Source: an uncultured Gammaproteobacteria bacterium | GTDB lineage: Bacteria; Pseudomonadota; Gammaproteobacteria; Steroidobacterales; Steroidobacteraceae | DNA length: 64,000 nucleotides | Direction: 5' to 3' | Assembly: GCA_963782865.1 (NCBI GenBank) | Contig: CAWALS010000018.1 | Location: 37,011 to 101,010 of the forward strand | Shown: piece by piece, positions 1 through 64,000 of the stretch | Layout of the letters: every line of letters begins with the position of its first letter | Numbering within the stretch: the stretch's first letter is position 1 | Notes under the pieces: model-generated | Database searches by the model: none | What the model saw: only the letters and a program-made list of their open reading frames with translations | Told to the model about the DNA's origin: nothing | Program-made: the position numbers and the translations under genes

Positions 1-159
1 GACGCGGTGCTCGCCGTACTTGCGCTGCAAGCCCTCGGTCGCGCGAAACACGCCGCCGAAATAACCGATGTCCTCGCCCATCAGAACCACCGCGGGGTTC
101 CTCCCCAGCATGATGTCCATGGCGGAATTCAGGGCCTGGATCATGTTCATGTTGGCCAT
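1..159 (-). CDS. bkdA2: branched-chain 2-oxoacid (2-oxoisovalerate) dehydrogenase E1 beta subunit, N-terminal fragment running off the window edge
   Basis: Reverse-strand translation from the ATG at 157-159 gives MANMNMIQALNSAMDIMLGRNPAVVLMGEDIGYFGGVFRATEGLQRKYGEHRV, a typical E1-beta N-terminus. It starts 4 nt after the E1-alpha stop. Too short to appear in the ORF track. Confidence 0.75.
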   Translation of the reverse strand, partial: MANMNMIQALNSAMDIMLGRNPAVVLMGEDIGYFGGVFRATEGLQRKYGEHRV

Positions 160-163
160 GCGT

Positions 164-1405
164 TCAGCCCAGTTCCTTGCGCAGCAAAGCTTGCTGGCGC
201 TGAAGGTTCCGCGGCATATCCTTGAACACGTCCTCGAACATGGTGTCTGGATTCAGTCTCGGGCCTTCGGTCATGGTGCCGAACTTGATCGCTTCCTTCC
301 AGCTGGATGCCACCAGCGCCTCGAGTTCCGCGCTCATCGCTTGATGCCGCTCTTCCGACCACTCGCCGATTTTGATCAAATGCGCCTTCAAGCGCAGGAT
401 GGGATCGCCCAGCGGCCAGTGCTCGGCGTCGTCCTTGGCGCGATAGCGCGCCGGATCGTCGCTGGTGGAATGCGCGGCGCCGCGGTACGTCACCAGTTCA
501 ATCAGCGTCGGGCCGGCGCCGGTACGGGCGCGTTCCGCGGCCCATTGAGTCACCGCGTAAACCGCGAGGAAATCGTTGCCGTCGACGCGGATTCCCGGCA
601 TGCCGTATCCCGGGCCGCGCGCCGCGAAGGATCGTTGCTCGCCGCCGGCGTAGCCCTGAAACGTGGAGATGGCCCATTGGTTGTTGACGACGTTGAGAAT
701 CACCGGGGCCTGGTACACGGAAGCGAACAACAGGCCGTAATGAAAATCCGCCTCCGCGGTGCTGCCCTCGCCGAGCCAGGTTGCGGCCAGATTGTCTTCG
801 CCCTTGATCGCCGCCGCCATGGCCCAGCCCACCGCCTGCGGAAATTGCGTCGCCAGATTGCCCGAGATCGTGAAAATATTGTTCGCGCGCGAGTGATACA
901 TGACCGGCAGCTGTCGGCCCTTGCACATATCCTTGGTGTTGGACAGGAGTTGGGACATGAGATCGACCAGCGAAATGCCGCGCACGATTTGCACACCCTG
1001 CTGGCGATACGCAGGAAACAGCATGTCGGAGGGACGCAGCGCCATAGCCTGCGCAACCCCCACCGCTTCCTCGCCGAGGGAGCGGATGTAGAACGAGATC
1101 TTGCCGGCGCGCTGCATGCGCTGCATGCGCTCGTCATACGTTCGCGTGAGCAGCATGTGCCTCAAGGCCACTTGCAAATCGCTCGCCTCGAGATGCGGAT
1201 TCCAGGGACCCACCGCATCGCCGCTGTCATCGAGCACGCGCACCAGTTCGACGCTCAGGGAACTTATGTCGCGGGCGCGGGCATTGACTTCGGGGCGGGG
1301 GACGGCGCCGGCGGGCGACAGTTGCACGTAACTGAAGTCAGGAGTTTCGCCGGGGCGTGCCGGAACGCGAGGCAGATGCAGGCGAGATTTTTTGGTCATC
1401 CGCAT
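164..1405 (-). CDS. bkdA1: branched-chain 2-oxoacid dehydrogenase E1 alpha subunit (TPP-dependent)
   Basis: 413-aa ORF with E1-alpha signatures (GEGSTAEADFH, PVILNVVNNQWAIST, TYRGAAHSTSDDP). Followed directly by an E1-beta start and preceded divergently by an Lrp-family regulator. Confidence 0.9.
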   Translation of the reverse strand: MRMTKKSRLHLPRVPARPGETPDFSYVQLSPAGAVPRPEVNARARDISSLSVELVRVLDDSGDAVGPWNPHLEASDLQVALRHMLLTRTYDERMQRMQRAGKISFYIRSLGEEAVGVAQAMALRPSDMLFPAYRQQGVQIVRGISLVDLMSQLLSNTKDMCKGRQLPVMYHSRANNIFTISGNLATQFPQAVGWAMAAAIKGEDNLAATWLGEGSTAEADFHYGLLFASVYQAPVILNVVNNQWAISTFQGYAGGEQRSFAARGPGYGMPGIRVDGNDFLAVYAVTQWAAERARTGAGPTLIELVTYRGAAHSTSDDPARYRAKDDAEHWPLGDPILRLKAHLIKIGEWSEERHQAMSAELEALVASSWKEAIKFGTMTEGPRLNPDTMFEDVFKDMPRNLQRQQALLRKELG

Positions 1406-1460
1406 AATTTACGTCTCCGCACCCCTAGATATTGCATTCATTAGGAAGCAGGCTAATAAT

Positions 1461-1478
1461 TCGGTATATATATTCCGA
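1461..1478. promoter_or_regulatory. AT-rich imperfect palindrome TCGGTATATATATTCCGA in the bkdR/bkdA1 divergent control region (possible Lrp/BkdR operator)
   Basis: Read directly in the 86-bp AT-rich gap between the two divergent starts. 16 of 18 positions are self-complementary. Confidence 0.3.
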
Positions 1479-1491
1479 TATTAGGTGTTTT

Positions 1492-1974
1492 GTGGAACAA
1501 AATAACCGCGCAACCATCGACCGATTGGATTTGCGTCTGCTCGACATTCTACAGAGGCACGGAGCCTTGTCGGTTGCCGAAGTGGCCGCGCAAACGAAAT
1601 TGTCGACGACTACCTGCTGGCGGCGGATTCAACAGCTCGAACAAAACGGCGTGATCAAGGCGCGCGTCGCGCTGCTCGATCGAAACGCCCTGGGACTCGA
1701 TGTGACCATCTTTGCCCACATCAAGCTGGCCACGACCGGACGCGATGCCATCGCCGAATTCGAAGCGGCGATTCGCGATCGCGCCGAGGTGCTCGAATGC
1801 TACACCCTCACCGGCGAATGGGACTTCCTCCTCAAAATCGTGACCAAGAACATCAAGGCTTTCGAGGCGTTCTATCTCGATTATTTATCGCGCATTCCAT
1901 GTGTGCGATCGGTCAATTCATCCGTAGCGGTCACCGTGATCAAGGAATCGACCGCGCTGCCCTTGGGAATTTGA
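1492..1974 (+). CDS. bkdR: Lrp/AsnC-family transcriptional regulator (BkdR-like)
   Basis: In-frame GTG at 1492 inside ORF 1432..1974. HTH region LDLRLLDILQRHGALSVAEVAAQTKLSTTTCWRRIQQLEQNGVI followed by an AsnC-type ligand domain. Divergent from bkdA1, as in the classical bkd arrangement. Confidence 0.8.
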   Translation: MEQNNRATIDRLDLRLLDILQRHGALSVAEVAAQTKLSTTTCWRRIQQLEQNGVIKARVALLDRNALGLDVTIFAHIKLATTGRDAIAEFEAAIRDRAEVLECYTLTGEWDFLLKIVTKNIKAFEAFYLDYLSRIPCVRSVNSSVAVTVIKESTALPLGI

Positions 1975-1996
1975 GCGCACCCTCATTGACGCGCCC

Positions 1997-2050
1997 GATC
2001 AAGGCTGAGCGATCAAGGCTGAGCGATCAAGGCCGAGCAATCAAGGCAGC
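1997..2050. repeat. 14-bp tandem repeat GATCAAGGCTGAGC, about 3.8 copies (last copies degenerate)
   Basis: Copies at 1997-2010, 2011-2024, 2025-2038 (one mismatch) and a partial copy from 2039. Lies between convergent bkdR and qor and overlaps the qor stop codon (2041-2043). Confidence 0.85.
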
Positions 2051-3033
2051 AGGATGGTGGATCCGGTGGTTTTGCGGGCCTCGAGATCGCGGTGCGCCTC
2101 GGCCGCATCGCGCAGCGCCCGTCGCTGGCCGATGTGCGGCTTCACCGCGCCGGATGCAACTTTCGCGAAAAGATCGGCGGCCCGCTGCGTGAGGTCTGCG
2201 CGGGTTTTGACGTAGTCGAACAGCGTCGGCCGCGTTGCGTAGAGCGAGCCGCCGCCGGCGAGATCGGAAAACTTGAAATCCGCGATCGGACCTGATGACT
2301 GTCCGAAGCATACGAACAACCCGCGCGCATGCAAGCACTTCAGCGACCCGCGCCAGGTGTCATTGGCCACAGAATCGTAAACCACATCGCAACCTTTGCC
2401 GCCGGTGATCTCCTTGACGCGTACCGCAAAATCTTCGGCCCGATAGTCAATGATGTGCGTATAGCCGCTCGCTTTGGCGATGGCGGCCTTCTCGGCTGAC
2501 CCGACCGTGCCGATGGACATGGCACCGATGGATTTCAACCATTGGCCCATCAGGAGCCCGACGCCGCCCGCAGCGGCATGCACCAGCACGGTATCGCCCG
2601 CCTTCACCGCATAACAGGAGTTCAACAGAAACTGCGTCGTCAGCCCTTTGAGCATCATCGAGGCCGCAACCTCGAACTCGATTCCCTCGGGCAATTTCAC
2701 CAGACGCTCCGCCGGCACCACCCGCCGCGTTCGATAGGCGCCGATCGGCAACGTATACGCCACACGATCGCCGGATTTGAAGTCGGTCACGCCCTCGCCG
2801 ACTTGCTCGACGATCCCCGCCGCTTCGCCGCCGGGTATCAGGGGCGACATCGGCCAGGGATACGCTCCCTTTCGATAATACGTATCGATGAAATTGACGC
2901 CCACGGCGCGTTGCGCGATGAGCACCTCGCCGCGCGCGGGAGGCGCGGTATCAAGCTCGGTCCATTCAAGTGCTTCCGGGCCGCCCGGGGTACGCACGAT
3001 GACCGCAAAGTCCGCTGATTTCGCCACAACCAC
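2041..3033 (-). CDS. qor: NADPH:quinone oxidoreductase (zeta-crystallin / MDR family)
   Basis: 330-aa ORF with GVNFIDTYYRKGAYP, the nucleotide-binding motif AAAGGVGLL and a C-terminal HRDLEARKTTGSTILLP tail typical of Qor. Confidence 0.85.
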   Translation of the reverse strand: MVVAKSADFAVIVRTPGGPEALEWTELDTAPPARGEVLIAQRAVGVNFIDTYYRKGAYPWPMSPLIPGGEAAGIVEQVGEGVTDFKSGDRVAYTLPIGAYRTRRVVPAERLVKLPEGIEFEVAASMMLKGLTTQFLLNSCYAVKAGDTVLVHAAAGGVGLLMGQWLKSIGAMSIGTVGSAEKAAIAKASGYTHIIDYRAEDFAVRVKEITGGKGCDVVYDSVANDTWRGSLKCLHARGLFVCFGQSSGPIADFKFSDLAGGGSLYATRPTLFDYVKTRADLTQRAADLFAKVASGAVKPHIGQRRALRDAAEAHRDLEARKTTGSTILLP

Positions 3034-3106
3034 CTCGCCAATTACCGCGCCAATTACCTCACCAACTACCCCACCATCAACCTCGACGCCGACAAGCTCG
3101 GCGCGA

Positions 3107-4276
3107 CTACCTCGCGATAGTTCCTACGTAGCGGCCGATGCGCACGATCGCCTCGCGCAGCGTGGCCTCGTCCGTGGCGAAGCACAGCCGCACGAAGCCG
3201 CGAGTCGCTTCGCCGAATGCACCGCCGTCGAGCACCGAGACCCGCTCGGACCTGAACAATCCGCTCATGAAATCGTAGCCCGAAAGGCCCGTGCCCTGCA
3301 CATCGATCAGCGTGAACATGCCGGCGTCCGGAACGCTGCAGCGTATTCCCTTCACATCCGCAAGACCCTTGATCAGCATATCGCGCCTGGCGGTGCAGAG
3401 TTCGCGAATCCGCTGCTCGGGGGCATCCGATCCTTGGAGTGCGGTGAGTGCCGCCTCCTGAATGAAGCCCGGCAGGCCGAACAACATGCACATGGAGAGA
3501 GATTCTGCATGCTTCACCAGATCCTTGGGCCCCACCAGCCAGCCGGCCCGTAGTCCCGGCATCGAATGCGACTTCGACAAGCTGCTGATCGTCAGCAGCT
3601 GCGAAGGGATACGCGTCGCGAGATTCGGGACGCGCCCCGCGGGTGCGAGTCCCGCATAGACCTCGTCCGCCACAATCCACAATGAGTGCCGGCGTGCAAG
3701 ATCGCCGATGGCATCGAGATCCGCCGCGCTCAAGATCACGCCGCTCGGATTGTTGGGCGTCGCGAAAAAAATTGCGCGGGTGCGCGGCGTGATGGCGGCG
3801 GCGAGGGCGCGCAGGTCCGGGCGAAAGCCGCCGGCAGCCGGCGCCGCAACCCGCACCAGTTGCGCGCCCGAGGCTCGGATGGTTGCTGGATAACTCGGGT
3901 ACAACGGCTCCAGCGCCAGCACCTCATCGCCCGGACCGGCAACACACAGCGACGCGGCGAACAGCGCGTTCTGTGCGCCGGAGAGAAAAATGACATTGTC
4001 CGCATCCACCGCTTGACCGGTGCGGCGCCGATGCTTTTGCGCAATCGCCTCGCGCAGGGCCATGCGTCCCGCCGCAGGCGTATAGCGAACATCGCCGGCG
4101 CGCAGCGTTTCGATCGCCCGATCGAGCACGGCTGCCGGCATTTCCAATTCCGGATCGCCGATGCTGAGCACGATCACGTCCTCGCCGCGCAATTGCGCTT
4201 CGCGCGCCTGTCCGTGGATGGTCCACGCCGCGACGCTTTCGCCCTTGATTCGATCCACCAGCGGAGAAAATTTCAT
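3107..4276 (-). CDS. PLP-dependent aminotransferase, class I/II
   Basis: Start chosen at internal M26 (MKFSPLVDRIKGE...), a typical N-terminus for this family. Contains NNPSG and the SLSKSHSMPGLRAGW lysine motif. Confidence 0.85.
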   Translation of the reverse strand: MKFSPLVDRIKGESVAAWTIHGQAREAQLRGEDVIVLSIGDPELEMPAAVLDRAIETLRAGDVRYTPAAGRMALREAIAQKHRRRTGQAVDADNVIFLSGAQNALFAASLCVAGPGDEVLALEPLYPSYPATIRASGAQLVRVAAPAAGGFRPDLRALAAAITPRTRAIFFATPNNPSGVILSAADLDAIGDLARRHSLWIVADEVYAGLAPAGRVPNLATRIPSQLLTISSLSKSHSMPGLRAGWLVGPKDLVKHAESLSMCMLFGLPGFIQEAALTALQGSDAPEQRIRELCTARRDMLIKGLADVKGIRCSVPDAGMFTLIDVQGTGLSGYDFMSGLFRSERVSVLDGGAFGEATRGFVRLCFATDEATLREAIVRIGRYVGTIAR

Positions 4277-5516
4277 GACATACTTTACTATGCCATTCAC
4301 ACCCGAACACTCCCTTCGCTGCCGCAAGGATTTTCCCGCGCTGCTGCGCACGCCTGAAGGATTGAATCTGGCGTATCTCGACGGACCCGGCGGCAGCCAG
4401 GTTCCGCAAGTCGTGATCGACGCTCTGGCCGACTTTTACGCAACCTGCAACGTCAATACGCACGGCAATTTTTGGCCCTCGCAGGAAGTTGATCGGCGCA
4501 TGGCCGCGGCGCGTGACGCGCTCGCCGCCTTTCTCGGCGCCGAGAGCGCAAGCTGCATCTCGTTCGGTCAAAACATGAGCACGCTCAACTACGCCTTGAG
4601 CGCCGCAATCGGCCACACGCTGCAGCCCGGCGACGAAGTGCTCATCACGCAGCTCGACCATGAGGCCAATCGCGGTCCCTGGCTGCGGCTGCAAGAGCGC
4701 GGCATGGTCGTGCAAGAAGTTCGCCTGCTGCCCGGCGGAGTACTGGACTTGGGCGATATGGCCGCCAAGATCACGGCGCGCACCAAGCTCTTCGCCTTGG
4801 GCGCCTCGTCCAATGCCTTGGGCACGGTCAATGACTTGAGGCTGGCGCGCGAGCTGACGAATCAGGTTGGCGCTCTGCTCGTGATCGACGCCGTTCATTA
4901 CGCACCGCATTTTTCATTGGACGTAAAAAGCCTGGGCATGGATTTCCTCTTGTGCTCGGGCTACAAGTTCTACGGGCCGCACGTCGGTGTGCTGTATTCG
5001 CGTCCGGGCGCGCTCGAGCGGCTGCCCACGGAGCGCTTGAGCGTGCAGGATCCGGCCGCCCCCTATCGCATCGAGACTGGAACTCTGAACCATGCGGCCA
5101 TCGATGCGCTGCGTGCAACGATTGAATATCTTGCCTCCTGGGGCGGGGGCTTAGGCCTGCGAGAACGCCTGGTGGATGCCATGACCGGAATCGCGGCGTA
5201 CGAGCACGGACTGGCCAAGTTCTATCACGACTCGGTGCGCGAGATGCGCGGGGTGCAGGTGTGGGGGCCCGATTTCAGCCAGCGCTCGCGCGCGCCAACC
5301 GTTTCGATCACCTTGGACAAGGTCAGCGCGGCGCAAGCATCGAGCGCGTTGGGGAAGAAAGGCATTTGCGTTTGGGACGGACACTTCTATGCGGCACGCG
5401 CCGTGGAAGTGCTGGGCCTGAAAGCCAGAGGCGGCTTGCTGCGAACCGGCGTGTCGATGTACAGCTCGCGGGAAGATATAGCGCGCCTGTTGGCGGGGAT
5501 CGCGGAGCTGATCTAG
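4275..5516 (+). CDS. class V aminotransferase / cysteine desulfurase-like protein (SufS-related)
   Basis: Start chosen at MTYFTMPFTPE... (ATG 4275; alternative ATG 4290). Contains FPAL...LDGPGGSQVP, HEANRGPW, VIDAVHYAPH and SGYKFYGPHVG (PLP lysine region). Confidence 0.8.
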   Translation: MTYFTMPFTPEHSLRCRKDFPALLRTPEGLNLAYLDGPGGSQVPQVVIDALADFYATCNVNTHGNFWPSQEVDRRMAAARDALAAFLGAESASCISFGQNMSTLNYALSAAIGHTLQPGDEVLITQLDHEANRGPWLRLQERGMVVQEVRLLPGGVLDLGDMAAKITARTKLFALGASSNALGTVNDLRLARELTNQVGALLVIDAVHYAPHFSLDVKSLGMDFLLCSGYKFYGPHVGVLYSRPGALERLPTERLSVQDPAAPYRIETGTLNHAAIDALRATIEYLASWGGGLGLRERLVDAMTGIAAYEHGLAKFYHDSVREMRGVQVWGPDFSQRSRAPTVSITLDKVSAAQASSALGKKGICVWDGHFYAARAVEVLGLKARGGLLRTGVSMYSSREDIARLLAGIAELI

Positions 5517-6889
5517 CCGCCCTCGGCGAGATGCGTGGCGAGCCGCTCCGCGTGGTTGGACAACTCCGCCGCCGCGGTCGCATCCAGGTGATCGGCGCGC
5601 AACAACGGCCCAAGATAAAACAGGCGCTCGCTGGCGCGGCCGTGCGCATCCACGCAGGCGCCAAAACGCGCAGTGTTGATCCCGAGCTGCAGCGCGTCCG
5701 GCGACACCAGCCCAGCGGCGCGCAGCGAAGCGATCAGCGGATCCGTCGAACCTTCGATGTTGTAATTGGGGCCTGTAGCGTTGACCACCAGGTCCACCGT
5801 GAGCTGCGCAGTCGCAGCGCTGCCGCGAGGACGCCAGACAACAGCCAGGCGGCGGTGGTCGACGGCGAGCACCTCCTGGATGCGTCCCGCGCGCACTTGC
5901 AATTTGCCGCTGCGCCGAAGATTCTCCAAGCGCTCGTTCAATTGCGGCGGCAGCCGGTGCCGATAGGTGTCCCAATGCACCTGCAAATGCCGCACAAAGC
6001 GCCGCCGCTCGGCTTCGGGCAGGCGCCGCCATAGCGCGGGCACCAGACTGCGGATAAAGGTGATGGCTTCGCGCCAATCGCCCCCCAGTTGTTCGACTTC
6101 GCGCGCTAAGTCGCGGCAGGCGCGCAGCAGCTTTCGTAGCGAATGCGCCGATGCCAGCAGCGACTCGCCGCTGCCGCGCATGGCGCCGATATGAAAGGCC
6201 GTTTGGGTTTGCGGTATCAGGCCGCGACGTGAAATCGTATGCAGGGTGGGTGCCCGATCCGGATGGCGGCTCAACGCCGATGCCGCATCGGCCATCGTCA
6301 AGCCGTTGCCGACGATCAGAACCGAGTGCTCCGAACTTAAGGTCCCGGGCAAATCGCGCGGGTCATGACGGAATGCGGCATGACCATTCAACGCTCGCGC
6401 CCAGTGAGGCAACGGCACCGGCGGACTTCCCAGGGCGAGGATCAGGGCATGCCCGCGGATCGGCGCCCGGTCTGCAAACTCGGCCGCCAGGGCGGCGCCG
6501 TCGACTGCGGCAATGCCGGTTACTTCGCCGAAGACGCGGAGCAAGCGCACCTGCGGCGGCGCCTCGCGCTCCGCGCGCAACAGCAGGTCCTGCAGGTAGT
6601 CGCCGTACAGGGCGCGCGGCAGAAAATCCCCGCCATCGACGTTCGGCAACCTACCTTGCGCAAACCGCAGAAATTGCAGCGGATCGCGCGGATCGGCCGA
6701 CGACCGGGCCGCCGGCACGTTCAAAAGATAGGGAAATTCGTGCGCGGCGTAGGCCACGCCGCGGCCCATGACCTTGCCGCGCTCGATGAGCACGATATCG
6801 GCGCCGCCCGCGGGCGGCCGCCGCAGCAGGTTGGCGGCAAGCACCGTGCCGGAGAATCCGGCGCCTACGATTACCAAGGTTTTTCGCAT
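5513..6889 (-). CDS. FAD/NAD(P)-binding oxidoreductase of unknown specificity
   Basis: N-terminal Rossmann motif LVIVGAGFSGTVLA from the ATG at 6889, and a second dinucleotide-binding motif VLIVGNGLTMADA. Convergent with the preceding gene, overlapping it by 4 nt. Confidence 0.7.
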   Translation of the reverse strand: MRKTLVIVGAGFSGTVLAANLLRRPPAGGADIVLIERGKVMGRGVAYAAHEFPYLLNVPAARSSADPRDPLQFLRFAQGRLPNVDGGDFLPRALYGDYLQDLLLRAEREAPPQVRLLRVFGEVTGIAAVDGAALAAEFADRAPIRGHALILALGSPPVPLPHWARALNGHAAFRHDPRDLPGTLSSEHSVLIVGNGLTMADAASALSRHPDRAPTLHTISRRGLIPQTQTAFHIGAMRGSGESLLASAHSLRKLLRACRDLAREVEQLGGDWREAITFIRSLVPALWRRLPEAERRRFVRHLQVHWDTYRHRLPPQLNERLENLRRSGKLQVRAGRIQEVLAVDHRRLAVVWRPRGSAATAQLTVDLVVNATGPNYNIEGSTDPLIASLRAAGLVSPDALQLGINTARFGACVDAHGRASERLFYLGPLLRADHLDATAAAELSNHAERLATHLAEGG

Positions 6890-7006
6890 ACTTGGAAATT
6901 CTACCAAGCGATGACGGCCAGAAGGCCGTGCGGCCAGGGTATTCTTCGGCTAACATTTGGTGGTATTCGTGGTCAAATAGCATATCCATAAGAGCGAGGG
7001 GCAACG

Positions 7007-7570
7007 ATGCAACTCAGCAAATTCAGCTATTACTCCGATTTCGTGGTTTATCCGATCACGGTGGTCGCGCTGACGGCTGTCAATTACAGTCATTTCACCT
7101 GGCCAGAGGGCCGGGATTGGCTCGGCGCGTGCCTGGCCGGACTGATCCTTTGGACATTTTTGGAATACGTGCTGCACCGAATAGCACTGCATCGCATGCC
7201 GGTGTTTTCGCCCATGCACAGCCTGCATCACGGCGATCCGCTCGCCTTTATCGGCACGCCATCGTGGGTCAGTGTATCGGTCTGGCTCGGCGTGATTTTG
7301 CTGCCGCTATGGTGGGGGGTGGGTTTCAATGTGGCCAATGGTCTGACGGTAGGCGTGATGACCGGTTATTGGTGGTATGGCTATGTGCATCACGTGATTC
7401 ACCACCATGCGCGTGACACTTCGTCAGCCTACTTCAGCGAGCTTCGGGCCTGGCACATGCGTCACCACCATTCGCCCAAGCGCGGCAATTTCGGCGTGAC
7501 CACGCCCGTGTGGGACTACGTGTTCGGTACCGCCATCGCCTCGCAGAGCAAAATCATCGTCTCGTCATGA
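7007..7570 (+). CDS. fatty acid hydroxylase / sterol desaturase family membrane protein
   Basis: 187 aa and hydrophobic, with histidine boxes HRIALH, HSLHH and HHVIHHH. Confidence 0.75.
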   Translation: MQLSKFSYYSDFVVYPITVVALTAVNYSHFTWPEGRDWLGACLAGLILWTFLEYVLHRIALHRMPVFSPMHSLHHGDPLAFIGTPSWVSVSVWLGVILLPLWWGVGFNVANGLTVGVMTGYWWYGYVHHVIHHHARDTSSAYFSELRAWHMRHHHSPKRGNFGVTTPVWDYVFGTAIASQSKIIVSS

Positions 7571-8619
7571 ACGCCGAGCTGAGCGCAACGAATCCCATGC
7601 GCACCGACGGATTCGAATTCGTCGAGTACGCCGCGCCCGATCCTGAACTGCTGCGCCGGCTGTTCGAAAGCATGGGCTTGCCGGCGGTCGCGCGCCACCG
7701 CTCCAAGAACGTGACGCTGCACAACCAGGGCGACATCAATTTCATCATCAATGCCGAGCACGACAGCTTTGCACAGAGGTTTGCGCGCGTTCATGGGCCC
7801 TGCGCCTGCGCCATGGCGTTTCGCGTCGCCGACGCCCGCTTGGCATTCGCGCGCGCGCTGGATTTGGGCGCGAAACCCGGACCGGTCACCGCGGGTCCGA
7901 TGGAACTCAATATCCCGTCGATCGAGGGAATCGGCGGCAGCCTGATCTACTTGGTCGATCGCTATGGCGATCGCACCATTTACGATGTCGACTTCATTCC
8001 CGTCATCGACACCGAGCCGCATTTCCCCGTGGGGTTGCTGCGCATCGATCACCTCACCCACAACGTCAGGCGCGGCAACATGAATGTGTGGGCCGGCTTC
8101 TACGAGAAGTTGTTCAACTTCAGGGAAATCCGTTACTTCAGCATCGAAGGCAAGGAGACCGGTTTGTTCTCGCGCGCGCTCACCTCGCCTTGCGGCAAGA
8201 TTCGCATTCCCATCAATGAGAGCCAGGACGACAAGAGCCAAATCGAAGAATATCTGAACGAGTACAAAGGCGAAGGTATTCAGCACATCGCCCTCGGCAC
8301 CGACGATATTTGCAAGACCGTGGATGCGCTGCGCGGCCGCGGCGTTGAATTTCAGGAGACGCCCGCGACCTATTACGAAGGCGTCGATGCGCGGGTGATC
8401 GGTCATCGAGAATCCGTGCCTGAGCTCAAGCGCCGCGGCATCCTGATCGATGGCAGCGACAAGAGCGGCATCCTGCTGCAAATCTTCACCAAGAATGCGA
8501 TTGGCCCGATCTTTTTTGAGATCATTCAGCGCAAGGGCAACGAAGGTTTTGGCGAAGGGAATTTCCAGGCGCTGTTCGAATCCATCGAACTCGATCAAAA
8601 GCGCCGCGGCGTCCTGTAG
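7567..8619 (+). CDS. hppD: 4-hydroxyphenylpyruvate dioxygenase
   Basis: Start at the ATG overlapping the upstream stop (ATGA). FEFVEY, IDHLTHNV, IQHIALGTDDI and a GNEGFGEGNFQALFESIE C-terminus are classical HppD motifs. Confidence 0.9.
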   Translation: MNAELSATNPMRTDGFEFVEYAAPDPELLRRLFESMGLPAVARHRSKNVTLHNQGDINFIINAEHDSFAQRFARVHGPCACAMAFRVADARLAFARALDLGAKPGPVTAGPMELNIPSIEGIGGSLIYLVDRYGDRTIYDVDFIPVIDTEPHFPVGLLRIDHLTHNVRRGNMNVWAGFYEKLFNFREIRYFSIEGKETGLFSRALTSPCGKIRIPINESQDDKSQIEEYLNEYKGEGIQHIALGTDDICKTVDALRGRGVEFQETPATYYEGVDARVIGHRESVPELKRRGILIDGSDKSGILLQIFTKNAIGPIFFEIIQRKGNEGFGEGNFQALFESIELDQKRRGVL

Positions 8620-8722
8620 GTGCCGCTTCGAGCATTCGAACACGCTTCAAGAGGGCGTTGAACTTCGCCTGCGCGCCCATATCTAACTCAACAGGGTCAA
8701 TTCGACCTGCTGGGGGCCTGCC

Positions 8723-9553
8723 ATGCGGAAATTAGTTCTCGCCGCTGCTGCGCTGAGCATAGGTGCGACCTTCGCGTTAGGGTCGCCGAGCTTTGCGCAA
8801 GCTGCTGATCCGACAATGAATCAAATTTATGAGGCGGCCGCCGGCGGCCATCTCGACCAGGCGCAGCAAATGATTACGCAAGTGCTCGCCGATCATCCTA
8901 CGAGCGCCAAGGCGCACTATGTGCAAGCGGAGCTGTACGCCAAAGAGGGTAAAATTTCGCCCGCCCGCACCGAGCTGGGCATTGCCGAACGCCTGAATCC
9001 GGGTCTGACCTCCTTCAGCCCCCGATCGGTTCAAGAGTTGAAATCGCAGCTGGGTTTGGTCGCTCGCTCGACGGCGCCGCAAATCGTCTCGTTTCCGGCG
9101 CGCTCGGCGCCGCATTTCCCCTGGGGTGGTCTCATTATTGGTCTGATCGTGGTCGGGCTGCTGATGATGCTGTTTCGGCGCCGGACGCCCTATGGCCAGT
9201 ATCCGGTCGCCGGCGGCCCCGGCGTGGGCGGCGCACCAACCGGCTATGGCCCGGGCTACGGCCCCGGTTATGGCCCTGCGCCGATGGGGGGCGGTCTGGG
9301 TTCCGGAATCGCCGGCGGCCTTGCCTCAGGCTTGGCGGTCGGAGCTGGCGTAGTCGCCGGCGAAGAGCTTGCGCATCACTTTTTGGATGGCGGCCGCCCC
9401 GCAGGCGGCGGGGTCATTCCGTCAGCCGACGCGGCCGAGCCCGGCTACAGCAATGGCGATATGGGCGGCAATGACTTCGGCGCCAACGATCCAGGCTCTT
9501 GGGATGACGGCGGCGGCGGCTTGGGCGGCGGCGGCGGAGACGACTGGAGCTAG
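8723..9553 (+). CDS. exported TPR-like protein with a central TM segment and a Gly-rich C-terminus
   Basis: Signal peptide MRKLVLAAAALSIGATFALGSPSFAQA, one TPR-like unit (AKAHYVQAELYAKEGK), TM segment WGGLIIGLIVVGLLMMLF, then GYGPGYGPGYGP/GGGG repeats. Confidence 0.65.
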   Translation: MRKLVLAAAALSIGATFALGSPSFAQAADPTMNQIYEAAAGGHLDQAQQMITQVLADHPTSAKAHYVQAELYAKEGKISPARTELGIAERLNPGLTSFSPRSVQELKSQLGLVARSTAPQIVSFPARSAPHFPWGGLIIGLIVVGLLMMLFRRRTPYGQYPVAGGPGVGGAPTGYGPGYGPGYGPAPMGGGLGSGIAGGLASGLAVGAGVVAGEELAHHFLDGGRPAGGGVIPSADAAEPGYSNGDMGGNDFGANDPGSWDDGGGGLGGGGGDDWS

Positions 9554-9595
9554 CCGCACGCGCGAACCCTAAGAAATTCAAGGAATTCCCCGTTC

Positions 9596-9623
9596 GGGCG
9601 CCTCTCAAAGGCGCCCTTTTTAT
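9596..9623. terminator. rho-independent terminator hairpin GGGCGCC-TCTCAAA-GGCGCCC followed by TTTTTATT
   Basis: 7-bp GC stem plus a T tract immediately after the TPR gene. Its T tract overlaps the stop of the convergent DsbA-like gene. Confidence 0.65.
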
Positions 9624-10168
9624 TGATGCCGCGACAGCGCCGCGGCGACCGCGTCGTGCAACGCCTTCATGCCGAATGAAATGTCCTGAACCACGCCGTT
9701 TAGAAAGAATGTGGGCGTGGCTCGAATGTGACTGAGGCGGCCGCTTGCAATGTGCTCGCGGACCTTCTGCAAGTAGATGTGATCGTCCATCTCCGCGACA
9801 TAGCGCGCCATATCCAAGTTCAATTCCTCGGCATGGTGCTGCAGATCCGCGGCCTTCAAATGCGCCTGGTTGCGGAACAGCAGATCGTACATCGGCCAAA
9901 ATTGGCCCTGGGCGGCAGCCGCCTCGGCGGCTTCGGCCGCCCGCAGCGCATGCGGATGCGCCTCCTCCAAGGGAAAATTTCGGAAGATGAAACGCACCTG
10001 GTTCGGAAAGCGCTCCATCAGAAGGGTCGGGGTGGTGGCCGCGACCTTGCAGCTCGGGCACTCAAAGTCTCCATACTCCACCACGACGATCCGCGCGTGC
10101 GCAGGCCCCTGGGAATGATCGGTCGGTTCCGGCGGAACCGCCAAGGTGACCGGATGTGTTGCACTCAT
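9620..10168 (-). CDS. DsbA-family thioredoxin-fold protein (CPSC active site), no recognisable signal peptide
   Basis: 182 aa with VVVEYGDFECPSCK and a C-terminal TPTFFLNG cis-Pro loop region. The N-terminus MSATHPVTLAVPPEPTDHSQG is hydrophilic. Confidence 0.8.
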   Translation of the reverse strand: MSATHPVTLAVPPEPTDHSQGPAHARIVVVEYGDFECPSCKVAATTPTLLMERFPNQVRFIFRNFPLEEAHPHALRAAEAAEAAAAQGQFWPMYDLLFRNQAHLKAADLQHHAEELNLDMARYVAEMDDHIYLQKVREHIASGRLSHIRATPTFFLNGVVQDISFGMKALHDAVAAALSRHQ

Positions 10169-10190
10169 TGCCGCCCTACCTCTGGTGTAC

Positions 10191-11234
10191 TCACTTGCCG
10201 CCGGCTCGATGCAGCGGCATCTCTATCGGTCGGATCGTCGTCTTGATCACGCTCGATCGGCGCAATAACTGCAATTCGCATTCCCGGCCGATCAGGCTTG
10301 CATCGAGGGTACGCTGCAGGCCGTCGATTCCGTTGATGCGCACGCCGTCGAGCGCAACCATGCGATCTCCCGTCTGCACACCCGCGAGGGCGGCCGGGCT
10401 GCCCGCCACGATATCGGCCACATGCACCGCCGTGTTGCCCGGCAAACTGAAATGCCGCACCACCCGCGTCGCGATCGGCACGGTGGCGCCGGAAACGCCG
10501 ATGTACGCGCGGCGTACCCTGCCGTGCGCAAACATCTGGCCAATGACCCATTTTGCCGTATTGATCCCGGTGGCAAAACAAATCGCCTGGGCCTGCGGGA
10601 TCATCGCGGTGTTGACTCCGATCACCCGCCCCTTCGAGTCAACCAGCGGACCGCCGGAGTTGCCCGGATTGAGCGCCGCGTCGGTCTGAATGACATCGTG
10701 CATGAGCCGGCCGGATTTTGCGCGCAAGGTGCGGCCCAGCGCCGATACCACGCCCGTGGTCACGGTCTTCGAATAGCCGAGCGGATTGCCGATGGCAATG
10801 GCAACCTGACCCACCTTCAAACGCGACGAATCGCCGAACTCCGCATAGGGCAGCGCGCTGGGGTGTCCGATCCTAAGGACGGCCAAGTCCGAGTCCGGAT
10901 CGTTGCCCACCAGGTCGGCGTTGAACCGCGTATCGTCGTTCAGACGTACCGCGATCTCATCGGCCCCATCCACGACATGACTGTTGGTGAGCAGATAGCC
11001 GTCGGGCGTGAACAGAAAACCTGATCCGCTGGCCTGCTCCGCACGCCGGCCGCGTGCGCCCGCGCGGGCTGCACCGGTCGTTTCGATGAAAGTCACCGCG
11101 GGCGCGACTCGCTCGAGCGCGCCGATCACCGCGCCCGAGTAGGCATCGAGCAACGGCGCATCATCGACATCGGCATTGCCGCCCGCGGCCACCGCGCCGT
11201 CATTTGCAGCCCATTGCGGCCTCAGCATGTTCAT
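10191..11234 (-). CDS. HtrA/DegP-like S1C serine protease with one PDZ domain, no recognisable signal peptide
   Basis: Catalytic triad context TNSHVV / DSDLAVL / GNSGGPL. PDZ-like region VADIVAGSPAALAGVQTGDRMVALDG. The start codon overlaps the htpG stop by 1 nt (TGATG). Confidence 0.85.
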   Translation of the reverse strand: MNMLRPQWAANDGAVAAGGNADVDDAPLLDAYSGAVIGALERVAPAVTFIETTGAARAGARGRRAEQASGSGFLFTPDGYLLTNSHVVDGADEIAVRLNDDTRFNADLVGNDPDSDLAVLRIGHPSALPYAEFGDSSRLKVGQVAIAIGNPLGYSKTVTTGVVSALGRTLRAKSGRLMHDVIQTDAALNPGNSGGPLVDSKGRVIGVNTAMIPQAQAICFATGINTAKWVIGQMFAHGRVRRAYIGVSGATVPIATRVVRHFSLPGNTAVHVADIVAGSPAALAGVQTGDRMVALDGVRINGIDGLQRTLDASLIGRECELQLLRRSSVIKTTIRPIEMPLHRAGGK

Positions 11235-13129
11235 CAGCTCAGGATAATTTTGGGTTGCGCCGAGAGGCCTTCCACGATGAGCCGGTTCACGCGCCGCACG
11301 AAGCTCGCCGGGTCGTCCAACTCGCCGCCCTCCGCCAGCATTGCCTGGTCATACAGCACGTGGGCTAAATCAGCGAACGCTTCCGGGTCGGCCGTGTCGT
11401 TGAGCCGCAGCGTCAGTGGGTGCTTGGGATTCAGTTCGAGGATCGGCAGCGTGGCAAAAGGATTGTTCTGGCCTGCCTGCTTGAGGATGCGGCCCATTCG
11501 CAAGCTCACACCGAACTCGCCCGCGATCAATACCGCCGGTGAATCCGTGAGGCGCGCCGAAACTTGCGCCTTGGCGATCTTACCCGCCAGTGCCTTGGCG
11601 AGGCGATCCAGGGTGTCCTTGAACGCGCTTTCCGCGGCGGCCTTCTCCGGTGTTTCGATGGCCGAGGCGACATCGGCCGCGGCGCTGGCGACATTCGCGA
11701 GAGGCTTGGCCTCGAACTCGTGCAAATGTCCCGCCACCCATTCATCGATGCGGTCGGTCAGCAACAGAACTTCCATGCCCTTGGCGCGGAAGCCCTCCAG
11801 GTGCGGACTGTTGCGGGCCGCCGCCAAGGTATCGGCGGTGAGGTAGTAAATGGCCTTTTGATCGGCCTTCATCCGCGACACATAGGCCTCGAGCGTGACA
11901 TTGGGTGCATCGCCACCCTCCGCCGTCGAATGAAAGCGCAGCAGTTTCGCGATCCGAATCTTGTTGGCCGGATCATCGATGATGCCCTCCTTCAAGACCG
12001 TGCCGAAAGCTTGCCAAAAATCCGCGTATTCCTGCGGTTTGTTCGCGGCCAGATCCTCGAGCAGATCCAGCGTGCGCTTGACCAGGGCCGCTTTGATTTT
12101 CTCGACGGTGCGATTGTTTTGCAGCAGCTCGCGCGACACGTTCAAGGGCAAATCGGACGAATCCACCAGTCCGCGCATGAAGCGCAAGTACGGCGGCAAC
12201 AGCTCCGCCGCCTTGTCCATGATGAATACACGCTTGACGTATAACTGGATGCCGGCTTTCTGCTCGCGGTCGTACAAATCGAACGGCGCATGCTTCGGCA
12301 GGTACAGCAGCGAGGTATATTCGATGTTGCCTTCAACCTTGTTATGCGCCCAGATCCGCGCATCCTCGGCATCATGAGAGATGTGCTTGTAGAACGCCTG
12401 GTAGTCCTCGTCCTTCAGTTCCGATTTCGGCCGCGTCCAAAACGCCTTCGCTTGATTCAACGTCTCTTCGGTAGCGCCCGACTTGAGGACGATCGGGATG
12501 CTCAAGTGATCGGAGTACTTACGCACCAATTGGCGCAGGCGCGCCGCCTCCAGGAACTCCTTATCCTCATCCCGCAGGTGCAAAATGACTTCGGTGCCGC
12601 GCTCGGTCTTGTCGGCGGCTTGAATCTCGTATTGGCCTTCGCCGTCGGACTCCCAGCGCACGGCCGGCGAATCGCTGCGTTTGGTGAGCACGGTGACTTT
12701 GTCGGCAACGATGAAAGCTGAATAAAAGCCGACGCCGAATTGACCGATCAGCTGCGCGTCCCTGGCGGAATCGCCGCTCAACGTCTCCAGGAATTTCTTG
12801 GTACCGGAGCGCGCGATGGTGCCGAGATTGTCGATGATCTCCGCCTCGCTCATTCCGATGCCGTTGTCCTTGATGCTCAAGGTGCCGGCGCTCGTGTCCG
12901 GGGTCAGCGTGACCGACAGCGCATCGCTGCCCAAAAGCTCCGGGTGGGCGATCGCCTCGAAGCGCAATTTTTCGCAGGCGTCGGAGGCATTCGAGATCAA
13001 CTCGCGCAGGAAAATCTCCTTGTGCGAATACAGCGAGTGGATCACCAGACGCAGGACCTGCTTGGTTTCGGCCTGGAACTCCTTGATTTGCGCCTTGTTT
13101 GCAGACGCGGGCTCGGTTTCTGTCGTCAT
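11234..13129 (-). CDS. htpG: molecular chaperone HtpG (Hsp90)
   Basis: 631 aa with LYSHKEIFLRELISNASDA, DNGIGM, GQFGVGFYSAF and a full middle and C-terminal domain. Confidence 0.95.
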   Translation of the reverse strand: MTTETEPASANKAQIKEFQAETKQVLRLVIHSLYSHKEIFLRELISNASDACEKLRFEAIAHPELLGSDALSVTLTPDTSAGTLSIKDNGIGMSEAEIIDNLGTIARSGTKKFLETLSGDSARDAQLIGQFGVGFYSAFIVADKVTVLTKRSDSPAVRWESDGEGQYEIQAADKTERGTEVILHLRDEDKEFLEAARLRQLVRKYSDHLSIPIVLKSGATEETLNQAKAFWTRPKSELKDEDYQAFYKHISHDAEDARIWAHNKVEGNIEYTSLLYLPKHAPFDLYDREQKAGIQLYVKRVFIMDKAAELLPPYLRFMRGLVDSSDLPLNVSRELLQNNRTVEKIKAALVKRTLDLLEDLAANKPQEYADFWQAFGTVLKEGIIDDPANKIRIAKLLRFHSTAEGGDAPNVTLEAYVSRMKADQKAIYYLTADTLAAARNSPHLEGFRAKGMEVLLLTDRIDEWVAGHLHEFEAKPLANVASAAADVASAIETPEKAAAESAFKDTLDRLAKALAGKIAKAQVSARLTDSPAVLIAGEFGVSLRMGRILKQAGQNNPFATLPILELNPKHPLTLRLNDTADPEAFADLAHVLYDQAMLAEGGELDDPASFVRRVNRLIVEGLSAQPKIILS

Positions 13130-13160
13130 GGCCTTGAGTGTTTAGGGTTGGTACGCCTCA

Positions 13161-13188
13161 AGTTGGGGCCGCCGACCGATTCTTCAAG
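13161..13188 (-). promoter_or_regulatory. sigma-32 (heat-shock) type promoter upstream of htpG
   Basis: The minus strand reads CTTGAA (13188-13183), a 14-nt spacer, then CCCCAACT (13168-13161). Consensus is CTTGAAA-N13-15-CCCCATNT. Located ~30 nt upstream of the htpG ATG. Confidence 0.55.
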
Positions 13189-13249
13189 CTGGGAGCCTGT
13201 CTGAGCATTCCGCGTGGCCGCGTTGGCTCTGCAAGAGGCATAATCCCGC

Positions 13250-14236
13250 ATGGCGAGAAGCGGCAGCCTCAAGGCGGTATGGGCAGCGCTGGCCGGCAAT
13301 ATGCTGGTGGCAGCGGCGAAATTCGCTGCCGCCGCGATGACCGGTTCGGCGGCCATGCTGAGCGAGGCGGTGCATTCGCTGGTCGACACGATCAATGAGC
13401 TCCTGCTGCTGTACGGCATCGCCCGCTCCGCTCGACCCGCGGATCGGCTACACCCCTTTGGCTACGGCCGCGAGCTGTATTTTTGGAGCTTTGTGGTGGC
13501 ATTGCTGATTTTCGCATTGGGCGCCGGTGTTTCGGCCTACCAGGGTATCGAGCGCCTGCTGCAGCCGCAACCCATTGAACGGCCGCTGGTGATCTACCTG
13601 GTACTCGCCGCGTCCTTGATATTCGAAGGCAGCTCCTGGCTGATTGGAGCGAGGGCATTCAGGCGCGCCAAGCGCAACTTGAGTTGGTGGGAGGCGTTTC
13701 GGCAATCGAAGGACCCCCCGGCATTCATCGTGGTCTTCGAGGACTCAGCCGCGGTTTTGGGGATTATGGTCGCGGCGGCCGGCACCACCGCGGCGCTCCT
13801 GACGGCCGACAGCCGTTGGGACGGCGTTGCGTCGCTGTTGATTGCGGCTCTCCTGGCCGGCGTCGCGGCACTATTGGCTCAGGAGTCGAAGGCGCTGCTC
13901 ATCGGCGAGCGCGCCGACCCCGCGGTAAGCGATGCCGTCATCCGCATCGCCGCCGGGATGCCGGGCGTGTGCAATGCCAACAGCATCGCCACCCTGCATC
14001 TCGCGCCGAACAGCATCGTGGTCTACTTGAGTCTCGATTTCTTCGACTATATGCGGGCGCCGGACATCGAACGCGCCGTGGTGGAGTTGGAGAAGCAGAT
14101 CCGCGGCACTCACCCCGAGGTATCCGCCGTTTTCGTGAAACCGCAGAGCGTGCAGGTTGCGAATGGCCAAAGCGAAACGCTCATGTCGCCCGATGTCGTG
14201 CTGCGCGAGGATGTGCTGACCGGCGGTGGAGGCTAA
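13250..14236 (+). CDS. cation diffusion facilitator (CDF) family metal efflux transporter
   Basis: 328 aa with AAMLSEAVHSLVDT, six TM segments and a C-terminal cytoplasmic domain. Confidence 0.85.
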   Translation: MARSGSLKAVWAALAGNMLVAAAKFAAAAMTGSAAMLSEAVHSLVDTINELLLLYGIARSARPADRLHPFGYGRELYFWSFVVALLIFALGAGVSAYQGIERLLQPQPIERPLVIYLVLAASLIFEGSSWLIGARAFRRAKRNLSWWEAFRQSKDPPAFIVVFEDSAAVLGIMVAAAGTTAALLTADSRWDGVASLLIAALLAGVAALLAQESKALLIGERADPAVSDAVIRIAAGMPGVCNANSIATLHLAPNSIVVYLSLDFFDYMRAPDIERAVVELEKQIRGTHPEVSAVFVKPQSVQVANGQSETLMSPDVVLREDVLTGGGG

Positions 14237-16426
14237 ACCAACAGTTGCGGATCGATCGGCAGGCTGCGAATCCGCACGCCCGCTCGCCGCGAACAGCGCA
14301 TTGCACAAGGCCGGCAGCACCGGCGGCAATGCCGGCTCGCCCAAGCCGGTGGGCGCATGCTCGGTCCTCAGAAAATGTACTTCGACGGGCGGCGCTTGAT
14401 CCATGCGCAACAATAAAAAATCGTCGAAATTGCTTTGCACCACTCGGCCGTTTTCGAGCGTAATGCGCTGGCCCAAGGCCTCGCCGATGCCGTCCAGCGC
14501 CGCGCCCTGGACTTGGTTTTCGGCGCCCGTCGGATTGATGATCTGGCTGCCGACGTCGCTGGCCACCCAGACCTTGTCGACCCGGATTTTGCCGCCGGCG
14601 GCGACTGTCGCATGCACCACTTCCGCGAAATATCCCAGATGGCTGTAATAAAATGCCACGCCCATTCCGGAGCCCTTCGGGGGCTTGCGCCGGGCCCAAC
14701 CGGATTTATCGCGGACCAGCGCCAGCACATCGATCATGCGGCCGCTGTCGAACGCACCGACTTGACGGCGCTCGCCGAGCAGATCGATCCGATATTGCAG
14801 GGGATCCTGGCCCGCGGCATGCGCGAGCTCGTCGATGAAGGATTGAAACACGAATGCCAGCGCGTTGCTGCCGGGTGCCCGCAAGGGCCCGGTCGGAACC
14901 CCGAGGGGCATGAAAGAGATCCCCAGATTGAGGTTGGGCACGAACTTCGCGGGGAACTCGTTGGCGCTCATGCCGGCGCTCGGCGCCGCCTTGCCGTTCT
15001 CGCCGAAAGTCACGAAATGATCGCTGAACGCCTGTAATTTCCCCGCCCCATCGAGACCGGCTTTGAAGAAATGAAAGCCCGCGGGGCGGTAGAAATCGTG
15101 CTGCATATCGTCTTGCCGATTCCACAGGAGCTTGACCGGCGCACCGGCCTGCTTCGAAATCCACGCCGCCTCCACCATGTAGTCGTTCATGAGTCGCCGC
15201 CCGAATCCGCCGCCGCAACGAGTCATGTGAATGGTGATGTCCGCATCCGTCAACCCCAGCGTCTTCGCGACGATTTTTCGCCCCGCGTCCGGATTTTGCG
15301 TCGGCGCCCAGATTTCCACCTTGCCGTCGTGAAAGTGCGCCGTGCAATTCTGCGGCTCCAGCGTTGCGTGCGAAATGAAGGGATAGCTGTATGCCGCCTC
15401 CAGTTTCTGCGCGGATGCGCCGAGCGCCTGCGTCACGTCGCCGTCGGCCACCAGGTTCTCGCCAGGCGCCTGCCGCGCAAGCTCGACGGCTTGTTTGGCA
15501 AATCCGGCGCTGCTTTGCGCGGCGCTCGCTCCTTCGTCCCAGACGACCTGCAGCGTCTCGCGTGCCTGGTTGACCAGCCACCAATTCGTGCCGACGATGG
15601 CTACGCCGCCGACCAGTCCGTTGAAAACAGGGCCGCCGCTCACAATGAAGGCATCGCGCACGCCCGCTCGCGCCTTGACCGCATCCAGATTGGCACTTGC
15701 TACCTTGGCGCCGAATACCGGGGATTTCACGAATACCGCGTACAGCATGCCCGGTACCGTGACGTCGATGCCGAACAACGGCTTGCCCGTGACCACCAAG
15801 GGACTGTCCACTCCGGGCTGCGATTTGCCGATGATTTTGAAATTCTTCGGATCCTTGAGGACCACTTGCGCCAGGTCCGGCGCCGCGAGCATCGCGGCTT
15901 TGGACGCCAAGTGCCCATAGCGCAGTGAACGCTTGGTCGGGACGTGAATCACCTTGCCGGAATCGGTGTCGCATTCCGAAACGGGCACGGCCCAGCTTTG
16001 GGCTGCGGCATTCATGAGCATTTGGCGCGCGGCCGCCCCGACTCGCCGCAGCGGCTCCCAATTCAGCGGCGTCGCGCGGCTGCCGCCGGCGAATTGCCTT
16101 CCATATCGCGCCGGATCGCTGAGCGCTTGTTCGATATGCACACTGGCCCAATCCACGTCCAGTTCCTCCGCGATCAACATCGGCAGCATGGTCTTGATGC
16201 CCTGTCCGATTTCCGGATTCTTGGACATGATGGTGACGGCGCCGTCGTTGGCTATCTGCACGAAGGCGTTGAGCGTGCCCGCTCCTTGCGGGGAACTCGC
16301 TCGGGCGCGCAGCGCTCCGGGCAGCGAAAAATCCAGCAACAAGCCGCCGCCGACGGCGACGCTGGCGCGCAGGAACGCGCGGCGCGATTCGCCGCTCACG
16401 CGAGCGCCCTGGTTGGCGCGCATCAT
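14233..16426 (-). pseudogene. aldehyde oxidase/xanthine dehydrogenase-family molybdopterin subunit (IorB-like), with a single frameshift near the 3' end
   Basis: Start [28 protein letters not shown] (Tat signal). The expected C-terminus ...ASGVRIRSLPIDPQLLV* is in the +1 frame after the CCC run at 14279-14281. The uninterrupted frame instead runs on into the CDF gene (track ORF to 13871). Confidence 0.8.
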
Positions 16427-16907
16427 GTGAAGGTATCCCGGCTGTCGGCGTCGGCATGCCGGCGGCCTGTTTGATCGCGGCGCGAATGCGCGCGTAGGTA
16501 GCGCAGCGGCAAAGGTTGCCTGACATGGCCTGGTCAATATCCGTATCGCTGGGCTTGGGATTCTTCGCGAGCAGCGCGCTGGCGGACATGATTTGGCCCG
16601 CCTGACAATAACCACATTGCACCACGTCGACCGCCAGCCAGGCCCTTTGCACTGCCTTGCCTGAGGCGCTGGCGGCAACCCCTTCGATGGTGGTGATGGA
16701 CGCAGACCCCACCGACGATACCGGCGTCACGCACGAACGAATGGCAGCGCCGTTCGAATGCACGGTACAGGCGCCGCAAAAGCTTGCGCCGCAGCCAAAC
16801 TTGGTGCCTTTCAGGTCGAGCAAATCCCGAAGCACCCACAGCAAAGGCATCTCAGGGTCGGCCTCGACCGCGCGGGCCTTGCCATTGATCCGAAGCGTGT
16901 ATTGCAT
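16423..16907 (-). pseudogene. (2Fe-2S)-binding small subunit of the molybdoenzyme (IorA-like), with a probable single frameshift just before its stop
   Basis: [10 protein letters not shown]...[12 protein letters not shown]...[10 protein letters not shown]...[19 protein letters not shown]. The frame then stays open for 743 aa. A one-base change at the CCC run 16437-16439 would give ...TFT* with a TGA overlapping the IorB ATG (ATGA), the usual arrangement. Confidence 0.75.
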
Positions 16908-16980
16908 GGCAACTCCCTCGAGTAATGCTGCGCTCAAGTTTACGCGCTCTTAAGCCCGCCTGAGTATTCGTCGTGGCCTG

Positions 16981-17856
16981 TCAAGGCCAGTCGGCGCGCG
17001 GATCGAATTTGAAATCGCGCTTCATACGCTCGTAGGCTTCCTTCTCCGTGGCGCTATGCGCCGTCGGCGTGACCAATTTGATGATGACCATCTGGTCCCC
17101 GGCCGGGCTGCCCGGAAGCCCTCGGGCACGCAGCCTGAGCTTCTGACCGGACTGGGCTCCTGCAGGCACGGTCAGCTCCACCGTTCCGCCCAGCGTTGGG
17201 ACCGCGACCTTCGCACCCAAAGCCGCCTCCCAGGGAGCCAGGGGCAATTCAACCTGAACATCCTTGCCGGCCACCTCGTAGAGATGATGCGGGCGCAAGC
17301 GAATGCGAAAAATCAGCGAATTGCGGCCGCCTATCCCGGGAATCCGCAGCGGTTGCCCTTCAGTGACGCCCCGAGGAATTTGCACGTCAACCTGGCGCTG
17401 CCGACCGTGCTCGTTCAGCGTCACGCGCCGCTTGGTGCCGGCGTAGGCCTCTTCCAATGTGACGTCCAAGTGACCGGCTTCCGAATCGGTTTGCCCGGCG
17501 TTGCCGCTGCCCAAACCTCCGCCGCCAAACAGGCTGGAGAAGAAATCGCTGAAACCATTAAGATCCGAGAATCGTTGGCCGCCGGCGTTTCCAAATCGCT
17601 GCGACCAGTCGGGCGGCGGCCGAAACTGCTGTCCATTGCGAAAATCGCGGCCCAGATGGTCGTAGGCGGCACGCTTATCGGTGTCGCGCAGGACTTCGTA
17701 AGCCTCCTGCACCTGTTTGAATTTCTCCTCGGCATTCTTTTCCTTGCTGACATCCGGGTGGAATTTGCGCGCCAGCTTGCGATACGCCCGCTTCACTTCA
17801 TCGGCATCGGCGCTTCGCGTCAGCCCAAGAATTTCGTAATAGTCCCGATATTGCAT
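16981..17856 (-). CDS. cbpA: curved DNA-binding protein CbpA (DnaJ-like co-chaperone without zinc finger)
   Basis: J-domain DYYEILGL...KFHPDVSKE, a G/F region, C-terminal substrate-binding domains and no CxxCxGxG repeats. Confidence 0.85.
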   Translation of the reverse strand: MQYRDYYEILGLTRSADADEVKRAYRKLARKFHPDVSKEKNAEEKFKQVQEAYEVLRDTDKRAAYDHLGRDFRNGQQFRPPPDWSQRFGNAGGQRFSDLNGFSDFFSSLFGGGGLGSGNAGQTDSEAGHLDVTLEEAYAGTKRRVTLNEHGRQRQVDVQIPRGVTEGQPLRIPGIGGRNSLIFRIRLRPHHLYEVAGKDVQVELPLAPWEAALGAKVAVPTLGGTVELTVPAGAQSGQKLRLRARGLPGSPAGDQMVIIKLVTPTAHSATEKEAYERMKRDFKFDPRADWP

Positions 17857-17966
17857 GCCCTAACTCTGAAAAATTAATGTTCTATTTTACAGTAACTTAG
17901 CTAATCGTTGGCCGCATGGTGGTCAGATGGGGGAATCGACGCCAGTTAGCCATCCGCCCACTTTAG

Positions 17967-17995
17967 CTTGAAATTGAACCTCAACGTCCCGACCT
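17967..17995 (+). promoter_or_regulatory. sigma-32 type promoter upstream of htpX
   Basis: CTTGAAA (17967-17973), a 14-nt spacer, then CCCGACCT (17988-17995). Located ~50 nt before the htpX ATG. Confidence 0.55.
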
Positions 17996-18046
17996 AACCT
18001 TAGCCGCGTTAGCATATTGCGGCTCTTTTTTCCGATCCGAAGCGCC

Positions 18047-18916
18047 ATGAAACGCATTTTTCTATTCGTCCTGACCAATCTTGCAGTGCTCGCACTGCTC
18101 AGCGTCGTGCTGTTCATCGTCGAAAATATCTTCGGCGTGCATTTGATGCAGGGCGGCACGGGCGGCTTGCTGGTTTTTGCGGCCATTTTCGGCTTCGGCG
18201 GATCTCTCATTTCGCTGGCCCTGTCGAAGTGGACCGCAAAACGCATGATGGGGGTACGCGTCATCGAAAGCCCTCAGTCCGAACTGGAGCGTTGGCTGGT
18301 GGGTGCCGTCAAGCGGCTGGCCGATCAAGCCCATTTGGGAATGCCGGAGGTCGGCATTTTCGACGCCGAGGAAATGAATGCCTTCGCGACCGGCGCGCGC
18401 CGCAATGCCGCGCTGGTGGCGGTGAGCAGCGGTCTGCTGCGCAACATGTCGCGCACGCAGGTCGAGGCGGTACTGGGTCACGAAATCACTCACGTCGCAA
18501 ACGGTGATATGGTTACCCTTGCTCTTTTGCAAGGCGTGTTAAATACATTCGTGATCTTTCTGGCGCGCATCATCGGCGGTATCGTTGATCGGGCAATCCT
18601 GCGCAACGACCGGCAGGGGGGAATCGGTTTTTTCCTGACCACGTTGTTGGCGCAGTTCGTACTGGGCATTCTGGCGAGCATAATCGTCTGCTGGTATTCG
18701 CGGCGGCGCGAGTTTCGCGCGGATCGAGGCGGCGCGGATCTGACCGGTACCGCCAACATGATCGATGCGCTGCAAATGCTGAAGCGCAGTCAGGGAGAGC
18801 CGATGCCGCAGCAACTGCAGGCTTTCGGCATCAATACCGGCCGTGCGGATGGAATCATGCGGCTATTTATGAGCCATCCGCCCTTGGACGAGCGGATTGC
18901 GGCACTGAAGACTTAA
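18047..18916 (+). CDS. htpX: zinc metalloprotease HtpX
   Basis: Start at MKRIFLFVLTNLAVL. HEITHVANGDM zinc motif, four TM segments and a C-terminal MSHPPLDERIAAL. Confidence 0.9.
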   Translation: MKRIFLFVLTNLAVLALLSVVLFIVENIFGVHLMQGGTGGLLVFAAIFGFGGSLISLALSKWTAKRMMGVRVIESPQSELERWLVGAVKRLADQAHLGMPEVGIFDAEEMNAFATGARRNAALVAVSSGLLRNMSRTQVEAVLGHEITHVANGDMVTLALLQGVLNTFVIFLARIIGGIVDRAILRNDRQGGIGFFLTTLLAQFVLGILASIIVCWYSRRREFRADRGGADLTGTANMIDALQMLKRSQGEPMPQQLQAFGINTGRADGIMRLFMSHPPLDERIAALKT

Positions 18917-18929
18917 CGTTAGGAAACCC

Positions 18930-19910
18930 ATGACCCCAGAAAATGAAATCGTGATCGAGTCCCCTACCGCGGTGCGCGTGGGTCATGAACTCTCGCGGTG
19001 GTTCGGCAACAGCGACTTTGCGACGCGGCCGCGCGAACCTGCGCTGAAAGAGGCAGGACGACACATCGATTGGGCGCGGGTGCTGCCGTTTCTGCTCATG
19101 CATGCCGCATGTCTGGCGGTGATTTGGGTCGGCTTCAGCTGGGTCGCCTTGGCGGTGACGATCGCTCTGTACGTGGTGCGCATGTTTGCGATCACCGGCT
19201 TCTATCATCGCTATTTTTCGCATCGCACCTTCAAGACTTCGCGCCTTGGACAATTCATCTTTGGCATGCTGGGCGCCTCGGCGGTACAGCGCGGCCCGAT
19301 TTGGTGGGCGGCGCATCACCGGCACCATCATGTCTACTCGGACAAACCTGAAGATGTGCACTCGCCGGTGCAGCACGGCTTCTTCTGGAGCCACATGGGC
19401 TGGTTCATGTCCCACAAGCACTTCGCGGCGGATTTGTCGCGGGTGAAAGATTTGCTGAAGTATCCGGAGCTGCGGTTCCTGGACCGCTTCGATGTCGTGG
19501 TTCCGACGGCCTTGGGGGTTGGGGTCTTTCTGCTCGGCGTGCTCTTGAAGCATGTCGCACCGGGGCTTCACACCACGGGATGGCAGATGCTGGTGTGGGG
19601 TTTCTTTATCTCCACGGTGCTGGTCTACCACGGCACCTACACCATCAATTCGCTCTCGCATGTGTTCGGCCGCCAGCGCTACAGGACCGGCGACGCCAGC
19701 CGCAATAATCCCTGGCTGGCCATCATCACCTTGGGCGAGGGTTGGCATAACAATCACCATCATTATCCGGCCTCGGTCCGCCAGGGCTTCTATTGGTGGG
19801 AGTTCGACGTCACCTTCTACCTTTTGAAGCTGATGGCGTTTTTCGGCGTGATCTGGGATCTCAAGCCGGTACCCGCGGCGATCCGCGACGGCGGGGGCAA
19901 GCGGCTCTAA
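18930..19910 (+). CDS. acyl-CoA (delta-9 type) fatty acid desaturase
   Basis: Histidine boxes HRYFSH, HHRHHH and HNNHH, with TM pairs. Confidence 0.85.
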   Translation: MTPENEIVIESPTAVRVGHELSRWFGNSDFATRPREPALKEAGRHIDWARVLPFLLMHAACLAVIWVGFSWVALAVTIALYVVRMFAITGFYHRYFSHRTFKTSRLGQFIFGMLGASAVQRGPIWWAAHHRHHHVYSDKPEDVHSPVQHGFFWSHMGWFMSHKHFAADLSRVKDLLKYPELRFLDRFDVVVPTALGVGVFLLGVLLKHVAPGLHTTGWQMLVWGFFISTVLVYHGTYTINSLSHVFGRQRYRTGDASRNNPWLAIITLGEGWHNNHHHYPASVRQGFYWWEFDVTFYLLKLMAFFGVIWDLKPVPAAIRDGGGKRL

Positions 19911-19913
19911 TCC

Positions 19914-21344
19914 ATGCCGCGCCCGCCTAGTTCCGCAACGCTCGCGGAGCTGAAGGACGCAGTGGGTCCCGGCAATGCTCTGGATTTGCACGATGACCTA
20001 ACGCCCTACCTCACGGATTTTCGGCGCCTCTATCAGGGCGCCACGCCTCTGGTGCTGCGTCCCCGCAGCGTCGATGAGGTCGCTAGAATATTAAGGATCT
20101 GCCACCGCGACGAAGTCGCGGTGGTGCCGCACGGCGGCAACACCAGCTACTGCGGCGGCGCGACTCCGGATGAAAGCGGCTCGCAGATCGTCGTCTCCTT
20201 ACAGCGCTTGAATCGAATACGCCAGGTCGACGCCGCCAATTATTCCATGATTGTCGAGGTCGGGTGCACGCTGGCCGGCGCGCAAACGGCGGCGCGCGAG
20301 GCGAGGCGTCTTTTCCCCTTGAGCTTGGGCTCGGAAGGCACCGCACAAATCGGCGGCAACCTCTCCACCAATGCCGGCGGCACGGCGGTACTTCGCTACG
20401 GCATGATGCGCGACCTCGTGCTCGGACTGGAGGTGGTGCTTGCCGACGGCCGGGTGCTGTCGGCGCTGAAGAGCCTGCGCAAGGACAATACCGGGTATGA
20501 CGTCAAGTCCTTGTTCATTGGCGCCGAAGGCACGCTCGGCATCATCACGGCCGCCTCGCTCAAGCTGTTTCCGGTGCCGGCCGACACCGCCACCGCATTG
20601 GTCGGCATCGACTCGCCGCGCCAGGCGCTTGATTTGCTCGCGCGATTGCGCAGCGCCGCGGGCGATCAAGTGACCTCGTTCGAGTTGATGCCGCGCATCG
20701 CCGTGGAAATGACCGTGAGGCACATTGCGGGGGTCGCGAATCCCTTGAGTTTCGATTGCGCATGGTACCTGCTGATCGAATTGAGCTCGCCAAACCCGAA
20801 GCAAAATCTGACGGCGCTTCTGACCTCGGAACTGGAAGAGGCGGCGTCCGCCGCTGCGCTCAAGGATGCCATGCTGGCCACGTCGCTGGCGCAGGCGCAG
20901 GCCATGTGGAAATTGCGCGAGTCGGTGCCGGAAGCGCAACGGCGCCACGGCGCCAGCATCAAGCACGACGTCTCGGTTCCGGTCTCCGCCATCCCCGAGC
21001 TCATCGAGAGAGGCGCCGCGCTCGCGCTTGAACTGGCTCCCGAAGGCGACGTGGTCTCCTACGGGCATGCCGGCGACGGCAATTTGCATTTCAATTTGAG
21101 TCAAAAGCCCGGCGCGGACACGGCGCGGTTCGTCGGCCGAACGCATGCGCTCGAATTGGCGATGTTCGACCTGGTCGAGAGCCTGGGCGGCAGCATCAGC
21201 GCCGAACACGGCATCGGACGCCTCAAGGCTGCGGAGTTCGCGCGGCGCGCGGATCCTGTCGAGCTTGCGGTCATGCACGCGCTCAAAAAAGCCCTCGATC
21301 CGAAGGGCATCTTGAATCCCGGCAAGGTTTTGTGCGCAAGCTGA
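19914..21344 (+). CDS. FAD-linked oxidase (GlcD / D-2-hydroxyacid dehydrogenase-like)
   Basis: 476 aa with the FAD-binding PCMH region VVPHGGNTSYCGG, KDNTGYD, GAEGTLGIIT and a C-terminal EHGIGRLK. Confidence 0.85.
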   Translation: MPRPPSSATLAELKDAVGPGNALDLHDDLTPYLTDFRRLYQGATPLVLRPRSVDEVARILRICHRDEVAVVPHGGNTSYCGGATPDESGSQIVVSLQRLNRIRQVDAANYSMIVEVGCTLAGAQTAAREARRLFPLSLGSEGTAQIGGNLSTNAGGTAVLRYGMMRDLVLGLEVVLADGRVLSALKSLRKDNTGYDVKSLFIGAEGTLGIITAASLKLFPVPADTATALVGIDSPRQALDLLARLRSAAGDQVTSFELMPRIAVEMTVRHIAGVANPLSFDCAWYLLIELSSPNPKQNLTALLTSELEEAASAAALKDAMLATSLAQAQAMWKLRESVPEAQRRHGASIKHDVSVPVSAIPELIERGAALALELAPEGDVVSYGHAGDGNLHFNLSQKPGADTARFVGRTHALELAMFDLVESLGGSISAEHGIGRLKAAEFARRADPVELAVMHALKKALDPKGILNPGKVLCAS

Positions 21345-21918
21345 CGCCGCCGGTCCGCACGGCGCGTTTGAATCTTCGCGAGTTCGTCGCGATGGACTTC
21401 GCGGCCGTGCACGCCTACTCATCGGATCCGCGAGTCACGCGCTATCTTTTTTTGGACCGCGCGACGAGCAGAGCACGGCGGAATATCTCGAGGAGCTGCT
21501 GGCATCGCAGCGCGAGCAACCGCGCACGCGATTCGAACTGGCCGTGGAAGAAATCGCCTCGGGCAAACTGATCGGGGCGTGCGATCTGTCCTTGATCGAA
21601 AGCAATGTCGTGGACTTGGGTTATATGCTCGCCGCCGACCAGTGGGGCAAGGGATACGCGACCGAAATTGCGCTGGCCCTGGTCGATGCGGCGTTTTTCG
21701 ATCTGCGCGCGCAACGGGTCATTTCCACCGTCGATGTGAATAATGCCGCATCGATCCGCGTGCTCGAGAAAATCGGCATGCGTTGGGAAGCGGTGTATCG
21801 CAAGCACCGCCGCGCCAAGAATCGTTGGTGGGACTGCCACCTGTTCACCTTGCCGCGCGAGGTGTGGGAGGCCTCGGGGGATGGGAAGCTTCAAGGCCCT
21901 GCGTATTCCGGGCCTTGA
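21332..21918 (+). pseudogene. GNAT-family N-acetyltransferase (RimJ/RimL-like), with a frameshift at a T7 run
   Basis: The N-terminal part (ORF 21332..21571, TARLNLREFVAMDFAAVHAYSSDPRVTRYLF) and the C-terminal part (PRDEQSTAEYLEELL...QWGKGYATE...) lie in different frames. They join at the T7 run 21447-21453; a T8 run would restore ...RYLFFGPRDEQ.... Confidence 0.75.
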
Positions 21919-21937
21919 AGCTTCCCATCCCCCGAGG
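21872..21937. repeat. 28-bp perfect inverted repeat (hairpin with a 10-nt loop), possible bidirectional terminator
   Basis: CCTCGGGGGATGGGAAGCTTCAAGGCCC (21872-21899) is the exact reverse complement of 21910-21937. The left arm lies inside the last codons of the GNAT gene. No flanking T tract. Confidence 0.9.
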
Positions 21938-21973
21938 CCATTCGGGCCCGCTCAACCTCACCGTGCCGAAGTA

Positions 21974-22138
21974 TTAGTGCTCGGCCTCATCCTGGGCCGC
22001 TTGCCGGCGCGCCCGCTCGGCGGCGCGCTTCAGCACCTCCTCGCTGGGCATCCCGGTGTTGCGGCTGCTGCGCAACGCCAGCATTCCGCCGATCAGAATG
22101 GCGGCGACGATGATGATCACGACGACGGCTCTGAACAC
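21974..22138 (-). CDS. small (54 aa) single-pass membrane protein, not in the ORF track
   Basis: GTG at 22138-22136 preceded by AAGGAG (11-nt spacer). Translation VFRAVVVIIIVAAILIGGMLALRSSRNTGMPSEEVLKRAAERARRQAAQDEAEH*, i.e. a TM helix plus a charged tail. Sits directly downstream of tesB. Confidence 0.5.
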   Translation of the reverse strand: MFRAVVVIIIVAAILIGGMLALRSSRNTGMPSEEVLKRAAERARRQAAQDEAEH

Positions 22139-22152
22139 GCAGCAGCGCTCCT

Positions 22153-23007
22153 TTAGGACATCACTCTGATCAGACCTTCCTGGGCGACGCTCGCGACCAG
22201 GCGCCCGTCGCGCGCAAATATGCTGCCGCGAGTGAAGCCGCGGGCGCCGGACGCGCTCGGGCTGTCCATGGCGTACAGCAACCAGTCATCAACCCTCAAG
22301 CTGCGATGAAACCACATCGCATGATCGATGCTGGCGATCACCAACTTGTCGCGGGCCAGGGAGAGCGCATGCGGCTTGAGCGCCGTATCGAGCAATTGAA
22401 AGTCGGACGCATAAGCCAGCAGGCAGCGATGCAGCGCCTCGTCATCGGGAAGCTTGTCGACGGCGCGGATCCACACGTATTTGAACGGAGGTCTTTTTTC
22501 CGGTCGCGTGAAATTGGGAATCTCGGTGGGTTTGAACTCGAAGGGACGCTTCTGATCCAATATTTTCAGCAGGGTGGGCGACAGGCCTTGCAGCGAGGCG
22601 CGAAACTGCGCAAGATCCGGCAGGGTTTCCGGCATCGGCACATCCGGCATCGGAAACTGATGATCCAGACCGGCCTCAGGAACTTGGAACGACGCGGACA
22701 TATTGAAGATCTGCTGGCCGTTCTGAATGGCGACGACGCGCCGCGTGGCGAAATGCTTGCCGTCCCACGCTCTGTCAACTTCGTAGACAATCGGCAGATT
22801 GAAATCCCCGCGCCGCAGAAAATAGGCGTGCAGCGAATGCACTTGCCGATCTGCCACCGTCGCGGTCGCGGCCACCAGCGCCTGTCCCAGCACCTGACCG
22901 CCGAACACTTGCGGACTGCCGATGTCGCGGCTCTGGCCGCGAAATAGATTGATCTCGAGACGTTCGAGCGTCATGACCTTGATCAAATCTTCGAGCAGCT
23001 GATTCAT
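22153..23007 (-). CDS. tesB: acyl-CoA thioesterase II
   Basis: 284 aa with LERLEINLFRGQSRDIG.PQVFGGQVLGQAL and a double hot-dog layout. Confidence 0.9.
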   Translation of the reverse strand: MNQLLEDLIKVMTLERLEINLFRGQSRDIGSPQVFGGQVLGQALVAATATVADRQVHSLHAYFLRRGDFNLPIVYEVDRAWDGKHFATRRVVAIQNGQQIFNMSASFQVPEAGLDHQFPMPDVPMPETLPDLAQFRASLQGLSPTLLKILDQKRPFEFKPTEIPNFTRPEKRPPFKYVWIRAVDKLPDDEALHRCLLAYASDFQLLDTALKPHALSLARDKLVIASIDHAMWFHRSLRVDDWLLYAMDSPSASGARGFTRGSIFARDGRLVASVAQEGLIRVMS

Positions 23008-23019
23008 CGATGCACCCGG

Positions 23020-24051
23020 TTAGGAGCCGGCCACGCCCAAGCGCTTCTGCATGATCGGGCTGGTGGTGGTGTATTGCAAAAACTGGCGCTTCTCGGGAAA
23101 CAGGTGATGTTGAATCGCAAACGCCGTCAGCGCGGCTTCATGAAAACCGCTCAATATGAGTTTTTTCTTGCCGGGATACGAATTGATGTCGCCGATGGCG
23201 AAGATTCCCGGGACGCTGGTCTGAAACTTCTCGGTATCGACCTTGAGCGCCTTTTTCTCCATCTCCAGGCCCCATTCAGCGATGGGCCCGAGCTTCGGAT
23301 GCAGGCCAAAGAATGCGAACACATGATCCACCGGAATCGTACGCATCGGACCGTCGGCGGTTTGCACCTCGAGCCCGGTCAATTTGTCGCCGTCTTGCCG
23401 CAGGGCAACGGCATTGCCTTGCAAGAATTGCATTTTCCCCGCCGCGACCAAGTCGCGCATGCGCGCCACCGTGGCGGGCGCGGCGCGAAAGTCCGCGCGT
23501 CGATGCACCAAGGTCAAGGAGCGCGCCTTCCCGCAAAACGCAACGGTCCAATCCAATGCCGAGTCCCCGCCCCCGCAAATCACCAGGTCCTGGTTGAAAA
23601 AATCGCCCGCTGATCTCACCCGGTAGTGGACTGTTTTGCCTTCGAACTGCTCGACGCCGGGCAACCCCAGGCGGCGTGCCTGGAAGGAGCCCACTCCGCC
23701 GGCGATGACCACTGCGCCGGCGGTGAGGCGCGTACCGGTGGAGGTCGCAACGTGAAATTTGCCGTTGCCGAGCACGCGCAATTCGGTCACTTCCTGGCCA
23801 AGATGAAACGTGGCTTTGAAGGGTTTGGCCTGCTCCAGCAATCGATCGATCAGTTCCTGTGCGCCGCAGACCGGCAACGCGGGAATGTCATAGATCGGCT
23901 TATCGGGATACAGCTCGGTGCATTGACCGCCGGGCTGCCCCAAGGAATCGATGATGTGGGTGCTGATCCCGAGAAGACCGAGCTCGAATATTTGGAAGAG
24001 TCCGACGGGCCCGGCGCCGACGATCACGGTTTCTACGTATTGTTCCGACAT
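23020..24051 (-). CDS. ferredoxin-NADP+ reductase, thioredoxin-reductase-like type
   Basis: 343 aa with VIVGAGPVGLF, GGQCTELYPDKPIYDIP and GGGDSALDW. Confidence 0.85.
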   Translation of the reverse strand: MSEQYVETVIVGAGPVGLFQIFELGLLGISTHIIDSLGQPGGQCTELYPDKPIYDIPALPVCGAQELIDRLLEQAKPFKATFHLGQEVTELRVLGNGKFHVATSTGTRLTAGAVVIAGGVGSFQARRLGLPGVEQFEGKTVHYRVRSAGDFFNQDLVICGGGDSALDWTVAFCGKARSLTLVHRRADFRAAPATVARMRDLVAAGKMQFLQGNAVALRQDGDKLTGLEVQTADGPMRTIPVDHVFAFFGLHPKLGPIAEWGLEMEKKALKVDTEKFQTSVPGIFAIGDINSYPGKKKLILSGFHEAALTAFAIQHHLFPEKRQFLQYTTTSPIMQKRLGVAGS

Positions 24052-24338
24052 GTCAGTCCCAATTCCTTGCCTGAGGCAAATCGGCGCGGATTGTAGCTTA
24101 ATGGGCGGTTCGCAGTAGCTCGCCGGTTGCGGGGCGGGCGCGGCGGTGTTTCCGAATCTTCATCCGCTCTCCCTTCAGCAACCGGATTCGATCCTAACGG
24201 TACTCATGTACGAGACTTCAGGTCTCAAGAACGATCGCGATCAGGCCGCTCTCGCGGCGCCGGCGGCGACGAAAGTCATGCATGGCGTAGGTTATTGTTT
24301 TTTAAACGGAAACGGCCCAAAGCCTCAAGGATACTGGG

Positions 24339-25172
24339 ATGATGCACGCACGAGTTACCCCGCTTTCCGACGGACGCGCCGAGGCGCGCCAGGAGATTGC
24401 CCGGGATTCAACCCGTCCCATTCGCGCTTTGCAGCGCGGACTCGAGGTCTTGACCGAACTGAACCGCCTCGAGCGCGCGGCCATCAATACCTTGGCCGCC
24501 GCCGCGGGCTTGCCGCGCACTACGACCTATCGCATTTTGGAAACGCTGCGCCTCGCCGGCTACGTTGACCGCGATGCGCACGATGACTGCTACCGCCCGA
24601 CCATCATGGTGCGAGCGCTGTCGGACGGCTTTGACGATGAGGCACTGGTGGCGCATATCGCCAGGCCGCTGCTGGCAGTCCTGGGTTCTCAAATTGTTTG
24701 GCCGGTGGCGATTGCGACGGCCGCGGGCTCGACCATGATGATCCGCGAGACAACTCAGAGCCCTCTCGCGCTGGAGCTGTTCAGCGCCGGAGTGCGGGTA
24801 CCCATGCTGGGCTCGGCCGCGGGGCGCGCGTACCTGGCGTTCTGCCCGGCACAACAGCGCGATGCGCTGCTGGAGTCGCTGGCGCGCTCGTCCTTGCCGG
24901 AGGACCGTTTGGCGCGCAACCGCATCGAGGTTGAGCGGCTGCTGAACGAAACCCGCGCTCAAGGATTCGGCATGGCGCATCGCGCGCGGCGCGTCTCGGA
25001 AGAAACCAGCCTCGCCGTTCCGGTGCGCGCCCAGGATCGCATCCTGGCGACCGTCACGGTACGCTACGCGGCGACCGCACTGCCGTTGCGGGCAGCGGTG
25101 GAACAATTTCTGCCGAAGATGCGCGAGGTCGCGCAGAAGATCGAGGCGCAGTTCATCCAGGGGTCTGTCTGA
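24339..25172 (+). CDS. IclR-family transcriptional regulator
   Basis: 277 aa with a winged HTH (LAAAAGLPRTTTYRILETL) and an IclR effector domain. Confidence 0.85.
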   Translation: MMHARVTPLSDGRAEARQEIARDSTRPIRALQRGLEVLTELNRLERAAINTLAAAAGLPRTTTYRILETLRLAGYVDRDAHDDCYRPTIMVRALSDGFDDEALVAHIARPLLAVLGSQIVWPVAIATAAGSTMMIRETTQSPLALELFSAGVRVPMLGSAAGRAYLAFCPAQQRDALLESLARSSLPEDRLARNRIEVERLLNETRAQGFGMAHRARRVSEETSLAVPVRAQDRILATVTVRYAATALPLRAAVEQFLPKMREVAQKIEAQFIQGSV

Positions 25173-25212
25173 ACATCCAGGGACCAGTCTGAATATTCCG
25201 CGCGAGCAAAGA

Positions 25213-27804
25213 TTACTTGCGCAGCACGTTGCGCACGCCGCCGGAGATCAGCGCCGTGACATCGAGCAGTGCGCCGGCCATCGCGAGGCCATCCGGCGCC
25301 GCTAAATAGCGCGGACGCCACACCGGATTGAATTTCTCCTTGAATTTGCGCAAGCCTTCAAAATTGTAAAATGTCTCGCCGTAGCGCTGCACGATGCGTC
25401 CAAGTTTGTGCCACGTCGGAGCCAATGCGTGCTCCTCGAGGCCCGAGAGCGGCGCCATGCCGAGAGTGAACCAGCGGAATCCCTGCGCCCTGCCCCATAA
25501 CATGCATTCGATCAGCATGTAGTCCATCACGCCCTTTGGCGCGGCCTCGTTATAACGCATCAGATCGACCGACAGCTCCGTCGACCCGCCGCGCCACAGG
25601 TTCGCGAATGCAACCACCGCTCCCTGATGACGTACCACGCCCACATCGAAATGCGACAGGTATTGCTCATCGAAAAACCCCAGGGAAAAGCGCTTCTCGG
25701 CGGCGTTCTTGGCCGCGAGCCAGGCGTCTGATACCGCGCGCAATTCCGGCAGAAGCGCCGGCACGGCGCCGCGTCCGACGATTTCGAAGCTTGCGCCGTC
25801 GCGGCTGGCGCGGCGCTGCGCTTGGCGCAGATCCGCCCGTGCCGCGCCCTCGAGGGTGAAGGATTCAAGCGGCACTCGCGCCTCTTCGCCCAGCTTGCTC
25901 AACGTCAGACCAAGGTCCACGTACAGCGGCAGGCGTTCCGGCGTCACCTGATAGAACACCGGCGAGACCGCCATGCCGTCGCATTCCTCGAGAAATTCCC
26001 AAGCCAGCTCTTCGCCGAGCTGCGCCGGACCGATGGGATCGCCCATGGCTACCCAGCTGCTGCCGGACGACTGAAACATGATGCATGCGGTGCGATCCTT
26101 GTTGAACAGCAGATTCTTGTCGCCGAGCAGCGCCAGATTGTCGGTTGTGGTCTGGCCCTTCTCGATCAACGCGGCCACGCTCGCCAAGTCCTGCGGCGTC
26201 GGCGCGGTAAATCGCGGCGGCGCGGGCCGCAACACGCGCCACAGACCGTAAGCCGCGCCGATCATCACGGCGAGCAGCGAGGCACGCAGGCTGCGCGGCG
26301 CGGAGGCGTGGAAGGCAAATTGCCACCAGAGTTCATTGTCGTAAGGAAGACGCCGGTAGGCGAACAGCACCAGCCATCCCGCCATCAGCAACACCAGAAG
26401 AAAGGCGGCGATCCAGGCGGCCGAATAATGCTGCTCGATCAGCGAGGCCCGGCGCCGGAAACGCGACCGCGCCGATGCCAGCATGATCGCCACCAGGGCC
26501 AAGATGGTGGCTTCCTCGTAGTCGAAGCCCTTGAGCAGCGACAGCAAGATGCCGGCGCAGAGCAGCCAAATGGTAATCCACCACGCGGTGTACAAGCGCC
26601 GGTACAGGCCATGCGCGATGATCAACAATCCCACGCCGACCACGCTGCCGAGCAGATGCGACAGCTCGAGCACCGACAGGGGCACGAAGTTGCGCAGCAA
26701 CGTCAAGCGATTGCCCAAGCCCGGCGTCGCACCCGAAAACAGCAGCACGGCACCGGCGAGAAACACCGCGATGGCGATCGCTTGCGGCGTCACAACGGCC
26801 AGGAATGCCCGCACCACGCGCGCCAGCCGCACGACCGGCGCGCGATGGATCCAGACCTCGTGCGCCCCCAACAACACCAGGGCGATGGCGAATGGCGCGA
26901 AATAGTAAATGGCGCGATACGCGATCAGCGCACCGAGCAGCCGGTCCTCGGGCACCGCCGGCATCAGCAGCAGCAACACGAACTCGAATACGCCGATGCC
27001 GCCGGGAACATTGCTGATGGCGCCCGCCGCCAGCGCGAGCAAGTAGACGCCGGCGAACGCAAAAAAGCCGATCGCGGCTTCCCGCGGCAGCAAGACGTAG
27101 AGAACACTGGTCGCGCACAGCATATCGACGCAGCTGACGCCGATCTGCGCAAACGCAACGCGCGCTCGCGGTACCGGAATCACGATTTTGCGCAACTGCA
27201 AGGGCGCATGGCGCGTGCAAACCAGCCACAGATACGCGCCCACCGCGGCCAGCAACAAGCCGCCGGCGACACGCGCCAACCAGGCGTGAACATGCAGCAC
27301 GGATCCGGACATTCCGGCATTCGACAACAGCGACAACCCGAGCAGCACGCCCGCGCCCAGGAAGAAGGTCAGCGTGCCAAAGGCGATAATGGTGGCGATT
27401 TGCCCGGCGCTGAGGCCGAGCGCGGTATACGCGCGATAGCGCACCGCGCCGCCGCTGATCGAATTAAAGCCGACGTTGTGCCCGATGGCATAGCCCATGA
27501 AGGATATGAGCGCGATGCGCGGATAAGGCACGCGTGCGCCGGCAAAGCGGACGGCAAGCGCATCGTACAAGGTCAGTGTGCTGTAGCCGGCGCAGGTGAA
27601 GAAGGCCGCACGCAGCAGTTTCGTGTTCGAAATGGCTTGGACGCGCTCCAGGATGTCGCGCCATTGGAACTTGCCGAGCAAGTGGTGCAGCCAGAACGCC
27701 ACTCCCACCAGCAGGGCGACGCCCAACAGAGTGCTCCAAATGGAAAGCTTCGGTGCTGTGCTCGAGTGTGCCAAGCCCGGTATCGTATCAGGCCTCCAAG
27801 GCAA
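25213..27804 (-). CDS. mprF: bifunctional lysylphosphatidylglycerol flippase/synthetase MprF
   Basis: 863 aa. The N-terminal half is polytopic membrane; the C-terminal half has the aminoacyl-PG synthase domain (..FYQVTPERLPLYVDLGL.., ..KRFSLGFFDEQYL.., ..FEGLRKFKEKFNP.W.PRY). Intact single ORF. Confidence 0.85.
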   Translation of the reverse strand: MPWRPDTIPGLAHSSTAPKLSIWSTLLGVALLVGVAFWLHHLLGKFQWRDILERVQAISNTKLLRAAFFTCAGYSTLTLYDALAVRFAGARVPYPRIALISFMGYAIGHNVGFNSISGGAVRYRAYTALGLSAGQIATIIAFGTLTFFLGAGVLLGLSLLSNAGMSGSVLHVHAWLARVAGGLLLAAVGAYLWLVCTRHAPLQLRKIVIPVPRARVAFAQIGVSCVDMLCATSVLYVLLPREAAIGFFAFAGVYLLALAAGAISNVPGGIGVFEFVLLLLMPAVPEDRLLGALIAYRAIYYFAPFAIALVLLGAHEVWIHRAPVVRLARVVRAFLAVVTPQAIAIAVFLAGAVLLFSGATPGLGNRLTLLRNFVPLSVLELSHLLGSVVGVGLLIIAHGLYRRLYTAWWITIWLLCAGILLSLLKGFDYEEATILALVAIMLASARSRFRRRASLIEQHYSAAWIAAFLLVLLMAGWLVLFAYRRLPYDNELWWQFAFHASAPRSLRASLLAVMIGAAYGLWRVLRPAPPRFTAPTPQDLASVAALIEKGQTTTDNLALLGDKNLLFNKDRTACIMFQSSGSSWVAMGDPIGPAQLGEELAWEFLEECDGMAVSPVFYQVTPERLPLYVDLGLTLSKLGEEARVPLESFTLEGAARADLRQAQRRASRDGASFEIVGRGAVPALLPELRAVSDAWLAAKNAAEKRFSLGFFDEQYLSHFDVGVVRHQGAVVAFANLWRGGSTELSVDLMRYNEAAPKGVMDYMLIECMLWGRAQGFRWFTLGMAPLSGLEEHALAPTWHKLGRIVQRYGETFYNFEGLRKFKEKFNPVWRPRYLAAPDGLAMAGALLDVTALISGGVRNVLRK

Positions 27805-27860
27805 CGCAGAAAACTGCTAGGGTTGCGTCTTTCGAATCGACTTTAAGGGGTAAGGCACCG

Positions 27861-28259
27861 ATGAGTTCCGGCAACGAGGACCGACAGGCAACCATGGACG
27901 CGACGCAGGTCTATCGCGAAGAAATATTTACCGATCGCAAAGTCGGCACCATTCGCAGGATGACGCCGGTGACGGTGGACGGCGCGGCGGATGCCACACG
28001 GCCCGTCCTGTTCGTAGGGCAGGCGCAGGTCATGACGCCGATGGGCGCGGTACCCATCAGTTTCGAACTGGATGCCGTCACATTGGCCGCGGCGGTGGAA
28101 AAATTTGGCGCCGCCGCCGAGCAGGCCGTCCATCAAACCATGCGGGAACTACAGGAGATGCGCCGTGAGCAAGCCTCCTCCTTGGTGATCCCCGACGCCG
28201 CCGGCGCGGGGCTGCCAAATCCCGGCGATCTGCTGAGGGGCGGGCGGCCACGCCGCTAG
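27861..28259 (+). CDS. conserved hypothetical cytoplasmic protein (132 aa)
   Basis: ATG at 27861 after an AAGGGG-type SD. Coding-like composition, no TM segment and no motif I can name. Divergent from mprF. Confidence 0.5.
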   Translation: MSSGNEDRQATMDATQVYREEIFTDRKVGTIRRMTPVTVDGAADATRPVLFVGQAQVMTPMGAVPISFELDAVTLAAAVEKFGAAAEQAVHQTMRELQEMRREQASSLVIPDAAGAGLPNPGDLLRGGRPRR

Positions 28260-28270
28260 CGCGCTGGCGC

Positions 28271-30112
28271 CTAGGCGCCGCTCGCGCCGTTCGCCTTGTC
28301 GAGCGTTTCCCAACGCGCGAAGGCGCTGTCGAGCTCTTCGGCGAGGACTTGCAGGCGCTGCAGCGCCTGACTGCCTCGATCCTGGTTGTGTTGGAATACC
28401 TTAGGATCGCTGATCAGCGTCGTGAGCTGCACCTGTTCGGCTTCCAGCTGCTGAATCTTCTCGGGCAGCTGCGCCAACTCCCGCTGTTCATTGTATGAGA
28501 GGCGCCGGGTTTTGGCTGCCGCCAAAGACGCCGGCGGTGCCCCGGACGAACTCGATGCAACGCCGCGCTGCGCTTCCGCCGCCGCGCCCGCTTCGGGAGC
28601 GGCGGATCTTCGCTGACGCAGCCAATCGGAGTACCCACCCACATACTCGTTGATTTGATCGGCGCCTTCGAACACCAGCGTGCTGGTGACGACATTATCG
28701 AGAAACGCGCGGTCGTGGCTGACCAGCAGCAACGTGCCGGCGTAATCCGCGACCAACTCCTCCAGCAGTTCCAGCGTTTCCGCATCGAGGTCGTTGGTCG
28801 GCTCGTCCATGATCAAGAGGTTGCTGGGCTTGGCGAACAGGCGCGCCAGCAGCAAGCGATTGCGCTCGCCGCCCGACAACATGCTCACGGGCGCATTCAG
28901 GCGCTCGGGCGGAAACAGGAAATCGCGAAGGTAGCCGGATACGTGCCGCGGCTGACCGCCGATGATCACGGTATCGCCGCTGCCGCCGGTCACATTGTCG
29001 GCGATGGATGCGGCCGGATCGAGTTGCTCGCGCTGCTGATCAAAATAGGCCGGCAAGAGATTGGTGCCGCGCCGGATGCTTCCCGCGGTCGGTTCGATTT
29101 CGCCCACCAGCAGCTTGATCAGCGTGGTCTTGCCGCAGCCGTTGGGTCCGATGATGCCGATGCGATCCTTGCGCAGGATGCGCGCGGAGAAATCGCGGAT
29201 GAGCGGCGCGGCGCCGAAGCTATGAGTTACATGCGCTGCCTCGAACACCACCTTGCCGGAGGGCGCCGCCTCTTGTGCGCGCAGCTCCACGCTGCCTATA
29301 CGCTCGCGCCGCTCACGGCGCTCGATTCTCAATTGCTCGAGCGCGCGCACCCTGCCCTCGTTGCGCGTGCGCCGCGCTTCCACGCCTTGCCGGATCCACG
29401 CCTCCTCCTGCGCCAGCTTCTTGTCGAACAACGCCGCATGCTTGGCTTCCACTTCAAGCGCCGCGCGCTTTTGCAGGACATAGTCGTCGTAGCCGCCGGG
29501 CCAGATGCGCAATTGGCCGCGATCGAGCTCGACGATCTTGGTCGCCAAACGGCGCACGAAGGCGCGGTCGTGACTGACGAAGAACAGCGCCCCGGCGTAC
29601 TCCATCATCATCTCTTCGAGCCAGGTAATGGCCTCGACATCCAAATGATTCGTCGGCTCATCCAATAGCAACACATCGGGCGACGCGATGAGCGCGCGGC
29701 CCAGCATCACGCGCCGGCGCCAGCCGCCCGAAAGCGCGCTCATCAGCGCATCGCCCGGAAGCTCCAGGCGCGAGATCACTTGATCGGCCTGCAGCTCGGT
29801 CTGCCATTCGTCATCGTGCGCTCCACGCTGCAGGCCGCCCAGGACCACGTCGCGGACGACGGCATCGCTGCCGGACGATACCTCCTGGGCGAGACTCGCG
29901 ACCCGCGCGCCGGGCCGAACCCAGACTTCACCGCTGTCGGGCGACAAATTTTTGCAGATCACCTGCAGGAGCGAGGATTTTCCCTCGCCATTGCGTCCGA
30001 GCAAACAGACGCGCTCGCCCCTGCGCAACTGCAGGTTGACGCTATCCAGCAGGGGTTTCAGGCCGAAGCTGAGCGAGACCTTATCGAGCCGAACGATGGG
30101 CATGGAGAACAT
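28271..30112 (-). CDS. uup: ABC-F family ATPase (Uup-like)
   Basis: Two ABC cassettes (GRNGEGKSS / LSGGWRRR / LLLDEPTNHLD and GPNGCGKTT / LSGGERNR / LIMDEPTNDLD), a linker and a C-terminal coiled-coil. Start taken at MFSMPIVRL; the alternative ATG at 30103 is also possible. Confidence 0.85.
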   Translation of the reverse strand: MFSMPIVRLDKVSLSFGLKPLLDSVNLQLRRGERVCLLGRNGEGKSSLLQVICKNLSPDSGEVWVRPGARVASLAQEVSSGSDAVVRDVVLGGLQRGAHDDEWQTELQADQVISRLELPGDALMSALSGGWRRRVMLGRALIASPDVLLLDEPTNHLDVEAITWLEEMMMEYAGALFFVSHDRAFVRRLATKIVELDRGQLRIWPGGYDDYVLQKRAALEVEAKHAALFDKKLAQEEAWIRQGVEARRTRNEGRVRALEQLRIERRERRERIGSVELRAQEAAPSGKVVFEAAHVTHSFGAAPLIRDFSARILRKDRIGIIGPNGCGKTTLIKLLVGEIEPTAGSIRRGTNLLPAYFDQQREQLDPAASIADNVTGGSGDTVIIGGQPRHVSGYLRDFLFPPERLNAPVSMLSGGERNRLLLARLFAKPSNLLIMDEPTNDLDAETLELLEELVADYAGTLLLVSHDRAFLDNVVTSTLVFEGADQINEYVGGYSDWLRQRRSAAPEAGAAAEAQRGVASSSSGAPPASLAAAKTRRLSYNEQRELAQLPEKIQQLEAEQVQLTTLISDPKVFQHNQDRGSQALQRLQVLAEELDSAFARWETLDKANGASGA

Positions 30113-30262
30113 TCTAAACCTGTAATCCTTACATTCCCTTCGCGCCGCCATGCGCGCGGCGTTTTCATCGCAAACCGCCGTGCTTTGCATAACTCGCGGT
30201 TCACATTGACAATTTTTCGCGGTCGCCGGCGCTTGCGGCGCGTGCGATCATACGCAATTGCT

Positions 30263-30278
30263 TGGCACGCGCGTTGCA
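30263..30278 (+). promoter_or_regulatory. sigma-54 (-24/-12) promoter, exact consensus TGGCAC-N5-TTGCA
   Basis: TGGCAC (30263-30268), GCGCG, TTGCA (30274-30278). The predicted start site near 30289 is 12 nt before the kinase start codon. Confidence 0.6.
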
Positions 30279-30300
30279 GCTAATTCTGGCGGCCTGAACC

Positions 30301-31734
30301 GTGAATACCATTGTTGACAAAATGAATCGCGTGACTTTCTTGAGCGATGCCTTGGATGGCTTGGGACGTTGGTACCTCGCCGTGCCGCCGTTTCTCATCA
30401 TCAGTTTCCTCGCCGCGTTGTTCTTCGTAACCGGCGAGGGGCAGGCGCGTCTGCAGGAGGCCGGCGAACGCCTCGAGAAATCCGCGGCGCGCGAGCACAG
30501 CGTCGATGAGCTGCAAAATTCGCTCGCCCGATCCGTCAGCGCGCAGCGCACGTACCTGCTGACCGGAGATCACCGCTACATCGAGACCTACAACCGGGTG
30601 GTGGCGGAGATCGAGCCGCGGCTGGAGAACTTGAGTCGCGCGTACGCCGGCTCGGATGTCAGCCTTGGCCGCGTGCGCGACTTGCAGGTCTTGATCGGCA
30701 AGAGGCTCGCGGACCTCTCGATGATCCTGACTATCCAGAAAACGCAAGGAGTGGCGGCGGCCATTGCGCTCGTGAAAACCAGCGTGGGTACGGATACCGG
30801 CGCGGTCATTGCGGACAACTTGGACCGCCTGCGCGATCGCGAAGGCGTCGAACATCGCGAGGCCACTGAGCATTGGGAAAATTCCTTGGCCTTGAGCCGC
30901 TGGATCACCCTCATCGGGACGATCATCAACATGCTGCTGGTGGCCATCGCAATGCGGCTGGTGTATCTGGATATGCGGCGTCGCGCCGCGCTGAATGCCG
31001 AGCTGCGCGATCAGAAACTCAAGCTCGAACACGAAGTTGAAGAGCGGACCCGCGATCTGGTCGAACTGTCGACTCATTTGCAAAATGTGTCGGAACGCGA
31101 AAAGGCGAGCCTCGCGCGCGAATTGCACGACGAGCTCGGCGGATTGCTGGTCGGCGCGCGCATGGACATATCCTGGGCCGAACAGCATTTGACGAATAAC
31201 GATGCGGACTTGAGGCTGCGCTTGAACCGCGTGCAGCAAAACCTGGCCGCGGGAGTCGATTTGAAACGCCGCATCATCGAGGAGCTGCGCCCCACGCTTC
31301 TGGACAACGTGGGATTGTTCGCGGCGCTGCGCTGGCAAATGAAAGAGACCTGCGCAGGAGCCGGCCTCAAGTGCAGCGAGTCCTACCCCGATGAGGAGCC
31401 GCGCTTCAAATCCGAAGCCTCCATCGCGCTGTTTCGCATCGCACAGGAGGCATTCAGCAACATTCTGAAGCATTCCCGGGCAAAAACCGCCGATATCAGT
31501 CTGGACATGGACGAGGAAACGCTGCTGATGCGCATAGCCGATGACGGCATCGGCATGGCGGCAGATCGATTCATGGCGATCGGCTCGCACGGACTGGCGT
31601 CCATGCGCCATCGAGTCCGTGCGCTGGGCGGCCGTCTGGACGTCCGAAAACCGGCATCGGGCGGTACCATGCTCATCGTGCAAATTCCCATCGCGAACGC
31701 GGTCGCACAAGTCGGCGAATCCGCGCCGACTTGA
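30301..31734 (+). CDS. sensor histidine kinase, CHASE3 extracytoplasmic domain plus HisKA_3/HATPase (NarX/LiaS class), no cognate regulator adjacent
   Basis: TM, then a CHASE3-like QRTYLLTGDHRYIETY, a second TM, a coiled coil, the ARELHDELGG H-box and an ATPase domain (DDGIGM...GGT). GTG start at 30301 (alternative ATG at 30322). Confidence 0.85.
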   Translation: MNTIVDKMNRVTFLSDALDGLGRWYLAVPPFLIISFLAALFFVTGEGQARLQEAGERLEKSAAREHSVDELQNSLARSVSAQRTYLLTGDHRYIETYNRVVAEIEPRLENLSRAYAGSDVSLGRVRDLQVLIGKRLADLSMILTIQKTQGVAAAIALVKTSVGTDTGAVIADNLDRLRDREGVEHREATEHWENSLALSRWITLIGTIINMLLVAIAMRLVYLDMRRRAALNAELRDQKLKLEHEVEERTRDLVELSTHLQNVSEREKASLARELHDELGGLLVGARMDISWAEQHLTNNDADLRLRLNRVQQNLAAGVDLKRRIIEELRPTLLDNVGLFAALRWQMKETCAGAGLKCSESYPDEEPRFKSEASIALFRIAQEAFSNILKHSRAKTADISLDMDEETLLMRIADDGIGMAADRFMAIGSHGLASMRHRVRALGGRLDVRKPASGGTMLIVQIPIANAVAQVGESAPT

Positions 31735-31807
31735 CCACGAGGCGCCTTCCAGCAGCGGAGCCTCGGCGCAGCAGCAGGGCCTGGCAGCGGCGCCGCTCGA
31801 GCGGCGC

Positions 31808-33626
31808 TCAAATTCTGATCGTGCCGTCCGAAATCGCCGCATACAGCGCGGCATCCAGCGGCACGTAGCGCTGCGATCGCGCATCATCGAAATACAACGG
31901 ATCCGGCGACTCGACTCGGGTCGAAACCTGCCTGCATCAGTTCCTGTTTGCGCGGCTTGAAGGTGCCGGTGGCCTCGAGCGTCGGCAGGATTCGGAGAAA
32001 CACCGGCCGCGCATAGGGCGGCAGGCGCTGCGCGACATCCGCGCGAAACGCCGCAAGATCAAAATCGGCATTCGACCACCAGCGCCGCAGTGCCCGCACG
32101 GCCATCGGCGCCGGGCACGCTAACGCCGTACACCACGCCGTCGAGCACGCCGCGGCTCGCCGTGAGCGCCGTCAACACCTCCGCCGTCGAGACGTTTTCC
32201 CCTTTCCAGCGATACGTTTCGCCGACCCGGTCGACGAAATAGAAAAACCCGCGCTCATCGCGCCGCATCAGATCGCCGGTCCGATACCACGAATCGCCTT
32301 CTTGAAGACATTGCGCAACACCTTGCGCGCCGACGCCTCCGCATCCGCATAGCCTTCGAATCGGCCGGCGCGCTCGCCGCCCGCCGCGGGAATCAGCCCG
32401 ACGGCCTCGCCAATCTCATTGACCGCGCAACGCTCGCAGAAACCCGTCGGCGTTGCGCCGCGGCTCTCCGCTTTGTCAACATCGAATCGCAGCAGCGCCA
32501 CCGGCAGGCGATTGCGCCAGAAACGGCGGTATGCGGCCGATGGCGCCCGGCTGTCCCTCGCAGTTGTAGAGCGAAAAGTTGCCTTCCGTGGACGCGTAGT
32601 ATTCGAGGATTCGCGGAATCTTGAAAGCGGCTTTGGAACGGTTCCCAGACCTCGGGCCGCAAGCCATTGCCGCAGGCGATCCGCAGGCAGTGCTCGGTTT
32701 CGATCGTGCTGGTGCGGCGCATTGACCAGGTAGCGGCACAGCTCGCCGATGTATTGAAACAGCGTGCAGCGCTGCTCGCGCACATCGCGCCAGAAATCCG
32801 ACGCCGAAAACCGCGGGCGAATCACCACGGCGCCGCCGCTGACCAGCGTCGCAAACGTCGCCACCACGCCGCCGACGCTGTGATACAGCGGCAGGCAATC
32901 GAACATGCGATCCTCGGGCCGGTATCCAGCATGCCGGCAAACCAATGGCTCCACTGCATCAGCCGGTAGTGGCTGACCTTGGCCGCTTTCGGCAGGCCGG
33001 TGGTGCCCGAGGTATAGATATAGAGCGCGGTGGCATCGATCGGCGCCGGCGCGCGCTCGGCCGCCGTCAGCGACTCGCCCGACAAAGCGGCGAGCTCCGG
33101 TTCGAGCGGCGCGAAAATTCCGCGGCTCGATCCCACGACCCGGCAGGCACAGTGCCGCCGGCAAGCGCGCCGCGGATCGCCGCGACTCGCGGCGCAAGAT
33201 CCGCGCCGACGATCAAGTGTCTTGGGCTGCGCGATGTTGATCGAATGCGCCAGCGCATCGCCCGCAAGCTGTGAATTGATCAGCGCCACGACGACGCCGA
33301 TGCGCGTCAAGCCCGAGCCAAATGGCCAGATACTCGGCGCAGTTCCCCATCAGCAGCGACACGGCGTCGCCGCTTGCAAGATCGCTGGCGCCACTCCCCA
33401 GCGCGCGTATTGATTGCAGCGAAACGCCAGTTGCGCGATAGCTCATCGAGGCTTCGCGCGAAATGAGCGCGGGCGACGCTGCCGAATTGCTGAGCCCAGC
33501 CGCTCGATCAGCGCGGGAAGCGTAATTCCGCGCTCGCCGATGGAGGCGGTCTTGCCGAGGGCGCGAAGCCATGCATCGCGGGCGAATTTTGCATCGAGCT
33601 CGCCCGGCTGCGTCCGGAATGTTCAT
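31808..33626 (-). pseudogene. very-long-chain acyl-CoA synthetase / FATP-type adenylate-forming enzyme, with many frameshifts
   Basis: Conserved pieces are scattered over all three minus frames: GDAVSLLMGNCAEYLAIWLGL, LTRIGVVVALINSQL, YIYTSGTTGLPKAAKVSHYR, DCLPLYHSVGG, ILEYYASTEGN, YRTGDLMRRDERGFFYFVDRVGETYRWKGENVST, GTFKPRK and a terminal DPLYFDD...DGTIRI*. I count at least 10 frame changes. The 5' end is approximate. Confidence 0.8.
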
Positions 33627-33718
33627 TTAACGTCATCTATGGGAATTGCGAACCATACCACGACTACCCGCATCGTTCGAGATACACTGCGCCATCACCA
33701 ACTTACGATTCACGCAGC

Positions 33719-35004
33719 ATGAAGCGGGAAACGATCGCAATTCACGGCGGCTTCGACTCCGACCCGACGACCAAGGCGGTGGCGGTGCCGATCTACCAAA
33801 CGGCCGCTTACTCCTTCGACAGCGCCGAGCACGGCGCCGCCTTGTTCAACCTCGAGGTTCCCGGATACCGCTACACGCGGATCAGCAATCCGACCACCGA
33901 GGTTCTCGAGCAGCGCGTGACCGAACTCGAGGGCGGCGTCGGCGCGCTGAGCGTGAGCCTCCGGTCAGACGGCGCTGTATTATGCGTCGCTGAATGCACT
34001 GGAAACGGGCCGCAACATCGTCTCGGTGCCGCAGCTCTACGGCACGACCTACACGTTGTTCGCGCATATTCTGCCGAAAATGGGCGATTCAGCGTGCGCT
34101 TCGCCAAGTCCGACCGCGCCGCCGATCTCGAGGCGCTGATCGACGAGAACACCCGCGCGATATTTTGCGAGACCGTCGGCAATCCGGCCGGCAACGTCTG
34201 CGACCTCGAGGCGCTGGCGACGCGTGGCGCATCGCCATCGCATGCCGCTGATCGTCGACAACACGGTGGCGACGCCGATGCTGGTGCGGCCGGTCGAATA
34301 CGGCGCGGACATCGTGATCCACTCGTTGACGAAATTCATGGGCGGCCACGGCACGACGCTCGGCGGCATCATCGTCGACTGCGGGCGGTTTCCCGTGGAC
34401 AGCAGCACGCGGCCCGCTATCCCATGTTCACGCAGCCGGACGAGTCCTATCACGGCTTGGTCTACACCGAGCACTACGGCGCCGCGGCATTCATCGGCCG
34501 CTGCCGCAGCGTCTATCCAGCGCACCATGGGCGCGGTGCTCTCGCCGATGAACGCCTTTCTGCTGCTGCAGGGCATCGAGACCGTGGCGCTGCGCATCGA
34601 TCGTCACGTCGAGAATGCGCGCAAAGTCGCCGAGTTCCTGCGCGCCGATCCGCGCGTCGAGTCGGTGAACTTTGCGGGGTTTGCCGACAATCCGTATCAT
34701 CCGCTTGGTGCAGAAATATCTGGGCGGCAGGGCGTGCTCGCTGATGACTTTCGAAATCCGCGGCGGCTTGCAGGCCGGCATGCGTTTCTACAACGCGCTC
34801 AAGCTGTTCAAGCGCTTGGTGAATTTGGGCGATGCGAAATCGCTGGCCTGCCATCCGGCATCGACGACGCATCGGCAAATGTCCGCCGCAGGAACAGCTG
34901 GCGGCGGGCGTCGGCCCGGGCAGCATTCGCCTGAGCGTCGGGCATCGAGCACATCGACGACATCCTCGCCGATCTGGACCAGGCGCTCGGCGCCGCCGGC
35001 TTGA
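33719..35004 (+). pseudogene. metY: O-acetylhomoserine/O-acetylserine sulfhydrylase-type PLP enzyme (MetY-like), with many frameshifts
   Basis: MKRETIAIHGGFDSDPTTKAVAVPIYQTAAYSF...RISNPTT, then pieces in alternating frames (SGQTALYYASL, NTRAIFCETVGNPAGNV, MPLIVDNTVATP..SLTKFMGGHG, MGAVLSPMNAFLLLQGIETVALR, NLGDAKSLACHPASTTHRQ, IRLSVG/IEHIDDI). At least 8 frame changes by my reading. The 3' end is approximate. Confidence 0.8.
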
Positions 35005-36460
35005 ATCCGCAGATCCATTGCCGGACTGCCGTTCCGGCGTTATTTCCCAATCCGGCGGACCGAGAGCGGATCGAGCAACTGGCTGACGCTCGAGCTGCGG
35101 CGGCGCATTGCGGCGCATTCAGGCGCGGCCCGGTGACGCCGAGCATCGACATGCAGCAATTCGCGCGCCGAGCTGGAACGGCTTCGACTTCGAGCACGCC
35201 GCAGCCGCTCGAAGATGCATTGCGCTGGACCATCGAGCGCATGGAGCATGGCATCGTGCAAATGTCGAACCCGCGCTATTTCGGCCTGTTCAATCCGGGC
35301 GCCAACTTTCCCCGCGCAATGCGCCGATCGCATCGCGGGTCTGTTCAATCCGCAGCTCGCGAGTTCGGCGTCCTCGCCTGTGCCGGTGGCACTGGAAAGC
35401 CACGTGATCCGCGCGGTGGCGCGGCGCGCCGCATTCGGCGCGGATGCGACCGGGCATTTCGCGACCGGCGGATCGGAGGCGAACTACACGGCGCTGATCT
35501 GTGCGCGCTGACCGGCCGCCCATCCCGGCTATTCCGCGCGAGGGCGTGCGCGCCTTCGCCGGACCGGTCGAAGTTCTATACGTCACGGGAATGTCACATC
35601 GCGTGGCTGAAAATCGCGCATCAGGCCGGCGTCGGCCGCGGCGCGCTGCGGCTGGTCGATACCGACGGTCGGGGCCGGATGGATCCGCAGGCGCTGCTTC
35701 GGCGCCATTGCGGAGGACCGCGCCGCGGGCGCGGTTCCGGTGATGATCGTTGCCACGGCCGGAACCACCGGCGCGCGGCATGATCGACCCGTTGCACGCC
35801 TGCGCCGACATCGCCAAGCAGCAGGCGTCTGTGGTACCACGTCGATGCGGCCTGGGGCGGCGCGGCGCTGGCGTCGGATCGCCTGCGCGGCGCTGCTTGA
35901 CGGCATCGAGCGCGCCGACTCGATCACCATCGATGCCCACAAATGGTTCGCGACCACCATGGGATGCGCCATGTTCTTGTCACGCCGCGGCCGACCTGCT
36001 TGTCCGAAGCATTTCATGCCTCGACGAGCTTCATGCCGTCGAGCATTTCGGCGCTCGATCCCTACCTTGAACAGCGTGCAATGGTCGCGCCGTTTCATGG
36101 GGTTGCGCCTGTTCCTGGCGCTGGCGGCCGCCGGTTGGGAGGGCCTTGGCGCGCATGTCGAGCGCGGCGTCGAGGTGATCGAGCGCGTCAAGGAGCGGCT
36201 GGTTGCACTCGGCTGGCGCATCGCCAATGATTCACCGCTCGCGGTGCTGGACGCCGATTCCGCCGGCCGCAATGGGCGACGTGCGAGCCCTGGTGCGGCG
36301 GGTGGTGGCCTCCGGACGGGCCTGGGTGGCGCCGACCACCTTCGAAGGTCGCGAGGTGGTGCGGATCTGCGCGACCAACGGCGAAACCGCCATGGCCGAC
36401 GTGGACGCGCTGATCGCGGCGCTCAACGAGCGCCCCTTAAGCGCGTTTGAGCTCCTTTAA
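35001..36460 (+). pseudogene. PLP-dependent (group II-like) decarboxylase family protein, with many frameshifts
   Basis: Fragments in three frames: NPRYFGLFNPGANFP, AQCADRIAGLFNPQLASSASSP, HFATGGSEANYTALICA, MIVATAGTTG, SITIDAHKWF (PLP lysine) and a C-terminal RICATNGETAMADVDALIAALNE. At least about 10 frame changes. The start is approximate. Confidence 0.7.
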
Positions 36461-36707
36461 GCGCGCTGCGCCAAGGTGCGCTCCACCAGGCTCTCGATGG
36501 AGCGCAGCGAATGGAAATTCTCCGGTGTGATATCCGCCTTGCGCAATGGCGATGTCGAACTCCAGCTCGACGGCCAGCATGAGATTCACCATTTTCAACG
36601 AGCTGATGCCAAGATCGCTCAGTTGAGCGTCCAGCGGAAACGGGGCGGGCATACCGCGCTCTGGCCCCAAGAACGGCTTTAACCAGCGCGATCAGCCGCT
36701 CGCTCAC
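36457..36707 (-). pseudogene. acyl/aminoacyl carrier protein (about 80 aa), with two frameshifts
   Basis: SERLIALVKAVLG (frame 1), then PFPLDAQLSDLGISSLKMVNLMLAVELEFDIAI (frame 2, with the Ser in the carrier-protein DSL-like position), then KADITPENFHSLRSIESLVERTLAQRA* (frame 3). Confidence 0.65.
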
Positions 36708-36931
36708 CCCCTCATTGACGTCTGCGGATCCACTCGATGCGTCTCCTCAAAAAAAACAGGGCCGATAATACCGTGTAGCGCAGGATACGGAATACGATGC
36801 GGGTTTTACATATGTTTCGAAAACTGAGCCGAGCATCACTAAGTGACAAATATTTTCGCCGCGGCGTTATTGTCGAGTGCGGCCATCCCCGCATAATCCG
36901 CCGATTACAGGGCCGTAGGGCTGGTTTCAGA

Positions 36932-38144
36932 ATGGCAATCGAGACACACCGAATACCGGGTTCCCGCACTCCAAGCGCGCGGCAGAGCGACTTGACGGCG
37001 CGTGCCCGCGCAGCCGCCGACGTGGCCAGCGCCAACGCGGCCGCGGTCGACGCCGAGGCGCGCTTTCCCAGCGAGGCGTTCGCGGAACTGCGCAAGCAGC
37101 GGCTGCTCGGCATCCAGGTTCCGCAGCCTCTGGGCGGTGAAGGCGCCACGATCGCGCGAAATTGCCGACGTGTGCTACATCCTCGGCCAGTCCTGTTCCT
37201 CCACCGGCGCTGATTTACGCGATGCACCAGATCAAGATGGCGTGCATCGTGCGCCACTTCAAGAACAATGCCGCTCATGAGCGCATTCTGCGCCGCATCG
37301 TCGCCGAGCAATTGCTCCTGGCCTCATCGACCACCGAAGGCCAGGCTGGCGGCAACGTTCGTTCCAGCGAGGCAGCGGTCGAGCACGACGGCGAACAGGT
37401 CACCCTCGAACGCAAGGCGACGGTCATTTCCTATGCCGTGGAAGCGGACGGCATCGTCACCACCGCGCGCCGTGCCGCCGATGCCGCGGGCAACGATCAG
37501 GTACTGCTGGTGCTGTTGAAGTCCGACTATACCCTGGAGCGATTGCAGGTATGGGACACCCTGGGCATGCGCGGCACGCATAGCGAAGGCTTCACGCTGC
37601 GCGCGCGCGCCGCGGCCGCACAAATCCTGCCCGAACCCTACGAGCGAATTCACGCCCAGACCATGGTGCCGTTTCGCGCACATACTGTGGGGCTCGGTGT
37701 GGGCGGGAATCGCCGCCGCCGCGGCCTCCAAGGCGCAGGCTTTCGTGCGTCACGTGGTGCGGCAATCGAACGGCCAAACACCGCCCGGCGCCGCGCATTT
37801 CACCCAGGCGGTATCGACGTTGCGCACGCTGCGCGGCGTGCTCGCGGCCAGCCTGCGCAGCTATGAAGCGATCATGTCGGATGAGAAGGCGATCTCGTCC
37901 TTGGAATTTCAGGCGATGATTACCCTGACCAAGGTGCAGGTGTCGGAGCTCGCGGTGACCACGGTGCTCAGTTCGCTGCGCGCCTGCGGCTTATCCGGAT
38001 ATCGCAACGACACCGAATTCACCATCGGCCGCTTGCTGCGCGACGTGCTGTCCGCGCCGCATCATGATCAGCAACGACCGCATCTTGACCAATCTCGCAA
38101 CGACCTCATTGATGACGCCGCTGCCGAGCTCGATCAGCGGTTGA
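36932..38144 (+). pseudogene. acyl-CoA dehydrogenase family flavoprotein, with about 4 frameshifts
   Basis: FPSEAFAELRKQRLLGIQVP, EIADVCYILGQSCSSTG, ASSTTEGQAGG, WDTLGMRGTHSEGF and ACGLSGYRNDTEFTIGRLLRDVLSAP are distributed over three frames. The stop at 38142-38144 is 5 nt before the ligase ATG. Confidence 0.75.
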
Positions 38145-38149
38145 AGCCT

Positions 38150-39065
38150 ATGTCGCCCGATAGCGCCTCCGCAGTACCCGCTCGCGCATCTCGCCGATCA
38201 GCTGCTTCAGGCCCATGGGAGTCGACGGCGTTTATGCACGCACCGCGCTGTATGTGGATCTGGTTGAACGGCTCGAAAAGTACATCACCCGGCAGCGCGA
38301 CCCGCAGGCGGAAATCATGCGCTTCCCGCCGGTGATGAGCCGAACGCAGCTGGAGAAATCCGGGTATCTCAAAGAGCTTCCCCAATTTGCTGGGTTGCGT
38401 ATGCGCCCTGCACGGCTCTGAAAGCCTCGATCCGCTCGGCGGTGGAACGCTACGACAACGGCGGCGATTGGACCACCTCGCTGAGCTCCTCGGATCTGGT
38501 GCTGTCGCCCGCCGCTTGCTATCCCGTGTATCCGATCGCCGCGGCGCGCGGCCAGCTGCCGCGCGGCGGGCTGCAGTTCGATATCGAGGCCGATGTGTTC
38601 CGGCATGAGCCATCGCTCAGCCTCGATCGGCTGCAATCGTTCCGTATGCGTGAATTCGTGAGAATCGGCTCGCCGGACGAAATCGTCGAGTTTCGCGAAA
38701 AATGGATGGCCAAGGCGCCGGTACTGGCCGCCGAGCTGGGATTGCCGCACAGCATCGACGTGGCGAACGATCCATTCTTCGGTCGCGTGGGCCAAGTGAT
38801 GGCGGTCAGTCAGCGCCAGCAGGCCCTGAAGTTCGAATTGTTGATTCCCTACTATCCGAGCGCATCGCCCACCGCGTGCATGAGCTTCAACTATCACCGC
38901 GAGCACTTCGGCCAGGTGTGGGGCATCCGTGACGACAACGGCGAGTTGGCTCATACCAGCTGCGTCGCGTTCGGCATCGATCGCCTGGCGGTGGCGTTGT
39001 TCGCCAATCACGGCCTGGATCTCAAAACCTGGCCGGCGGCGGCTCGGCAGGCGCTGGCTCTGTAG
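38150..39065 (+). pseudogene. amino acid--[acyl-carrier-protein] ligase (truncated seryl-tRNA-synthetase homologue), with about 4 frameshifts in the first third
   Basis: About 305 aa when the frames are joined. GVDGVYARTALY...RFPPVMSRTQLEKSGYLK, LSPAACYPVYP, class II motif-2-like DVFRHEPS..RLQSFRMREFV, NDPFFGR, KFELLIP, and motif-3-like CVAFGIDRLAVALF. No N-terminal tRNA-binding coiled coil. Confidence 0.8.
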
Positions 39066-39099
39066 GCGCCTGTCAGGCTCCTAAGCATTCCGCGCGCGG

Positions 39100-40031
39100 A
39101 TGCCACTCGACCCACGCGTCAAGCGCTTTTTGGATCTCCTCGCCGCGGGCAATCCGCCCGATGCGCGCAGCGCCACGGTCGAGGAACGCCGCAAGGGCCT
39201 CGTCGTCCTTGATGGAATTCGCCGGGCCGCCCCGCGCACTCGAACGAGTGGAGGATCGGACGCTGCCGGGCGCCGGACGGCGCGCTGCGCGTCAGGCTCT
39301 ATTCGCCCTCGAAGGCCGAGATGCTTCCCGGGCTCATCTATTTTCACGGCGGCGGCTTGGTTGCGGGCACCCTGGAAACCCACGACGGCATCGGCCGCGC
39401 GCTCAGCCTCTGCGGCGGCGTGCGCGTGGTGTCGGTGGACTATCGCTTGGCTCCCGAGCACCGCTTTCCCGCAGCGCTTGAGGACGCGAAAGCGGCGCTA
39501 GGCCATATCAGCGGGCACGCCGCGGATTTCGGAATCGACCCGAAGCGCCTCGGCATTTGCGGAGATTCCGCCGGCGCCACATTGGCCGCGGCGACTTGCC
39601 GGTGGGCGACTCAAACCGGCGGTTCACAACTCATCCTGCAGCTACTGCTCTGTCCGATACTCGACTACAGCCGAGTAACGGCGTCGAAGCGCGAATTATC
39701 GAGCGGCTATCTGGTCGACCAGGCCACCCTCGACCACGACTTGATGTACTACCTGCCGCCGGGCACGGCGCCGTCCAATCCGTTGGTATCGCCGCTGCGG
39801 GCGACGGACCTGTCCGGTATGCCGCGGACGCTGATACATACCGCAGAATTTGATCCATTGCGCGATGAGGGACGAAATTATTTCGAGCGCCTGACCCAAG
39901 CCGGCAATGAAGTGTCCTACACTTGCCATCCAGGTATGATTCATCTTTTCTATGGTTTGGGAGCCGTCATACCCTATGCGCGCACGGCATTCGAGCAGAT
40001 TGGCGCCGAGATTCGCGCAGCGCTGGCCTAG
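39100..40031 (+). pseudogene. alpha/beta hydrolase (HSL/esterase-lipase family), with two frameshifts near the 5' end
   Basis: MPLDPRVKRFLDLL..., then shifts near 39210 and 39262, then an intact 236-aa tail with HGGG (oxyanion hole), GDSAGA (nucleophile elbow) and DPLRDEG...HPGMIH. Confidence 0.8.
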
Positions 40032-40076
40032 GCAGCCTGGCAAAATACCCGGACCACGCCTTCAGGGAGATATAAC

Positions 40077-40460
40077 GTGTCCGAGCGCATCGTCGCGGAA
40101 CGAATAATTCAGCAGCTTCACGCGGCGCGCGTCGGGGGCGATCTCGCCGGCATGTGCCGCGTTTTTGCCGACGTGGGCCGGTACGAAATTCTCGGTGCAA
40201 GCGCCGATAAGCCGATTGCCATTCGCGCCCAGACTCTCGCGGAGTTTCGGCCCTGGCTCTCCATGATGGTCAAGGTGTTCCGGCTCAACAATTATCAGCT
40301 CTTGAGCCTGACGGTCGAAATGCCGCGCGCGGTCGCGCATTGGCGCGCCGATATTTTTTCCAAAGTCACGGGCGCGACGGTTCCCACCGAACTGGCCGAT
40401 GTGGTCGAGATCAAAGCCGAGCGAATCGCCACTTATTCTGAATTCTTCGCGCCGCGCTGA
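40077..40460 (+). CDS. SnoaL/NTF2-like small protein
   Basis: 127 aa with a GTG start after AGGGAGA. Its size and alternating pattern are typical of the NTF2 fold. No catalytic assignment is possible by eye. Confidence 0.6.
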   Translation: MSERIVAERIIQQLHAARVGGDLAGMCRVFADVGRYEILGASADKPIAIRAQTLAEFRPWLSMMVKVFRLNNYQLLSLTVEMPRAVAHWRADIFSKVTGATVPTELADVVEIKAERIATYSEFFAPR

Positions 40461-40475
40461 GCGCAGCGATTCAAG

Positions 40476-41099
40476 GTGTCCCAGGAACCGCAGTGGCTCA
40501 AGATCGCACGCGAGATACGGGCCATCGCTCAGACCGGACTCGCCTTTACCGCGGACGGATTTGACCGTCAGCGCTACCAACGGCTGCGCGAATTGGCGGC
40601 CCTGCTGCTGGCGCAAGGTTCAGCCGCCGCGCATGACTCCATCCTCGAACTGCTACGCCAGGAAAAAGGCTACGCGACGCCGAAGGTGGATGTTCGCGGC
40701 GCGGCCTTTGCAGACGGGCGCGTGTTGATGGTGCGCGAGATCAGCGACGGCCAGTGGACCCTGCCGGGCGGTTGGGCCGACGTCAATCAATCGGCGGGTG
40801 AATGCGTCGTGCGCGAGATTGCCGAGGAATCGGGGTTCAAGGCCCGCGCCCTGAAGCTCGCCGCGGTCTACGACTACCAAAAAAGAAATCCGCCCCGCCA
40901 CATCGACTCGATCTACAAAATGTTCTTCATCTGCGAGATCGTGGGTGGCGCGGCGTGCGCCAGCGACGAGACCAGCGAAGTGGCCTTCTTCGCGCGCCAT
41001 GAGCTGCCGCCGCTGTCGCTGGGCCGAACCACGGCGCAGCAGATCGACAGGATGTTCCAACATCGCGAACATATGGAGCTCGAGACGGACTTCGATTGA
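40476..41099 (+). CDS. NUDIX hydrolase with an N-terminal Nudix_N-type extension
   Basis: Nudix box GGWADVNQSAGECVVREIAEESGF, with an N-terminal WLKIAREIRAIAQTGLAF segment. Confidence 0.85.
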   Translation: MSQEPQWLKIAREIRAIAQTGLAFTADGFDRQRYQRLRELAALLLAQGSAAAHDSILELLRQEKGYATPKVDVRGAAFADGRVLMVREISDGQWTLPGGWADVNQSAGECVVREIAEESGFKARALKLAAVYDYQKRNPPRHIDSIYKMFFICEIVGGAACASDETSEVAFFARHELPPLSLGRTTAQQIDRMFQHREHMELETDFD

Positions 41100-41122
41100 G
41101 GCTATGCCGGCCTGCGTTTCGG

Positions 41123-42655
41123 CTACAGCGCGGCGGCGCGCATCTGCGCCGCGGTTCGAGCGTCGCCGATGCGTTCGGCCGCTTCCGCCCCGCCTAGCAA
41201 CGAGCCGCGCCTGCCGGGAGCCAGCGCCAACGCGGCGCGGAATTCCCGCAACGCTTGCTGCGGTTGATTTTGCTGCAGCAGCAGTTCGCCGAGTTGCTCG
41301 CGCGCCGGAACGATGGGCCCCGGCGTCACCGGCAACTTTTCAACCGCGTCTTCTTCATCCGCCGCTTGCCGCAGCAATCGCGCCGATTCCGCGGCGCCCG
41401 CCGTGGCCGCCGCCAGCCGCCACGCTTTCGCTTCCTTCTCGAGGACGTCCACCTGGGTCGCCCAGTACGCATTTCCGGCAGCCCGCAGCTGTTCCTTGCA
41501 CGACTCAAGTTGCGCAATGTCGCTGTCCGCGGCCTGCGGCCGGCCGCTGCGCGCGTTGGCCATCGCACGCGCCCAGAACACGATGGCGCCGATATGGGGC
41601 GCCGCGCCCGGCAGCGTCTGCAGATCGGCGGCGGCGCGCCACATATGACGCTCAATTGCGAGTCGAACCGGCATGGCCGTAGCGGCATAGCCGGCCTTGA
41701 AATCGCCGTCCACTGCCGCCGCCGCATCCGTGGCGCGTAAATTCGCGACTACCTGCTCAGCGTCGCTATTCCGCCCCCGCTGCAGATAGGCATAGGTCAG
41801 ATAATCCATCGCGTGCAGCTCTTCACCTCGATCGCCCTGATCGTGTGCGGCCGCTCGCGCCAATCTGTTGGATGCGATGGAATCGTCCCAAAGGCCGAGT
41901 CTGGTAAATATGTGCGAGGGCATATGCAGGGCATGGGGCGCGGAAGGCGCGATCTTCGAATAGGCGCGCGCCGCCGCAAGACCGCGCGGCGCGAGCTCCG
42001 CGCTGTCGTAGGCGTGAATCAAGTAATGCGCCGCACCCGGATGATCGGGTTGAGAGCGGTAAATCGGCTCCAGCAGCGCCGCTGCGCGCTTTTGATTGGC
42101 GTGGTTGGGGTCCTCGGGCGGCGCGATCGCGATCAGCGACAAGGCATAGAAGGCTTGCGCTTCGGGGTCGTGTGGATTGCCGCTCGCAACCTCGCCCATG
42201 GCGTCGCTATAGGCTTTGGCGCGCAACGGCGGCGGCTCATCGATGTCTCGATAGTAGGCGGCGGCTGCCGCAATGAACTGCCGCTCGCGCGGCGTTCCGC
42301 GACTCATTGCGAGCGCCTGCGCCTGTTCGATTTCGAGTTGACCGTCGCGCAGTTCCGTCCGGCTCGGTGAACTCCAGAGCGGGTGATAGTGCGACATGGC
42401 GATGCCCCAATGGGCCATGGCGCAGCCGGGATCCAGCGCAGCGACTTTTCGGAATGATTGTTCCGAGGCCGCATAGGCAAAGGAATGCAGCAGCGCGACG
42501 GATCGCTCGAAATCGCGCGCGACGCTCGCTGAGCAGGATGTCGGGAACGAGACCTTTCCCAACTTCTCCGGCGGCGGATGGGAATGGGATTCCTGCGACA
42601 GGACCGGGAGCGTCCATACCAGGCAAATTCCGGCCCAAGCCGTTATTTTTGTCAC
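41123..42655 (-). CDS. exported TPR-repeat protein of unknown function (510 aa)
   Basis: Signal peptide MTKITAWAGICLVWTLPVLSQ. Repeated A/L/Y-rich helical hairpins run throughout. Confidence 0.6.
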   Translation of the reverse strand: MTKITAWAGICLVWTLPVLSQESHSHPPPEKLGKVSFPTSCSASVARDFERSVALLHSFAYAASEQSFRKVAALDPGCAMAHWGIAMSHYHPLWSSPSRTELRDGQLEIEQAQALAMSRGTPRERQFIAAAAAYYRDIDEPPPLRAKAYSDAMGEVASGNPHDPEAQAFYALSLIAIAPPEDPNHANQKRAAALLEPIYRSQPDHPGAAHYLIHAYDSAELAPRGLAAARAYSKIAPSAPHALHMPSHIFTRLGLWDDSIASNRLARAAAHDQGDRGEELHAMDYLTYAYLQRGRNSDAEQVVANLRATDAAAAVDGDFKAGYAATAMPVRLAIERHMWRAAADLQTLPGAAPHIGAIVFWARAMANARSGRPQAADSDIAQLESCKEQLRAAGNAYWATQVDVLEKEAKAWRLAAATAGAAESARLLRQAADEEDAVEKLPVTPGPIVPAREQLGELLLQQNQPQQALREFRAALALAPGRRGSLLGGAEAAERIGDARTAAQMRAAAL

Positions 42656-42713
42656 GCGCCAACCCCTACAACTGATGGGATCGAGTCTGCGCGCAAGCGC
42701 GGCGGCCTCGCAA

Positions 42714-43409
42714 CTAGGCGTAGGTGGTCAGCGTTGGGTCAGGATGCGTGTCCAAATGCGGCAAGCCGTTGAAGCTGACCAGGTTATGCCGCCGCGGCGT
42801 CGCGGCGAACTCGGTGAGCGCGCTGTTGCGGATTCTCAGATTCAATTCGACGGCGGTCGCGGGCGGCGCGTTGAGCGCGGCTGCGACGATGGCCGCAATG
42901 GGGCCGCCGGAACTGACGATGAGCACATTGCCGTCGGGAAAACGCTGGCGCGCTTCAACCAGCGCCGCGACGGCACTGTCCTGAAATGCCTGCCAGGCAG
43001 GCATGCCCTCAGGCTGCGTGCGGGCCTCGGCCCACGCCAGCAAGGCTTCTCGCAGAACACGAAAGTGCTCGCGCACCACGAGCGGATCGCGCCGCGCCGC
43101 AGCCAATGCGGGCGCCGGGAAGGTTCCCGTCAGGGCCATCATGATGGCCTCGGGCTTGTACTCGTCGAGGCCGGGAAACGTTTCCTGCGGAGGCGAGGCG
43201 CCGAGCTCGACATGGCCATCGAAAATGCCCTGCGCCGTCTCGGTCTGACGCCGCAGCGTACCGGTGAATACCGCATCAAATCGAATCTGGCGCCGGCCGA
43301 AATAGCTGCCTAGAAGGCGTGCCTGCGTAAAACCCAAATCGGTGAGGCGGTCGTAATGATCGGTGCCAAAGGCCGCTTGCCCGTGGCGTACGAGATAAAT
43401 AGTTCCCAC
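42714..43409 (-). CDS. histidine phosphatase (phosphoglycerate mutase-like) family protein
   Basis: YLVRHGQAAFG (RHG motif) at the N-terminus, 231 aa. Confidence 0.85.
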   Translation of the reverse strand: MGTIYLVRHGQAAFGTDHYDRLTDLGFTQARLLGSYFGRRQIRFDAVFTGTLRRQTETAQGIFDGHVELGASPPQETFPGLDEYKPEAIMMALTGTFPAPALAAARRDPLVVREHFRVLREALLAWAEARTQPEGMPAWQAFQDSAVAALVEARQRFPDGNVLIVSSGGPIAAIVAAALNAPPATAVELNLRIRNSALTEFAATPRRHNLVSFNGLPHLDTHPDPTLTTYA

Positions 43410-43448
43410 GCGCTTGAACTTAAGAGGTGAGCGAGGCGATCGGCGTCA

Positions 43449-44774
43449 TCAAGATACTGTAGCATCCGCGGTATTCCGACTCCACGGCAAATCCAAGGCG
43501 ACGATCAGACCTCCGCCCTGGCGATTGGCCAACTGAATGCGGCCGCCATGCGCTTCAGCGATTTCGCGCGCGAGCGCCAAGCCCAATCCGGTGCCGCTGC
43601 GCTTGGTGGAATAAAAGGGCAACAGCGCCTGTGCCAGGACCGTCTGGCTCATTCCGGATCCTCTGTCGCGCACCTCGATGCGTTGATCCGCACCGGCACA
43701 GACAATGGCGAGTTCCACCTGCGCCGCCGCGCCGCCCGCTTCGTGTGCGTTCTTCAGCATATTGATCAGCGCCTGTTCCACTTGCACGCGATCGAACCAA
43801 CCCGGCAGCTCAGGCAGCGGTTCGATGCAGGTAAAAGGCTGCTGGCGCCGAAGGTCCGCGACGAACTGTTGCCATGTTACCGATTCGGGTCGGGGCGCGG
43901 GCAATTTGGCAAACGCGGCATAGCCGCTGACGAATTGGTGCAGGTGCTCGGCGCGTTCCGCAATCGCCGAAAAGACGGTCGGCAGCGCCGCGTAATCTGC
44001 GCGCCGCGCAATTTCGGCGCCGGAATGTGCGAGCGAGGACAGGGGGCCCAAGGAATTGTTGAGCTCATGGCTGAGTACCCGGATCAGCTTCTTCCAGGTC
44101 GAAACTTCCTGGCGCGAGAGTTCGCGCGTCAGGCGCTTGAGCAAGTACAGCCTGAAGGTGCGCCCCTGCAGGATAAAGGCGCGCTGCGACAGATGAAATG
44201 TCTCTTCGACCCCATCGATTTCGGTGGAAAACAGATTGTCGCCCTGCTCTGCCGCCGCCGCTTGCAATGCCGCCGGAGCCTGCGCGAGGGCGTCGTGGAA
44301 TCGCAGGCCCTGCAGGCTGCGCCCGCCGCTCAACAGGTGCCGCGACGCGATGTTCGCGTAGGCGACGCGATCGTTCGCGTCGACCAACACCAACGCAACC
44401 GGCGAATTCTGCATGACGGTGTCAAGCAGCAATTCTCGCTGCACCAGATGCGCGCGCTGCTCGCGCAGGGCCGCCGCCAGTTCATTGTGCGCCGTCATCA
44501 GTTCGCCGAGCTCATCGTCGCGATCGGCGACCAGCGACAAGCTGAAATCGCCCTCGCGGTAGCTGGCCACCGTGCCCGACAGCGCGCGCAGCATCTGCTG
44601 GATCGGCCGCATGATGCGCGATGACAGCCACAGCAGCGGCAGCAGCGATGCCGCAACGATCAATAGCCAACTGAACAGAGGATTGCCGAACCAGCGTGCC
44701 GCCCAGGCACTGACCGCCGCGGTGAGCGCGACAATGACGATCAAAAGCAGCGCGAGCTTGGTCTTGAGGCTCAA
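43449..44774 (-). CDS. sensor histidine kinase (TM-HAMP-PAS-like-HisKA-HATPase), partner of the NtrC-type regulator
   Basis: Two TM segments, a HAMP-like region, the H-box LSHELNNSLGP, an N-box LKNAHEA and G-boxes DRGSGM / GTGLGLALA. Lies 9 nt downstream of the regulator gene. Confidence 0.85.
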   Translation of the reverse strand: MSLKTKLALLLIVIVALTAAVSAWAARWFGNPLFSWLLIVAASLLPLLWLSSRIMRPIQQMLRALSGTVASYREGDFSLSLVADRDDELGELMTAHNELAAALREQRAHLVQRELLLDTVMQNSPVALVLVDANDRVAYANIASRHLLSGGRSLQGLRFHDALAQAPAALQAAAAEQGDNLFSTEIDGVEETFHLSQRAFILQGRTFRLYLLKRLTRELSRQEVSTWKKLIRVLSHELNNSLGPLSSLAHSGAEIARRADYAALPTVFSAIAERAEHLHQFVSGYAAFAKLPAPRPESVTWQQFVADLRRQQPFTCIEPLPELPGWFDRVQVEQALINMLKNAHEAGGAAAQVELAIVCAGADQRIEVRDRGSGMSQTVLAQALLPFYSTKRSGTGLGLALAREIAEAHGGRIQLANRQGGGLIVALDLPWSRNTADATVS

Positions 44775-44783
44775 GGGCGAGGC

Positions 44784-46130
44784 TCAGGCGCCGCTAGGCG
44801 GGCGCAGATTGAACCGCTCCATTCGGCGGTATAAAGCCTGACGCGACAGCCCCAGATTCTGTGCCGCCCGGCTGATGTTGCCGCCGGCCTCCCTTAAACT
44901 CGCCTCCAAGACTTCCTTGCTCAAATTCTCGCTTTCCCGCGGCGGAGCGCGAGCCGCGGCGGGCAGATTCAAATCAGCGGCCGCCACGATGCGCTCGCGC
45001 GCCAGCAGCTTGGCGCGCTCGATGGAATTGCGCAGCTCGCGCACATTGCCGGGCCAATCGTGAGCCTGCAGTGCCGCCGCAGCATCTTCGCTCAATTGCA
45101 TTCCCTCGCCGAGAAAATGCCGCGCCAGCGGCAGGATATCCGCCGGCCGGTCCGCCAGCGGCGGGACGGCGATGTCAATCACATTCAGCCGGTAATACAG
45201 GTCTTCGCGAAAACGCCCTTCGCGGATCAGCGCCGGCAAATCCGCATTCGTCGCACTCAGGATGCGAACTTGCGCGGTGCGCGTCTTGCTCGAGCCCAGC
45301 ATCTCGAATTGACCGGTCTCGAGCACGCGCAGCAGTTTGACTTGTCCGGCGAGCGGCAAATCGCCGATCTCGTCCAGGAACAAGGTGCCGCCATTCGCCG
45401 CCTCGAAGCGCCCGGTGCGCGCGCGCGTGGCGCCGGTATAGGCTCCCGCCTCGGCGCCGAACAATTCGGCCTCGATCAACTCGGCGGGAATGGCGCCGCA
45501 GTTGACCGCGACAAAGGGACCGGCGCGCAGCGCGGAGTTGGCGTGCACGATCTGCGCAATGCGCTCCTTACCCGCGCCGTTCGGGCCGCTGATGAGCACG
45601 CGGACATCGGCGCGCGCCACGCGGCAGGCCAGTTCGACCACCCGCTCCATCGCATCCGAGGCGAACACAATATCGCAAAGATCGTATTGCTCCGCCAAGC
45701 GCTCGCGCCGACGGCGCTGTTCCTCCTGCAGGCGCAGCCGCTCGCGCGTCGTCTCGGCCAGCTCCAGCAGATTCTCCACCGTCGCCAACAGCTTGTCATT
45801 GTCCCAGGGCTTGCCGATGTAATCCGCCGCGCCCGCCTTGACGAGCTGCACCGCGGCCTCCAGATGGGTCCATGCCGTGAGCAGCACCACCGGCAGATCG
45901 GGCTGCACCGCGCGCAGCGCACGAAACAGTGCCGCGCCCTCTTCACCCGAGGTTGTATCGGCGCTGAAGTTCATGTCGGCGATCACGAGATCAACGCGCT
46001 CCTGCGCCAGCGCGGCGAGCCCTTTCTGCGGGGTGAGAGCGGTCAGCGTGCGGATGTCATGCAAGCCGAACAACAGGATGAGCGCCTGGGCGACCGCCGG
46101 ATTGTCATCAATAACGAGTACCGTACGCAT
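44784..46130 (-). CDS. sigma-54-dependent response regulator (NtrC/AtoC family: REC, AAA+, Fis-type HTH)
   Basis: REC (VLVIDDNP...DLVIADMNF), Walker [15 protein letters not shown] (a GAFTGA variant), WPGNVREL and a C-terminal [20 protein letters not shown]. Confidence 0.9.
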
Positions 46131-46176
46131 GCGGACATGTTAACGGGTGCGGCGCGGAATCACACCCTGACAGCGG

Positions 46177-47394
46177 TTAACCGCCGCGAGTCGCCAAGGC
46201 GGGGGGAATGGCAGCCGCGCGCAACGCCGGCCACAGCACGGCGAATTGGCCCAGCAGCAGAATGATGACGGCGCCGATGATGGCGCGGCTGTTGTCCATG
46301 CGTACCATTTCAAAACTGCGCACCATCCATAAGTTCAGGGCGATGGCGAAGGCGATGCCGACCGCGGCACCCGCCGCGGCGATCATGAAATTCTCGGTTT
46401 GAAAATAACGCACGATGGCCTGCCGCGTGGCGCCCAAGGCGCGCCGAATGCCGATTTGCCGGCGCCGCTGCGCCACCCAATAGCTCGTCAGACCAATGAT
46501 CCCGAACGCCGTCACGATGAGCAGCGCCGCGCAGATGCAGGTCAGCAGCACGATGAGGCCGTGATCGCCGCGATACGCATCGGCGCGTACCTGCAGCATC
46601 GACTTGCCGTGCAGAATACGATTCTCATCCAGCGCATACAGTTTGCTCTCGGCCGCCTTCATGACCGCATCGAGCTGTCCTGGCTGCACGCGGACCATGT
46701 AGTTGTTGGTCTCGCCGATCAGATGATAGGGGGCGAGCACCGAAAACTCTTCGTACGGGACAAACATACCGGTGGCCGCCGTCATCGGGCCCTGCAGCCG
46801 GTCGACGATGCCGATGATCGGTGCGGGTTTATCGCTGTCGAAGATGATCATCTTGCCGAGCGCGTTCTCGTTCGGAAAAACCTTCTCAGCCAACATTTTG
46901 GTGACAATGAGGCCGCTGTACGGCGGATCGCCCGGCGGCCTCTTGGTCTCGATTTCGGTCGCGGTATAGTTGCGGCCGGCGATGAGCTTGAGACCCATGG
47001 TATTCAAAGCGTGTTCATCGCCCATGTAGTTCGCCGTGACCGCGGTTGGCGTCTTTTGATCGGGGGTCAAGGTGACGGTGTCGATCCAGCCGCCGCCTTG
47101 CATGGGATACATATTCGTGGTGAAGGCGTCGACTACTCCCGGCAGCCCACGCAGCGCGGTGACATCCGCTGAGTCGCGCGCCGCGCTGTCGCTCTGATGA
47201 TCGACGCTCTCGGACGTGATGATGAAGATATTTTTTTCATCGAGACCCGATGGACGGCTGCTCCATGCCGTACGCTGCTCGACCAGCGTGATGGCATTGG
47301 CCAGAAACGCCAGCGTCACCGCCATTTGCGTGGCGATGAGCAACGCGCCGAATTTATTGCGGCGCATCGCCGACAGTATGGGACGCAATTCCAT
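46177..47394 (-). CDS. FtsX/MacB-type ABC transporter permease (type 2, distal copy), intact
   Basis: 405 aa: an N-terminal TM, a large periplasmic domain and a C-terminal FtsX 3-TM bundle (RRRQIGIRRALGATRQAIVRYFQTENF). Confidence 0.85.
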   Translation of the reverse strand: MELRPILSAMRRNKFGALLIATQMAVTLAFLANAITLVEQRTAWSSRPSGLDEKNIFIITSESVDHQSDSAARDSADVTALRGLPGVVDAFTTNMYPMQGGGWIDTVTLTPDQKTPTAVTANYMGDEHALNTMGLKLIAGRNYTATEIETKRPPGDPPYSGLIVTKMLAEKVFPNENALGKMIIFDSDKPAPIIGIVDRLQGPMTAATGMFVPYEEFSVLAPYHLIGETNNYMVRVQPGQLDAVMKAAESKLYALDENRILHGKSMLQVRADAYRGDHGLIVLLTCICAALLIVTAFGIIGLTSYWVAQRRRQIGIRRALGATRQAIVRYFQTENFMIAAAGAAVGIAFAIALNLWMVRSFEMVRMDNSRAIIGAVIILLLGQFAVLWPALRAAAIPPALATRGG

Positions 47395-47404
47395 TTCAGT
47401 TCTC

Positions 47405-48719
47405 CTACTGAGCCTTGAGCTGCCAGGCAGGCTGCACGTGCGCAGCCCGCCAGGTCGGATACAGTCCGGCCAGCAGCGTTGCGCCTACCGCGAGCAGCAC
47501 CGCGATGGCCGTGTCGGTCAAATCCAGGTGCGCAAGGGCGACGAAGTTTTTGGCCAGCAGCGAGCGCGCCGCCATCAGCCCCAGCGCCGTCAACCCGAGA
47601 CCCAATATTCCGCCGGCGAGCCCGACCACGCCGGTCTCGACCAGGCACTGCGCGAAGATCGCGGCGCGGCTGGCACCGAGCGCGCGGCGCACACCGATGT
47701 CCCCCACGCGGCCCATGATTTTCGCGAGCATCAGTCCCATGGCGTTCATCAGGCATACCAGCAAGAATCCGAACGACACCAAAATCAGGATGCGCACCTC
47801 GTTGGGAACGATGTGCCGGTAGCGCAGCCATTCGGTGACATTGCGCAATTGGGTGTGCGGCGGCCAATGAAATCGTCCCAATCGTTGCTGTTCCGCCGCG
47901 TAATTGTTCAAGTATGCCCGGTACCTCGCCGCATCCGCGGCGCGTCGGCAATTCGACCCAGAACTGTAGCCATACGCATTCGGATCGCAACAGCACGTCA
48001 TAGGCCGTCCCGCCCTCACCATTGCATTTGATGCTGCCCAAGACTTTCATTTGCTTGTCGATGGCGCGCGTGTAGGGCATGAAGATCTCATCGCTCCTGC
48101 CGAACGGCTGAACCTGCACATCGTAGAAGCGCGGCAGGAGCTGCCAGTCGTCCAGCACGCCGATCACGGTATAGGGTTCGCTGTCCAGACGCACCGTCTT
48201 GCCCACGCTGTTCTGGCCGCCGAATAGGCGATCGTTCATCGCGCTCGTCAACACCACCACCGCGGCGCGATTTGCATCATCCGCCGCGGACCAGGCGCGC
48301 CCATATTTGAAGGGAGCGTCGAACATCGGGAAGAAGTCGGTATAGGTGGTTCGCACGTTGGCTTTGAACGGCTTTTGCCGCGGATCGTCAGGGCGTACGG
48401 ACAGCAAGGTCGCGAACATGGCGGCTTGACGTTTTGCCGCGTGCGCCTGCATGAACGCCGAGACGTCGATGTAGCTCAGCAGGTCTGGGAGACCGTCGGG
48501 GGAATCCTGAGGAGGCCTCTCCGGCGACCAGTTATCGATCTGCGGCGTATAAAGCTCGCTCGACTTCTGCGGAATCGGATCCCCGGACATGGCGCGAAAT
48601 ACGGTCAGCGACGTCATGCACGCGCCGATGCCGACCGCAATCGCCGCGATCATCAGGCCCGTCAAGACCATATTGCGCCGCAGGCTGCGAATCCCCAGTC
48701 GAAAATAGTAGCGAAACAT
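47405..48719 (-). pseudogene. FtsX/MacB-type ABC transporter permease (type 1, distal copy), with a single frameshift near 47943
   Basis: The N-terminal 258 aa (MFRYYFRLGIRSLRRNMVL...WVELP) and the C-terminal part (AADAARYRAYLNNY...GDIGVRRALGASRAAIF...QLKAQ*) lie in frames offset by one base. Confidence 0.8.
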
Positions 48720-48737
48720 CTTAAGCGCGCCGTAAGC

Positions 48738-49975
48738 CTAGGCTGCGCGCGTTGCCAATGCCGGCGGAATGGACGCCGCCTTCAACGCCGGCCACAGCAC
48801 CGCCGCTTGCCCAGCAGCAGCACGACGACCGCGCCGACCAGATGCGTAGCCGGTATTCAGGCGCTCCATGGCAAAGGCACTCACCATCCAGAGATTCAGC
48901 GACACCGCCAAGGCCGACGCCCGATCGCAGCGCCCGCGCCGGCGATCAATAAATTCTCCGTCTGGAAGTAGTGGATGATGGCATTGCGCGTCGCACCCAG
49001 CGCGCGGCGGATGCCGATCTGGCGCCGGCGCTGCGCCACCCAATAGCTGGTGAGTCCGACGATTCCGAACGCGGTGACAGCCAACAGCGCCGCGCACACC
49101 ACCCCCAGGATCACCACCAGACCGCGGTCGTCCTTGTAGATCTCCCTGCGCAGAGCCGTCATGCGGCCGCGTCTTCCCGATGACCCGCGCACGGCTGATG
49201 TCGAAAAGCTTCTTCGGCGCCGCCTGGATCACCGCCGCAGCCTGGCCGGGCTGCGCGCGCACGACGTACAGAACCGGATACGGGACCACGAGGTGAAAGG
49301 GCACGATGAAAGAATTGTCGTTGAAGCTGCTGCCCCATCCGCCCGCCGATACCCACGGCACTTGCAATCGATCGATCACTGCCGACGATGGGCACTTGGC
49401 CTTTCGAAAAATCGTCGTAGATGCACTGACCCACCGCATTCGCGCTGGGAAACAGCTTGTCGGCCAGCCCCGCGTGATGATGACTGCCGCGGGCGGCGCC
49501 TGAAGTCGGTGTAGCCGACCTTTCCGTGACTTCGGCGGAGATTGAAATTGCGGCCGGCGATCAGCTTAAGTCCCAGGGCGTGCAGACGCATGTTCGTCGC
49601 CAAAGTACAAGGCGGCCGTGCCGAGGCGTTCTTCTGGTCCGGATTCAGACTGATGCCCTCGGTCGAGCCGCCGTCGCTCAAGGGATAGGAATTGGTCGCA
49701 AACGCATCCTCAACGCCCGGCAAGGAGCGCAGCGCCGCAAGATCGCCCTGCAGCCGGGCCGCCATGATCGGGCGGATTACCGACCCATTGATTGTCGATG
49801 ACGATGACATTGGCCTCGTCGTCATGCCGGTCGGCCGTTGGCTCAGGGCAACCCGCTGTTCGATGATGAACAAGCGCATTGCAGAGGATCGCCAGCGTGA
49901 TCGCCATTTGCACGGCAATCAGGATCGCGCCGACCTTGTTGCGGCGCATGGCTGAAAGGATGGGACGAATTCCAT
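48738..49975 (-). pseudogene. FtsX/MacB-type permease (type 2, proximal copy), with many frameshifts
   Basis: Paralogue of 46177..47394. The ATG at 49975 follows TAGGAGG. Recognisable pieces include MRRNKVGAILIAVQMAITLAIL, LRSLPGVEDAFATNSYPL, LGLKLIAGRNF and RRRQIGIRRALGATRNAIIHYFQTENL, spread over all three frames. Confidence 0.75.
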
Positions 49976-49985
49976 GGTATGCCTC

Positions 49986-51317
49986 CTACTGAGCCTTGAG
50001 TTGCCAGGCCGGTTGAACTTGTGCGGCGCGCCAGGTGGGATACAGCCCGGCCAGCGTGGTCGCCAACACCGCCAGGGTCACGGCGATGGCGATGTCCGCG
50101 GGACTGAAGTGCGTCAGGCGGGTCGACTTGCTCGGACAGCAGCGAGCGCAGGCCCATGAGTCCCAACGCCGTGAGCGCCAGCCCCAGCAGGCCGCCCGCC
50201 AGGCCGACCACGCCCGCCTCGATCAGGCACTGGCCGAAAATGGCGCCGCGACTGGCGCCGAGCGCGCGCCGCACGCCGATGTCGCCGGCGCGCCCCATGA
50301 TTTTCGCCAGCATCAAGCCCATGGCATTGAGCAGGCACACCAACAGAAAGCTGAACGACACCAGCACCAGAATTCGCACTTCGTCGGTGACGGCGTGCTG
50401 ATAGACCAGCCACTCGCGTACATCGCGTATCCGCGTGTGCGGCGGCCAGTGAAAGCGCCCGGAACGCTGCTGCTCCGCCGCGTAGTTGTTCAGGAAGGCG
50501 CGATAGCGCTCGCACGTCCGCCGCGGCTGGGCAACTCCGCCCAGAACTGGATCCAGATGCATTCGGAATGCAGGTGGCCTTCCCAGCCGGGCTGCCATGG
50601 CATCGCCGGCGCAATTGTTGTTGCCCCAACTCGCATTTGGCCGTCGATGGCGCGCGTGAAGGGAATAAAAAGCTGCTTCGCCCTCGCCGTATTGATCGTT
50701 GTTGAGATCGTAGAATTGCGGCGTCGGCTCCCAGCGGTCCAAGACGCCGACCACCCGGATATTCGTGACCGTCGAGATTGATGCGTCTTGCCGACGGAAT
50801 TGGCGCCGCCGAATACCTTGTCGTTGAGTTGTTGCGTAATCACGACGACATCGGCGTGATCGTCGTCGTCAGCCGCGTCCACGGGCCGCCCGCCAGAAAC
50901 GGCGTCATGGAACATCTTGAAGAAATCCGTATAGGTCGCGCGAATCTGCACTTGAAACGGCCGCAGGTCGGGATTCGCAGGGGTCAGGGCCGCACCCGTC
51001 TCGTACATCGCGGCTCTGCCGGTGGGCCGCGTGCGCGTTCATCAGCCCGACCGCGTCGATATAGCTGATCTGATCCTGAAAGCGCTCCTTATCGCCGGGT
51101 ACGATGCCTTTGGCTTCGGGACCCCAATTATCGATCTGCACGCGCGAACAGCTGACGCGGATTTCTGCGGGATGGGGTCGCTGTCCATGGCCCGAAAGAC
51201 GGTCAGCGTCGTCATGGAAGCGCCGATGCCGACGCCGATGGCGGCAATCATCAGCACGGTGAGCACGATGTTGCGCTTGAGGCTGCGCAGCGCGAGGCCG
51301 AGATAGTAGTTGAACAT
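49986..51317 (-). pseudogene. FtsX/MacB-type permease (type 1, proximal copy), with many frameshifts
   Basis: Paralogue of 47405..48719. [53 protein letters not shown], then fragments, then FHWPPHTRIRDVREW...GDIGVRRALGASRGAIF in other frames. The ATG at 51317 follows AAGGAGG. Confidence 0.75.
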
Positions 51318-51327
51318 GGTGGCCTCC

Positions 51328-52035
51328 TTAAGGGTTGGCGTTCGCGGTGGCGACCAAGCGGCGGCTGGGCCGCCAGATCGACCACCTGGCCGTCGACGAT
51401 ATGCACCTCGCGCTGCGCGCGCACCGCAAGTTCCGGATCATGCGTCACCATCACGATGGTCGCGCCGTCGCGATGCAGCTCCTCGAGCAGATCCATGACG
51501 CCGCGCGCCATCTGCGTATCGAGATTGCCGGTCGGTTCATCCGCCAGCAGCAGCCGCGGCGAGCCCGCCAGCGCGCGCGCGATGGCGACGCGCTGCTGCT
51601 GGCCGCCCGACAGTTCCGCCGGGTAGTGCCGCGCGCGCGCCGACAGGCCGACGCGCCCAGCGACTCCTGGATGCGGCGGCGTCTTTCGGCGGCGTTGAAG
51701 CCGCGATAGCGCAGCGGCACATCGATGTTGTCCTGCACGTTCAGGTCGGCGATCAGATTGAAGGCCTGAAAGATGAAGCCGATCTTCTCATTGCGCAGCC
51801 GCGAGCGCTGGTTGTCGTTCAGGCCGCGCACATTGGCGCCATCCAGCTGGTACTCGCCGCCGCTGAACTCCTCGAGCAGCCCCGCGATGGTCAGGAAAGT
51901 GGTCTTGCCCGAGCCCGAGGCCCGGTGACCGCGACGAACTCGCCCTCGCGCACGTGGATCGAGAAGTCCCGCAGCGCGTAAGGTCTCGACGACTTCGGTG
52001 CGATAGGCTTTGGAGAGGTGGGTCATTTTCAGCAT
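51328..52035 (-). pseudogene. ABC transporter ATP-binding protein (MacB/LolD-type), with about 5 frameshifts
   Basis: MLKMTHLSKAYRTEVVET..., SGSGKTTFL (Walker A), [11 protein letters not shown], then in another frame [15 protein letters not shown] / [12 protein letters not shown] / VMVTHD. The start overlaps the HlyD stop (ATGCTGA). Confidence 0.8.
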
Positions 52036-53371
52036 GGTGTGGTCTCACGGGCTGGTTGTTCAATGCAGTGACTGAGGATGACGCGCTGCGCGCCGTTGAA
52101 AGCATCGGTGCCGGAGATGACGACCTGATCGCCGACGGCCAGGCCGTCGAGGATCTCCGACCTTGGCGATGCTGGCGGCGCCCAAGCGCACCGGCCGTGC
52201 GCTCGGCGATGTTGCCGTGAACCACGTAGGCGAAACCGCCGCCTTCCTGATCCACGAAGGAGCCGCGATCGACCATCAGCACGTTGTCGCGCCGGTCGAT
52301 GAAAATGCGCACCGACAGGCGCTGGCTTTGGCGCAGGCCTGCCGGCTTCTCCGCGCCGAAGCGCAGCCGGGCCGTAACTTGACCGGCGACGACTTCGGGC
52401 GACACGCCGCTGACCACGCCCTGCCAGTGATGGCCGCCGCCTTCCAAGTCGGCGGTCATGCCGGGACGCAGATCGCGCGCCAGACTCTCGGTAACCTTGA
52501 TCTCGACTTCGAGCGCCGACAGATCGACAACCGTCAGCAACGGCGCGTCCTTGGCGACGCTGGCGCGATCGGCGACTTGCACCTGGCCCACTTGGCCGTC
52601 GACCGGCGACTTGACATTCAAGCCGTCAACCTGACGCTGCAGATCGCTCACCATGAATTGCTGCCGATCGAACAGCGCCTTCTTGCTGTCGACATCGAAG
52701 CGATTTTGCTTCGGCTGCTCATCGTAGTTGCTTTTCGCTTGCTGGAGGGCGAACTGCGCTTTCTCCAAAGCGTCCTCCGCCCTGAGCGCCTGCAACTCCG
52801 AATAGGAGCCCTGTTCGTAAGCCTTGCGGCTTCGGTCGCGTTCGCGCTGCGCCGTCTTTTGATCGACCTCGGCTTGATTATAGGCGTCGCGCAGCTGCGA
52901 AAGCGTATGCTCCGCGTTGAGGATCGCCCGCTGCCAATCGAGGCGCAGACTCGCCAGGGTGGCCTCTTCCTGCGAGAGCTTCGCGGTCAAGTCCGGGCTG
53001 TCGACAACCGCGAGCACCTGACCTTTGGTGACCGTGTCGCCGGCGTGGACCTTGAGCGTGACGGTCCCCAGGGCGTTGGCGTAGAGAGTCGGGCTGACCG
53101 CGGCCACCACTTGGCCGTCGGCGGAAATGTCGCGGATGAAATTGCCGCGCTCCACCGTCGCAATCGACACCCGCGAGCGGTCAACGGAAACTCCGGCGCC
53201 GGAATAGTGCGTCAGGAGCACGAGCAACGCAATGATCAGGACGCCTGCGATCGCGCCGGCCACAATCAGCTTGCGGTGACGCTTGAGGGGATTTTTCGGT
53301 TCGATCACGCGATCCTGCGCGGATGTATCGCGAAGCATGATGGGTTCCTTGGGGAGCAATCGCATGCTCAC
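52029..53371 (-). pseudogene. HlyD/MacA-family periplasmic adaptor, with two frameshifts near the 3' end (about 52155 and 52190)
   Basis: TM anchor LIVAGAIAGVLIIALLVLL, a lipoyl/barrel domain, a long coiled coil and a beta-barrel. The tail RLGAASIAKV / EILDGLAVGDQVVISG... is in shifted frames. An alternative start at M12 (53338) follows AAGGAA. Confidence 0.8.
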
Positions 53372-54726
53372 GCGGCTTTCTCGATGAGAAGGTTGTCGAT
53401 GGCAACAAGATCCTGCTCGGTCAATCGACCGGCTTGTTGCTTGAGGGTGAGCACATTGGTCAGGTAATCGTAGCGCGCCTGGGCGAAAGCGCGCCGCGCC
53501 GCGTAGTAGTTGTTCTGCGCATTCAACAGTTCGAATTCGGTGCCGGTACCGAATTCGACATTGCGCCGCATGGCCTCGACCGCGCGCTCGCCGGAGTCCA
53601 CCGCGCGGCGCGCCGCGCCGATGCGCTGAATCCCGGTCACGATGCCGCGAAAGGCGGCGCGAGTCTGCGTCTCGGTATTGCGTTTGGAGGCTTCATAATT
53701 GGCTTCGGCTTGGCGAAACAGGGCGCGGGATTGGCGCACCGCCGATGCGATGGCGCCGCCGGAGAACAGCGGCCAGCTGAACGACACGCCGATGGTGTCC
53801 AGCGTTTGATTGCCGCCGAGCACCTCATCCTGCGTAATCTTGGATCCGGAGCCGGTCAGCGAGATTGTCGGCAAGCCGCGTCCGCGCTGCACCGAGATAT
53901 CCCGCGAGGCCGCTTCCATGGAGAGCTGCGCGGTGCGCACGTCGAAGTTCTCCAGCCGTGCGGAGGCCACCCATTCATCCGCGGTGGCCGGGTCCGGCGA
54001 GAGCAAAGGAATGTCCTCGCGCAGGGGAGCGACGCCGTCGACGTGTTGGCCGACGATCTGGGTCAGCGCAAGATTTGCATCATCCAGCGCATTGCGCGCG
54101 TCGATGACGGGTTGTTCCGTCGCATCGTAATAAGCTTGTGCCTGGTCCACGTCGCTGCGCGGGCCGACGCCGGTCTGCTCACGCGACTTGGCTTGGTTGA
54201 GCAGCGTGCTGAAGGCTTTGCGCTCGGCAACGTTGGTGGCAAGCTGATCAGCGGCAGAGAGGATGCCGAAGTAGGCTTGCGCCACCCGCAGCAATAAACT
54301 CTGCTGAGCACCTTGGAAATTGGCCTCCGCCGCGGCGACCTGGAAATTCGCTTCCTTGAGCTGGCTGAATGACTGGAAACTCCACAGCGTTTGCGACAGG
54401 TTAAGGCCCAAGGTGTGTGCCGTGCCGTAACAGTGTTGCGTGCTCGCGGTGGAGCTGATCGCGCAATCGGCAGCCTGGCTGCCGAGCGCCGGCCCGCTAT
54501 CGAATCCGGCCTTTTCCCGCGCGGCGGATGCGTTCGCAGCGACCTGCGGCAACCACTGCGCGATCGCCTGGGGACGTGCTTCAACCAACGCGTCGCGCTG
54601 GAAATGCGCGGCTTGCAGCGTGGTGTCCCGGGTCAGCGCAAGTTCGTAGAACTGCTTCAAATCATTGGCGGCCGCGACCCGGGCCGACAAGGCCAAGATG
54701 CCCAACAGGAATGCACCTCGATACAT
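53368..54726 (-). CDS. tolC: TolC-family outer membrane efflux protein
   Basis: 452 aa with signal peptide MYRGAFLLGILALSARVAAA and two repeats of the OEP domain. The stop overlaps the adaptor start. Intact. Confidence 0.9.
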   Translation of the reverse strand: MYRGAFLLGILALSARVAAANDLKQFYELALTRDTTLQAAHFQRDALVEARPQAIAQWLPQVAANASAAREKAGFDSGPALGSQAADCAISSTASTQHCYGTAHTLGLNLSQTLWSFQSFSQLKEANFQVAAAEANFQGAQQSLLLRVAQAYFGILSAADQLATNVAERKAFSTLLNQAKSREQTGVGPRSDVDQAQAYYDATEQPVIDARNALDDANLALTQIVGQHVDGVAPLREDIPLLSPDPATADEWVASARLENFDVRTAQLSMEAASRDISVQRGRGLPTISLTGSGSKITQDEVLGGNQTLDTIGVSFSWPLFSGGAIASAVRQSRALFRQAEANYEASKRNTETQTRAAFRGIVTGIQRIGAARRAVDSGERAVEAMRRNVEFGTGTEFELLNAQNNYYAARRAFAQARYDYLTNVLTLKQQAGRLTEQDLVAIDNLLIEKAA

Positions 54727-54738
54727 GCCCTAAGGCAA

Positions 54739-54754
54739 AGCAAGGCGCATGCCA
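54739..54754 (-). promoter_or_regulatory. sigma-54 (-24/-12) promoter TGGCAT-N5-TTGCT immediately upstream of tolC
   Basis: The minus strand reads TGGCATGCGCCTTGCT, with correct GG-N10-GC spacing. The predicted start site falls only about 2 nt before the tolC ATG. Confidence 0.5.
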
Positions 54755-54817
54755 GCGCTATAGCCAGCGCAAGCTATTGTTTATAGGAGTTTTATTTTTT
54801 TATTCATTGCGTACGGT

Positions 54818-54840
54818 GTCCGCGGACAGTGTCCGCGGAC
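54818..54840. promoter_or_regulatory. two tandem copies of the 10-bp palindrome GTCCGCGGAC (candidate enhancer/UAS for the NtrC-type regulator)
   Basis: Copies at 54818-54827 and 54831-54840, separated by 3 bp. They lie ~65-100 bp upstream of the -24/-12 element, and an AT-rich tract (54775-54810) containing an IHF-like AACAATAGCTTG lies in between. Confidence 0.4.
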
Positions 54841-54916
54841 GGCGCCGGACAGTGCGCCGGCCGCGGGGAGCCTGCGTACAACGCGGCTCACGTTGAATAG
54901 TCAGAAGGCTGCTAGG

Positions 54917-55909
54917 CTATCGGTTGACATCGACGATCAGCCGGCCGCGGACCTGGCCCTCTAAAACCAAGGCGGCGCGCTCCAACGCCTGCGCCAGCGT
55001 GATCTCCTGCGCCAGCAGTTCGAGCTTATTGACCTCAAGATCCCGGCTCAATCGCCGCCAAGCTTCCACCCGGTCGGGACGTGGACGCATGACACTGTCA
55101 ATGCCCGCCAAGGTGATGCCGCGCAATATGAACGGTGCGACCGAGGCCGGGAAATCCATGCCGCCGGCCAGGCCGCAAGCAGCGACTACACCGCCGTAAC
55201 GCAGCGATGCACAGACGTTGGCCAACATGTGGCTGCCAACCACGTCGATCGCTGCGGCCCAACGCTCCTTGGCCAGCGGCTTGCCCGCTCCCGCATAGGC
55301 TGCGCGATCCAGTATCTCTGCGGCGCCCAACTGCTTCAGGAAATCCGATTCCGCCGGCCGGCCAGTCATCGCGGCGACCCTGAACCCAAGTTTGGACAGC
55401 AAGGCAACCGCAACGCTGCCCACCCCTCCGGCCGCGCCGGTCACCAGGATCTCGCCATCGCCGGGGGTGACGCCATGCCGCTCCAAGGCCATGACACTCA
55501 ACATGGCCGTGTATCCGGCGGTACCCACGGCCATCGCCTGGCGCGCCGTAAGCGCTCCTGGCAGCGGAATCAGCCAGTCTGCCTTGACGCGCGCGCGCTG
55601 CGCGAGTCCGCCCCAATGAGTCTCCCCGACCCCCCAACCGTTCAGCACGACTTTGTCGCCGCTCTTGTAAGAAGGGTTGCCGGACTCCTCGACGGTACCG
55701 GCGAAATCGATTCCAGGCACCATGGGAAACTGGCGCACCACCGGCCCCTTGCCGGTCAGGGCCAGTGCGTCCTTGTAGTTGAGGGTCGAATACTCGACGC
55801 GCACGGTGACATCGCCCGGCGGCAATTGCGCCTCATCGAGTTTTTTTAAGCTCGCCCGGTACGGCGGAGGGTCGCGCTCGACTAGAATTGCATTGAACAT
55901 GCGGGCCAT
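54917..55909 (-). CDS. YhdH/AcuI-family NADPH-dependent oxidoreductase (acrylyl-CoA reductase-like MDR)
   Basis: 330 aa with [24 protein letters not shown] and TGAAGGVGS. Confidence 0.85.
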
Positions 55910-56037
55910 CTAACAAGACCCACGACTCGACGTCAATCCGAGTGCACCGGCCCCGGTCCCATTAACCAGGAACGCACATCTGACTTAAGATGTCTGGGTT
56001 GGGGCACCCTATTCCGTTTCCAAATGCGAGCACTTAA

Positions 56038-57063
56038 ATGAACCTGGCACGATTCCCAAGAATTCGCTTCGCGCATCTGCCGACGCCGCTGGAATACTTG
56101 CCGAATTTGAGCAAAGCGCTCAACGGCCCGGAGATTTGGATCAAGCGCGACGATTGCACCGGGATGTCAACGGGCGGCAATAAGACGCGCAAGCTCGAGT
56201 TCTTGCTCGCCGAGGCCAGGCAGCACGGCGCGGACATCGTTCTGACGCAAGGCGCCACGCAATCAAATCACGCGCGCCAAACCGCGGCATGCGCCGCTAA
56301 GATGCGCATCGATTGCCACATACTGCTCGAGGATCGAACCGGCAAGACCGACCACGACTACAACGAAAGCGGCAATGTGCTGCTGGACCAGTTGCACGGC
56401 GCCAGCATCGAACGTTGCCCGGCCAATCCGGATATGAATGGCGAACTCGCCAAAGTCGCCGCAAGATTCAAGAGCGAAGGACGCAAGCCTTATCTCATTC
56501 CAGGCGGGGGATCGAACCCCACCGGCGCACTCGGCTATGTCAACGCCGCGATGGAACTCATCGGGCAGGCCAATGACTTGGGGCTGCGCATCGATCATGT
56601 GGTGCACGCGACGGGCAGCGCAGGAACCCAGGCGGGCTTGATTGCCGGACTCGCCGGCATTAGGTCCGGCGTGCCCTTGTTAGGGATCGGGGTTCGCGCG
56701 CCTCGCGACGCCCAAGAGGAAAACGTGTTCAAGCTCGCCTGCGCCACCGCTGATCTCTGCGGGACGCCCGGCGCGGTGCGGCGCGAAGACGTCGTCGCGA
56801 ACTGCGACTACGTCGGCAAGGGATACGGATTCTCCACGCCCGGTTCACTCGATGCCATCCAAATGCTCGCCCGGCTCGAAGGTATTCTGCTCGATCCGGT
56901 TTACACCGGCAAAGGCATGGCCGGATTTTTAGACTTGATTCGCTCCGGGCGGTTCAAGAAGGGGCAAAACGTGGTGTTCATCCACACCGGCGGCAGCGTG
57001 GGGCTGTTCGGCTATGTCGATGACTTCGGTTTTGGCCGTTCGCTCAAGTCCAAAGCGGCCTGA
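56038..57063 (+). CDS. dcyD: D-cysteine desulfhydrase / ACC deaminase family PLP enzyme
   Basis: 341 aa with [29 protein letters not shown] (PLP lysine) and [11 protein letters not shown]. Confidence 0.8.
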
Positions 57064-57070
57064 ATTGGCG

Positions 57071-57775
57071 ATGCATCGCGTCGTGGGGATCATTGGCGGG
57101 ATGGGCCCGGAGGCCACCTTGGACCTCATGCGCCGCGTATTGGCAAAGACGCCGGCGCAGGACGATCAGGATCACATTCATCTGATTGTGGAGAGCAATC
57201 CGAAGATTCCCTCGCGCATTGCACACTTGATCGAGGGGACGGGCGCCGACCCCACCCCCGAACTTATCCGCATTGCCCGAAACCTCGAGCGCGCCGGCGC
57301 CGAGGCGCTGGCGATCCCCTGCAACACCGCCCATGCCTATGCGCATTCGATTCGCCGGGCGGTCAGCATCCCGCTGCTCGATATGGTGCAGCTGACCGTC
57401 GATCAGATCGCCGGCTCGCGGCGCGTTGCGCGCGTGGGGCTGCTGGCTTCCTCGGCGGTGCTCGCGACCGAGCTCTACGCGAAATCATTCGCCGGCCACG
57501 GTATCGCCGTCGTCCCTCCGGCGCGGCAGGACGATGTCATGTCGCTGATCAAAGCGGTAAAGCGCGGCGAAACGGGAGCGCAAATCCAAGCGGCGCTCGC
57601 GCGCACCGCTCTCGATCTCGCGGATCAAGCCGATGTGTTGCTGGTCGGCTGCAGCGAGCTGTCCGTGATCGCCGCCGCAATCACCGCGCCTTTCGTCGAT
57701 TCATTGGACGTGCAGGCGCAGGCCATCGTGACTTTCGCGACCTCGGTCCAGGAGCCGGTCCGCCTGGCTCCTTAG
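57071..57775 (+). CDS. aspartate/glutamate racemase family protein
   Basis: Start at MHRVVGIIGGMGPEAT. First catalytic region IPCNTAHAY, second LLVGCSELS. Confidence 0.85.
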   Translation: MHRVVGIIGGMGPEATLDLMRRVLAKTPAQDDQDHIHLIVESNPKIPSRIAHLIEGTGADPTPELIRIARNLERAGAEALAIPCNTAHAYAHSIRRAVSIPLLDMVQLTVDQIAGSRRVARVGLLASSAVLATELYAKSFAGHGIAVVPPARQDDVMSLIKAVKRGETGAQIQAALARTALDLADQADVLLVGCSELSVIAAAITAPFVDSLDVQAQAIVTFATSVQEPVRLAP

Positions 57776-58902
57776 GCCGGCGCCAGAACCCGCACCTTTT
57801 CTTGCAAAATGCCCGGGCCGAAATTGCGCGCGCGCTCGAGGAAGGTCTCGGTCACTTCGAAGCCCTTCGGTACCAGCAGCGTACCGACTTGCGTGCGCAG
57901 ATCTTCCATGAACACCATTCCCGGCGTGACTCGGCCCACCGGTACTTCCTTGACCTCGGGTGCGCCCGCGGCGAGACCCACCAGCGATTCGAGATTCTCG
58001 AGCAGCTTGGGTTCGAATCGCCCCGATTGGGCGCGAAGGGTCGATAGCGCGGCGTTGGCGCTGTGGCCCTGCGCAACCTGCGCATCATATTCGAGCACCA
58101 GGCGCAGGATGCTGGCGCCAAGCCGCACCAAGCCGTCGGGCAGCTCGAGTTTGGCTTGCCGGCTTGCGCTGAGTATTTCCATGACCGGCTCGAGCCGCGG
58201 AATCCGGCCGAGCAGTTTCTGCGCTACCGCGGGCGCCCCCTCCGCGAGTCCCCGCTCTTCGGGGGTCAAACGCTTGCCGTAGTAGAGCTTTTCCACCAGC
58301 TCGATCGGCAATGAGATATAGCCGATTTGCGAGAGCATGGCCGCCGCCTCGAGTTGCCAGAATCCGGTATTGCCGATGGATGCGGCCAAATCGGTCGCCA
58401 GACGCTTGACTCTGGTGGAGCGGCCGAAGGCAACCGGATTCGTGATGGCGAGGATGTCGACCAGCGCCTGAATGCAACCGATCAAGGTTTCCTGCAACAG
58501 TACTTTTTCCGCAGTCAGCAGCCGGTGATGGGCCACGCCCGCTTCGATGGCACTGCGCAATTGATCCGGCGGACAGGGCTTGGTCAGGAAGCGGAAGATC
58601 TGACCTTCGTTGACCGCTGAGATTGCCGCGTCGCGCCCCGGCTCTCCCGTCAGCAGAATGCGCGTGGTCTCCGGATACAGTTGCCTGACGTGCTTGAGCA
58701 GCGTCGCACCATCCATACCCGGCATTCGCATGTCCGAGACGATGACGGCGGGGGCACCCTTGTCCTTGAGGATTTGCAGGGCGCTGTTTCCGCCGTTGGC
58801 GGCGAGCACCTGGTAGTCGCGGCGCAGATGCACGGCCAAGCTGTCCACGACTCGGGGTTCATCGTCGACACAGAGAATGCTGGGAAGTTCTTCGCGGTTC
58901 AT
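57772..58902 (-). CDS. response regulator: REC domain plus a degenerate (probably non-catalytic) HD-GYP-like output domain
   Basis: REC (ILCVDDEP...VIVSDMRMPGMDG...KP). In the C-terminal domain, the positions corresponding to HD and HDIGK read GRSTRV and LSQIGY. Confidence 0.75.
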   Translation of the reverse strand: MNREELPSILCVDDEPRVVDSLAVHLRRDYQVLAANGGNSALQILKDKGAPAVIVSDMRMPGMDGATLLKHVRQLYPETTRILLTGEPGRDAAISAVNEGQIFRFLTKPCPPDQLRSAIEAGVAHHRLLTAEKVLLQETLIGCIQALVDILAITNPVAFGRSTRVKRLATDLAASIGNTGFWQLEAAAMLSQIGYISLPIELVEKLYYGKRLTPEERGLAEGAPAVAQKLLGRIPRLEPVMEILSASRQAKLELPDGLVRLGASILRLVLEYDAQVAQGHSANAALSTLRAQSGRFEPKLLENLESLVGLAAGAPEVKEVPVGRVTPGMVFMEDLRTQVGTLLVPKGFEVTETFLERARNFGPGILQEKVRVLAPA

Positions 58903-58926
58903 GATTGTACCGTGGTGGTCGAAAGT

Positions 58927-61533
58927 TCAAGTGGGCCGAAGTGCGCTCGCCACGCGAGCTTGCGCGCTCTGCCAATCGAAGGGTGCATTAAGACTGGCGA
59001 GATACCGGGCATTGGCGCACCCATCGGACTGCGCCGGCGCCACGATCGCAAAGGCGTTGGCGGGATCGATCAGAGCGTGCGAAACCGCGAGGGCCCCCAC
59101 AAGATCGTAGCCATGCGGGGTAACGGCCATGGGCGTGTGATGCAGGGCCACCGCCTCAACGATGGCGTAGGGCAGACCCCACAGGCCGAGCAAGTAGGCG
59201 CCGATTTCGGCGTGAGTCGCGCCGGTGATTCGCCGCTCGCACTCCAATAGCGGCAAACCTTCCGCGCGCGAAAGCTGCAGTGCGCTCGCCAGTTCCTTCG
59301 GGCACTCCTGGATCAGTATCCAATAGCCAATATCGTGCAATAGGCCCGCAAGCCAGGCATCATCCGGCGACGCTCGACCCCCGGCGAGCGCCTTGCAGGC
59401 CGCCGCCGCGCATTGTGCGTGGCTCTGCAGCCGCTCCGGATCCACATCCAAGAGTCCCTTGGGCGCCTGCCACTGGGAAAAGATTTCGGCCGATAAGACC
59501 AGATTGCGCACAGTCGCGAAACCCAAATACGTCACGGCATCCTTGATTCGCACCATCGGCTTGCGCAGCCGGAAAAACGCAGAATTGGTGATCTGCAGCA
59601 CTTTGCTGGCGATGGCGGAGTCCGCATTGACGATGTCGCCAATTTCGGCAGCGGTCACGCTGGGCTGCGCGAGGGCCGCCTGCAATAAACCATAAGTTTT
59701 GGGCATCGCCGGAAGTTTGCCGATGCTGCCGACCATCTTGCGCAACGATTCCTGGCCGAGCAATTCCTGCAGACAAAAACAGCGCTCGATGATGTTTTCC
59801 AATTCGCTCGCGTCGCAGGGCTTGGCGACATATTGATGCGCCAGGGAGGTCAGCCGCACCGCTTGCACGGGATCCGAATAGCCCGAGACGATGATGCGCA
59901 TTGCGTCGGGCCAGCGCTGCTTCACCACGGTGAGCAATTGGCCGCCGTCCATTCCCGGCATGCGCACATCCGAGACAACCAGGTCAAATCGCTGCTGTTC
60001 GAGCGCGGCGATGGCCTCATCGCCGCTCGATACAAACTTCATGTTCCAGTCGTGCCGATGCTTGTAGAGACGCGCTCGTAAGCTGTCGAGCAAATCGCGC
60101 TCATCGTCGACGAATAAGATGTCTCTCATGAGACCGCTCGTGGCGCTGCGGCCCGCAATCGGCAGCTTTACCGTGAACTGCGTTCCCACGCCAACTTGGC
60201 TGCTGACGCTGATCTCGCCGCCGTGCTTGTCCACCACGATGGCATGGCTGATCGCGAGCCCCTGCCCGGTGCCGCGCCCGACCTCTTTGGTGGTAAAGAA
60301 CGGATCATAAAGCTTGCAGAGGTTCTCCTGCGGGACGCCGCAGCCATTGTCGCTCACGCGGATCACCGCCTGATCGCCCTCTGCCGCGGCCCGAATGACG
60401 ATTTCACCGCTGTCCGAGTCCTTGCCCGCGTCCTTGATGGCATGTGCCGCGTTGACGATGAGGTTCAAGAAAACTTGATTGAGCTCGCCGACATTACAGA
60501 TCACCTGGGGCAACTGGCCAAATTCGGTGCGCACCTTGGCCACATACTTGTACTCATTCGATGCAACCAACAGCGTGGTTTGCAGCGCATGCAGAAGATC
60601 GACGGCGTTCTGTTCGTTGGCATCAGGATGGGCGAACTCCTTCATCGCTTTTACGATGTTGGTCACTCTCTCGACGCCATCGAAAATCCTGCTGAACGCT
60701 TTCGGAACCTCGGCGCGCAGGTACCCGACATCGTGCTTCCTTTCCAGCTCGGCAATATCGCGTTGGTAGGCCTCGCGCGGCGCGCCTTCCGGCAAGCCCG
60801 CCGCGGCACGATTCATGCTCTCGAACAGCTTGTCGAAGTCCTCGAACGCGCTGCGCAAGAAATACACGCTGTCGCCCACATATTGAATCGGCGTGTTGAT
60901 CTCATGGGCGATGCCCGCCGCGAGCCGGCCGACCGATTCCAATTTCTGCGCCAACTGAAGTTCGATCCCGATGCGCTCGCGTTCCTTCATTTCAGCCAGC
61001 AGCTTGTCCTGAAGTTCCTGCTTCTTCTGCATTTCGAGGCGCTTCGCCGTAATGTCGGCGCCCACGGCCACCGAATGGGTGAAGCGCCCGGCACTGTCGT
61101 ATAACGGCCTGATGGAAACTCCGAGCCAAAACCTGCTGCCGTCCGGCCGACTGACTTCGTCCTCGTAGTGCACCGTCCGGCCGGCGCGCAGCGCCTCCTG
61201 GACATCCGCCATGAAATTCGGTTTGCGTCCGAGCCATTGAACCAGCACGGTGACCGGTTTGCCGATCAATTCGGCACGGGCGTAGCCGTGCGTGTCCGCC
61301 ACGATCTTATTGCAGTAGACGATGATGGGCGCGGGGTGCTCTTGCCGCGTGATAACGAAGAAAGACGGCGTGCCGTCGAGCGCGTTATCGCGCAGCGCGA
61401 GCTGGGCACGCAGCGCCTCGTTATCGGCACGCAAGGCGAGCACGGCCGACTCCAGTTCAGCGCGCCGCGGCACTTGCCCATGGCGGGGTCCCGCGTCGCT
61501 TCTCGGCCCATCTGCCCGTCGGCCCGCGCCCAT
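58927..61533 (-). CDS. hybrid sensor kinase: PAS, HisKA, HATPase, REC and a C-terminal HDOD domain
   Basis: 868 aa with a PAS-like FFVITRQEH...YCNKIVADTHGY, the H-box AAGIAHEINTPIQ, ATPase motifs DNGCGV / GTGQGLA, REC ILFVDDERD...DVRMPGMDG and HDOD LPAMPKTYGLLQAAL...LLHDIGY. The true start may be internal. Confidence 0.85.
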   Translation of the reverse strand: MGAGRRADGPRSDAGPRHGQVPRRAELESAVLALRADNEALRAQLALRDNALDGTPSFFVITRQEHPAPIIVYCNKIVADTHGYARAELIGKPVTVLVQWLGRKPNFMADVQEALRAGRTVHYEDEVSRPDGSRFWLGVSIRPLYDSAGRFTHSVAVGADITAKRLEMQKKQELQDKLLAEMKERERIGIELQLAQKLESVGRLAAGIAHEINTPIQYVGDSVYFLRSAFEDFDKLFESMNRAAAGLPEGAPREAYQRDIAELERKHDVGYLRAEVPKAFSRIFDGVERVTNIVKAMKEFAHPDANEQNAVDLLHALQTTLLVASNEYKYVAKVRTEFGQLPQVICNVGELNQVFLNLIVNAAHAIKDAGKDSDSGEIVIRAAAEGDQAVIRVSDNGCGVPQENLCKLYDPFFTTKEVGRGTGQGLAISHAIVVDKHGGEISVSSQVGVGTQFTVKLPIAGRSATSGLMRDILFVDDERDLLDSLRARLYKHRHDWNMKFVSSGDEAIAALEQQRFDLVVSDVRMPGMDGGQLLTVVKQRWPDAMRIIVSGYSDPVQAVRLTSLAHQYVAKPCDASELENIIERCFCLQELLGQESLRKMVGSIGKLPAMPKTYGLLQAALAQPSVTAAEIGDIVNADSAIASKVLQITNSAFFRLRKPMVRIKDAVTYLGFATVRNLVLSAEIFSQWQAPKGLLDVDPERLQSHAQCAAAACKALAGGRASPDDAWLAGLLHDIGYWILIQECPKELASALQLSRAEGLPLLECERRITGATHAEIGAYLLGLWGLPYAIVEAVALHHTPMAVTPHGYDLVGALAVSHALIDPANAFAIVAPAQSDGCANARYLASLNAPFDWQSAQARVASALRPT

Positions 61534-61890
61534 CGTTGTGTCCTTGCATTAAAAACGCGCCGGCCGCCGGCCGCGCGGTGTTGCCGGCTCGGTGAATCGT
61601 AATGCAGGCGTGCGGCTCCTTGTCGGCACTTATCGACCGATGCGCGAAAAACCTTAAGGGGATTCCCGCCTTTGCCGCGAGTAATCGGCGAAATGTGAAA
61701 CGCGTAACGATGCGCGTTAAAAGTCCCCAAGACTCAGCTAGCATCGCCGATAAAAAGAATCTGAGAACGCACTCACAAGTCGCGCGTTTTAAGGTTTGCC
61801 CCAATTCCGGACAAGGGCAACCTGGGCGCAGTGTTAGGTGTTCGCCGATGGCGCGACCGTGATTCAAAGGATGATGAAATCGTGGCGGGA

Positions 61891-63868
61891 ATGTTCAGAC
61901 GGAGTTGGTTTGCAGGTGCATTGATCTTGTACGGTTGTGCCGCGGCGGTGGCAGCGGCGGACGATGCTGCCTCGACTATCAGCGAGCTCAAGCAACTCAA
62001 CGTCGAAGACTTGATGAACGTGCAGGTAACTTCTGTCGCGCGCCATCCCGAGAAACTGCTCAGGGCGGCATCGGCAATCCAGGTCATTACGCAGGAGGAC
62101 ATCCGGCGCTCGGGGGCGACCAGCATTCCTGAAGCGCTGCGCCTGGCGGACAATTTGCAAGTGGCGCAGAAGAATTCGCATGACTGGGCGATCAGCGCAC
62201 GCGGCTTCAATACCGCGTTGGCAAACAAGCTGCTGGTGATGATCGACGGGCGCACTGTCTACACGCCGCTGTATTCCGGCGTCTTCTGGGACGTGCAGGA
62301 TTACGTGCTCGCGGACATCGACCGCATCGAAGTCATCAGCGGACCGGGCGGCACCCTCTGGGGAGCCAATGCGGTGAATGGCGTCATCAATATCATCACG
62401 AAGAGCGCCAAGGACACCCAGGGCCTATATGCCCAGGCCGGGGGCGGATCGCGTCCCCAGGATTTTACCGACGTTCGCTACGGCGGCGAGCTTGGCCCCA
62501 ATACGCAGTTTCGCTTCTACGGCAAGTATTTTGACCGCGGCAGTGAAGTGCTGGCCAACGGCGACTCGGCATCCGACGCTTGGCGCCAGGGCCGCGGCGG
62601 GTTCCGAATGGATTCGGACGCCTCCGCGACCGATAAACTGACCGTGCAGGGCGATTTCTACGACGGACACGAAGACGAGCAAACCGGCGGCACCTCGGAC
62701 ACCAGCGGCGCCAATGTTTTGGGGCGATGGTCGCGCCGCTTTTCGGATACGTCGGACTTGAGTCTACAGTCGTACCTCGATCAGACTCGCCTGTCGAATC
62801 CGGTTGCCCCGCTCATCCTCAACCGGGTGCAGTTCGCGGGGCGCGGCGAATTGCAGGACGACCTCACGACCTATGATGTGGATTTCCAGCATCGATTTCG
62901 AATCGGCGCCGCCAATGGCATCGTCTGGGGTTGGGGTTTTCGCTACACGCACGATGTGGTCAGCAATGCCCCCGCGCTGGCGTTTCTTCCGCCCACGCTG
63001 GATCGCGACCTGTACAGCCTGTTTGCGCAGGATGAGATTGCGCTGCGCCCCGACCTGTCGCTCACGGTCGGTTCCAAGCTCGAGCGCAATGACTACACCG
63101 GTTTTGAAGTGGAACCCAACGCGCGCTTAAGCTGGCTCCTGAACTCGAATCAAGCGCTATGGACCGCTATTTCCCGCGCGGTGCGTACCCCCTCGCGCAT
63201 CGATCAGGATGTCTCCGAAGCCGCACCTCCGCACTTCGTCGTGTTGGAAGGCGGCTCGAACTTCACCTCCGAGTCGGTGGTGGCCTACGAACTCGGTTAT
63301 CGCGTCCAGATCGAACCGCAACTGTCGGCCTCGGTATCGAGCTTTTTCAATCACTACAACGATATCCGCAGCACGACGATTACGCCCAGCACACTGCTGC
63401 CGTTTTTCTTCGCCAACGGTCTGGAGGGGGATACCTACGGACTGGAATTCAGCGGTAACTATCAAGTCGTGGATTCCTGGTCGCTGCATGCCGGGTACAC
63501 CCTTCTGAAAGAGCACCTGCACGTCAAGCCGGGCCAGATCGACATCAATGACGCGCTCAACGAAACCGCCGATCCGCAGCATCAGTTTTCGTTGCGTTCG
63601 TCGCTCAATTTGCCGCGGCATACGGATTTCGACATGGCGCTGCGCTGGGTCGACACGCTGCACACCAACAATGGTCCGGTGGTTGGCACGCGTGCCGAGT
63701 TATTTTGAGCTCGATACGCACCTCGCCTGGCACGCCAGCGATCGGCTGGAGTTTGCGCTGGTTGGTCAAAACCTGCTTCACAACCGCCATCCCGAATACG
63801 GCTTTCCGGGTCCGGCGCGTGCGGAAATTGAACGCACTGCGTATGGAAAATTTACATGGCGCTATTGA
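61891..63868 (+). pseudogene. TonB-dependent receptor, with a single frameshift near 63690
   Basis: Signal peptide, a plug (IQVITQEDIRRSGATSIPEALR, IEVISGPGGTLWGANAVNGVINIITK) and a beta-barrel. The last ~58 aa (VPSYFELDTHLAW...YGKFTWRY*, aromatic terminus) are in the +1 frame of ORF 63548..63868. The start is approximate. Confidence 0.8.
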
Positions 63869-64000
63869 GGGGGAAGCTGCCGCTGCATTGGCTAGCCGCA
63901 GCATGCCTCGTTTTCGCGCAGGCCTTGAATGCCGCGGAGGCCCCGACAGAAGACCAGGTTCAGGCGGTTTTTCTGTTCAACTTCTCGCGTTTCGTCGAAT
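63856..64000 (+). CDS. YfiR-like (DUF4154) periplasmic protein, N-terminal fragment at the window edge
   Basis: The ATG at 63856 overlaps the receptor stop. Translation MALLRGKLPLHWLAAACLVFAQALNAAEAPTEDQVQAVFLFNFSRFVE... carries a signal peptide and the FL(Y/F)NF.(K/R)FVEWP-type motif. Confidence 0.55.
   Translation, partial: MALLRGKLPLHWLAAACLVFAQALNAAEAPTEDQVQAVFLFNFSRFVE

Follow-up and report, generated by a model that had tools for sequence, protein, structure and literature searches.

The gene cluster listed below, from a 64,000 nt stretch of DNA (the window) assigned to an uncultured gammaproteobacterium of the Steroidobacteraceae, is probably a Steroidobacteraceae-type copy of the Bll0957-class three-gene module, consisting of a carrier protein, an acyl-CoA dehydrogenase (ACAD)-like flavoprotein and an amino acid:[carrier protein] ligase, the frames of which have been broken by errors in the sequence record and which would act through the mechanism proposed here. 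All the elements of the cluster described in an earlier, sequence-only reading of the window are present, with small corrections: the ligase begins at 38150, not 38151, and the carrier protein is about 90 aa long, not about 80 aa.

Table 1. Positions of the module, its control region and the flanking genes in the window
Feature	Position	Strand	Details
FATP/FadD6-type long-chain acyl-CoA synthetase	31811..33627	-	~600 aa; 18 frameshifts; divergent from MetY
MetY-type O-acetylhomoserine/O-acetylserine sulfhydrylase	33719..35003	+	424 aa; SLTKF lysine motif; 9 frameshifts
Group II PLP-dependent decarboxylase	35003..36439	+	~471 aa; DAHKW lysine motif; 17 frameshifts
Stand-alone carrier protein	36460..36733	-	~90 aa; three frameshifts; starts with GTG, following the calls in relatives
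Divergent control region	36734..36931	.	50.5% GC (window, 62.8%)
ACAD-fold flavoprotein, bll0958 orthologue	36932..38144	+	402 aa once four insertions repaired
Amino acid:[carrier protein] ligase (Bll0957-type)	38150..39065	+	Truncated methanogen-type SerRS catalytic core; 303 aa repaired
Hormone-sensitive-lipase-family alpha/beta hydrolase (Abhydrolase_3)	39100..40031	+	HGGG and GDSAG motifs; two insertions, ~39206 and ~39273
SnoaL_2/NTF2-like protein	40077..40460	+	127 aa; intact; 45 nt past hydrolase
NUDIX hydrolase with Nudix_N domain	40476..41099	+	207 aa; intact; last of same-strand run

The unrepaired ligase fragment of 207 aa scores 18 bits with Pfam tRNA-synt_2b, below threshold. Removal of four 1 nt insertions (around 38172, 38205, 38370 and 38422) gives a protein that scores 449 bits with the NCBIfam equivalog model NF005479, "amino acid--[acyl-carrier-protein] ligase" (cut-off 357), and is 95% identical to a homologue, P0005, that matches the Bll0957 structures (PDB 3MEY/4H2S) with E=2e-138. 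On these two grounds it belongs to a family already known, of which it is a new member, a soil-bacterium copy of the aa:CP ligases, in agreement with the carrier-protein type that had been proposed for it. The peptides DVFRHEPS, AFGIDRLAVALF and PAACYPVYP lie within the intact 3' open reading frame (38442-39065), and the repaired protein keeps 18 of the 18 residues invariant in the family and all 24 near-invariant ones; those kept include the motif 2 and 3 arginines as well as Cys122, Glu152 and Cys270, which we take to be Zn ligands. The core is a zinc-type class II synthetase derived from methanogen-type seryl-tRNA synthetase (SerRS).

The carrier protein is matched by Pfam PP-binding at threshold (20.8 bits), and its phosphopantetheine acceptor is the second serine of the GISSL motif, kept in at least 95% of 50 aligned orthologues, as is the pattern G..S..MV.LML..E.EFD..I.Q..ITPENF.S. 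The gene is transcribed away from that of the ACAD-like protein at essentially every locus. The AT-rich promoter region that the two had been said to share is indeed found between them, and includes a conserved promoter-like sequence on the + strand, TTGTCG-16-CATAAT (36870-36897; the promoter scan found two sites where 0.4 were expected), a conserved near-palindrome, ATCACTAAGTGAC (36835-36847), and a conserved element, TTTTACATATG (36804-36814), all of which are kept across most of 14 aligned related loci.

The ACAD-like gene, fragments of which match Pfam Acyl-CoA_dh_N, _M and _1, ends in a TGA codon 5 nt before the ligase ATG, as had been noticed previously. It is the universal partner of the ligase: considering the loci with full flanks, it is present in 22/22 from Gammaproteobacteria, 34/35 from Alphaproteobacteria and the one from Betaproteobacteria, and it also adjoins ligases of only 44-50% identity, these more distant ACAD-like proteins being orthologous at around 40% identity. 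The analogy with prolyl-S-carrier-protein dehydrogenases that had been drawn for this protein fared poorly, as the RedW and PigA models give 40-51 bits against cut-offs of 650 and 500, and neither canonical catalytic-base position appears to be occupied by glutamate, with Ile378 and Ala248/His249 found there instead. No model passed in an NCBIfam search of the protein. It aligns only weakly with solved ACADs (E ~1e-10), so that these catalytic-residue assignments are tentative. The AlphaFold model, with a pLDDT of 43, is too poor to be used.

Essentially all of the 80 related loci examined, from Gamma-, Alpha- and Betaproteobacteria, have the carrier protein (-), ACAD-like (+) and ligase (+) genes at fixed spacing. 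The sequence-only reading had joined seven genes into one pathway, which as a whole is supported only in part. The carrier protein and ACAD-like gene accompany the ligase everywhere examined. In the loci with full flanks (22 gamma, 35 alpha and one beta), MetY and the ligase are no more than 10 kb apart in 22/22, 18/35 and 1/1 cases respectively; the hydrolase directly follows the ligase in all 22 gamma loci, and is nearby in ten of the alpha loci and the single beta locus; and SnoaL is found in 22/22 gamma but 0/35 alpha loci. The decarboxylase (20/22 gamma, 0/35 alpha, 0/1 beta) and the FATP-type ligase (18/22 gamma, 3/35 alpha) may lie outside the ligase pathway, since they are missing from almost all alpha loci, the type locus included. 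Membership of the NUDIX hydrolase, found in only 9/22 gamma and 0/35 alpha loci, is doubtful. Joint conservation of MetY, decarboxylase, FATP-type ligase, hydrolase and SnoaL is confined to Steroidobacteraceae-like Gammaproteobacteria; MetY, in many cases accompanied by MetA (MetA/HTS in seven of the 22 gamma and 17 of the 35 alpha loci), and the hydrolase also recur, rearranged, in Alpha- and Betaproteobacteria. At least four gene orders were seen for MetY, which is upstream in Gamma- and Betaproteobacteria and downstream in Alphaproteobacteria, and in one gamma subclade MetA has been inserted between the carrier protein and ACAD-like genes.

Profile matches agreed with the identities previously given to the flanking genes. 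The FATP-type ligase scores 689 bits with NF006134 (cut-off 625) and MetY 598 bits with TIGR01326 (cut-off 495), on account of which the latter looks like an ordinary housekeeping sulfhydrylase. The decarboxylase, which abuts or overlaps the MetY stop codon, matches Pfam Pyridoxal_deC; its top NCBIfam match, to DABA decarboxylase, reaches 155 bits where the cut-off is 900, and the structures closest to it in the PDB are those of Trp decarboxylase (4OBU), cysteine-sulfinate decarboxylase and GAD. The hydrolase gives 219 bits with PF07859 and 300 with the NCBIfam LipP1 HSL model (cut-off 350). SnoaL orthologues match Pfam SnoaL_2 weakly, and the copy in the window is 80% identical to that of locus L001 over 100% coverage, with no frameshift.

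Such a distribution could also be explained, with appreciably lower probability, if only the triad of carrier protein, ACAD-like protein and ligase were functional, and the other neighbours were ordinary metabolic genes kept by lineage synteny. The alpha loci lacking decarboxylase, SnoaL and NUDIX genes are consistent with this, as are the housekeeping models passed by MetY and the FATP-type ligase, and the Bradyrhizobium diazoefficiens-type loci, in which none of MetY, decarboxylase, FATP-type ligase, hydrolase, SnoaL and NUDIX is found within 10 kb. In Bradyrhizobium the triad adjoins mtnP and mtnA, two genes that look like housekeeping ones and show 91-100% conservation across the genus. 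However, MetY stays no more than 10 kb away in three proteobacterial classes despite several rearrangements, and its conservation between classes (69-77%) exceeds that of the ligase (66-70%); the hydrolase, too, recurs in all three classes, and in the window lies on the same strand as the ligase, 34 nt from it.

We favour the three-gene module with attached, lineage-specific accessories, namely MetY, decarboxylase, FATP-type ligase and SnoaL. As a family member, the ligase would adenylate a small amino acid, glycine being the preferred candidate because Bll0957 is an orthologue, and would then load the aminoacyl group onto the divergent carrier protein, at its phosphopantetheine thiol, a step established for the family and presumed here. 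Universal co-occurrence suggests that the ACAD-like flavoprotein modifies the tethered aminoacyl group. Given that the ACAD base positions seem to have no glutamate, and that glycine lacks a C-beta, alpha,beta-dehydrogenation would be no likelier than oxidation of the amine (C-alpha-N) or N-oxygenation. The candidate off-loading enzyme is the HSL-type hydrolase, which may release or transfer the product, judging from its position and from the alpha/beta hydrolases that repeatedly follow related ligases, among them Hydrolase_4-type enzymes in two clades that lack the ACAD-like gene. Of the accessories, MetY, along with MetA in many genomes, keeps its linkage most persistently from class to class, which points to homoserine or sulfur-amino-acid chemistry.

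It is unlikely that the aminoacyl-carrier protein instead aminoacylates a cell-surface sugar or polymer, in a manner similar to Dlt, rather than making a small soluble metabolite. Such a role was proposed for the SerRS paralogue by Iyer, Aravind and colleagues in 2010, whose note added in proof reports its linkage to a conserved protein (Atu2574), a glycosidase and lipopolysaccharide genes (PMC2922099). An ACAD-like-ligase-DUF1839 order with a GH2-like gene nearby was indeed seen, and more distant clades show PP-binding-ligase-Hydrolase_4-Acyl_transf_3-GNAT and glycosyltransferase contexts. However, no DUF1839, Acyl_transf_3, glycosyltransferase or glycosidase gene was found near the module in the window or the 22 closest loci with full flanks, which carry enzymes of soluble-metabolite type (MetY, decarboxylase and acyl-CoA synthetase) instead.

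Frameshifts, 57 in total, affect each of the seven genes that lie between 31.8 and 39.3 kb, whilst the histidine kinase gene next to them, those of SnoaL and NUDIX and the ones downstream are intact, and the left edge of the patch roughly coincides with the end of the FATP-type gene; were these real mutations, the cluster would be decaying and the pathway lost. This seems very improbable. Natural bacterial indels are deletion-biased and enriched at repeats, but the window has 53 private 1 nt and seven private 2 nt insertions against four private 1 nt deletions (a ratio of about 60:5), only 15 of the 53 sit beside a base of the same kind, and the composition of the inserted bases follows the background GC. 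Each of four relatives has zero or one comparable private insertion, and the flank of the window has none. The patch stops inside the hydrolase gene rather than at a gene boundary, and another, at 48.8-52.2 kb, affects the unrelated MacB/FtsX genes; other metagenome-assembled genomes have sporadic frameshifts in the same genes as the cluster. The repaired proteins keep all their catalytic motifs with essentially no internal stops, and the branch leading to the window, the nearest DNA relative of which is 84-86% identical, shows no excess of amino acid change: identities to L001 for the repaired window and the intact L005 are 95% and 95% for the ligase, 94% and 93% for the ACAD-like protein, and 93% and 91% for MetY. 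Insertions so biased and random in context, recurring in unrelated genes and leaving conserved proteins once removed, are hence most likely errors of the sequence record, and the organism itself most probably has intact copies of the module genes.

The reading of the ligase gene as a canonical tRNA-charging SerRS, either fragmentary or variant, can be dismissed: residues 108-298 are weakly similar to the methanogen-type enzyme (PDB 3W3S, E=7e-16; PRK00960, 70 bits), but the two SerRS models give only 70 and 55 bits against cut-offs of 611 and 490, the alignment covers only positions 304-502 of a 518-position model, such that the N-terminal tRNA-binding domain is absent even from the repaired 303 aa protein, and full-length orthologues are uniformly around 303 aa. 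The class II core without a tRNA-binding arm had thus been correctly recognised, and the ligase is not of the canonical tRNA-charging SerRS type, its neighbours are conserved and the acceptor serine is present, the three points that had been named as decisive.

The ligase of the window is around 68% identical to the Bll0957 orthologue, which in vitro, by what Mocibob is said to have reported in 2010, prefers glycine as its amino acid. The carrier protein, ACAD-like and ligase genes of the Bradyrhizobium type locus (bsr0959/bll0958/bll0957) are in the same order as in the window. In strain USDA110, bll0958 (acd) adjoins bll0957, and both are raised in a phaR mutant (PMC10888616). The novelty of the cluster had accordingly been overstated, as the layout of ACAD-like gene, ligase and divergent carrier protein is that of the characterised bll0957 locus, and the genomic neighbourhoods of the SerRS paralogue were already treated in 2010 (PMC2922099).

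The ligase at the centre of the cluster is a member of an already named and crystallised family, not a new kind of enzyme. After frame repair, the 303 aa window protein scored 449.1 bits on the NCBIfam equivalog model NF005479, passing its cut-off of 357, and far below threshold on the methanogen-type seryl-tRNA synthetase (SerRS) models, with 70 bits on PRK00960 (cut-off 611) and 55 bits on TIGR00415 (cut-off 490). The homologue P0005, which is 95% identical to it, matched the crystal structures of the Bradyrhizobium aa:CP ligase Bll0957 (PDB 3MEY, 3MF1 and 4H2S) over its own full length (E=2e-138), and the type-2 SerRS 3W3S over the catalytic core alone. A 30-sequence family alignment, with representatives down to 33% identity, has 18 invariant columns; these include C122, E152 and C270, which we take to be zinc ligands, and R150 and R277, the motif 2 and motif 3 arginines. 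All five residues are present in the window ligase, which retains every one of the 18 invariant columns and all 24 near-invariant ones. The model scores, the match to Bll0957 and these conserved residues all bear out the sequence-only reading in its classification of the gene as a carrier protein ligase. That reading had also proposed a check of the SerRS core on repaired frames: the similarity to the 518-position SerRS model runs from residue 108 to residue 298, opposite model positions 304-502, and leaves no N-terminal tRNA-binding arm or domain in a protein that falls short of the canonical SerRS cut-offs.

Orthologues are 282-312 aa long, and a 207 aa fragment of the window ligase finds thousands of proteins of around 303 aa at up to 94% identity, named in one source as "amino acid--[acyl-carrier-protein] ligase". 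The NF005479-type family comprises 273 clusters at 50% identity (E<1e-30). One representative at 45% identity, P0135 (396 aa), has an extension of around 110 aa ahead of the catalytic core, perhaps a fused domain such as a carrier protein. The aa:CP ligases were described and crystallised between 2010 and 2013. Mocibob reportedly found in 2010 that Bll0957, Bll6282 and Atu2573 aminoacylate holo-carrier protein without charging tRNA, and Bll0957 is said to load glycine in vitro. At the level of the family, reviews describe an ATP-dependent reaction that aminoacylates the phosphopantetheine arm of a cognate carrier protein and charges no tRNA (PMC9437257, PMC2922099), and aminoacylation of holo-carrier protein has been reported for the same three enzymes (PMC9437257). 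By its family membership, the window ligase would likewise aminoacylate its carrier protein, probably with glycine or another small amino acid.

The carrier protein is around 90 aa long, counting from the GTG start called in intact relatives, and scores 20.8 bits on Pfam PP-binding, exactly at the cut-off. The second serine of its GISSL motif, the phosphopantetheine acceptor, is kept in at least 95% of a set of 50 orthologues that takes in Bradyrhizobium, so that the carrier protein proposed from the sequence is borne out. Between this gene and the divergent ACAD-like gene lie 198 nt of 50.5% GC, against 62.8% for the window, containing a promoter-like TTGTCG-16-CATAAT around 35 nt 5' of the ACAD-like ATG, a near-palindrome, which reads ATCACTAAGTGAC in the window and GTCACTAAGT.AC in relatives, and a second motif, TTTTACATATG. 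All three are common to most of 14 aligned related loci, and the near-palindrome and TTTTACATATG may constitute an operator for a regulator. Because of the link to MetY, a riboswitch such as a SAM element was sought, and an Rfam scan of the whole window at gathering thresholds returned no matches.

The same stretch of the record is heavily frameshifted. In an ORF listing of 28-46 kb, long intact genes flank a stretch of short overlapping ORFs at around 31.8-39.3 kb, from which Pfam recovered Cys_Met_Meta_PP (in two pieces), Pyridoxal_deC, PP-binding, Acyl-CoA_dh (in three pieces), Abhydrolase_3 (PF07859, 219 bits) and, weakly, tRNA-synt_2b (18 bits, on the 207 aa 3' fragment). Frameshift-aware alignment to the proteins of L001, a 226 kb metagenome contig on which the entire cluster is intact and in the same order, placed 57 frameshifts between 31904 and 39272; the histidine kinase, SnoaL, NUDIX and FtsX1 genes on either side are free of them. 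In a five-way DNA alignment with four relatives, the window has 53 private 1 nt and seven private 2 nt insertions against four private 1 nt deletions, whilst each relative has at most one private insertion and the 4.7 kb right flank of the window has none. The inserted bases (C18, G17, A9, T9) follow the background composition, and an identical base adjoins only 15 of the 53, leaving homopolymer-type error of the nanopore or 454 kind unsupported as the cause. A codon-phase HMM detected excess phase switching at 32-40 kb and 48-52 kb only, the latter being a second insertion patch, with one site also near 47939, in unrelated genes, for ABC permeases and ATPases of the MacB/FtsX type; it has 23 extra single bases relative to the related contig L087, and two control regions have none. 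The repaired proteins have essentially no internal stops, keep every catalytic motif and are as close to those of L001 as are those of the intact locus L005 (95% versus 95% for the ligase, 94% versus 93% for the ACAD-like protein and 93% versus 91% for MetY). The insertion bias, the random context, the second patch in unrelated genes and purifying selection that shows no weakening all speak for errors in the sequence record. On the same grounds selective decay of the cluster is rejected, and true pseudogenisation, which the sheer number of disrupted frames might otherwise suggest, is highly improbable. Patches of random single-base insertions such as these would lead automated annotation to label the cluster as pseudogenes or to overlook it.

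The second patch lies in a region with two tandem paralogous MacB_PCD/FtsX permease gene pairs adjoined by a sigma-54-dependent two-component system; L087 has a single pair, matching the second, error-laden copy of the window. Sporadic frameshifts also occur in the ligase, ACAD-like, hydrolase and MetY genes of L022, L082, L020 and L039, from long-read-style MFD metagenome-assembled genomes (MAGs), L082 having 13 over three genes. Annotation of the aa:CP ligase family in such genomes can be expected to be patchy.

Features of the cluster and related loci. Positions are window coordinates unless marked as locus coordinates; frameshifts are relative to L001 proteins; the last three columns give the number of loci with the gene.
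Feature	Position (strand)	Family and strand in L001, in gene order	Frameshifts	Gamma	Alpha	Beta
FATP-type ligase		AMP-binding (-)	18	18/22	3/35	0/1
MetY		MetY (+)	9	22/22	18/35	1/1
Decarboxylase		Pyridoxal_deC (+)	17	20/22	0/35	0/1
Carrier protein	36460-36733 (-)	PP-binding (-)	3	21/22	35/35	1/1
Motif TTTTACATATG	36804-36814
Near-palindrome	36835-36847
ACAD-like flavoprotein	36932-38144 (+)	ACAD-like (+)	4	22/22	34/35	1/1
aa:CP ligase	38150-39065 (+)	Ligase (+)	4
Ligase fragment, 207 aa	38442-39065
Hydrolase		Abhydrolase_3 (+)	2	22/22	10/35	1/1
SnoaL		SnoaL_2 (+)		22/22	0/35	0/1
NUDIX		NUDIX (+)
MetA/HTS				7/22	17/35	0/1
Class IV aminotransferase				0/22	16/35	1/1
Inserted MetA (L020, L023, L028-L030, L034, L039, L045, L082)	~7.6-8.6 kb, locus coordinates
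mtnP/mtnA (L064, L051 and 21 other Bradyrhizobium-type loci)	~5.9-7.9 kb, locus coordinates
291-312 aa protein (L036-L081; Bradyrhizobium, Rhodopseudomonas, related)	~10.9-11.9 kb, locus coordinates
Second Cys/Met-metabolism PLP-enzyme homologue	3653-3985 (-)
Sigma-54-dependent two-component system	43479-46130
First MacB_PCD/FtsX pair	46180-48719
Second MacB_PCD/FtsX pair	48747-51317
Second insertion patch	48800-52200

GTDB genomes, one for each species, were scanned with a 10-sequence ligase alignment as the query, which gave 80 loci. The closest are in Steroidobacteraceae and other gammaproteobacterial MAGs (ligase identity 67-95%), followed by Bradyrhizobium, Rhodopseudomonas and other Alphaproteobacteria (around 66-71%); two are Burkholderiales/betaproteobacterial. 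Genes were counted by tblastn with the cluster proteins at loci with full 10 kb flanks (22 gamma-, 35 alpha- and one betaproteobacterial). The carrier protein gene, on one strand, and the ACAD-like and ligase genes, on the other, keep an invariant order over the loci. The sequence-only reading had called for a test of gene co-occurrence: co-occurrence holds for the near-universal carrier protein and ACAD-like genes, but fails in the Alphaproteobacteria for the decarboxylase, absent throughout, and for the FATP-type ligase, found at only three loci. MetY moves: in Gamma- and Betaproteobacteria it is upstream, in Alphaproteobacteria downstream, and despite this it is 69-77% identical between classes. 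In a gammaproteobacterial subclade, a gene for an HTS/MetA-family homoserine O-acyltransferase sits between the carrier protein and ACAD-like genes; the clade of the window lacks it. At Bradyrhizobium-type loci, mtnP (PNP_UDP_1) and mtnA (IF-2B family) directly follow the carrier protein gene on the same strand, and at many alphaproteobacterial loci the ligase has metY and metA (HTS) downstream of it; hence the Bradyrhizobium module sits among genes of methionine metabolism. MetY and MetA are recurrent neighbours of the module.

The gene 3' of the ligase varies by lineage. In the window it encodes a hormone-sensitive-lipase (HSL)-type esterase, and at 29 of the 35 alphaproteobacterial loci a protein of 291-312 aa, the gene for which overlaps the end of the ligase gene in L064. 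This protein has no Pfam or NCBIfam match, the suggestion that it is a diverged DUF1839 was rejected (hhalign probability 0.1%), and in the alphaproteobacterial lineage it may be what uses the aminoacyl-carrier protein. The more distant ligases that were sampled are found in other arrangements: those at 50% and 44% identity in the order ACAD-like-ligase-DUF1839, the ACAD-like and carrier proteins of the 44% locus being homologous to those of the triad, and one at 43% in the order ligase-DUF1839. Ligases at 46% and 40% occur as PP-binding-ligase-Hydrolase_4, either with Acyl_transf_3 and GNAT genes or with ACPS, and without an ACAD-like gene; in these clades a Hydrolase_4 protein and a membrane acyltransferase follow the ligase. 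No DUF1839 homologue was found in the window or in 82 Bll0957-type loci. These lineage-specific genes give concrete candidates for the next enzyme, which would take the aminoacyl-carrier protein as its substrate.

The flavoprotein is the obligate partner of the ligase over a deep clade, yet appears to lack the canonical base of acyl-CoA dehydrogenases (ACADs), a tentative residue assignment. Its window fragments scored 27.6 bits (N-terminal, above the threshold of 22.9), 28.1 (middle, below 33.3) and 19.2 (C-terminal, below 22.4) on the Pfam Acyl-CoA_dh families, and precomputed matches to PF02771 and PF02770 exist for intact homologues of 88-96% identity, which places it, as judged by sequence, in the ACAD superfamily at the level of the fold. 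It passed no NCBIfam model, the highest scores being 91 bits on FadE16 (cut-off 600) and 62 on SfnB, and lies as far from solved ACADs as from ACAD-fold nitrososynthases such as 3MXL and DnmZ, at E about 1e-10. Glutamate was sought at both canonical base positions and found at neither: in the pairwise alignments, whose weakness (E about 1e-10) makes the assignment tentative, the MCAD-type glutamate (YEG) falls on Ile378 (PIMIS) and the IVD-type glutamate on Ala248, beside the invariant His249. This histidine, together with His98, His108, Glu135, His240 and Glu338, is kept in at least 98% of 66 orthologues. An AlphaFold2 model of the homologue P0271, built from 20 sequences of at least 88% identity, was unusable (mean pLDDT 42.7).

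The flavoprotein probably acts on the tethered amino acid. The sequence-only reading had compared it to the prolyl-carrier protein dehydrogenases of pyrrole biosynthesis, and the fold is indeed common to PigA, RedW, PltE and AnaB (PDB 4IRN); the presumed substrate is again an aminoacyl thioester on a carrier protein, and the gene again lies beside that of the loading enzyme. However, the similarity is remote (4IRN at E=9e-6), the scores on the PigA and RedW models are 51 bits (cut-off 500) and 40 bits (cut-off 650), the base glutamate is tentatively absent, and the loading enzyme has a class II aaRS core where the pyrrole pathways have an ANL adenylation domain. Glycine cannot undergo alpha,beta-dehydrogenation, and as the likely substrate in the window it differs in this from the prolyl system; if the ligase does load glycine, amine oxidation or N-oxygenation is a serious alternative. 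The dehydrogenase analogy remains a lead.

The ACAD-like, ligase, hydrolase, SnoaL and NUDIX genes follow one another on the same strand at gaps of 5, 34, 45 and 15 nt, and those for MetY and the decarboxylase abut or overlap. MetY passed TIGR01326 (598.5 bits, cut-off 495.1) and has the PLP-lysine motif SLTKF at residue 201; the FATP-type ligase passed NF006134 (688.6 bits, cut-off 625), with TSGTTGLPK, YRTGD and GENV present. The hydrolase, with HGGG at residue 82 and GDSAG at 154, is a predicted GDSAG-type esterase of the hormone-sensitive lipase family, and scored 300 bits on the NCBIfam LipP1 equivalog, below its cut-off of 350. A decarboxylase fragment scored 34.6 bits on PF00282 (cut-off 27), and the protein contains DAHKW; it passed no NCBIfam subfamily model (highest DABA decarboxylase, 155 bits, cut-off 900), the solved structures closest to it are those of a Trp decarboxylase, cysteine-sulfinate decarboxylase and GAD, and it is a predicted group II PLP enzyme, an assignment at the level of the fold. 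The esterase is a candidate off-loading enzyme, and MetY, the decarboxylase and the FATP-type ligase are probably lineage-specific accessories. Outside the cluster, the window has a second homologue from the Cys/Met-metabolism PLP-enzyme family, with 33% identity to MetY over an aligned stretch of around 110 aa, so MetY of the cluster is not the only enzyme of its family nearby.

A 2022 review still lists as unknown what biological role the loading of amino acids on these carrier proteins has (PMC9437257), and a literature search for a solved downstream pathway, or for anything newer than that review, found nothing. The linkage to MetY persists in three proteobacterial classes despite rearrangement. 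We think it unlikely, but worth stating, that this linkage, often extended by MetA, is functional. Taken with a flavoprotein that seems to have lost the ACAD glutamate, it would suit a scheme in which the module yields a small amino acid tethered to the carrier protein and oxidised or N-oxygenated by the flavoprotein. Activated homoserine would then undergo a MetY-type gamma-replacement with this intermediate; decarboxylation and release by the esterase would follow in Steroidobacteraceae, giving an undescribed metabolite derived from homoserine or a sulfur amino acid. Such a scheme, if true, would at last explain what the aa:CP ligases do in the cell. What this analysis shows directly is that the ligase belongs to its family, that the partners are present and that they are conserved; the link to MetY and MetA, the change of gene 3' of the ligase between lineages and the unusual flavoprotein serve as leads, not discoveries.

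Amongst known systems, the closest is that of Bll0957, named amino acid--[acyl-carrier-protein] ligase 1, in Bradyrhizobium diazoefficiens USDA110 (PDB 3MEY, 3MF1, 3PZC and 4H2S-4H2Y), with bll0958 and the carrier protein gene bsr0959. The window ligase is around 67-70% identical to the Bradyrhizobium orthologues, with the same length and the same conserved Cys/Glu/Cys and motif 2 and 3 residues, and its helix GRVGQVMAVSQRQQ resembles GRVGQMKAVSQKQQ of Bll0957, the segment changed in the 4H2W variant. In both, the ACAD-like gene is immediately 5' of the ligase and the carrier protein divergent; in USDA110, bll0958, annotated "acd", adjoins bll0957, and a phaR mutant shows increased expression of the two (PMC10888616). 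Hence the core layout is that of the characterised type locus. The window copy differs in its host, a Steroidobacteraceae-like gammaproteobacterium whose nearest DNA relatives are 84-86% identical, in having an Abhydrolase_3 esterase 3' of the ligase in place of the protein found at 29 of the 35 alphaproteobacterial loci, and in what lies upstream: MetY, the PLP decarboxylase and the FATP-type ligase, as against mtnP and mtnA in Bradyrhizobium.

Methanogen-type SerRS (PDB 3W3S; TIGR00415) has a homologous catalytic core with the Cys/Glu/Cys positions in common, but the window ligase lacks its N-terminal tRNA-binding domain and is far under the cut-offs. The DltA/DltC pair is alike in that, outside any NRPS line, a stand-alone ligase charges a small dedicated carrier protein on its phosphopantetheine arm; however, DltA belongs to the ANL adenylate-forming superfamily, of unrelated fold, and the Dlt operon has the membrane MBOAT protein DltB and DltD, neither of which is in the window, and no flavoprotein partner. 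Atu2573-type systems share the core of stand-alone carrier protein, orthologous ACAD-like protein (around 40% identity) and truncated SerRS-like ligase (44-50%), and include the predicted transferase DUF1839 (Atu2574, PMC2922099), which the window lacks. It was proposed in 2010 that such systems aminoacylate a cell-surface sugar (PMC2922099). There are no glycosidase, lipopolysaccharide or envelope genes near the window cluster, and the proposal fits the DUF1839 and Acyl_transf_3 clades better than that of the window. The ligase, the carrier protein and the ACAD-like neighbour were already known, and the window adds a member from another bacterial class that has its own conserved set of accessory genes.

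Follow-up and report, generated by a model that had tools for sequence, protein, structure and literature searches.

Several described ABC systems share parts of the arrangement analysed here. VarACDEF of Vibrio cholerae (VC1563, VC1565-VC1568) is a tripartite ABC pump whose genes form a single cluster, with a separate ATPase (VarF), an adaptor (VarA), an outer membrane channel of its own (VarC) and two different MacB-like permeases (VarD and VarE), each combining four transmembrane (TM) helices with a large periplasmic domain (PMC5595328). In addition, sigma-54 control of an operon for an adaptor and ABC efflux has been reported in Myxococcus xanthus (MXAN7147; PMC9765219). In MacAB-TolC (E. 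coli, A. baumannii and A. actinomycetemcomitans; PDB 5nik, 5gko and 5lil), by contrast, MacB is a homodimer with a fused ATPase. In LolCDE, two different FtsX-type permeases make up a heterodimeric membrane unit served by one type of ATPase; the system has neither adaptor nor outer membrane duct and passes lipoproteins to LolA. Finally, ADOP permeases (TIGR03434) are called 'orphan' as no ATPase adjoins them.

We consider it likely that the locus described below forms a single enhancer-dependent operon encoding a type VII (MacB-type) tripartite ABC pump that is built on A-B permease heterodimers and governed by its own NtrC-type regulator, and that the frameshifts in the copy at hand are artefactual.

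Gene content and distribution of the array

The initial annotation had described nine minus-strand genes with overlapping or closely spaced junctions at 43449-54840 of the window, the whole 64,000-nucleotide stretch of DNA that was analysed. Pfam and NCBIfam searches identified all nine in that order: TolC, a MacA-like adaptor, a stand-alone ABC ATPase, permeases A1-B1-A2-B2, a sigma-54 activator and a histidine kinase. The source organism is a soil gammaproteobacterium. The intact TolC-family outer membrane duct (53368..54726, minus strand; 452 aa) carries an N-terminal signal peptide and two OEP domains (PF02321), scores 277.5 bits against TIGR01844 (cut-off 225.15) and is 85% identical to its L003 orthologue. 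The MacA/YknX-like periplasmic adaptor (MFP; 52065..53371, minus strand; HlyD_3 and HlyD_D23) has one N-terminal TM helix at residues 35-53, and starts at a GTG in a 4-nt overlap with the tolC stop; the remaining junctions have gaps of ~10-46 nt, in agreement with the close packing first described. An intact orthologue of the adaptor exceeds the RND_mfp cut-off (113 versus 94.9 bits), with partial matches to DarC and MacA. The ATPase (NBD; 51326..52035, minus strand; ~236 aa; ABC_tran) finds its best partial matches in DarD, FtsE, LolD and the MacB NBD, all below their equivalog cut-offs, and its orthologues are 97-100% identical.

Genes arranged as TolC-adaptor-ATPase-(A-B)n-regulator-kinase are found in ~50 genomes from Steroidobacteraceae, Nevskia, Pseudolysobacter and Dyella, which answers the question of whether the gene families co-occur elsewhere. 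Complete arrays have n = 1 to 3 (26 ABAB, 18 AB and 2 ABABAB among 49), and longer arrays reach six pairs. After the last B comes the regulator in 49 of 58 loci; the kinase lies immediately behind the regulator in 50 of 52. On these sequence comparisons, the predicted pump design is conserved and widespread. A histidine-phosphatase-superfamily gene (42714..43409, minus strand; His_Phos_1 in relatives) lies 40 nt past the kinase and matches SixA weakly (32 bits; cut-off 74.5); it is missing from many n = 1 loci and is a Steroidobacteraceae-subclade accessory outside the operon core.

Two permease types in A-B pairs

The four permeases fall into two types. A1 (49986..51317; ~440 aa) and B1 (48738..49976; ~409 aa), both on the minus strand, each contain MacB_PCD and FtsX domains and four TM helices; A2 (47405..48719, minus strand; ~437 aa) is split, with MacB_PCD in its N-terminal part and FtsX in its C-terminal part, and B2 (46177..47394, minus strand; 405 aa, MacB_PCD and FtsX) is intact. 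Identity is 63% between A1 and A2 and 56% between B1 and B2, and only ~22% between A and B, which upholds the original view of two distinct permease types.

The best HMM match for both types is ADOP: in its 803-position model, the A type aligns to positions 5-401 and the B type to 410-801 (178 bits for B2). Here the halves are separate genes, each scoring 161-178 bits, short of the cut-off of 622 for the whole protein, and the ATPase, adaptor, duct and regulator missing from the surroundings of ADOP are all present in the operon. The AlphaFold2 models of B2 (pLDDT 87) and of an A2 orthologue (pLDDT 84.8) have MacB 5gko as their top structural match (TM 0.65 and 0.67, respectively), and in fold searches with both models MacB matches rank above LolC/E. 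The MacB equivalog model nevertheless gives only 36-54 bits here (cut-off 966), and the lolCE, LolC and LolE models 19-41 bits (cut-offs 362-540). The resemblance to LolCDE proposed at first thus survives at the level of subunit organisation, whereas by HMM score and fold both types lie closer to ADOP/MacB than to LolC/E.

Since MacB and FtsX are homodimers (PMC5985334) and A and B have the same fold, the four proteins could instead be separate, unpaired MacB-like homodimeric permeases competing for one ATPase. We regard this as very improbable. In 46 of the 49 complete arrays the two types alternate and have been duplicated together, with the three exceptions resembling ABAB with one broken gene, and orphan copies elsewhere likewise occur as A-B pairs. 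Furthermore, in the fused ADOP model the N-half is always the one matched by A and the C-half the one matched by B, and natural fusions of 830-870 aa retain the A-then-B order: in P0133 and P0134 the N-halves are 45-49% identical to A1 and the C-halves 40-41% identical to B2. Gene order and fusions together point to an A-B heterodimer.

A1 and A2 form separate, old clades, and the two A-B pairs are an ancient conserved duplication, not a peculiarity of the source strain. Divergence is greatest in the periplasmic domains (55% identity versus 78% in the TM part for A1/A2; 47% versus 68% for B1/B2), so the paralogous pairs probably handle different substrates. A further reading takes the locus not as a detoxifying efflux pump but as a device devoted to an endogenous product (such as a peptide, lipid, glycolipid or lipoprotein), for its export or for envelope remodelling, along the lines of DevBCA, PvdRT-OpmQ, the darobactin exporter DarBCD or LolCDE. 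MacB-family proteins do export endogenous products besides drugs (PMC5985334), and in NCBIfam the ATPase scores best against DarD and the adaptor against DarC, both below threshold. Variable counts of diversified pairs, however, better fit a range of external substrates, Lol equivalog scores fall far under their cut-offs, and we found no biosynthetic, precursor or cargo gene travelling with the operon across taxa: the flanks vary between clades, and the gaps in long arrays contain only toxin-antitoxin-like genes. We therefore judge this reading unlikely, while giving it more weight than that of unpaired homodimers.

Frame breaks in the window copy

As they stand in the window, the reading frames of five of the nine genes are broken. 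We counted 34 window-only frameshifting indels (two in the adaptor, three in the ATPase, 13 in A1, 15 in B1 and one in A2) and none in TolC, B2, the regulator or the kinase. All lie within 47.9-52.2 kb, the one in A2 near 47943 and the two in the adaptor near its 3' end. Taken at face value, this confinement, with intact genes on either side, could mean that the adaptor 3' end, ATPase, A1, B1 and A2 are true pseudogenes in a strain that is losing the pump after duplication had made one pair redundant. Redundancy offers no explanation, however, since loss of the sole ATPase and adaptor would disable both pairs. Nor would genes that had had time to collect 34 indels between them be expected to look as these do: read in the L007 reference frame, A1 retains 86.5% amino-acid identity with substitutions concentrated at third codon positions, B1 read in the reference frame retains 82.7% with the same bias, and the amino-acid identity of the frame-broken genes equals that of their intact neighbours. 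The indels comprise 26 insertions and 10 deletions, outside homopolymers, resembling long-read noise, and a second, equally dense patch at 36.4-39.3 kb hits unrelated genes.

Comparisons with other assemblies point the same way. Illumina soil contigs match the flanks of the patch with 0 differences, and 30 of 31 contigs with at least 99% identity fall outside 48760-51400. Contigs inside the 48.8-52.2 kb patch are without several of the window-only inserted bases, none of those found is identical to the window there (a point in favour of true pseudogenes), and they carry 4-10% substitutions. All nine Illumina-assembled relatives compared are without these indels, and the frame-broken genes are called full length in short-read contigs L003-L007. 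With codon-position bias kept, a second patch in unrelated genes, and contigs that match the flanks and not the patch, the frame breaks are most likely a patchy assembly error, not gene decay, and we would be surprised if the genes proved to be true pseudogenes. The read evidence for assembly error is strong, not decisive, because the contigs inside the patch may stem from related strains.

Regulation, proposed mechanism and relation to known systems

The promoter and palindromes proposed in front of tolC hold up, with fixed spacing, in ~50 of 53 related loci having upstream DNA. The putative sigma-54 -24/-12 element (54739..54754, minus strand; TGGCAT-N5-TTGCT) has one mismatch to TGGCAC-N5-TTGCW, and TGGCAY-N5-TTGC is found in those ~50 loci. 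A single match of this kind is to be expected by chance in 64 kb, so its significance comes from conservation across related loci: 49 distinct aligned upstream regions give the consensus cTGGCAcG-N3-CTTGCT. About 85 bp upstream of the -24 element lie the putative activator sites (54817..54841, minus strand), two tandem 12-bp palindromes, TGTCCGCGGACA and cGTCCGCGGACA, with centres 13 bp apart and a conserved extra half-site, TGTCCG, beside them (54846-54851). In ~50 related loci GTCCGCGGAC occurs at a constant offset from the promoter, nearly invariant across the 49-sequence alignment. Between enhancer and promoter, an A/T-rich tract contains AAACAATAGCTTG (54770..54782, minus strand), where IHF may bind, given its match to the WATCAANNNNTTR consensus; its core, AAacAa-N4-TTa, is conserved in the alignment. 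The whole layout persists down to 49% TolC identity. We note that the tolC ATG follows the -12 GC by only ~13 nt, which places the implied start site 1-3 nt ahead of the ATG; the resulting near-leaderless mRNA would be unusual and counts against use of the proposed promoter.

The NtrC-type activator (44784..46130, minus strand; 448 aa, intact) combines REC, AAA+ and HTH_8 domains (Sigma54_activat 222 bits, with Response_reg and HTH_8) and reaches no NCBIfam equivalog cut-off. Its AAA+ domain has a Walker A motif, GPNGAGKE, and a GAYTGA loop, and GAYTGA or GAFTGA is found in the regulator of 51 of 52 loci. The histidine kinase (43449..44774, minus strand; 441 aa) has HAMP, DHp and HATPase_c domains, a weak PAS-like region and two TM helices (7-25 and 33-55) linked by a loop of only ~8 residues. 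With gene order, promoter and enhancer all conserved, comparative evidence supports the original proposal of a putative single sigma-54-controlled unit with a separate ATPase, heterodimeric permease types and its own NtrC-type pair; none of the RNA runs searched for the window stretch contains it.

In the mechanism we propose, either of two alternative membrane parts, A1-B1 or A2-B2, would be mounted on a shared frame made up of a TolC trimer, the MacA-like adaptor and the single ATPase as a homodimer. The pump would capture its substrate in the periplasm or in the inner membrane's outer leaflet, as MacB does, and expel it through TolC by mechanotransmission. The kinase, its periplasmic loop almost absent, would phosphorylate the regulator, which would bind the tandem TGTCCGCGGACA palindromes ~100 bp upstream of the start site and, helped by a bend at the IHF-like site, switch on the promoter before tolC. 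With the regulator and kinase encoded at the end of the operon they would control, the circuit would be self-amplifying. Stoichiometry, heterodimer, sigma-54 dependence in vivo, autoregulation, transport direction and substrate are all predictions from the locus, as is the inducible export of a specific substrate suggested at the outset.

MacAB-TolC shares with this pump the permease fold that best matches A and B, a MacA-like adaptor, a TolC-family duct and presumed mechanotransmission, and differs from the separate ATPase and probable A-B heterodimer here, and from an operon that includes tolC and sigma-54 control. MacABCsm with MacRS of Stenotrophomonas maltophilia, a MacAB-type pump from a related gammaproteobacterial order, can be likened by description: its two-component genes are divergently transcribed, and the review passages describing it mention neither split or paired permeases nor sigma-54 control (PMC10295115). 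BceAB-BceRS of Firmicutes likewise joins a type VII ABC transporter to a kinase whose two TM helices are linked by a very short loop, which suggests the idea that the kinase here might sense through the transporter; the Firmicutes modules, however, have a 10-TM protein in one chain, BceB, an OmpR-type regulator and a kinase without HAMP or PAS, and they include neither adaptor nor duct. Given its HAMP and PAS-like regions, the present kinase may sense something other than the pump.

The initial annotation could name no characterised system with this architecture. VarACDEF, whose permeases are likened to A and B by description, already has the split ATPase and two permeases. It differs in its single permease pair, its control by a divergent LysR-type regulator, VarR, its metallo-beta-lactamase link and its lack of a sigma-54 promoter or two-component pair; what is new in the present locus relative to it is the iteration of the permease pairs and the predicted control through sigma-54 and a two-component pair.

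Gene content of the array and its two permease types

Stop-to-stop open reading frames and domain scans (Pfam, NCBIfam) revealed a single co-directional array on the minus strand of the window, with the nine genes in the order read by the initial annotation. It comprises TolC (53368-54726; TIGR01844, 277.5 bits against a cut-off of 225.15), an adaptor of the HlyD/MacA type that begins with a GTG overlapping the stop codon of tolC, a free-standing ABC ATPase, four permeases, a regulator with REC, Sigma54_activat and HTH_8 domains (44784-46130) and a kinase with HAMP, weak PAS and HATPase_c regions (43449-44774). The adaptor of an intact orthologue matched RND_mfp at 113 bits (cut-off 94.9), and in about 45 related loci the adaptor and TolC genes share one array. 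The ATPase and adaptor most resembled, at sub-threshold scores, DarD and DarC of the darobactin exporter, respectively. Beyond the kinase, 40 nt further on the minus strand, lies a gene of the histidine-phosphatase superfamily (42714-43409); it is found 3-40 nt past the kinase in a Steroidobacteraceae subclade and is missing from many single-pair loci. Its match to the phosphohistidine phosphatase SixA is weak (32 bits, cut-off 74.5), and its product could modulate the phosphorelay. A 510-aa protein encoded on this strand (41123-42655) is kept downstream in relatives at 72-76% identity, with no match in NCBIfam and none in Pfam recorded for its orthologues.

The permeases, ordered A1-B1-A2-B2, each carry MacB_PCD and FtsX domains, with four transmembrane helices, the first two of which (TM1 and TM2) are separated by a large periplasmic domain (Pfam, transmembrane profile). 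That they fall into two distinct sequence types, as first proposed, is borne out in an intact relative, where A1 and A2 are 63% and B1 and B2 56% identical; A and B are recognisable to each other by BLAST in the membrane part only, and align over their full length by profile comparison at 22% identity (probability 99%). Within each type the periplasmic domains have diverged more than the membrane parts (55% versus 78% identity for A1/A2, 47% versus 68% for B1/B2). Two cysteines in the A-type periplasmic domain (C232 and C248 of L007:3067-4377, from a related locus) are invariant in 70 of 70 aligned A-type proteins, which suggests a conserved disulfide; an equivalent invariant pair is absent from B-type proteins.

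Several lines of evidence connect the two types. When scored against TIGR03434, the 803-position model of the duplicated-permease family ADOP, every A protein aligned to positions 5-401 and every B protein to positions 410-801, each at 161-178 bits. A library-wide phmmer search with B2 returned 569 clusters at E <= 1e-30, most of about 405 aa, together with several of 830-870 aa in which the B part forms the C-terminal half. The N-terminal halves of two such proteins, P0133 (868 aa) and P0134 (831 aa), are 45-49% identical to full-length A1. Further natural single-chain proteins with A followed by B are P0141, P0186, P0223, P0228 and P0257, and these fusions share 36-49% identity with the split proteins; they bridge the split pairs and the ADOP family. 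Natural gene fusions are a classic argument for physical pairing. Taken with the alternation of the two genes and their mapping onto the ADOP halves, the fusions argue for A-B pairing, and A and B thus probably form a heterodimeric membrane unit. Copies found as orphans elsewhere likewise come as A-B pairs. Since each array has a single ATPase gene, the arrangement implies, by analogy with LolD2-LolCE, an ATPase homodimer beneath this putative heterodimer.

To place the permeases among known families, we compared them by both fold and sequence. AlphaFold2 models of B2 (pLDDT 87, pTM 0.76) and of the A2 orthologue from L007 (pLDDT 84.8) have four transmembrane helices and a mixed alpha/beta periplasmic domain, and for both the best fold match was Acinetobacter MacB (5gko; E ~5e-18, TM-scores of 0.65 and 0.67). 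Other MacB entries and Spr0695 followed, and then LolE/LolC, YtrF, HrtB, YbbP and BceB; a sequence search of the PDB gave much the same ranking of families, again with MacB first. In NCBIfam none of the equivalog cut-offs for MacB, LolC/E or DarB was reached, and DevC gave no match at all. The likeness to LolCDE seen by the initial annotation therefore holds for the split ATPase and the two permeases, whereas sequence and fold lie nearer to MacB and ADOP; with only 19-41 bits against the LolC/LolE models TIGR02212, NF008076, NF008357 and TIGR02213 (cut-offs 362-540), and given the fold ranking, we reject a Lol-like reading. MacB proper (NF007826) does not fit either, as the ATPase is a separate gene here and the permeases reach only 36-54 bits where the cut-off is 966. 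The same is true of ADOP proper, a single chain of about 800 aa scoring at least 622 bits on TIGR03434, as A and B are encoded apart, as proteins of 405-440 aa that each score 161-178 bits on one half of the model. Together, these comparisons support assignment of the locus to a MacB-type (type VII ABC) tripartite pump with split, putatively heterodimeric permease pairs in multiple copies, the predicted function of which would be ATP-driven export via the duct.

Broken frames between 47.9 and 52.2 kb

In the window, the genes between 47.9 and 52.2 kb are interrupted by frameshifts. Relative to nine short-read assemblies of relatives, we counted 34 window-only frameshifting indels within genes (2 in the adaptor, 3 in the ATPase, 13 in A1, 15 in B1 and 1 in A2), and none in TolC, B2, the regulator or the kinase. 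Counting two further intergenic indels, there are 26 insertions and 10 deletions, which lie outside homopolymer runs. Such lesions could mark real pseudogenisation of the five affected genes or errors in the assembly. Translated in the frame of L007, the closest clean relative, A1 and B1 retain 86.5% and 82.7% amino-acid identity, as compared with 87.2% for A2 and 89.6% for B2, and their substitutions are concentrated at the third codon position (about 0.30-0.36, versus 0.07-0.14 at the first two). In the relatives' short-read assemblies the genes are intact, at 439/434/236/440/409/437/405/448/~440 aa. Furthermore, a second patch (36460-39270) has equally dense frame changes in unrelated genes, for a carrier protein, an acyl-CoA dehydrogenase-like protein, a 303-aa protein and an esterase, and is flanked by intact genes. 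Because the two patches share this signature, the assembly most likely has local low-accuracy stretches.

Public short reads bear on the same question. Queried with the error patch, public runs matched only weakly (5-6% of words), whereas an intact-part query yielded useful runs (X5-X8). Four shallow Illumina soil or sediment runs include contigs identical to intact parts of the window (for example, 545 nt with 0 differences), and 30 of the 31 contigs with at least 99% identity on 46000-53500 fall outside 48760-51400. In Illumina contigs within the 48.8-52.2 kb patch, several of the window-only inserted bases are missing; these contigs also show 4-10% substitutions relative to the window and may stem from related strains, so that the Illumina evidence for an artefact is strong, not final. 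From the retained third-position bias, the second patch, the intact relatives and the Illumina contigs that avoid the patch, we conclude that the broken frames are most likely assembly errors. Pseudogenisation of the adaptor, ATPase, A1, B1 and A2 is unlikely, with the signature of selection kept, the relatives intact and the errors patchy. As a practical lesson, patchy assembly errors of this kind are not to be taken for gene decay.

Recurrence of the operon and its predicted sigma-54 circuit

Close homologues of B2, which is intact, number in the thousands in soil metagenomes, and one of them is labelled Steroidobacteraceae. We scored the contexts of eight B2 homologues together with 71 genome loci by tblastn, using ten proteins of the related locus L003 as queries, and the co-occurrence of the gene families in other genomes was evident from a recurrent order, TolC-adaptor-ATPase-(A-B)n-regulator-kinase. 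Among the 49 arrays complete between ATPase and regulator, A and B alternate regularly in 46 (ABAB in 26, AB in 18 and ABABAB in 2), and each of the three irregular arrays comes from an assembly with a broken gene. The last B is followed by the regulator in 49 of the 58 loci with enough DNA. Carriers include Steroidobacteraceae, Nevskia, Pseudolysobacter, Dyella and Ahniellaceae. Other Steroidobacteraceae and Gammaproteobacteria metagenome-assembled genomes have longer arrays, of up to six pairs within a 21-kb locus, and in the cultured isolate Dyella tabacisoli we counted four or more complete pairs, with a fifth A gene at the edge of the locus. In a tree of 122 A-type proteins, A1 and A2 form separate, old clades, and pairs from long arrays have orthologues in other genomes; the phylogeny thus indicates that duplication of the A-B pair is ancient and has been maintained.

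No conserved cargo or accessory gene was found in the flanks or in the gaps of long arrays, which held only toxin-antitoxin-like genes and an A-type fragment. The between-pair gaps with genes are L055:6017-7433, L065:3528-4573 and 9710-10642, L067:3734-4726, and L069:5746-6685, 9258-10001 and 12557-14433. Judged by eye from translations, their genes resemble toxin-antitoxin modules, including a DUF1778-like antitoxin paired with a GNAT-type toxin, a nucleotidyltransferase/HEPN-like pair and a PIN-like gene; an AAA-ATPase-like gene is present as well. One A-type gene, in L055, is cut short by an insertion of this kind. Orphan pairs of A2-B2 type also occur elsewhere in carrier genomes (L072, which is two convergent pairs, L074, which shares a contig with the complete operon L021, L076 and L079), with no adjoining ATPase, adaptor or TolC. 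These four have neither the sigma-54 promoter nor the palindromes, which speaks against their membership in the sigma-54 regulon.

On the minus strand ahead of tolC lie, in order, a TGTCCG half-site, the palindromes cGTCCGCGGACA and TGTCCGCGGACA (54841-54817; length 12 bp, 13 bp apart), an A/T-rich tract with an IHF-like AAACAATAGCTTG, a sigma-54 promoter TGGCAT-N5-TTGCT (54754-54739) and the ATG at 54726, with an in-frame stop codon before it. A single -24/-12 match is not above chance in 64 kb, and an exact sigma-54 consensus, TGGCAC-N5-TTGCA, also occurs on the plus strand at 30263-30278. It is conservation at fixed spacing, not the single match, that makes the promoter and palindromes significant: TGGCAY-N5-TTGC and GTCCGCGGAC keep a constant distance from each other in about 50 of 53 related loci, and are almost unchanged across 49 distinct aligned upstream regions that otherwise vary, which bears out the promoter and upstream palindromes proposed initially. 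This conservation persists down to 49% TolC identity, regardless of the upstream neighbour gene. Between the GC of the -12 element and the start codon of tolC there are only about 13 nt in the window and in the relatives closest to it (18-33 nt more in other relatives); from this spacing, the tolC mRNA would be almost leaderless and could not accommodate a Shine-Dalgarno sequence. A scan of 41-55.1 kb for internal sigma-70 promoters and terminators gave chance-level matches only, in keeping with one transcript that ends in the regulator genes. A search of public RNA runs returned none that contains this region. We therefore infer co-transcription from tolC to the kinase, and the position of the regulator genes at the end of the predicted transcript fits positive autoregulation of the operon.

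The regulator has the NtrC-type set of REC, AAA+ sigma-54 interaction and HTH_8 domains, with a Walker A motif (GPNGAGKE), a receiver aspartate context (IADMNF) and a GAYTGA loop; its orthologues carry GAYTGA in 40 and GAFTGA in 11 of 52 cases. A kinase follows the regulator in 50 of 52 loci. These features uphold the self-encoded NtrC-type two-component system of the initial annotation and support dedicated sigma-54 two-component control of the operon. The transmembrane helices of the kinase (residues 7-25 and 33-55) are separated by a loop of about 8 residues, such that the protein is predicted to have essentially no periplasmic sensor; TM2 is followed by HAMP and a weak PAS-like region, and then by the DHp domain.

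Proposed working and relation to known systems

How such an operon might work can be sketched tentatively, as a scheme that we think rather unlikely to hold in full. The A-B pairs, one to six per operon plus orphan pairs elsewhere, would be interchangeable, substrate-specific heads, each of which docks on one common chassis of ATPase dimer, adaptor and TolC. BceS reads the transport activity of BceAB; by analogy, the kinase, with almost no periplasmic loop, might sense the transport activity of the heads inside the membrane, and its output would drive sigma-54-dependent self-induction of the operon. If true, this would represent modularity on the exporter side and would place the large 'orphan' family of ADOP permeases in a functional setting. 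Gene order, the mapping of A and B to the ADOP halves and the fusions tie the split pairs directly to that family, and the split-pair operon suggests how ADOP-type permeases may obtain their motor. More broadly, the data describe a family widespread in soil bacteria, in which a putative two-gene heterodimer is repeated one to six times behind one ATPase, adaptor and duct. Its circuit (palindrome, IHF-like site, sigma-54 promoter and kinase) can be read from sequence and offers a handle for inducers and substrates. Overall, the initial observation is confirmed, and its interpretation is supported with corrections.

To our knowledge, MacB-type pumps have been studied almost entirely as fused homodimers. 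LolCDE has no adaptor or outer-membrane duct, whereas adaptor and TolC genes head the operon here and in relatives. Kinases of Bce-type flux-sensing modules have two transmembrane helices, a minimal extracytoplasmic loop and no other input domain; the kinase here combines its loop of about 8 residues with HAMP and a weak PAS-like region. A review of the MacB family describes homodimers (MacB, FtsX), the heterodimer LolCE and fused double permeases (YbbP, BceB), with no tripartite pump with repeated heterodimer pairs among those listed (PMC5985334). The initial annotation could name no characterised system with such an architecture; for the pump itself, however, there is VarACDEF of Vibrio cholerae, in which the ATPase is separate from two dissimilar MacB-like permeases and the pump has an adaptor and an outer-membrane channel of its own (PMC5595328). 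Compared by description, both clusters combine a split ATPase with two different MacB-like permeases, and each includes genes for an adaptor and an outer-membrane protein; VarACDEF, however, is controlled by the LysR regulator VarR (PMC5595328), in contrast to the sigma-54 two-component pair here. Sigma-54 control of an adaptor and ABC efflux operon is described for MXAN7147 of Myxococcus xanthus (PMC9765219). In Stenotrophomonas, MacABCsm is a MacAB pump that has a duct of its own and lies next to a two-component system, MacRS (PMC10295115). In the literature searched (duplicated orphan permease; FtsX/MacB with sigma-54; Steroidobacter efflux) we found no published study of the present operon family. 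The elements that are new beyond known pumps are the multiple permease pairs and the dedicated sigma-54 two-component circuit.
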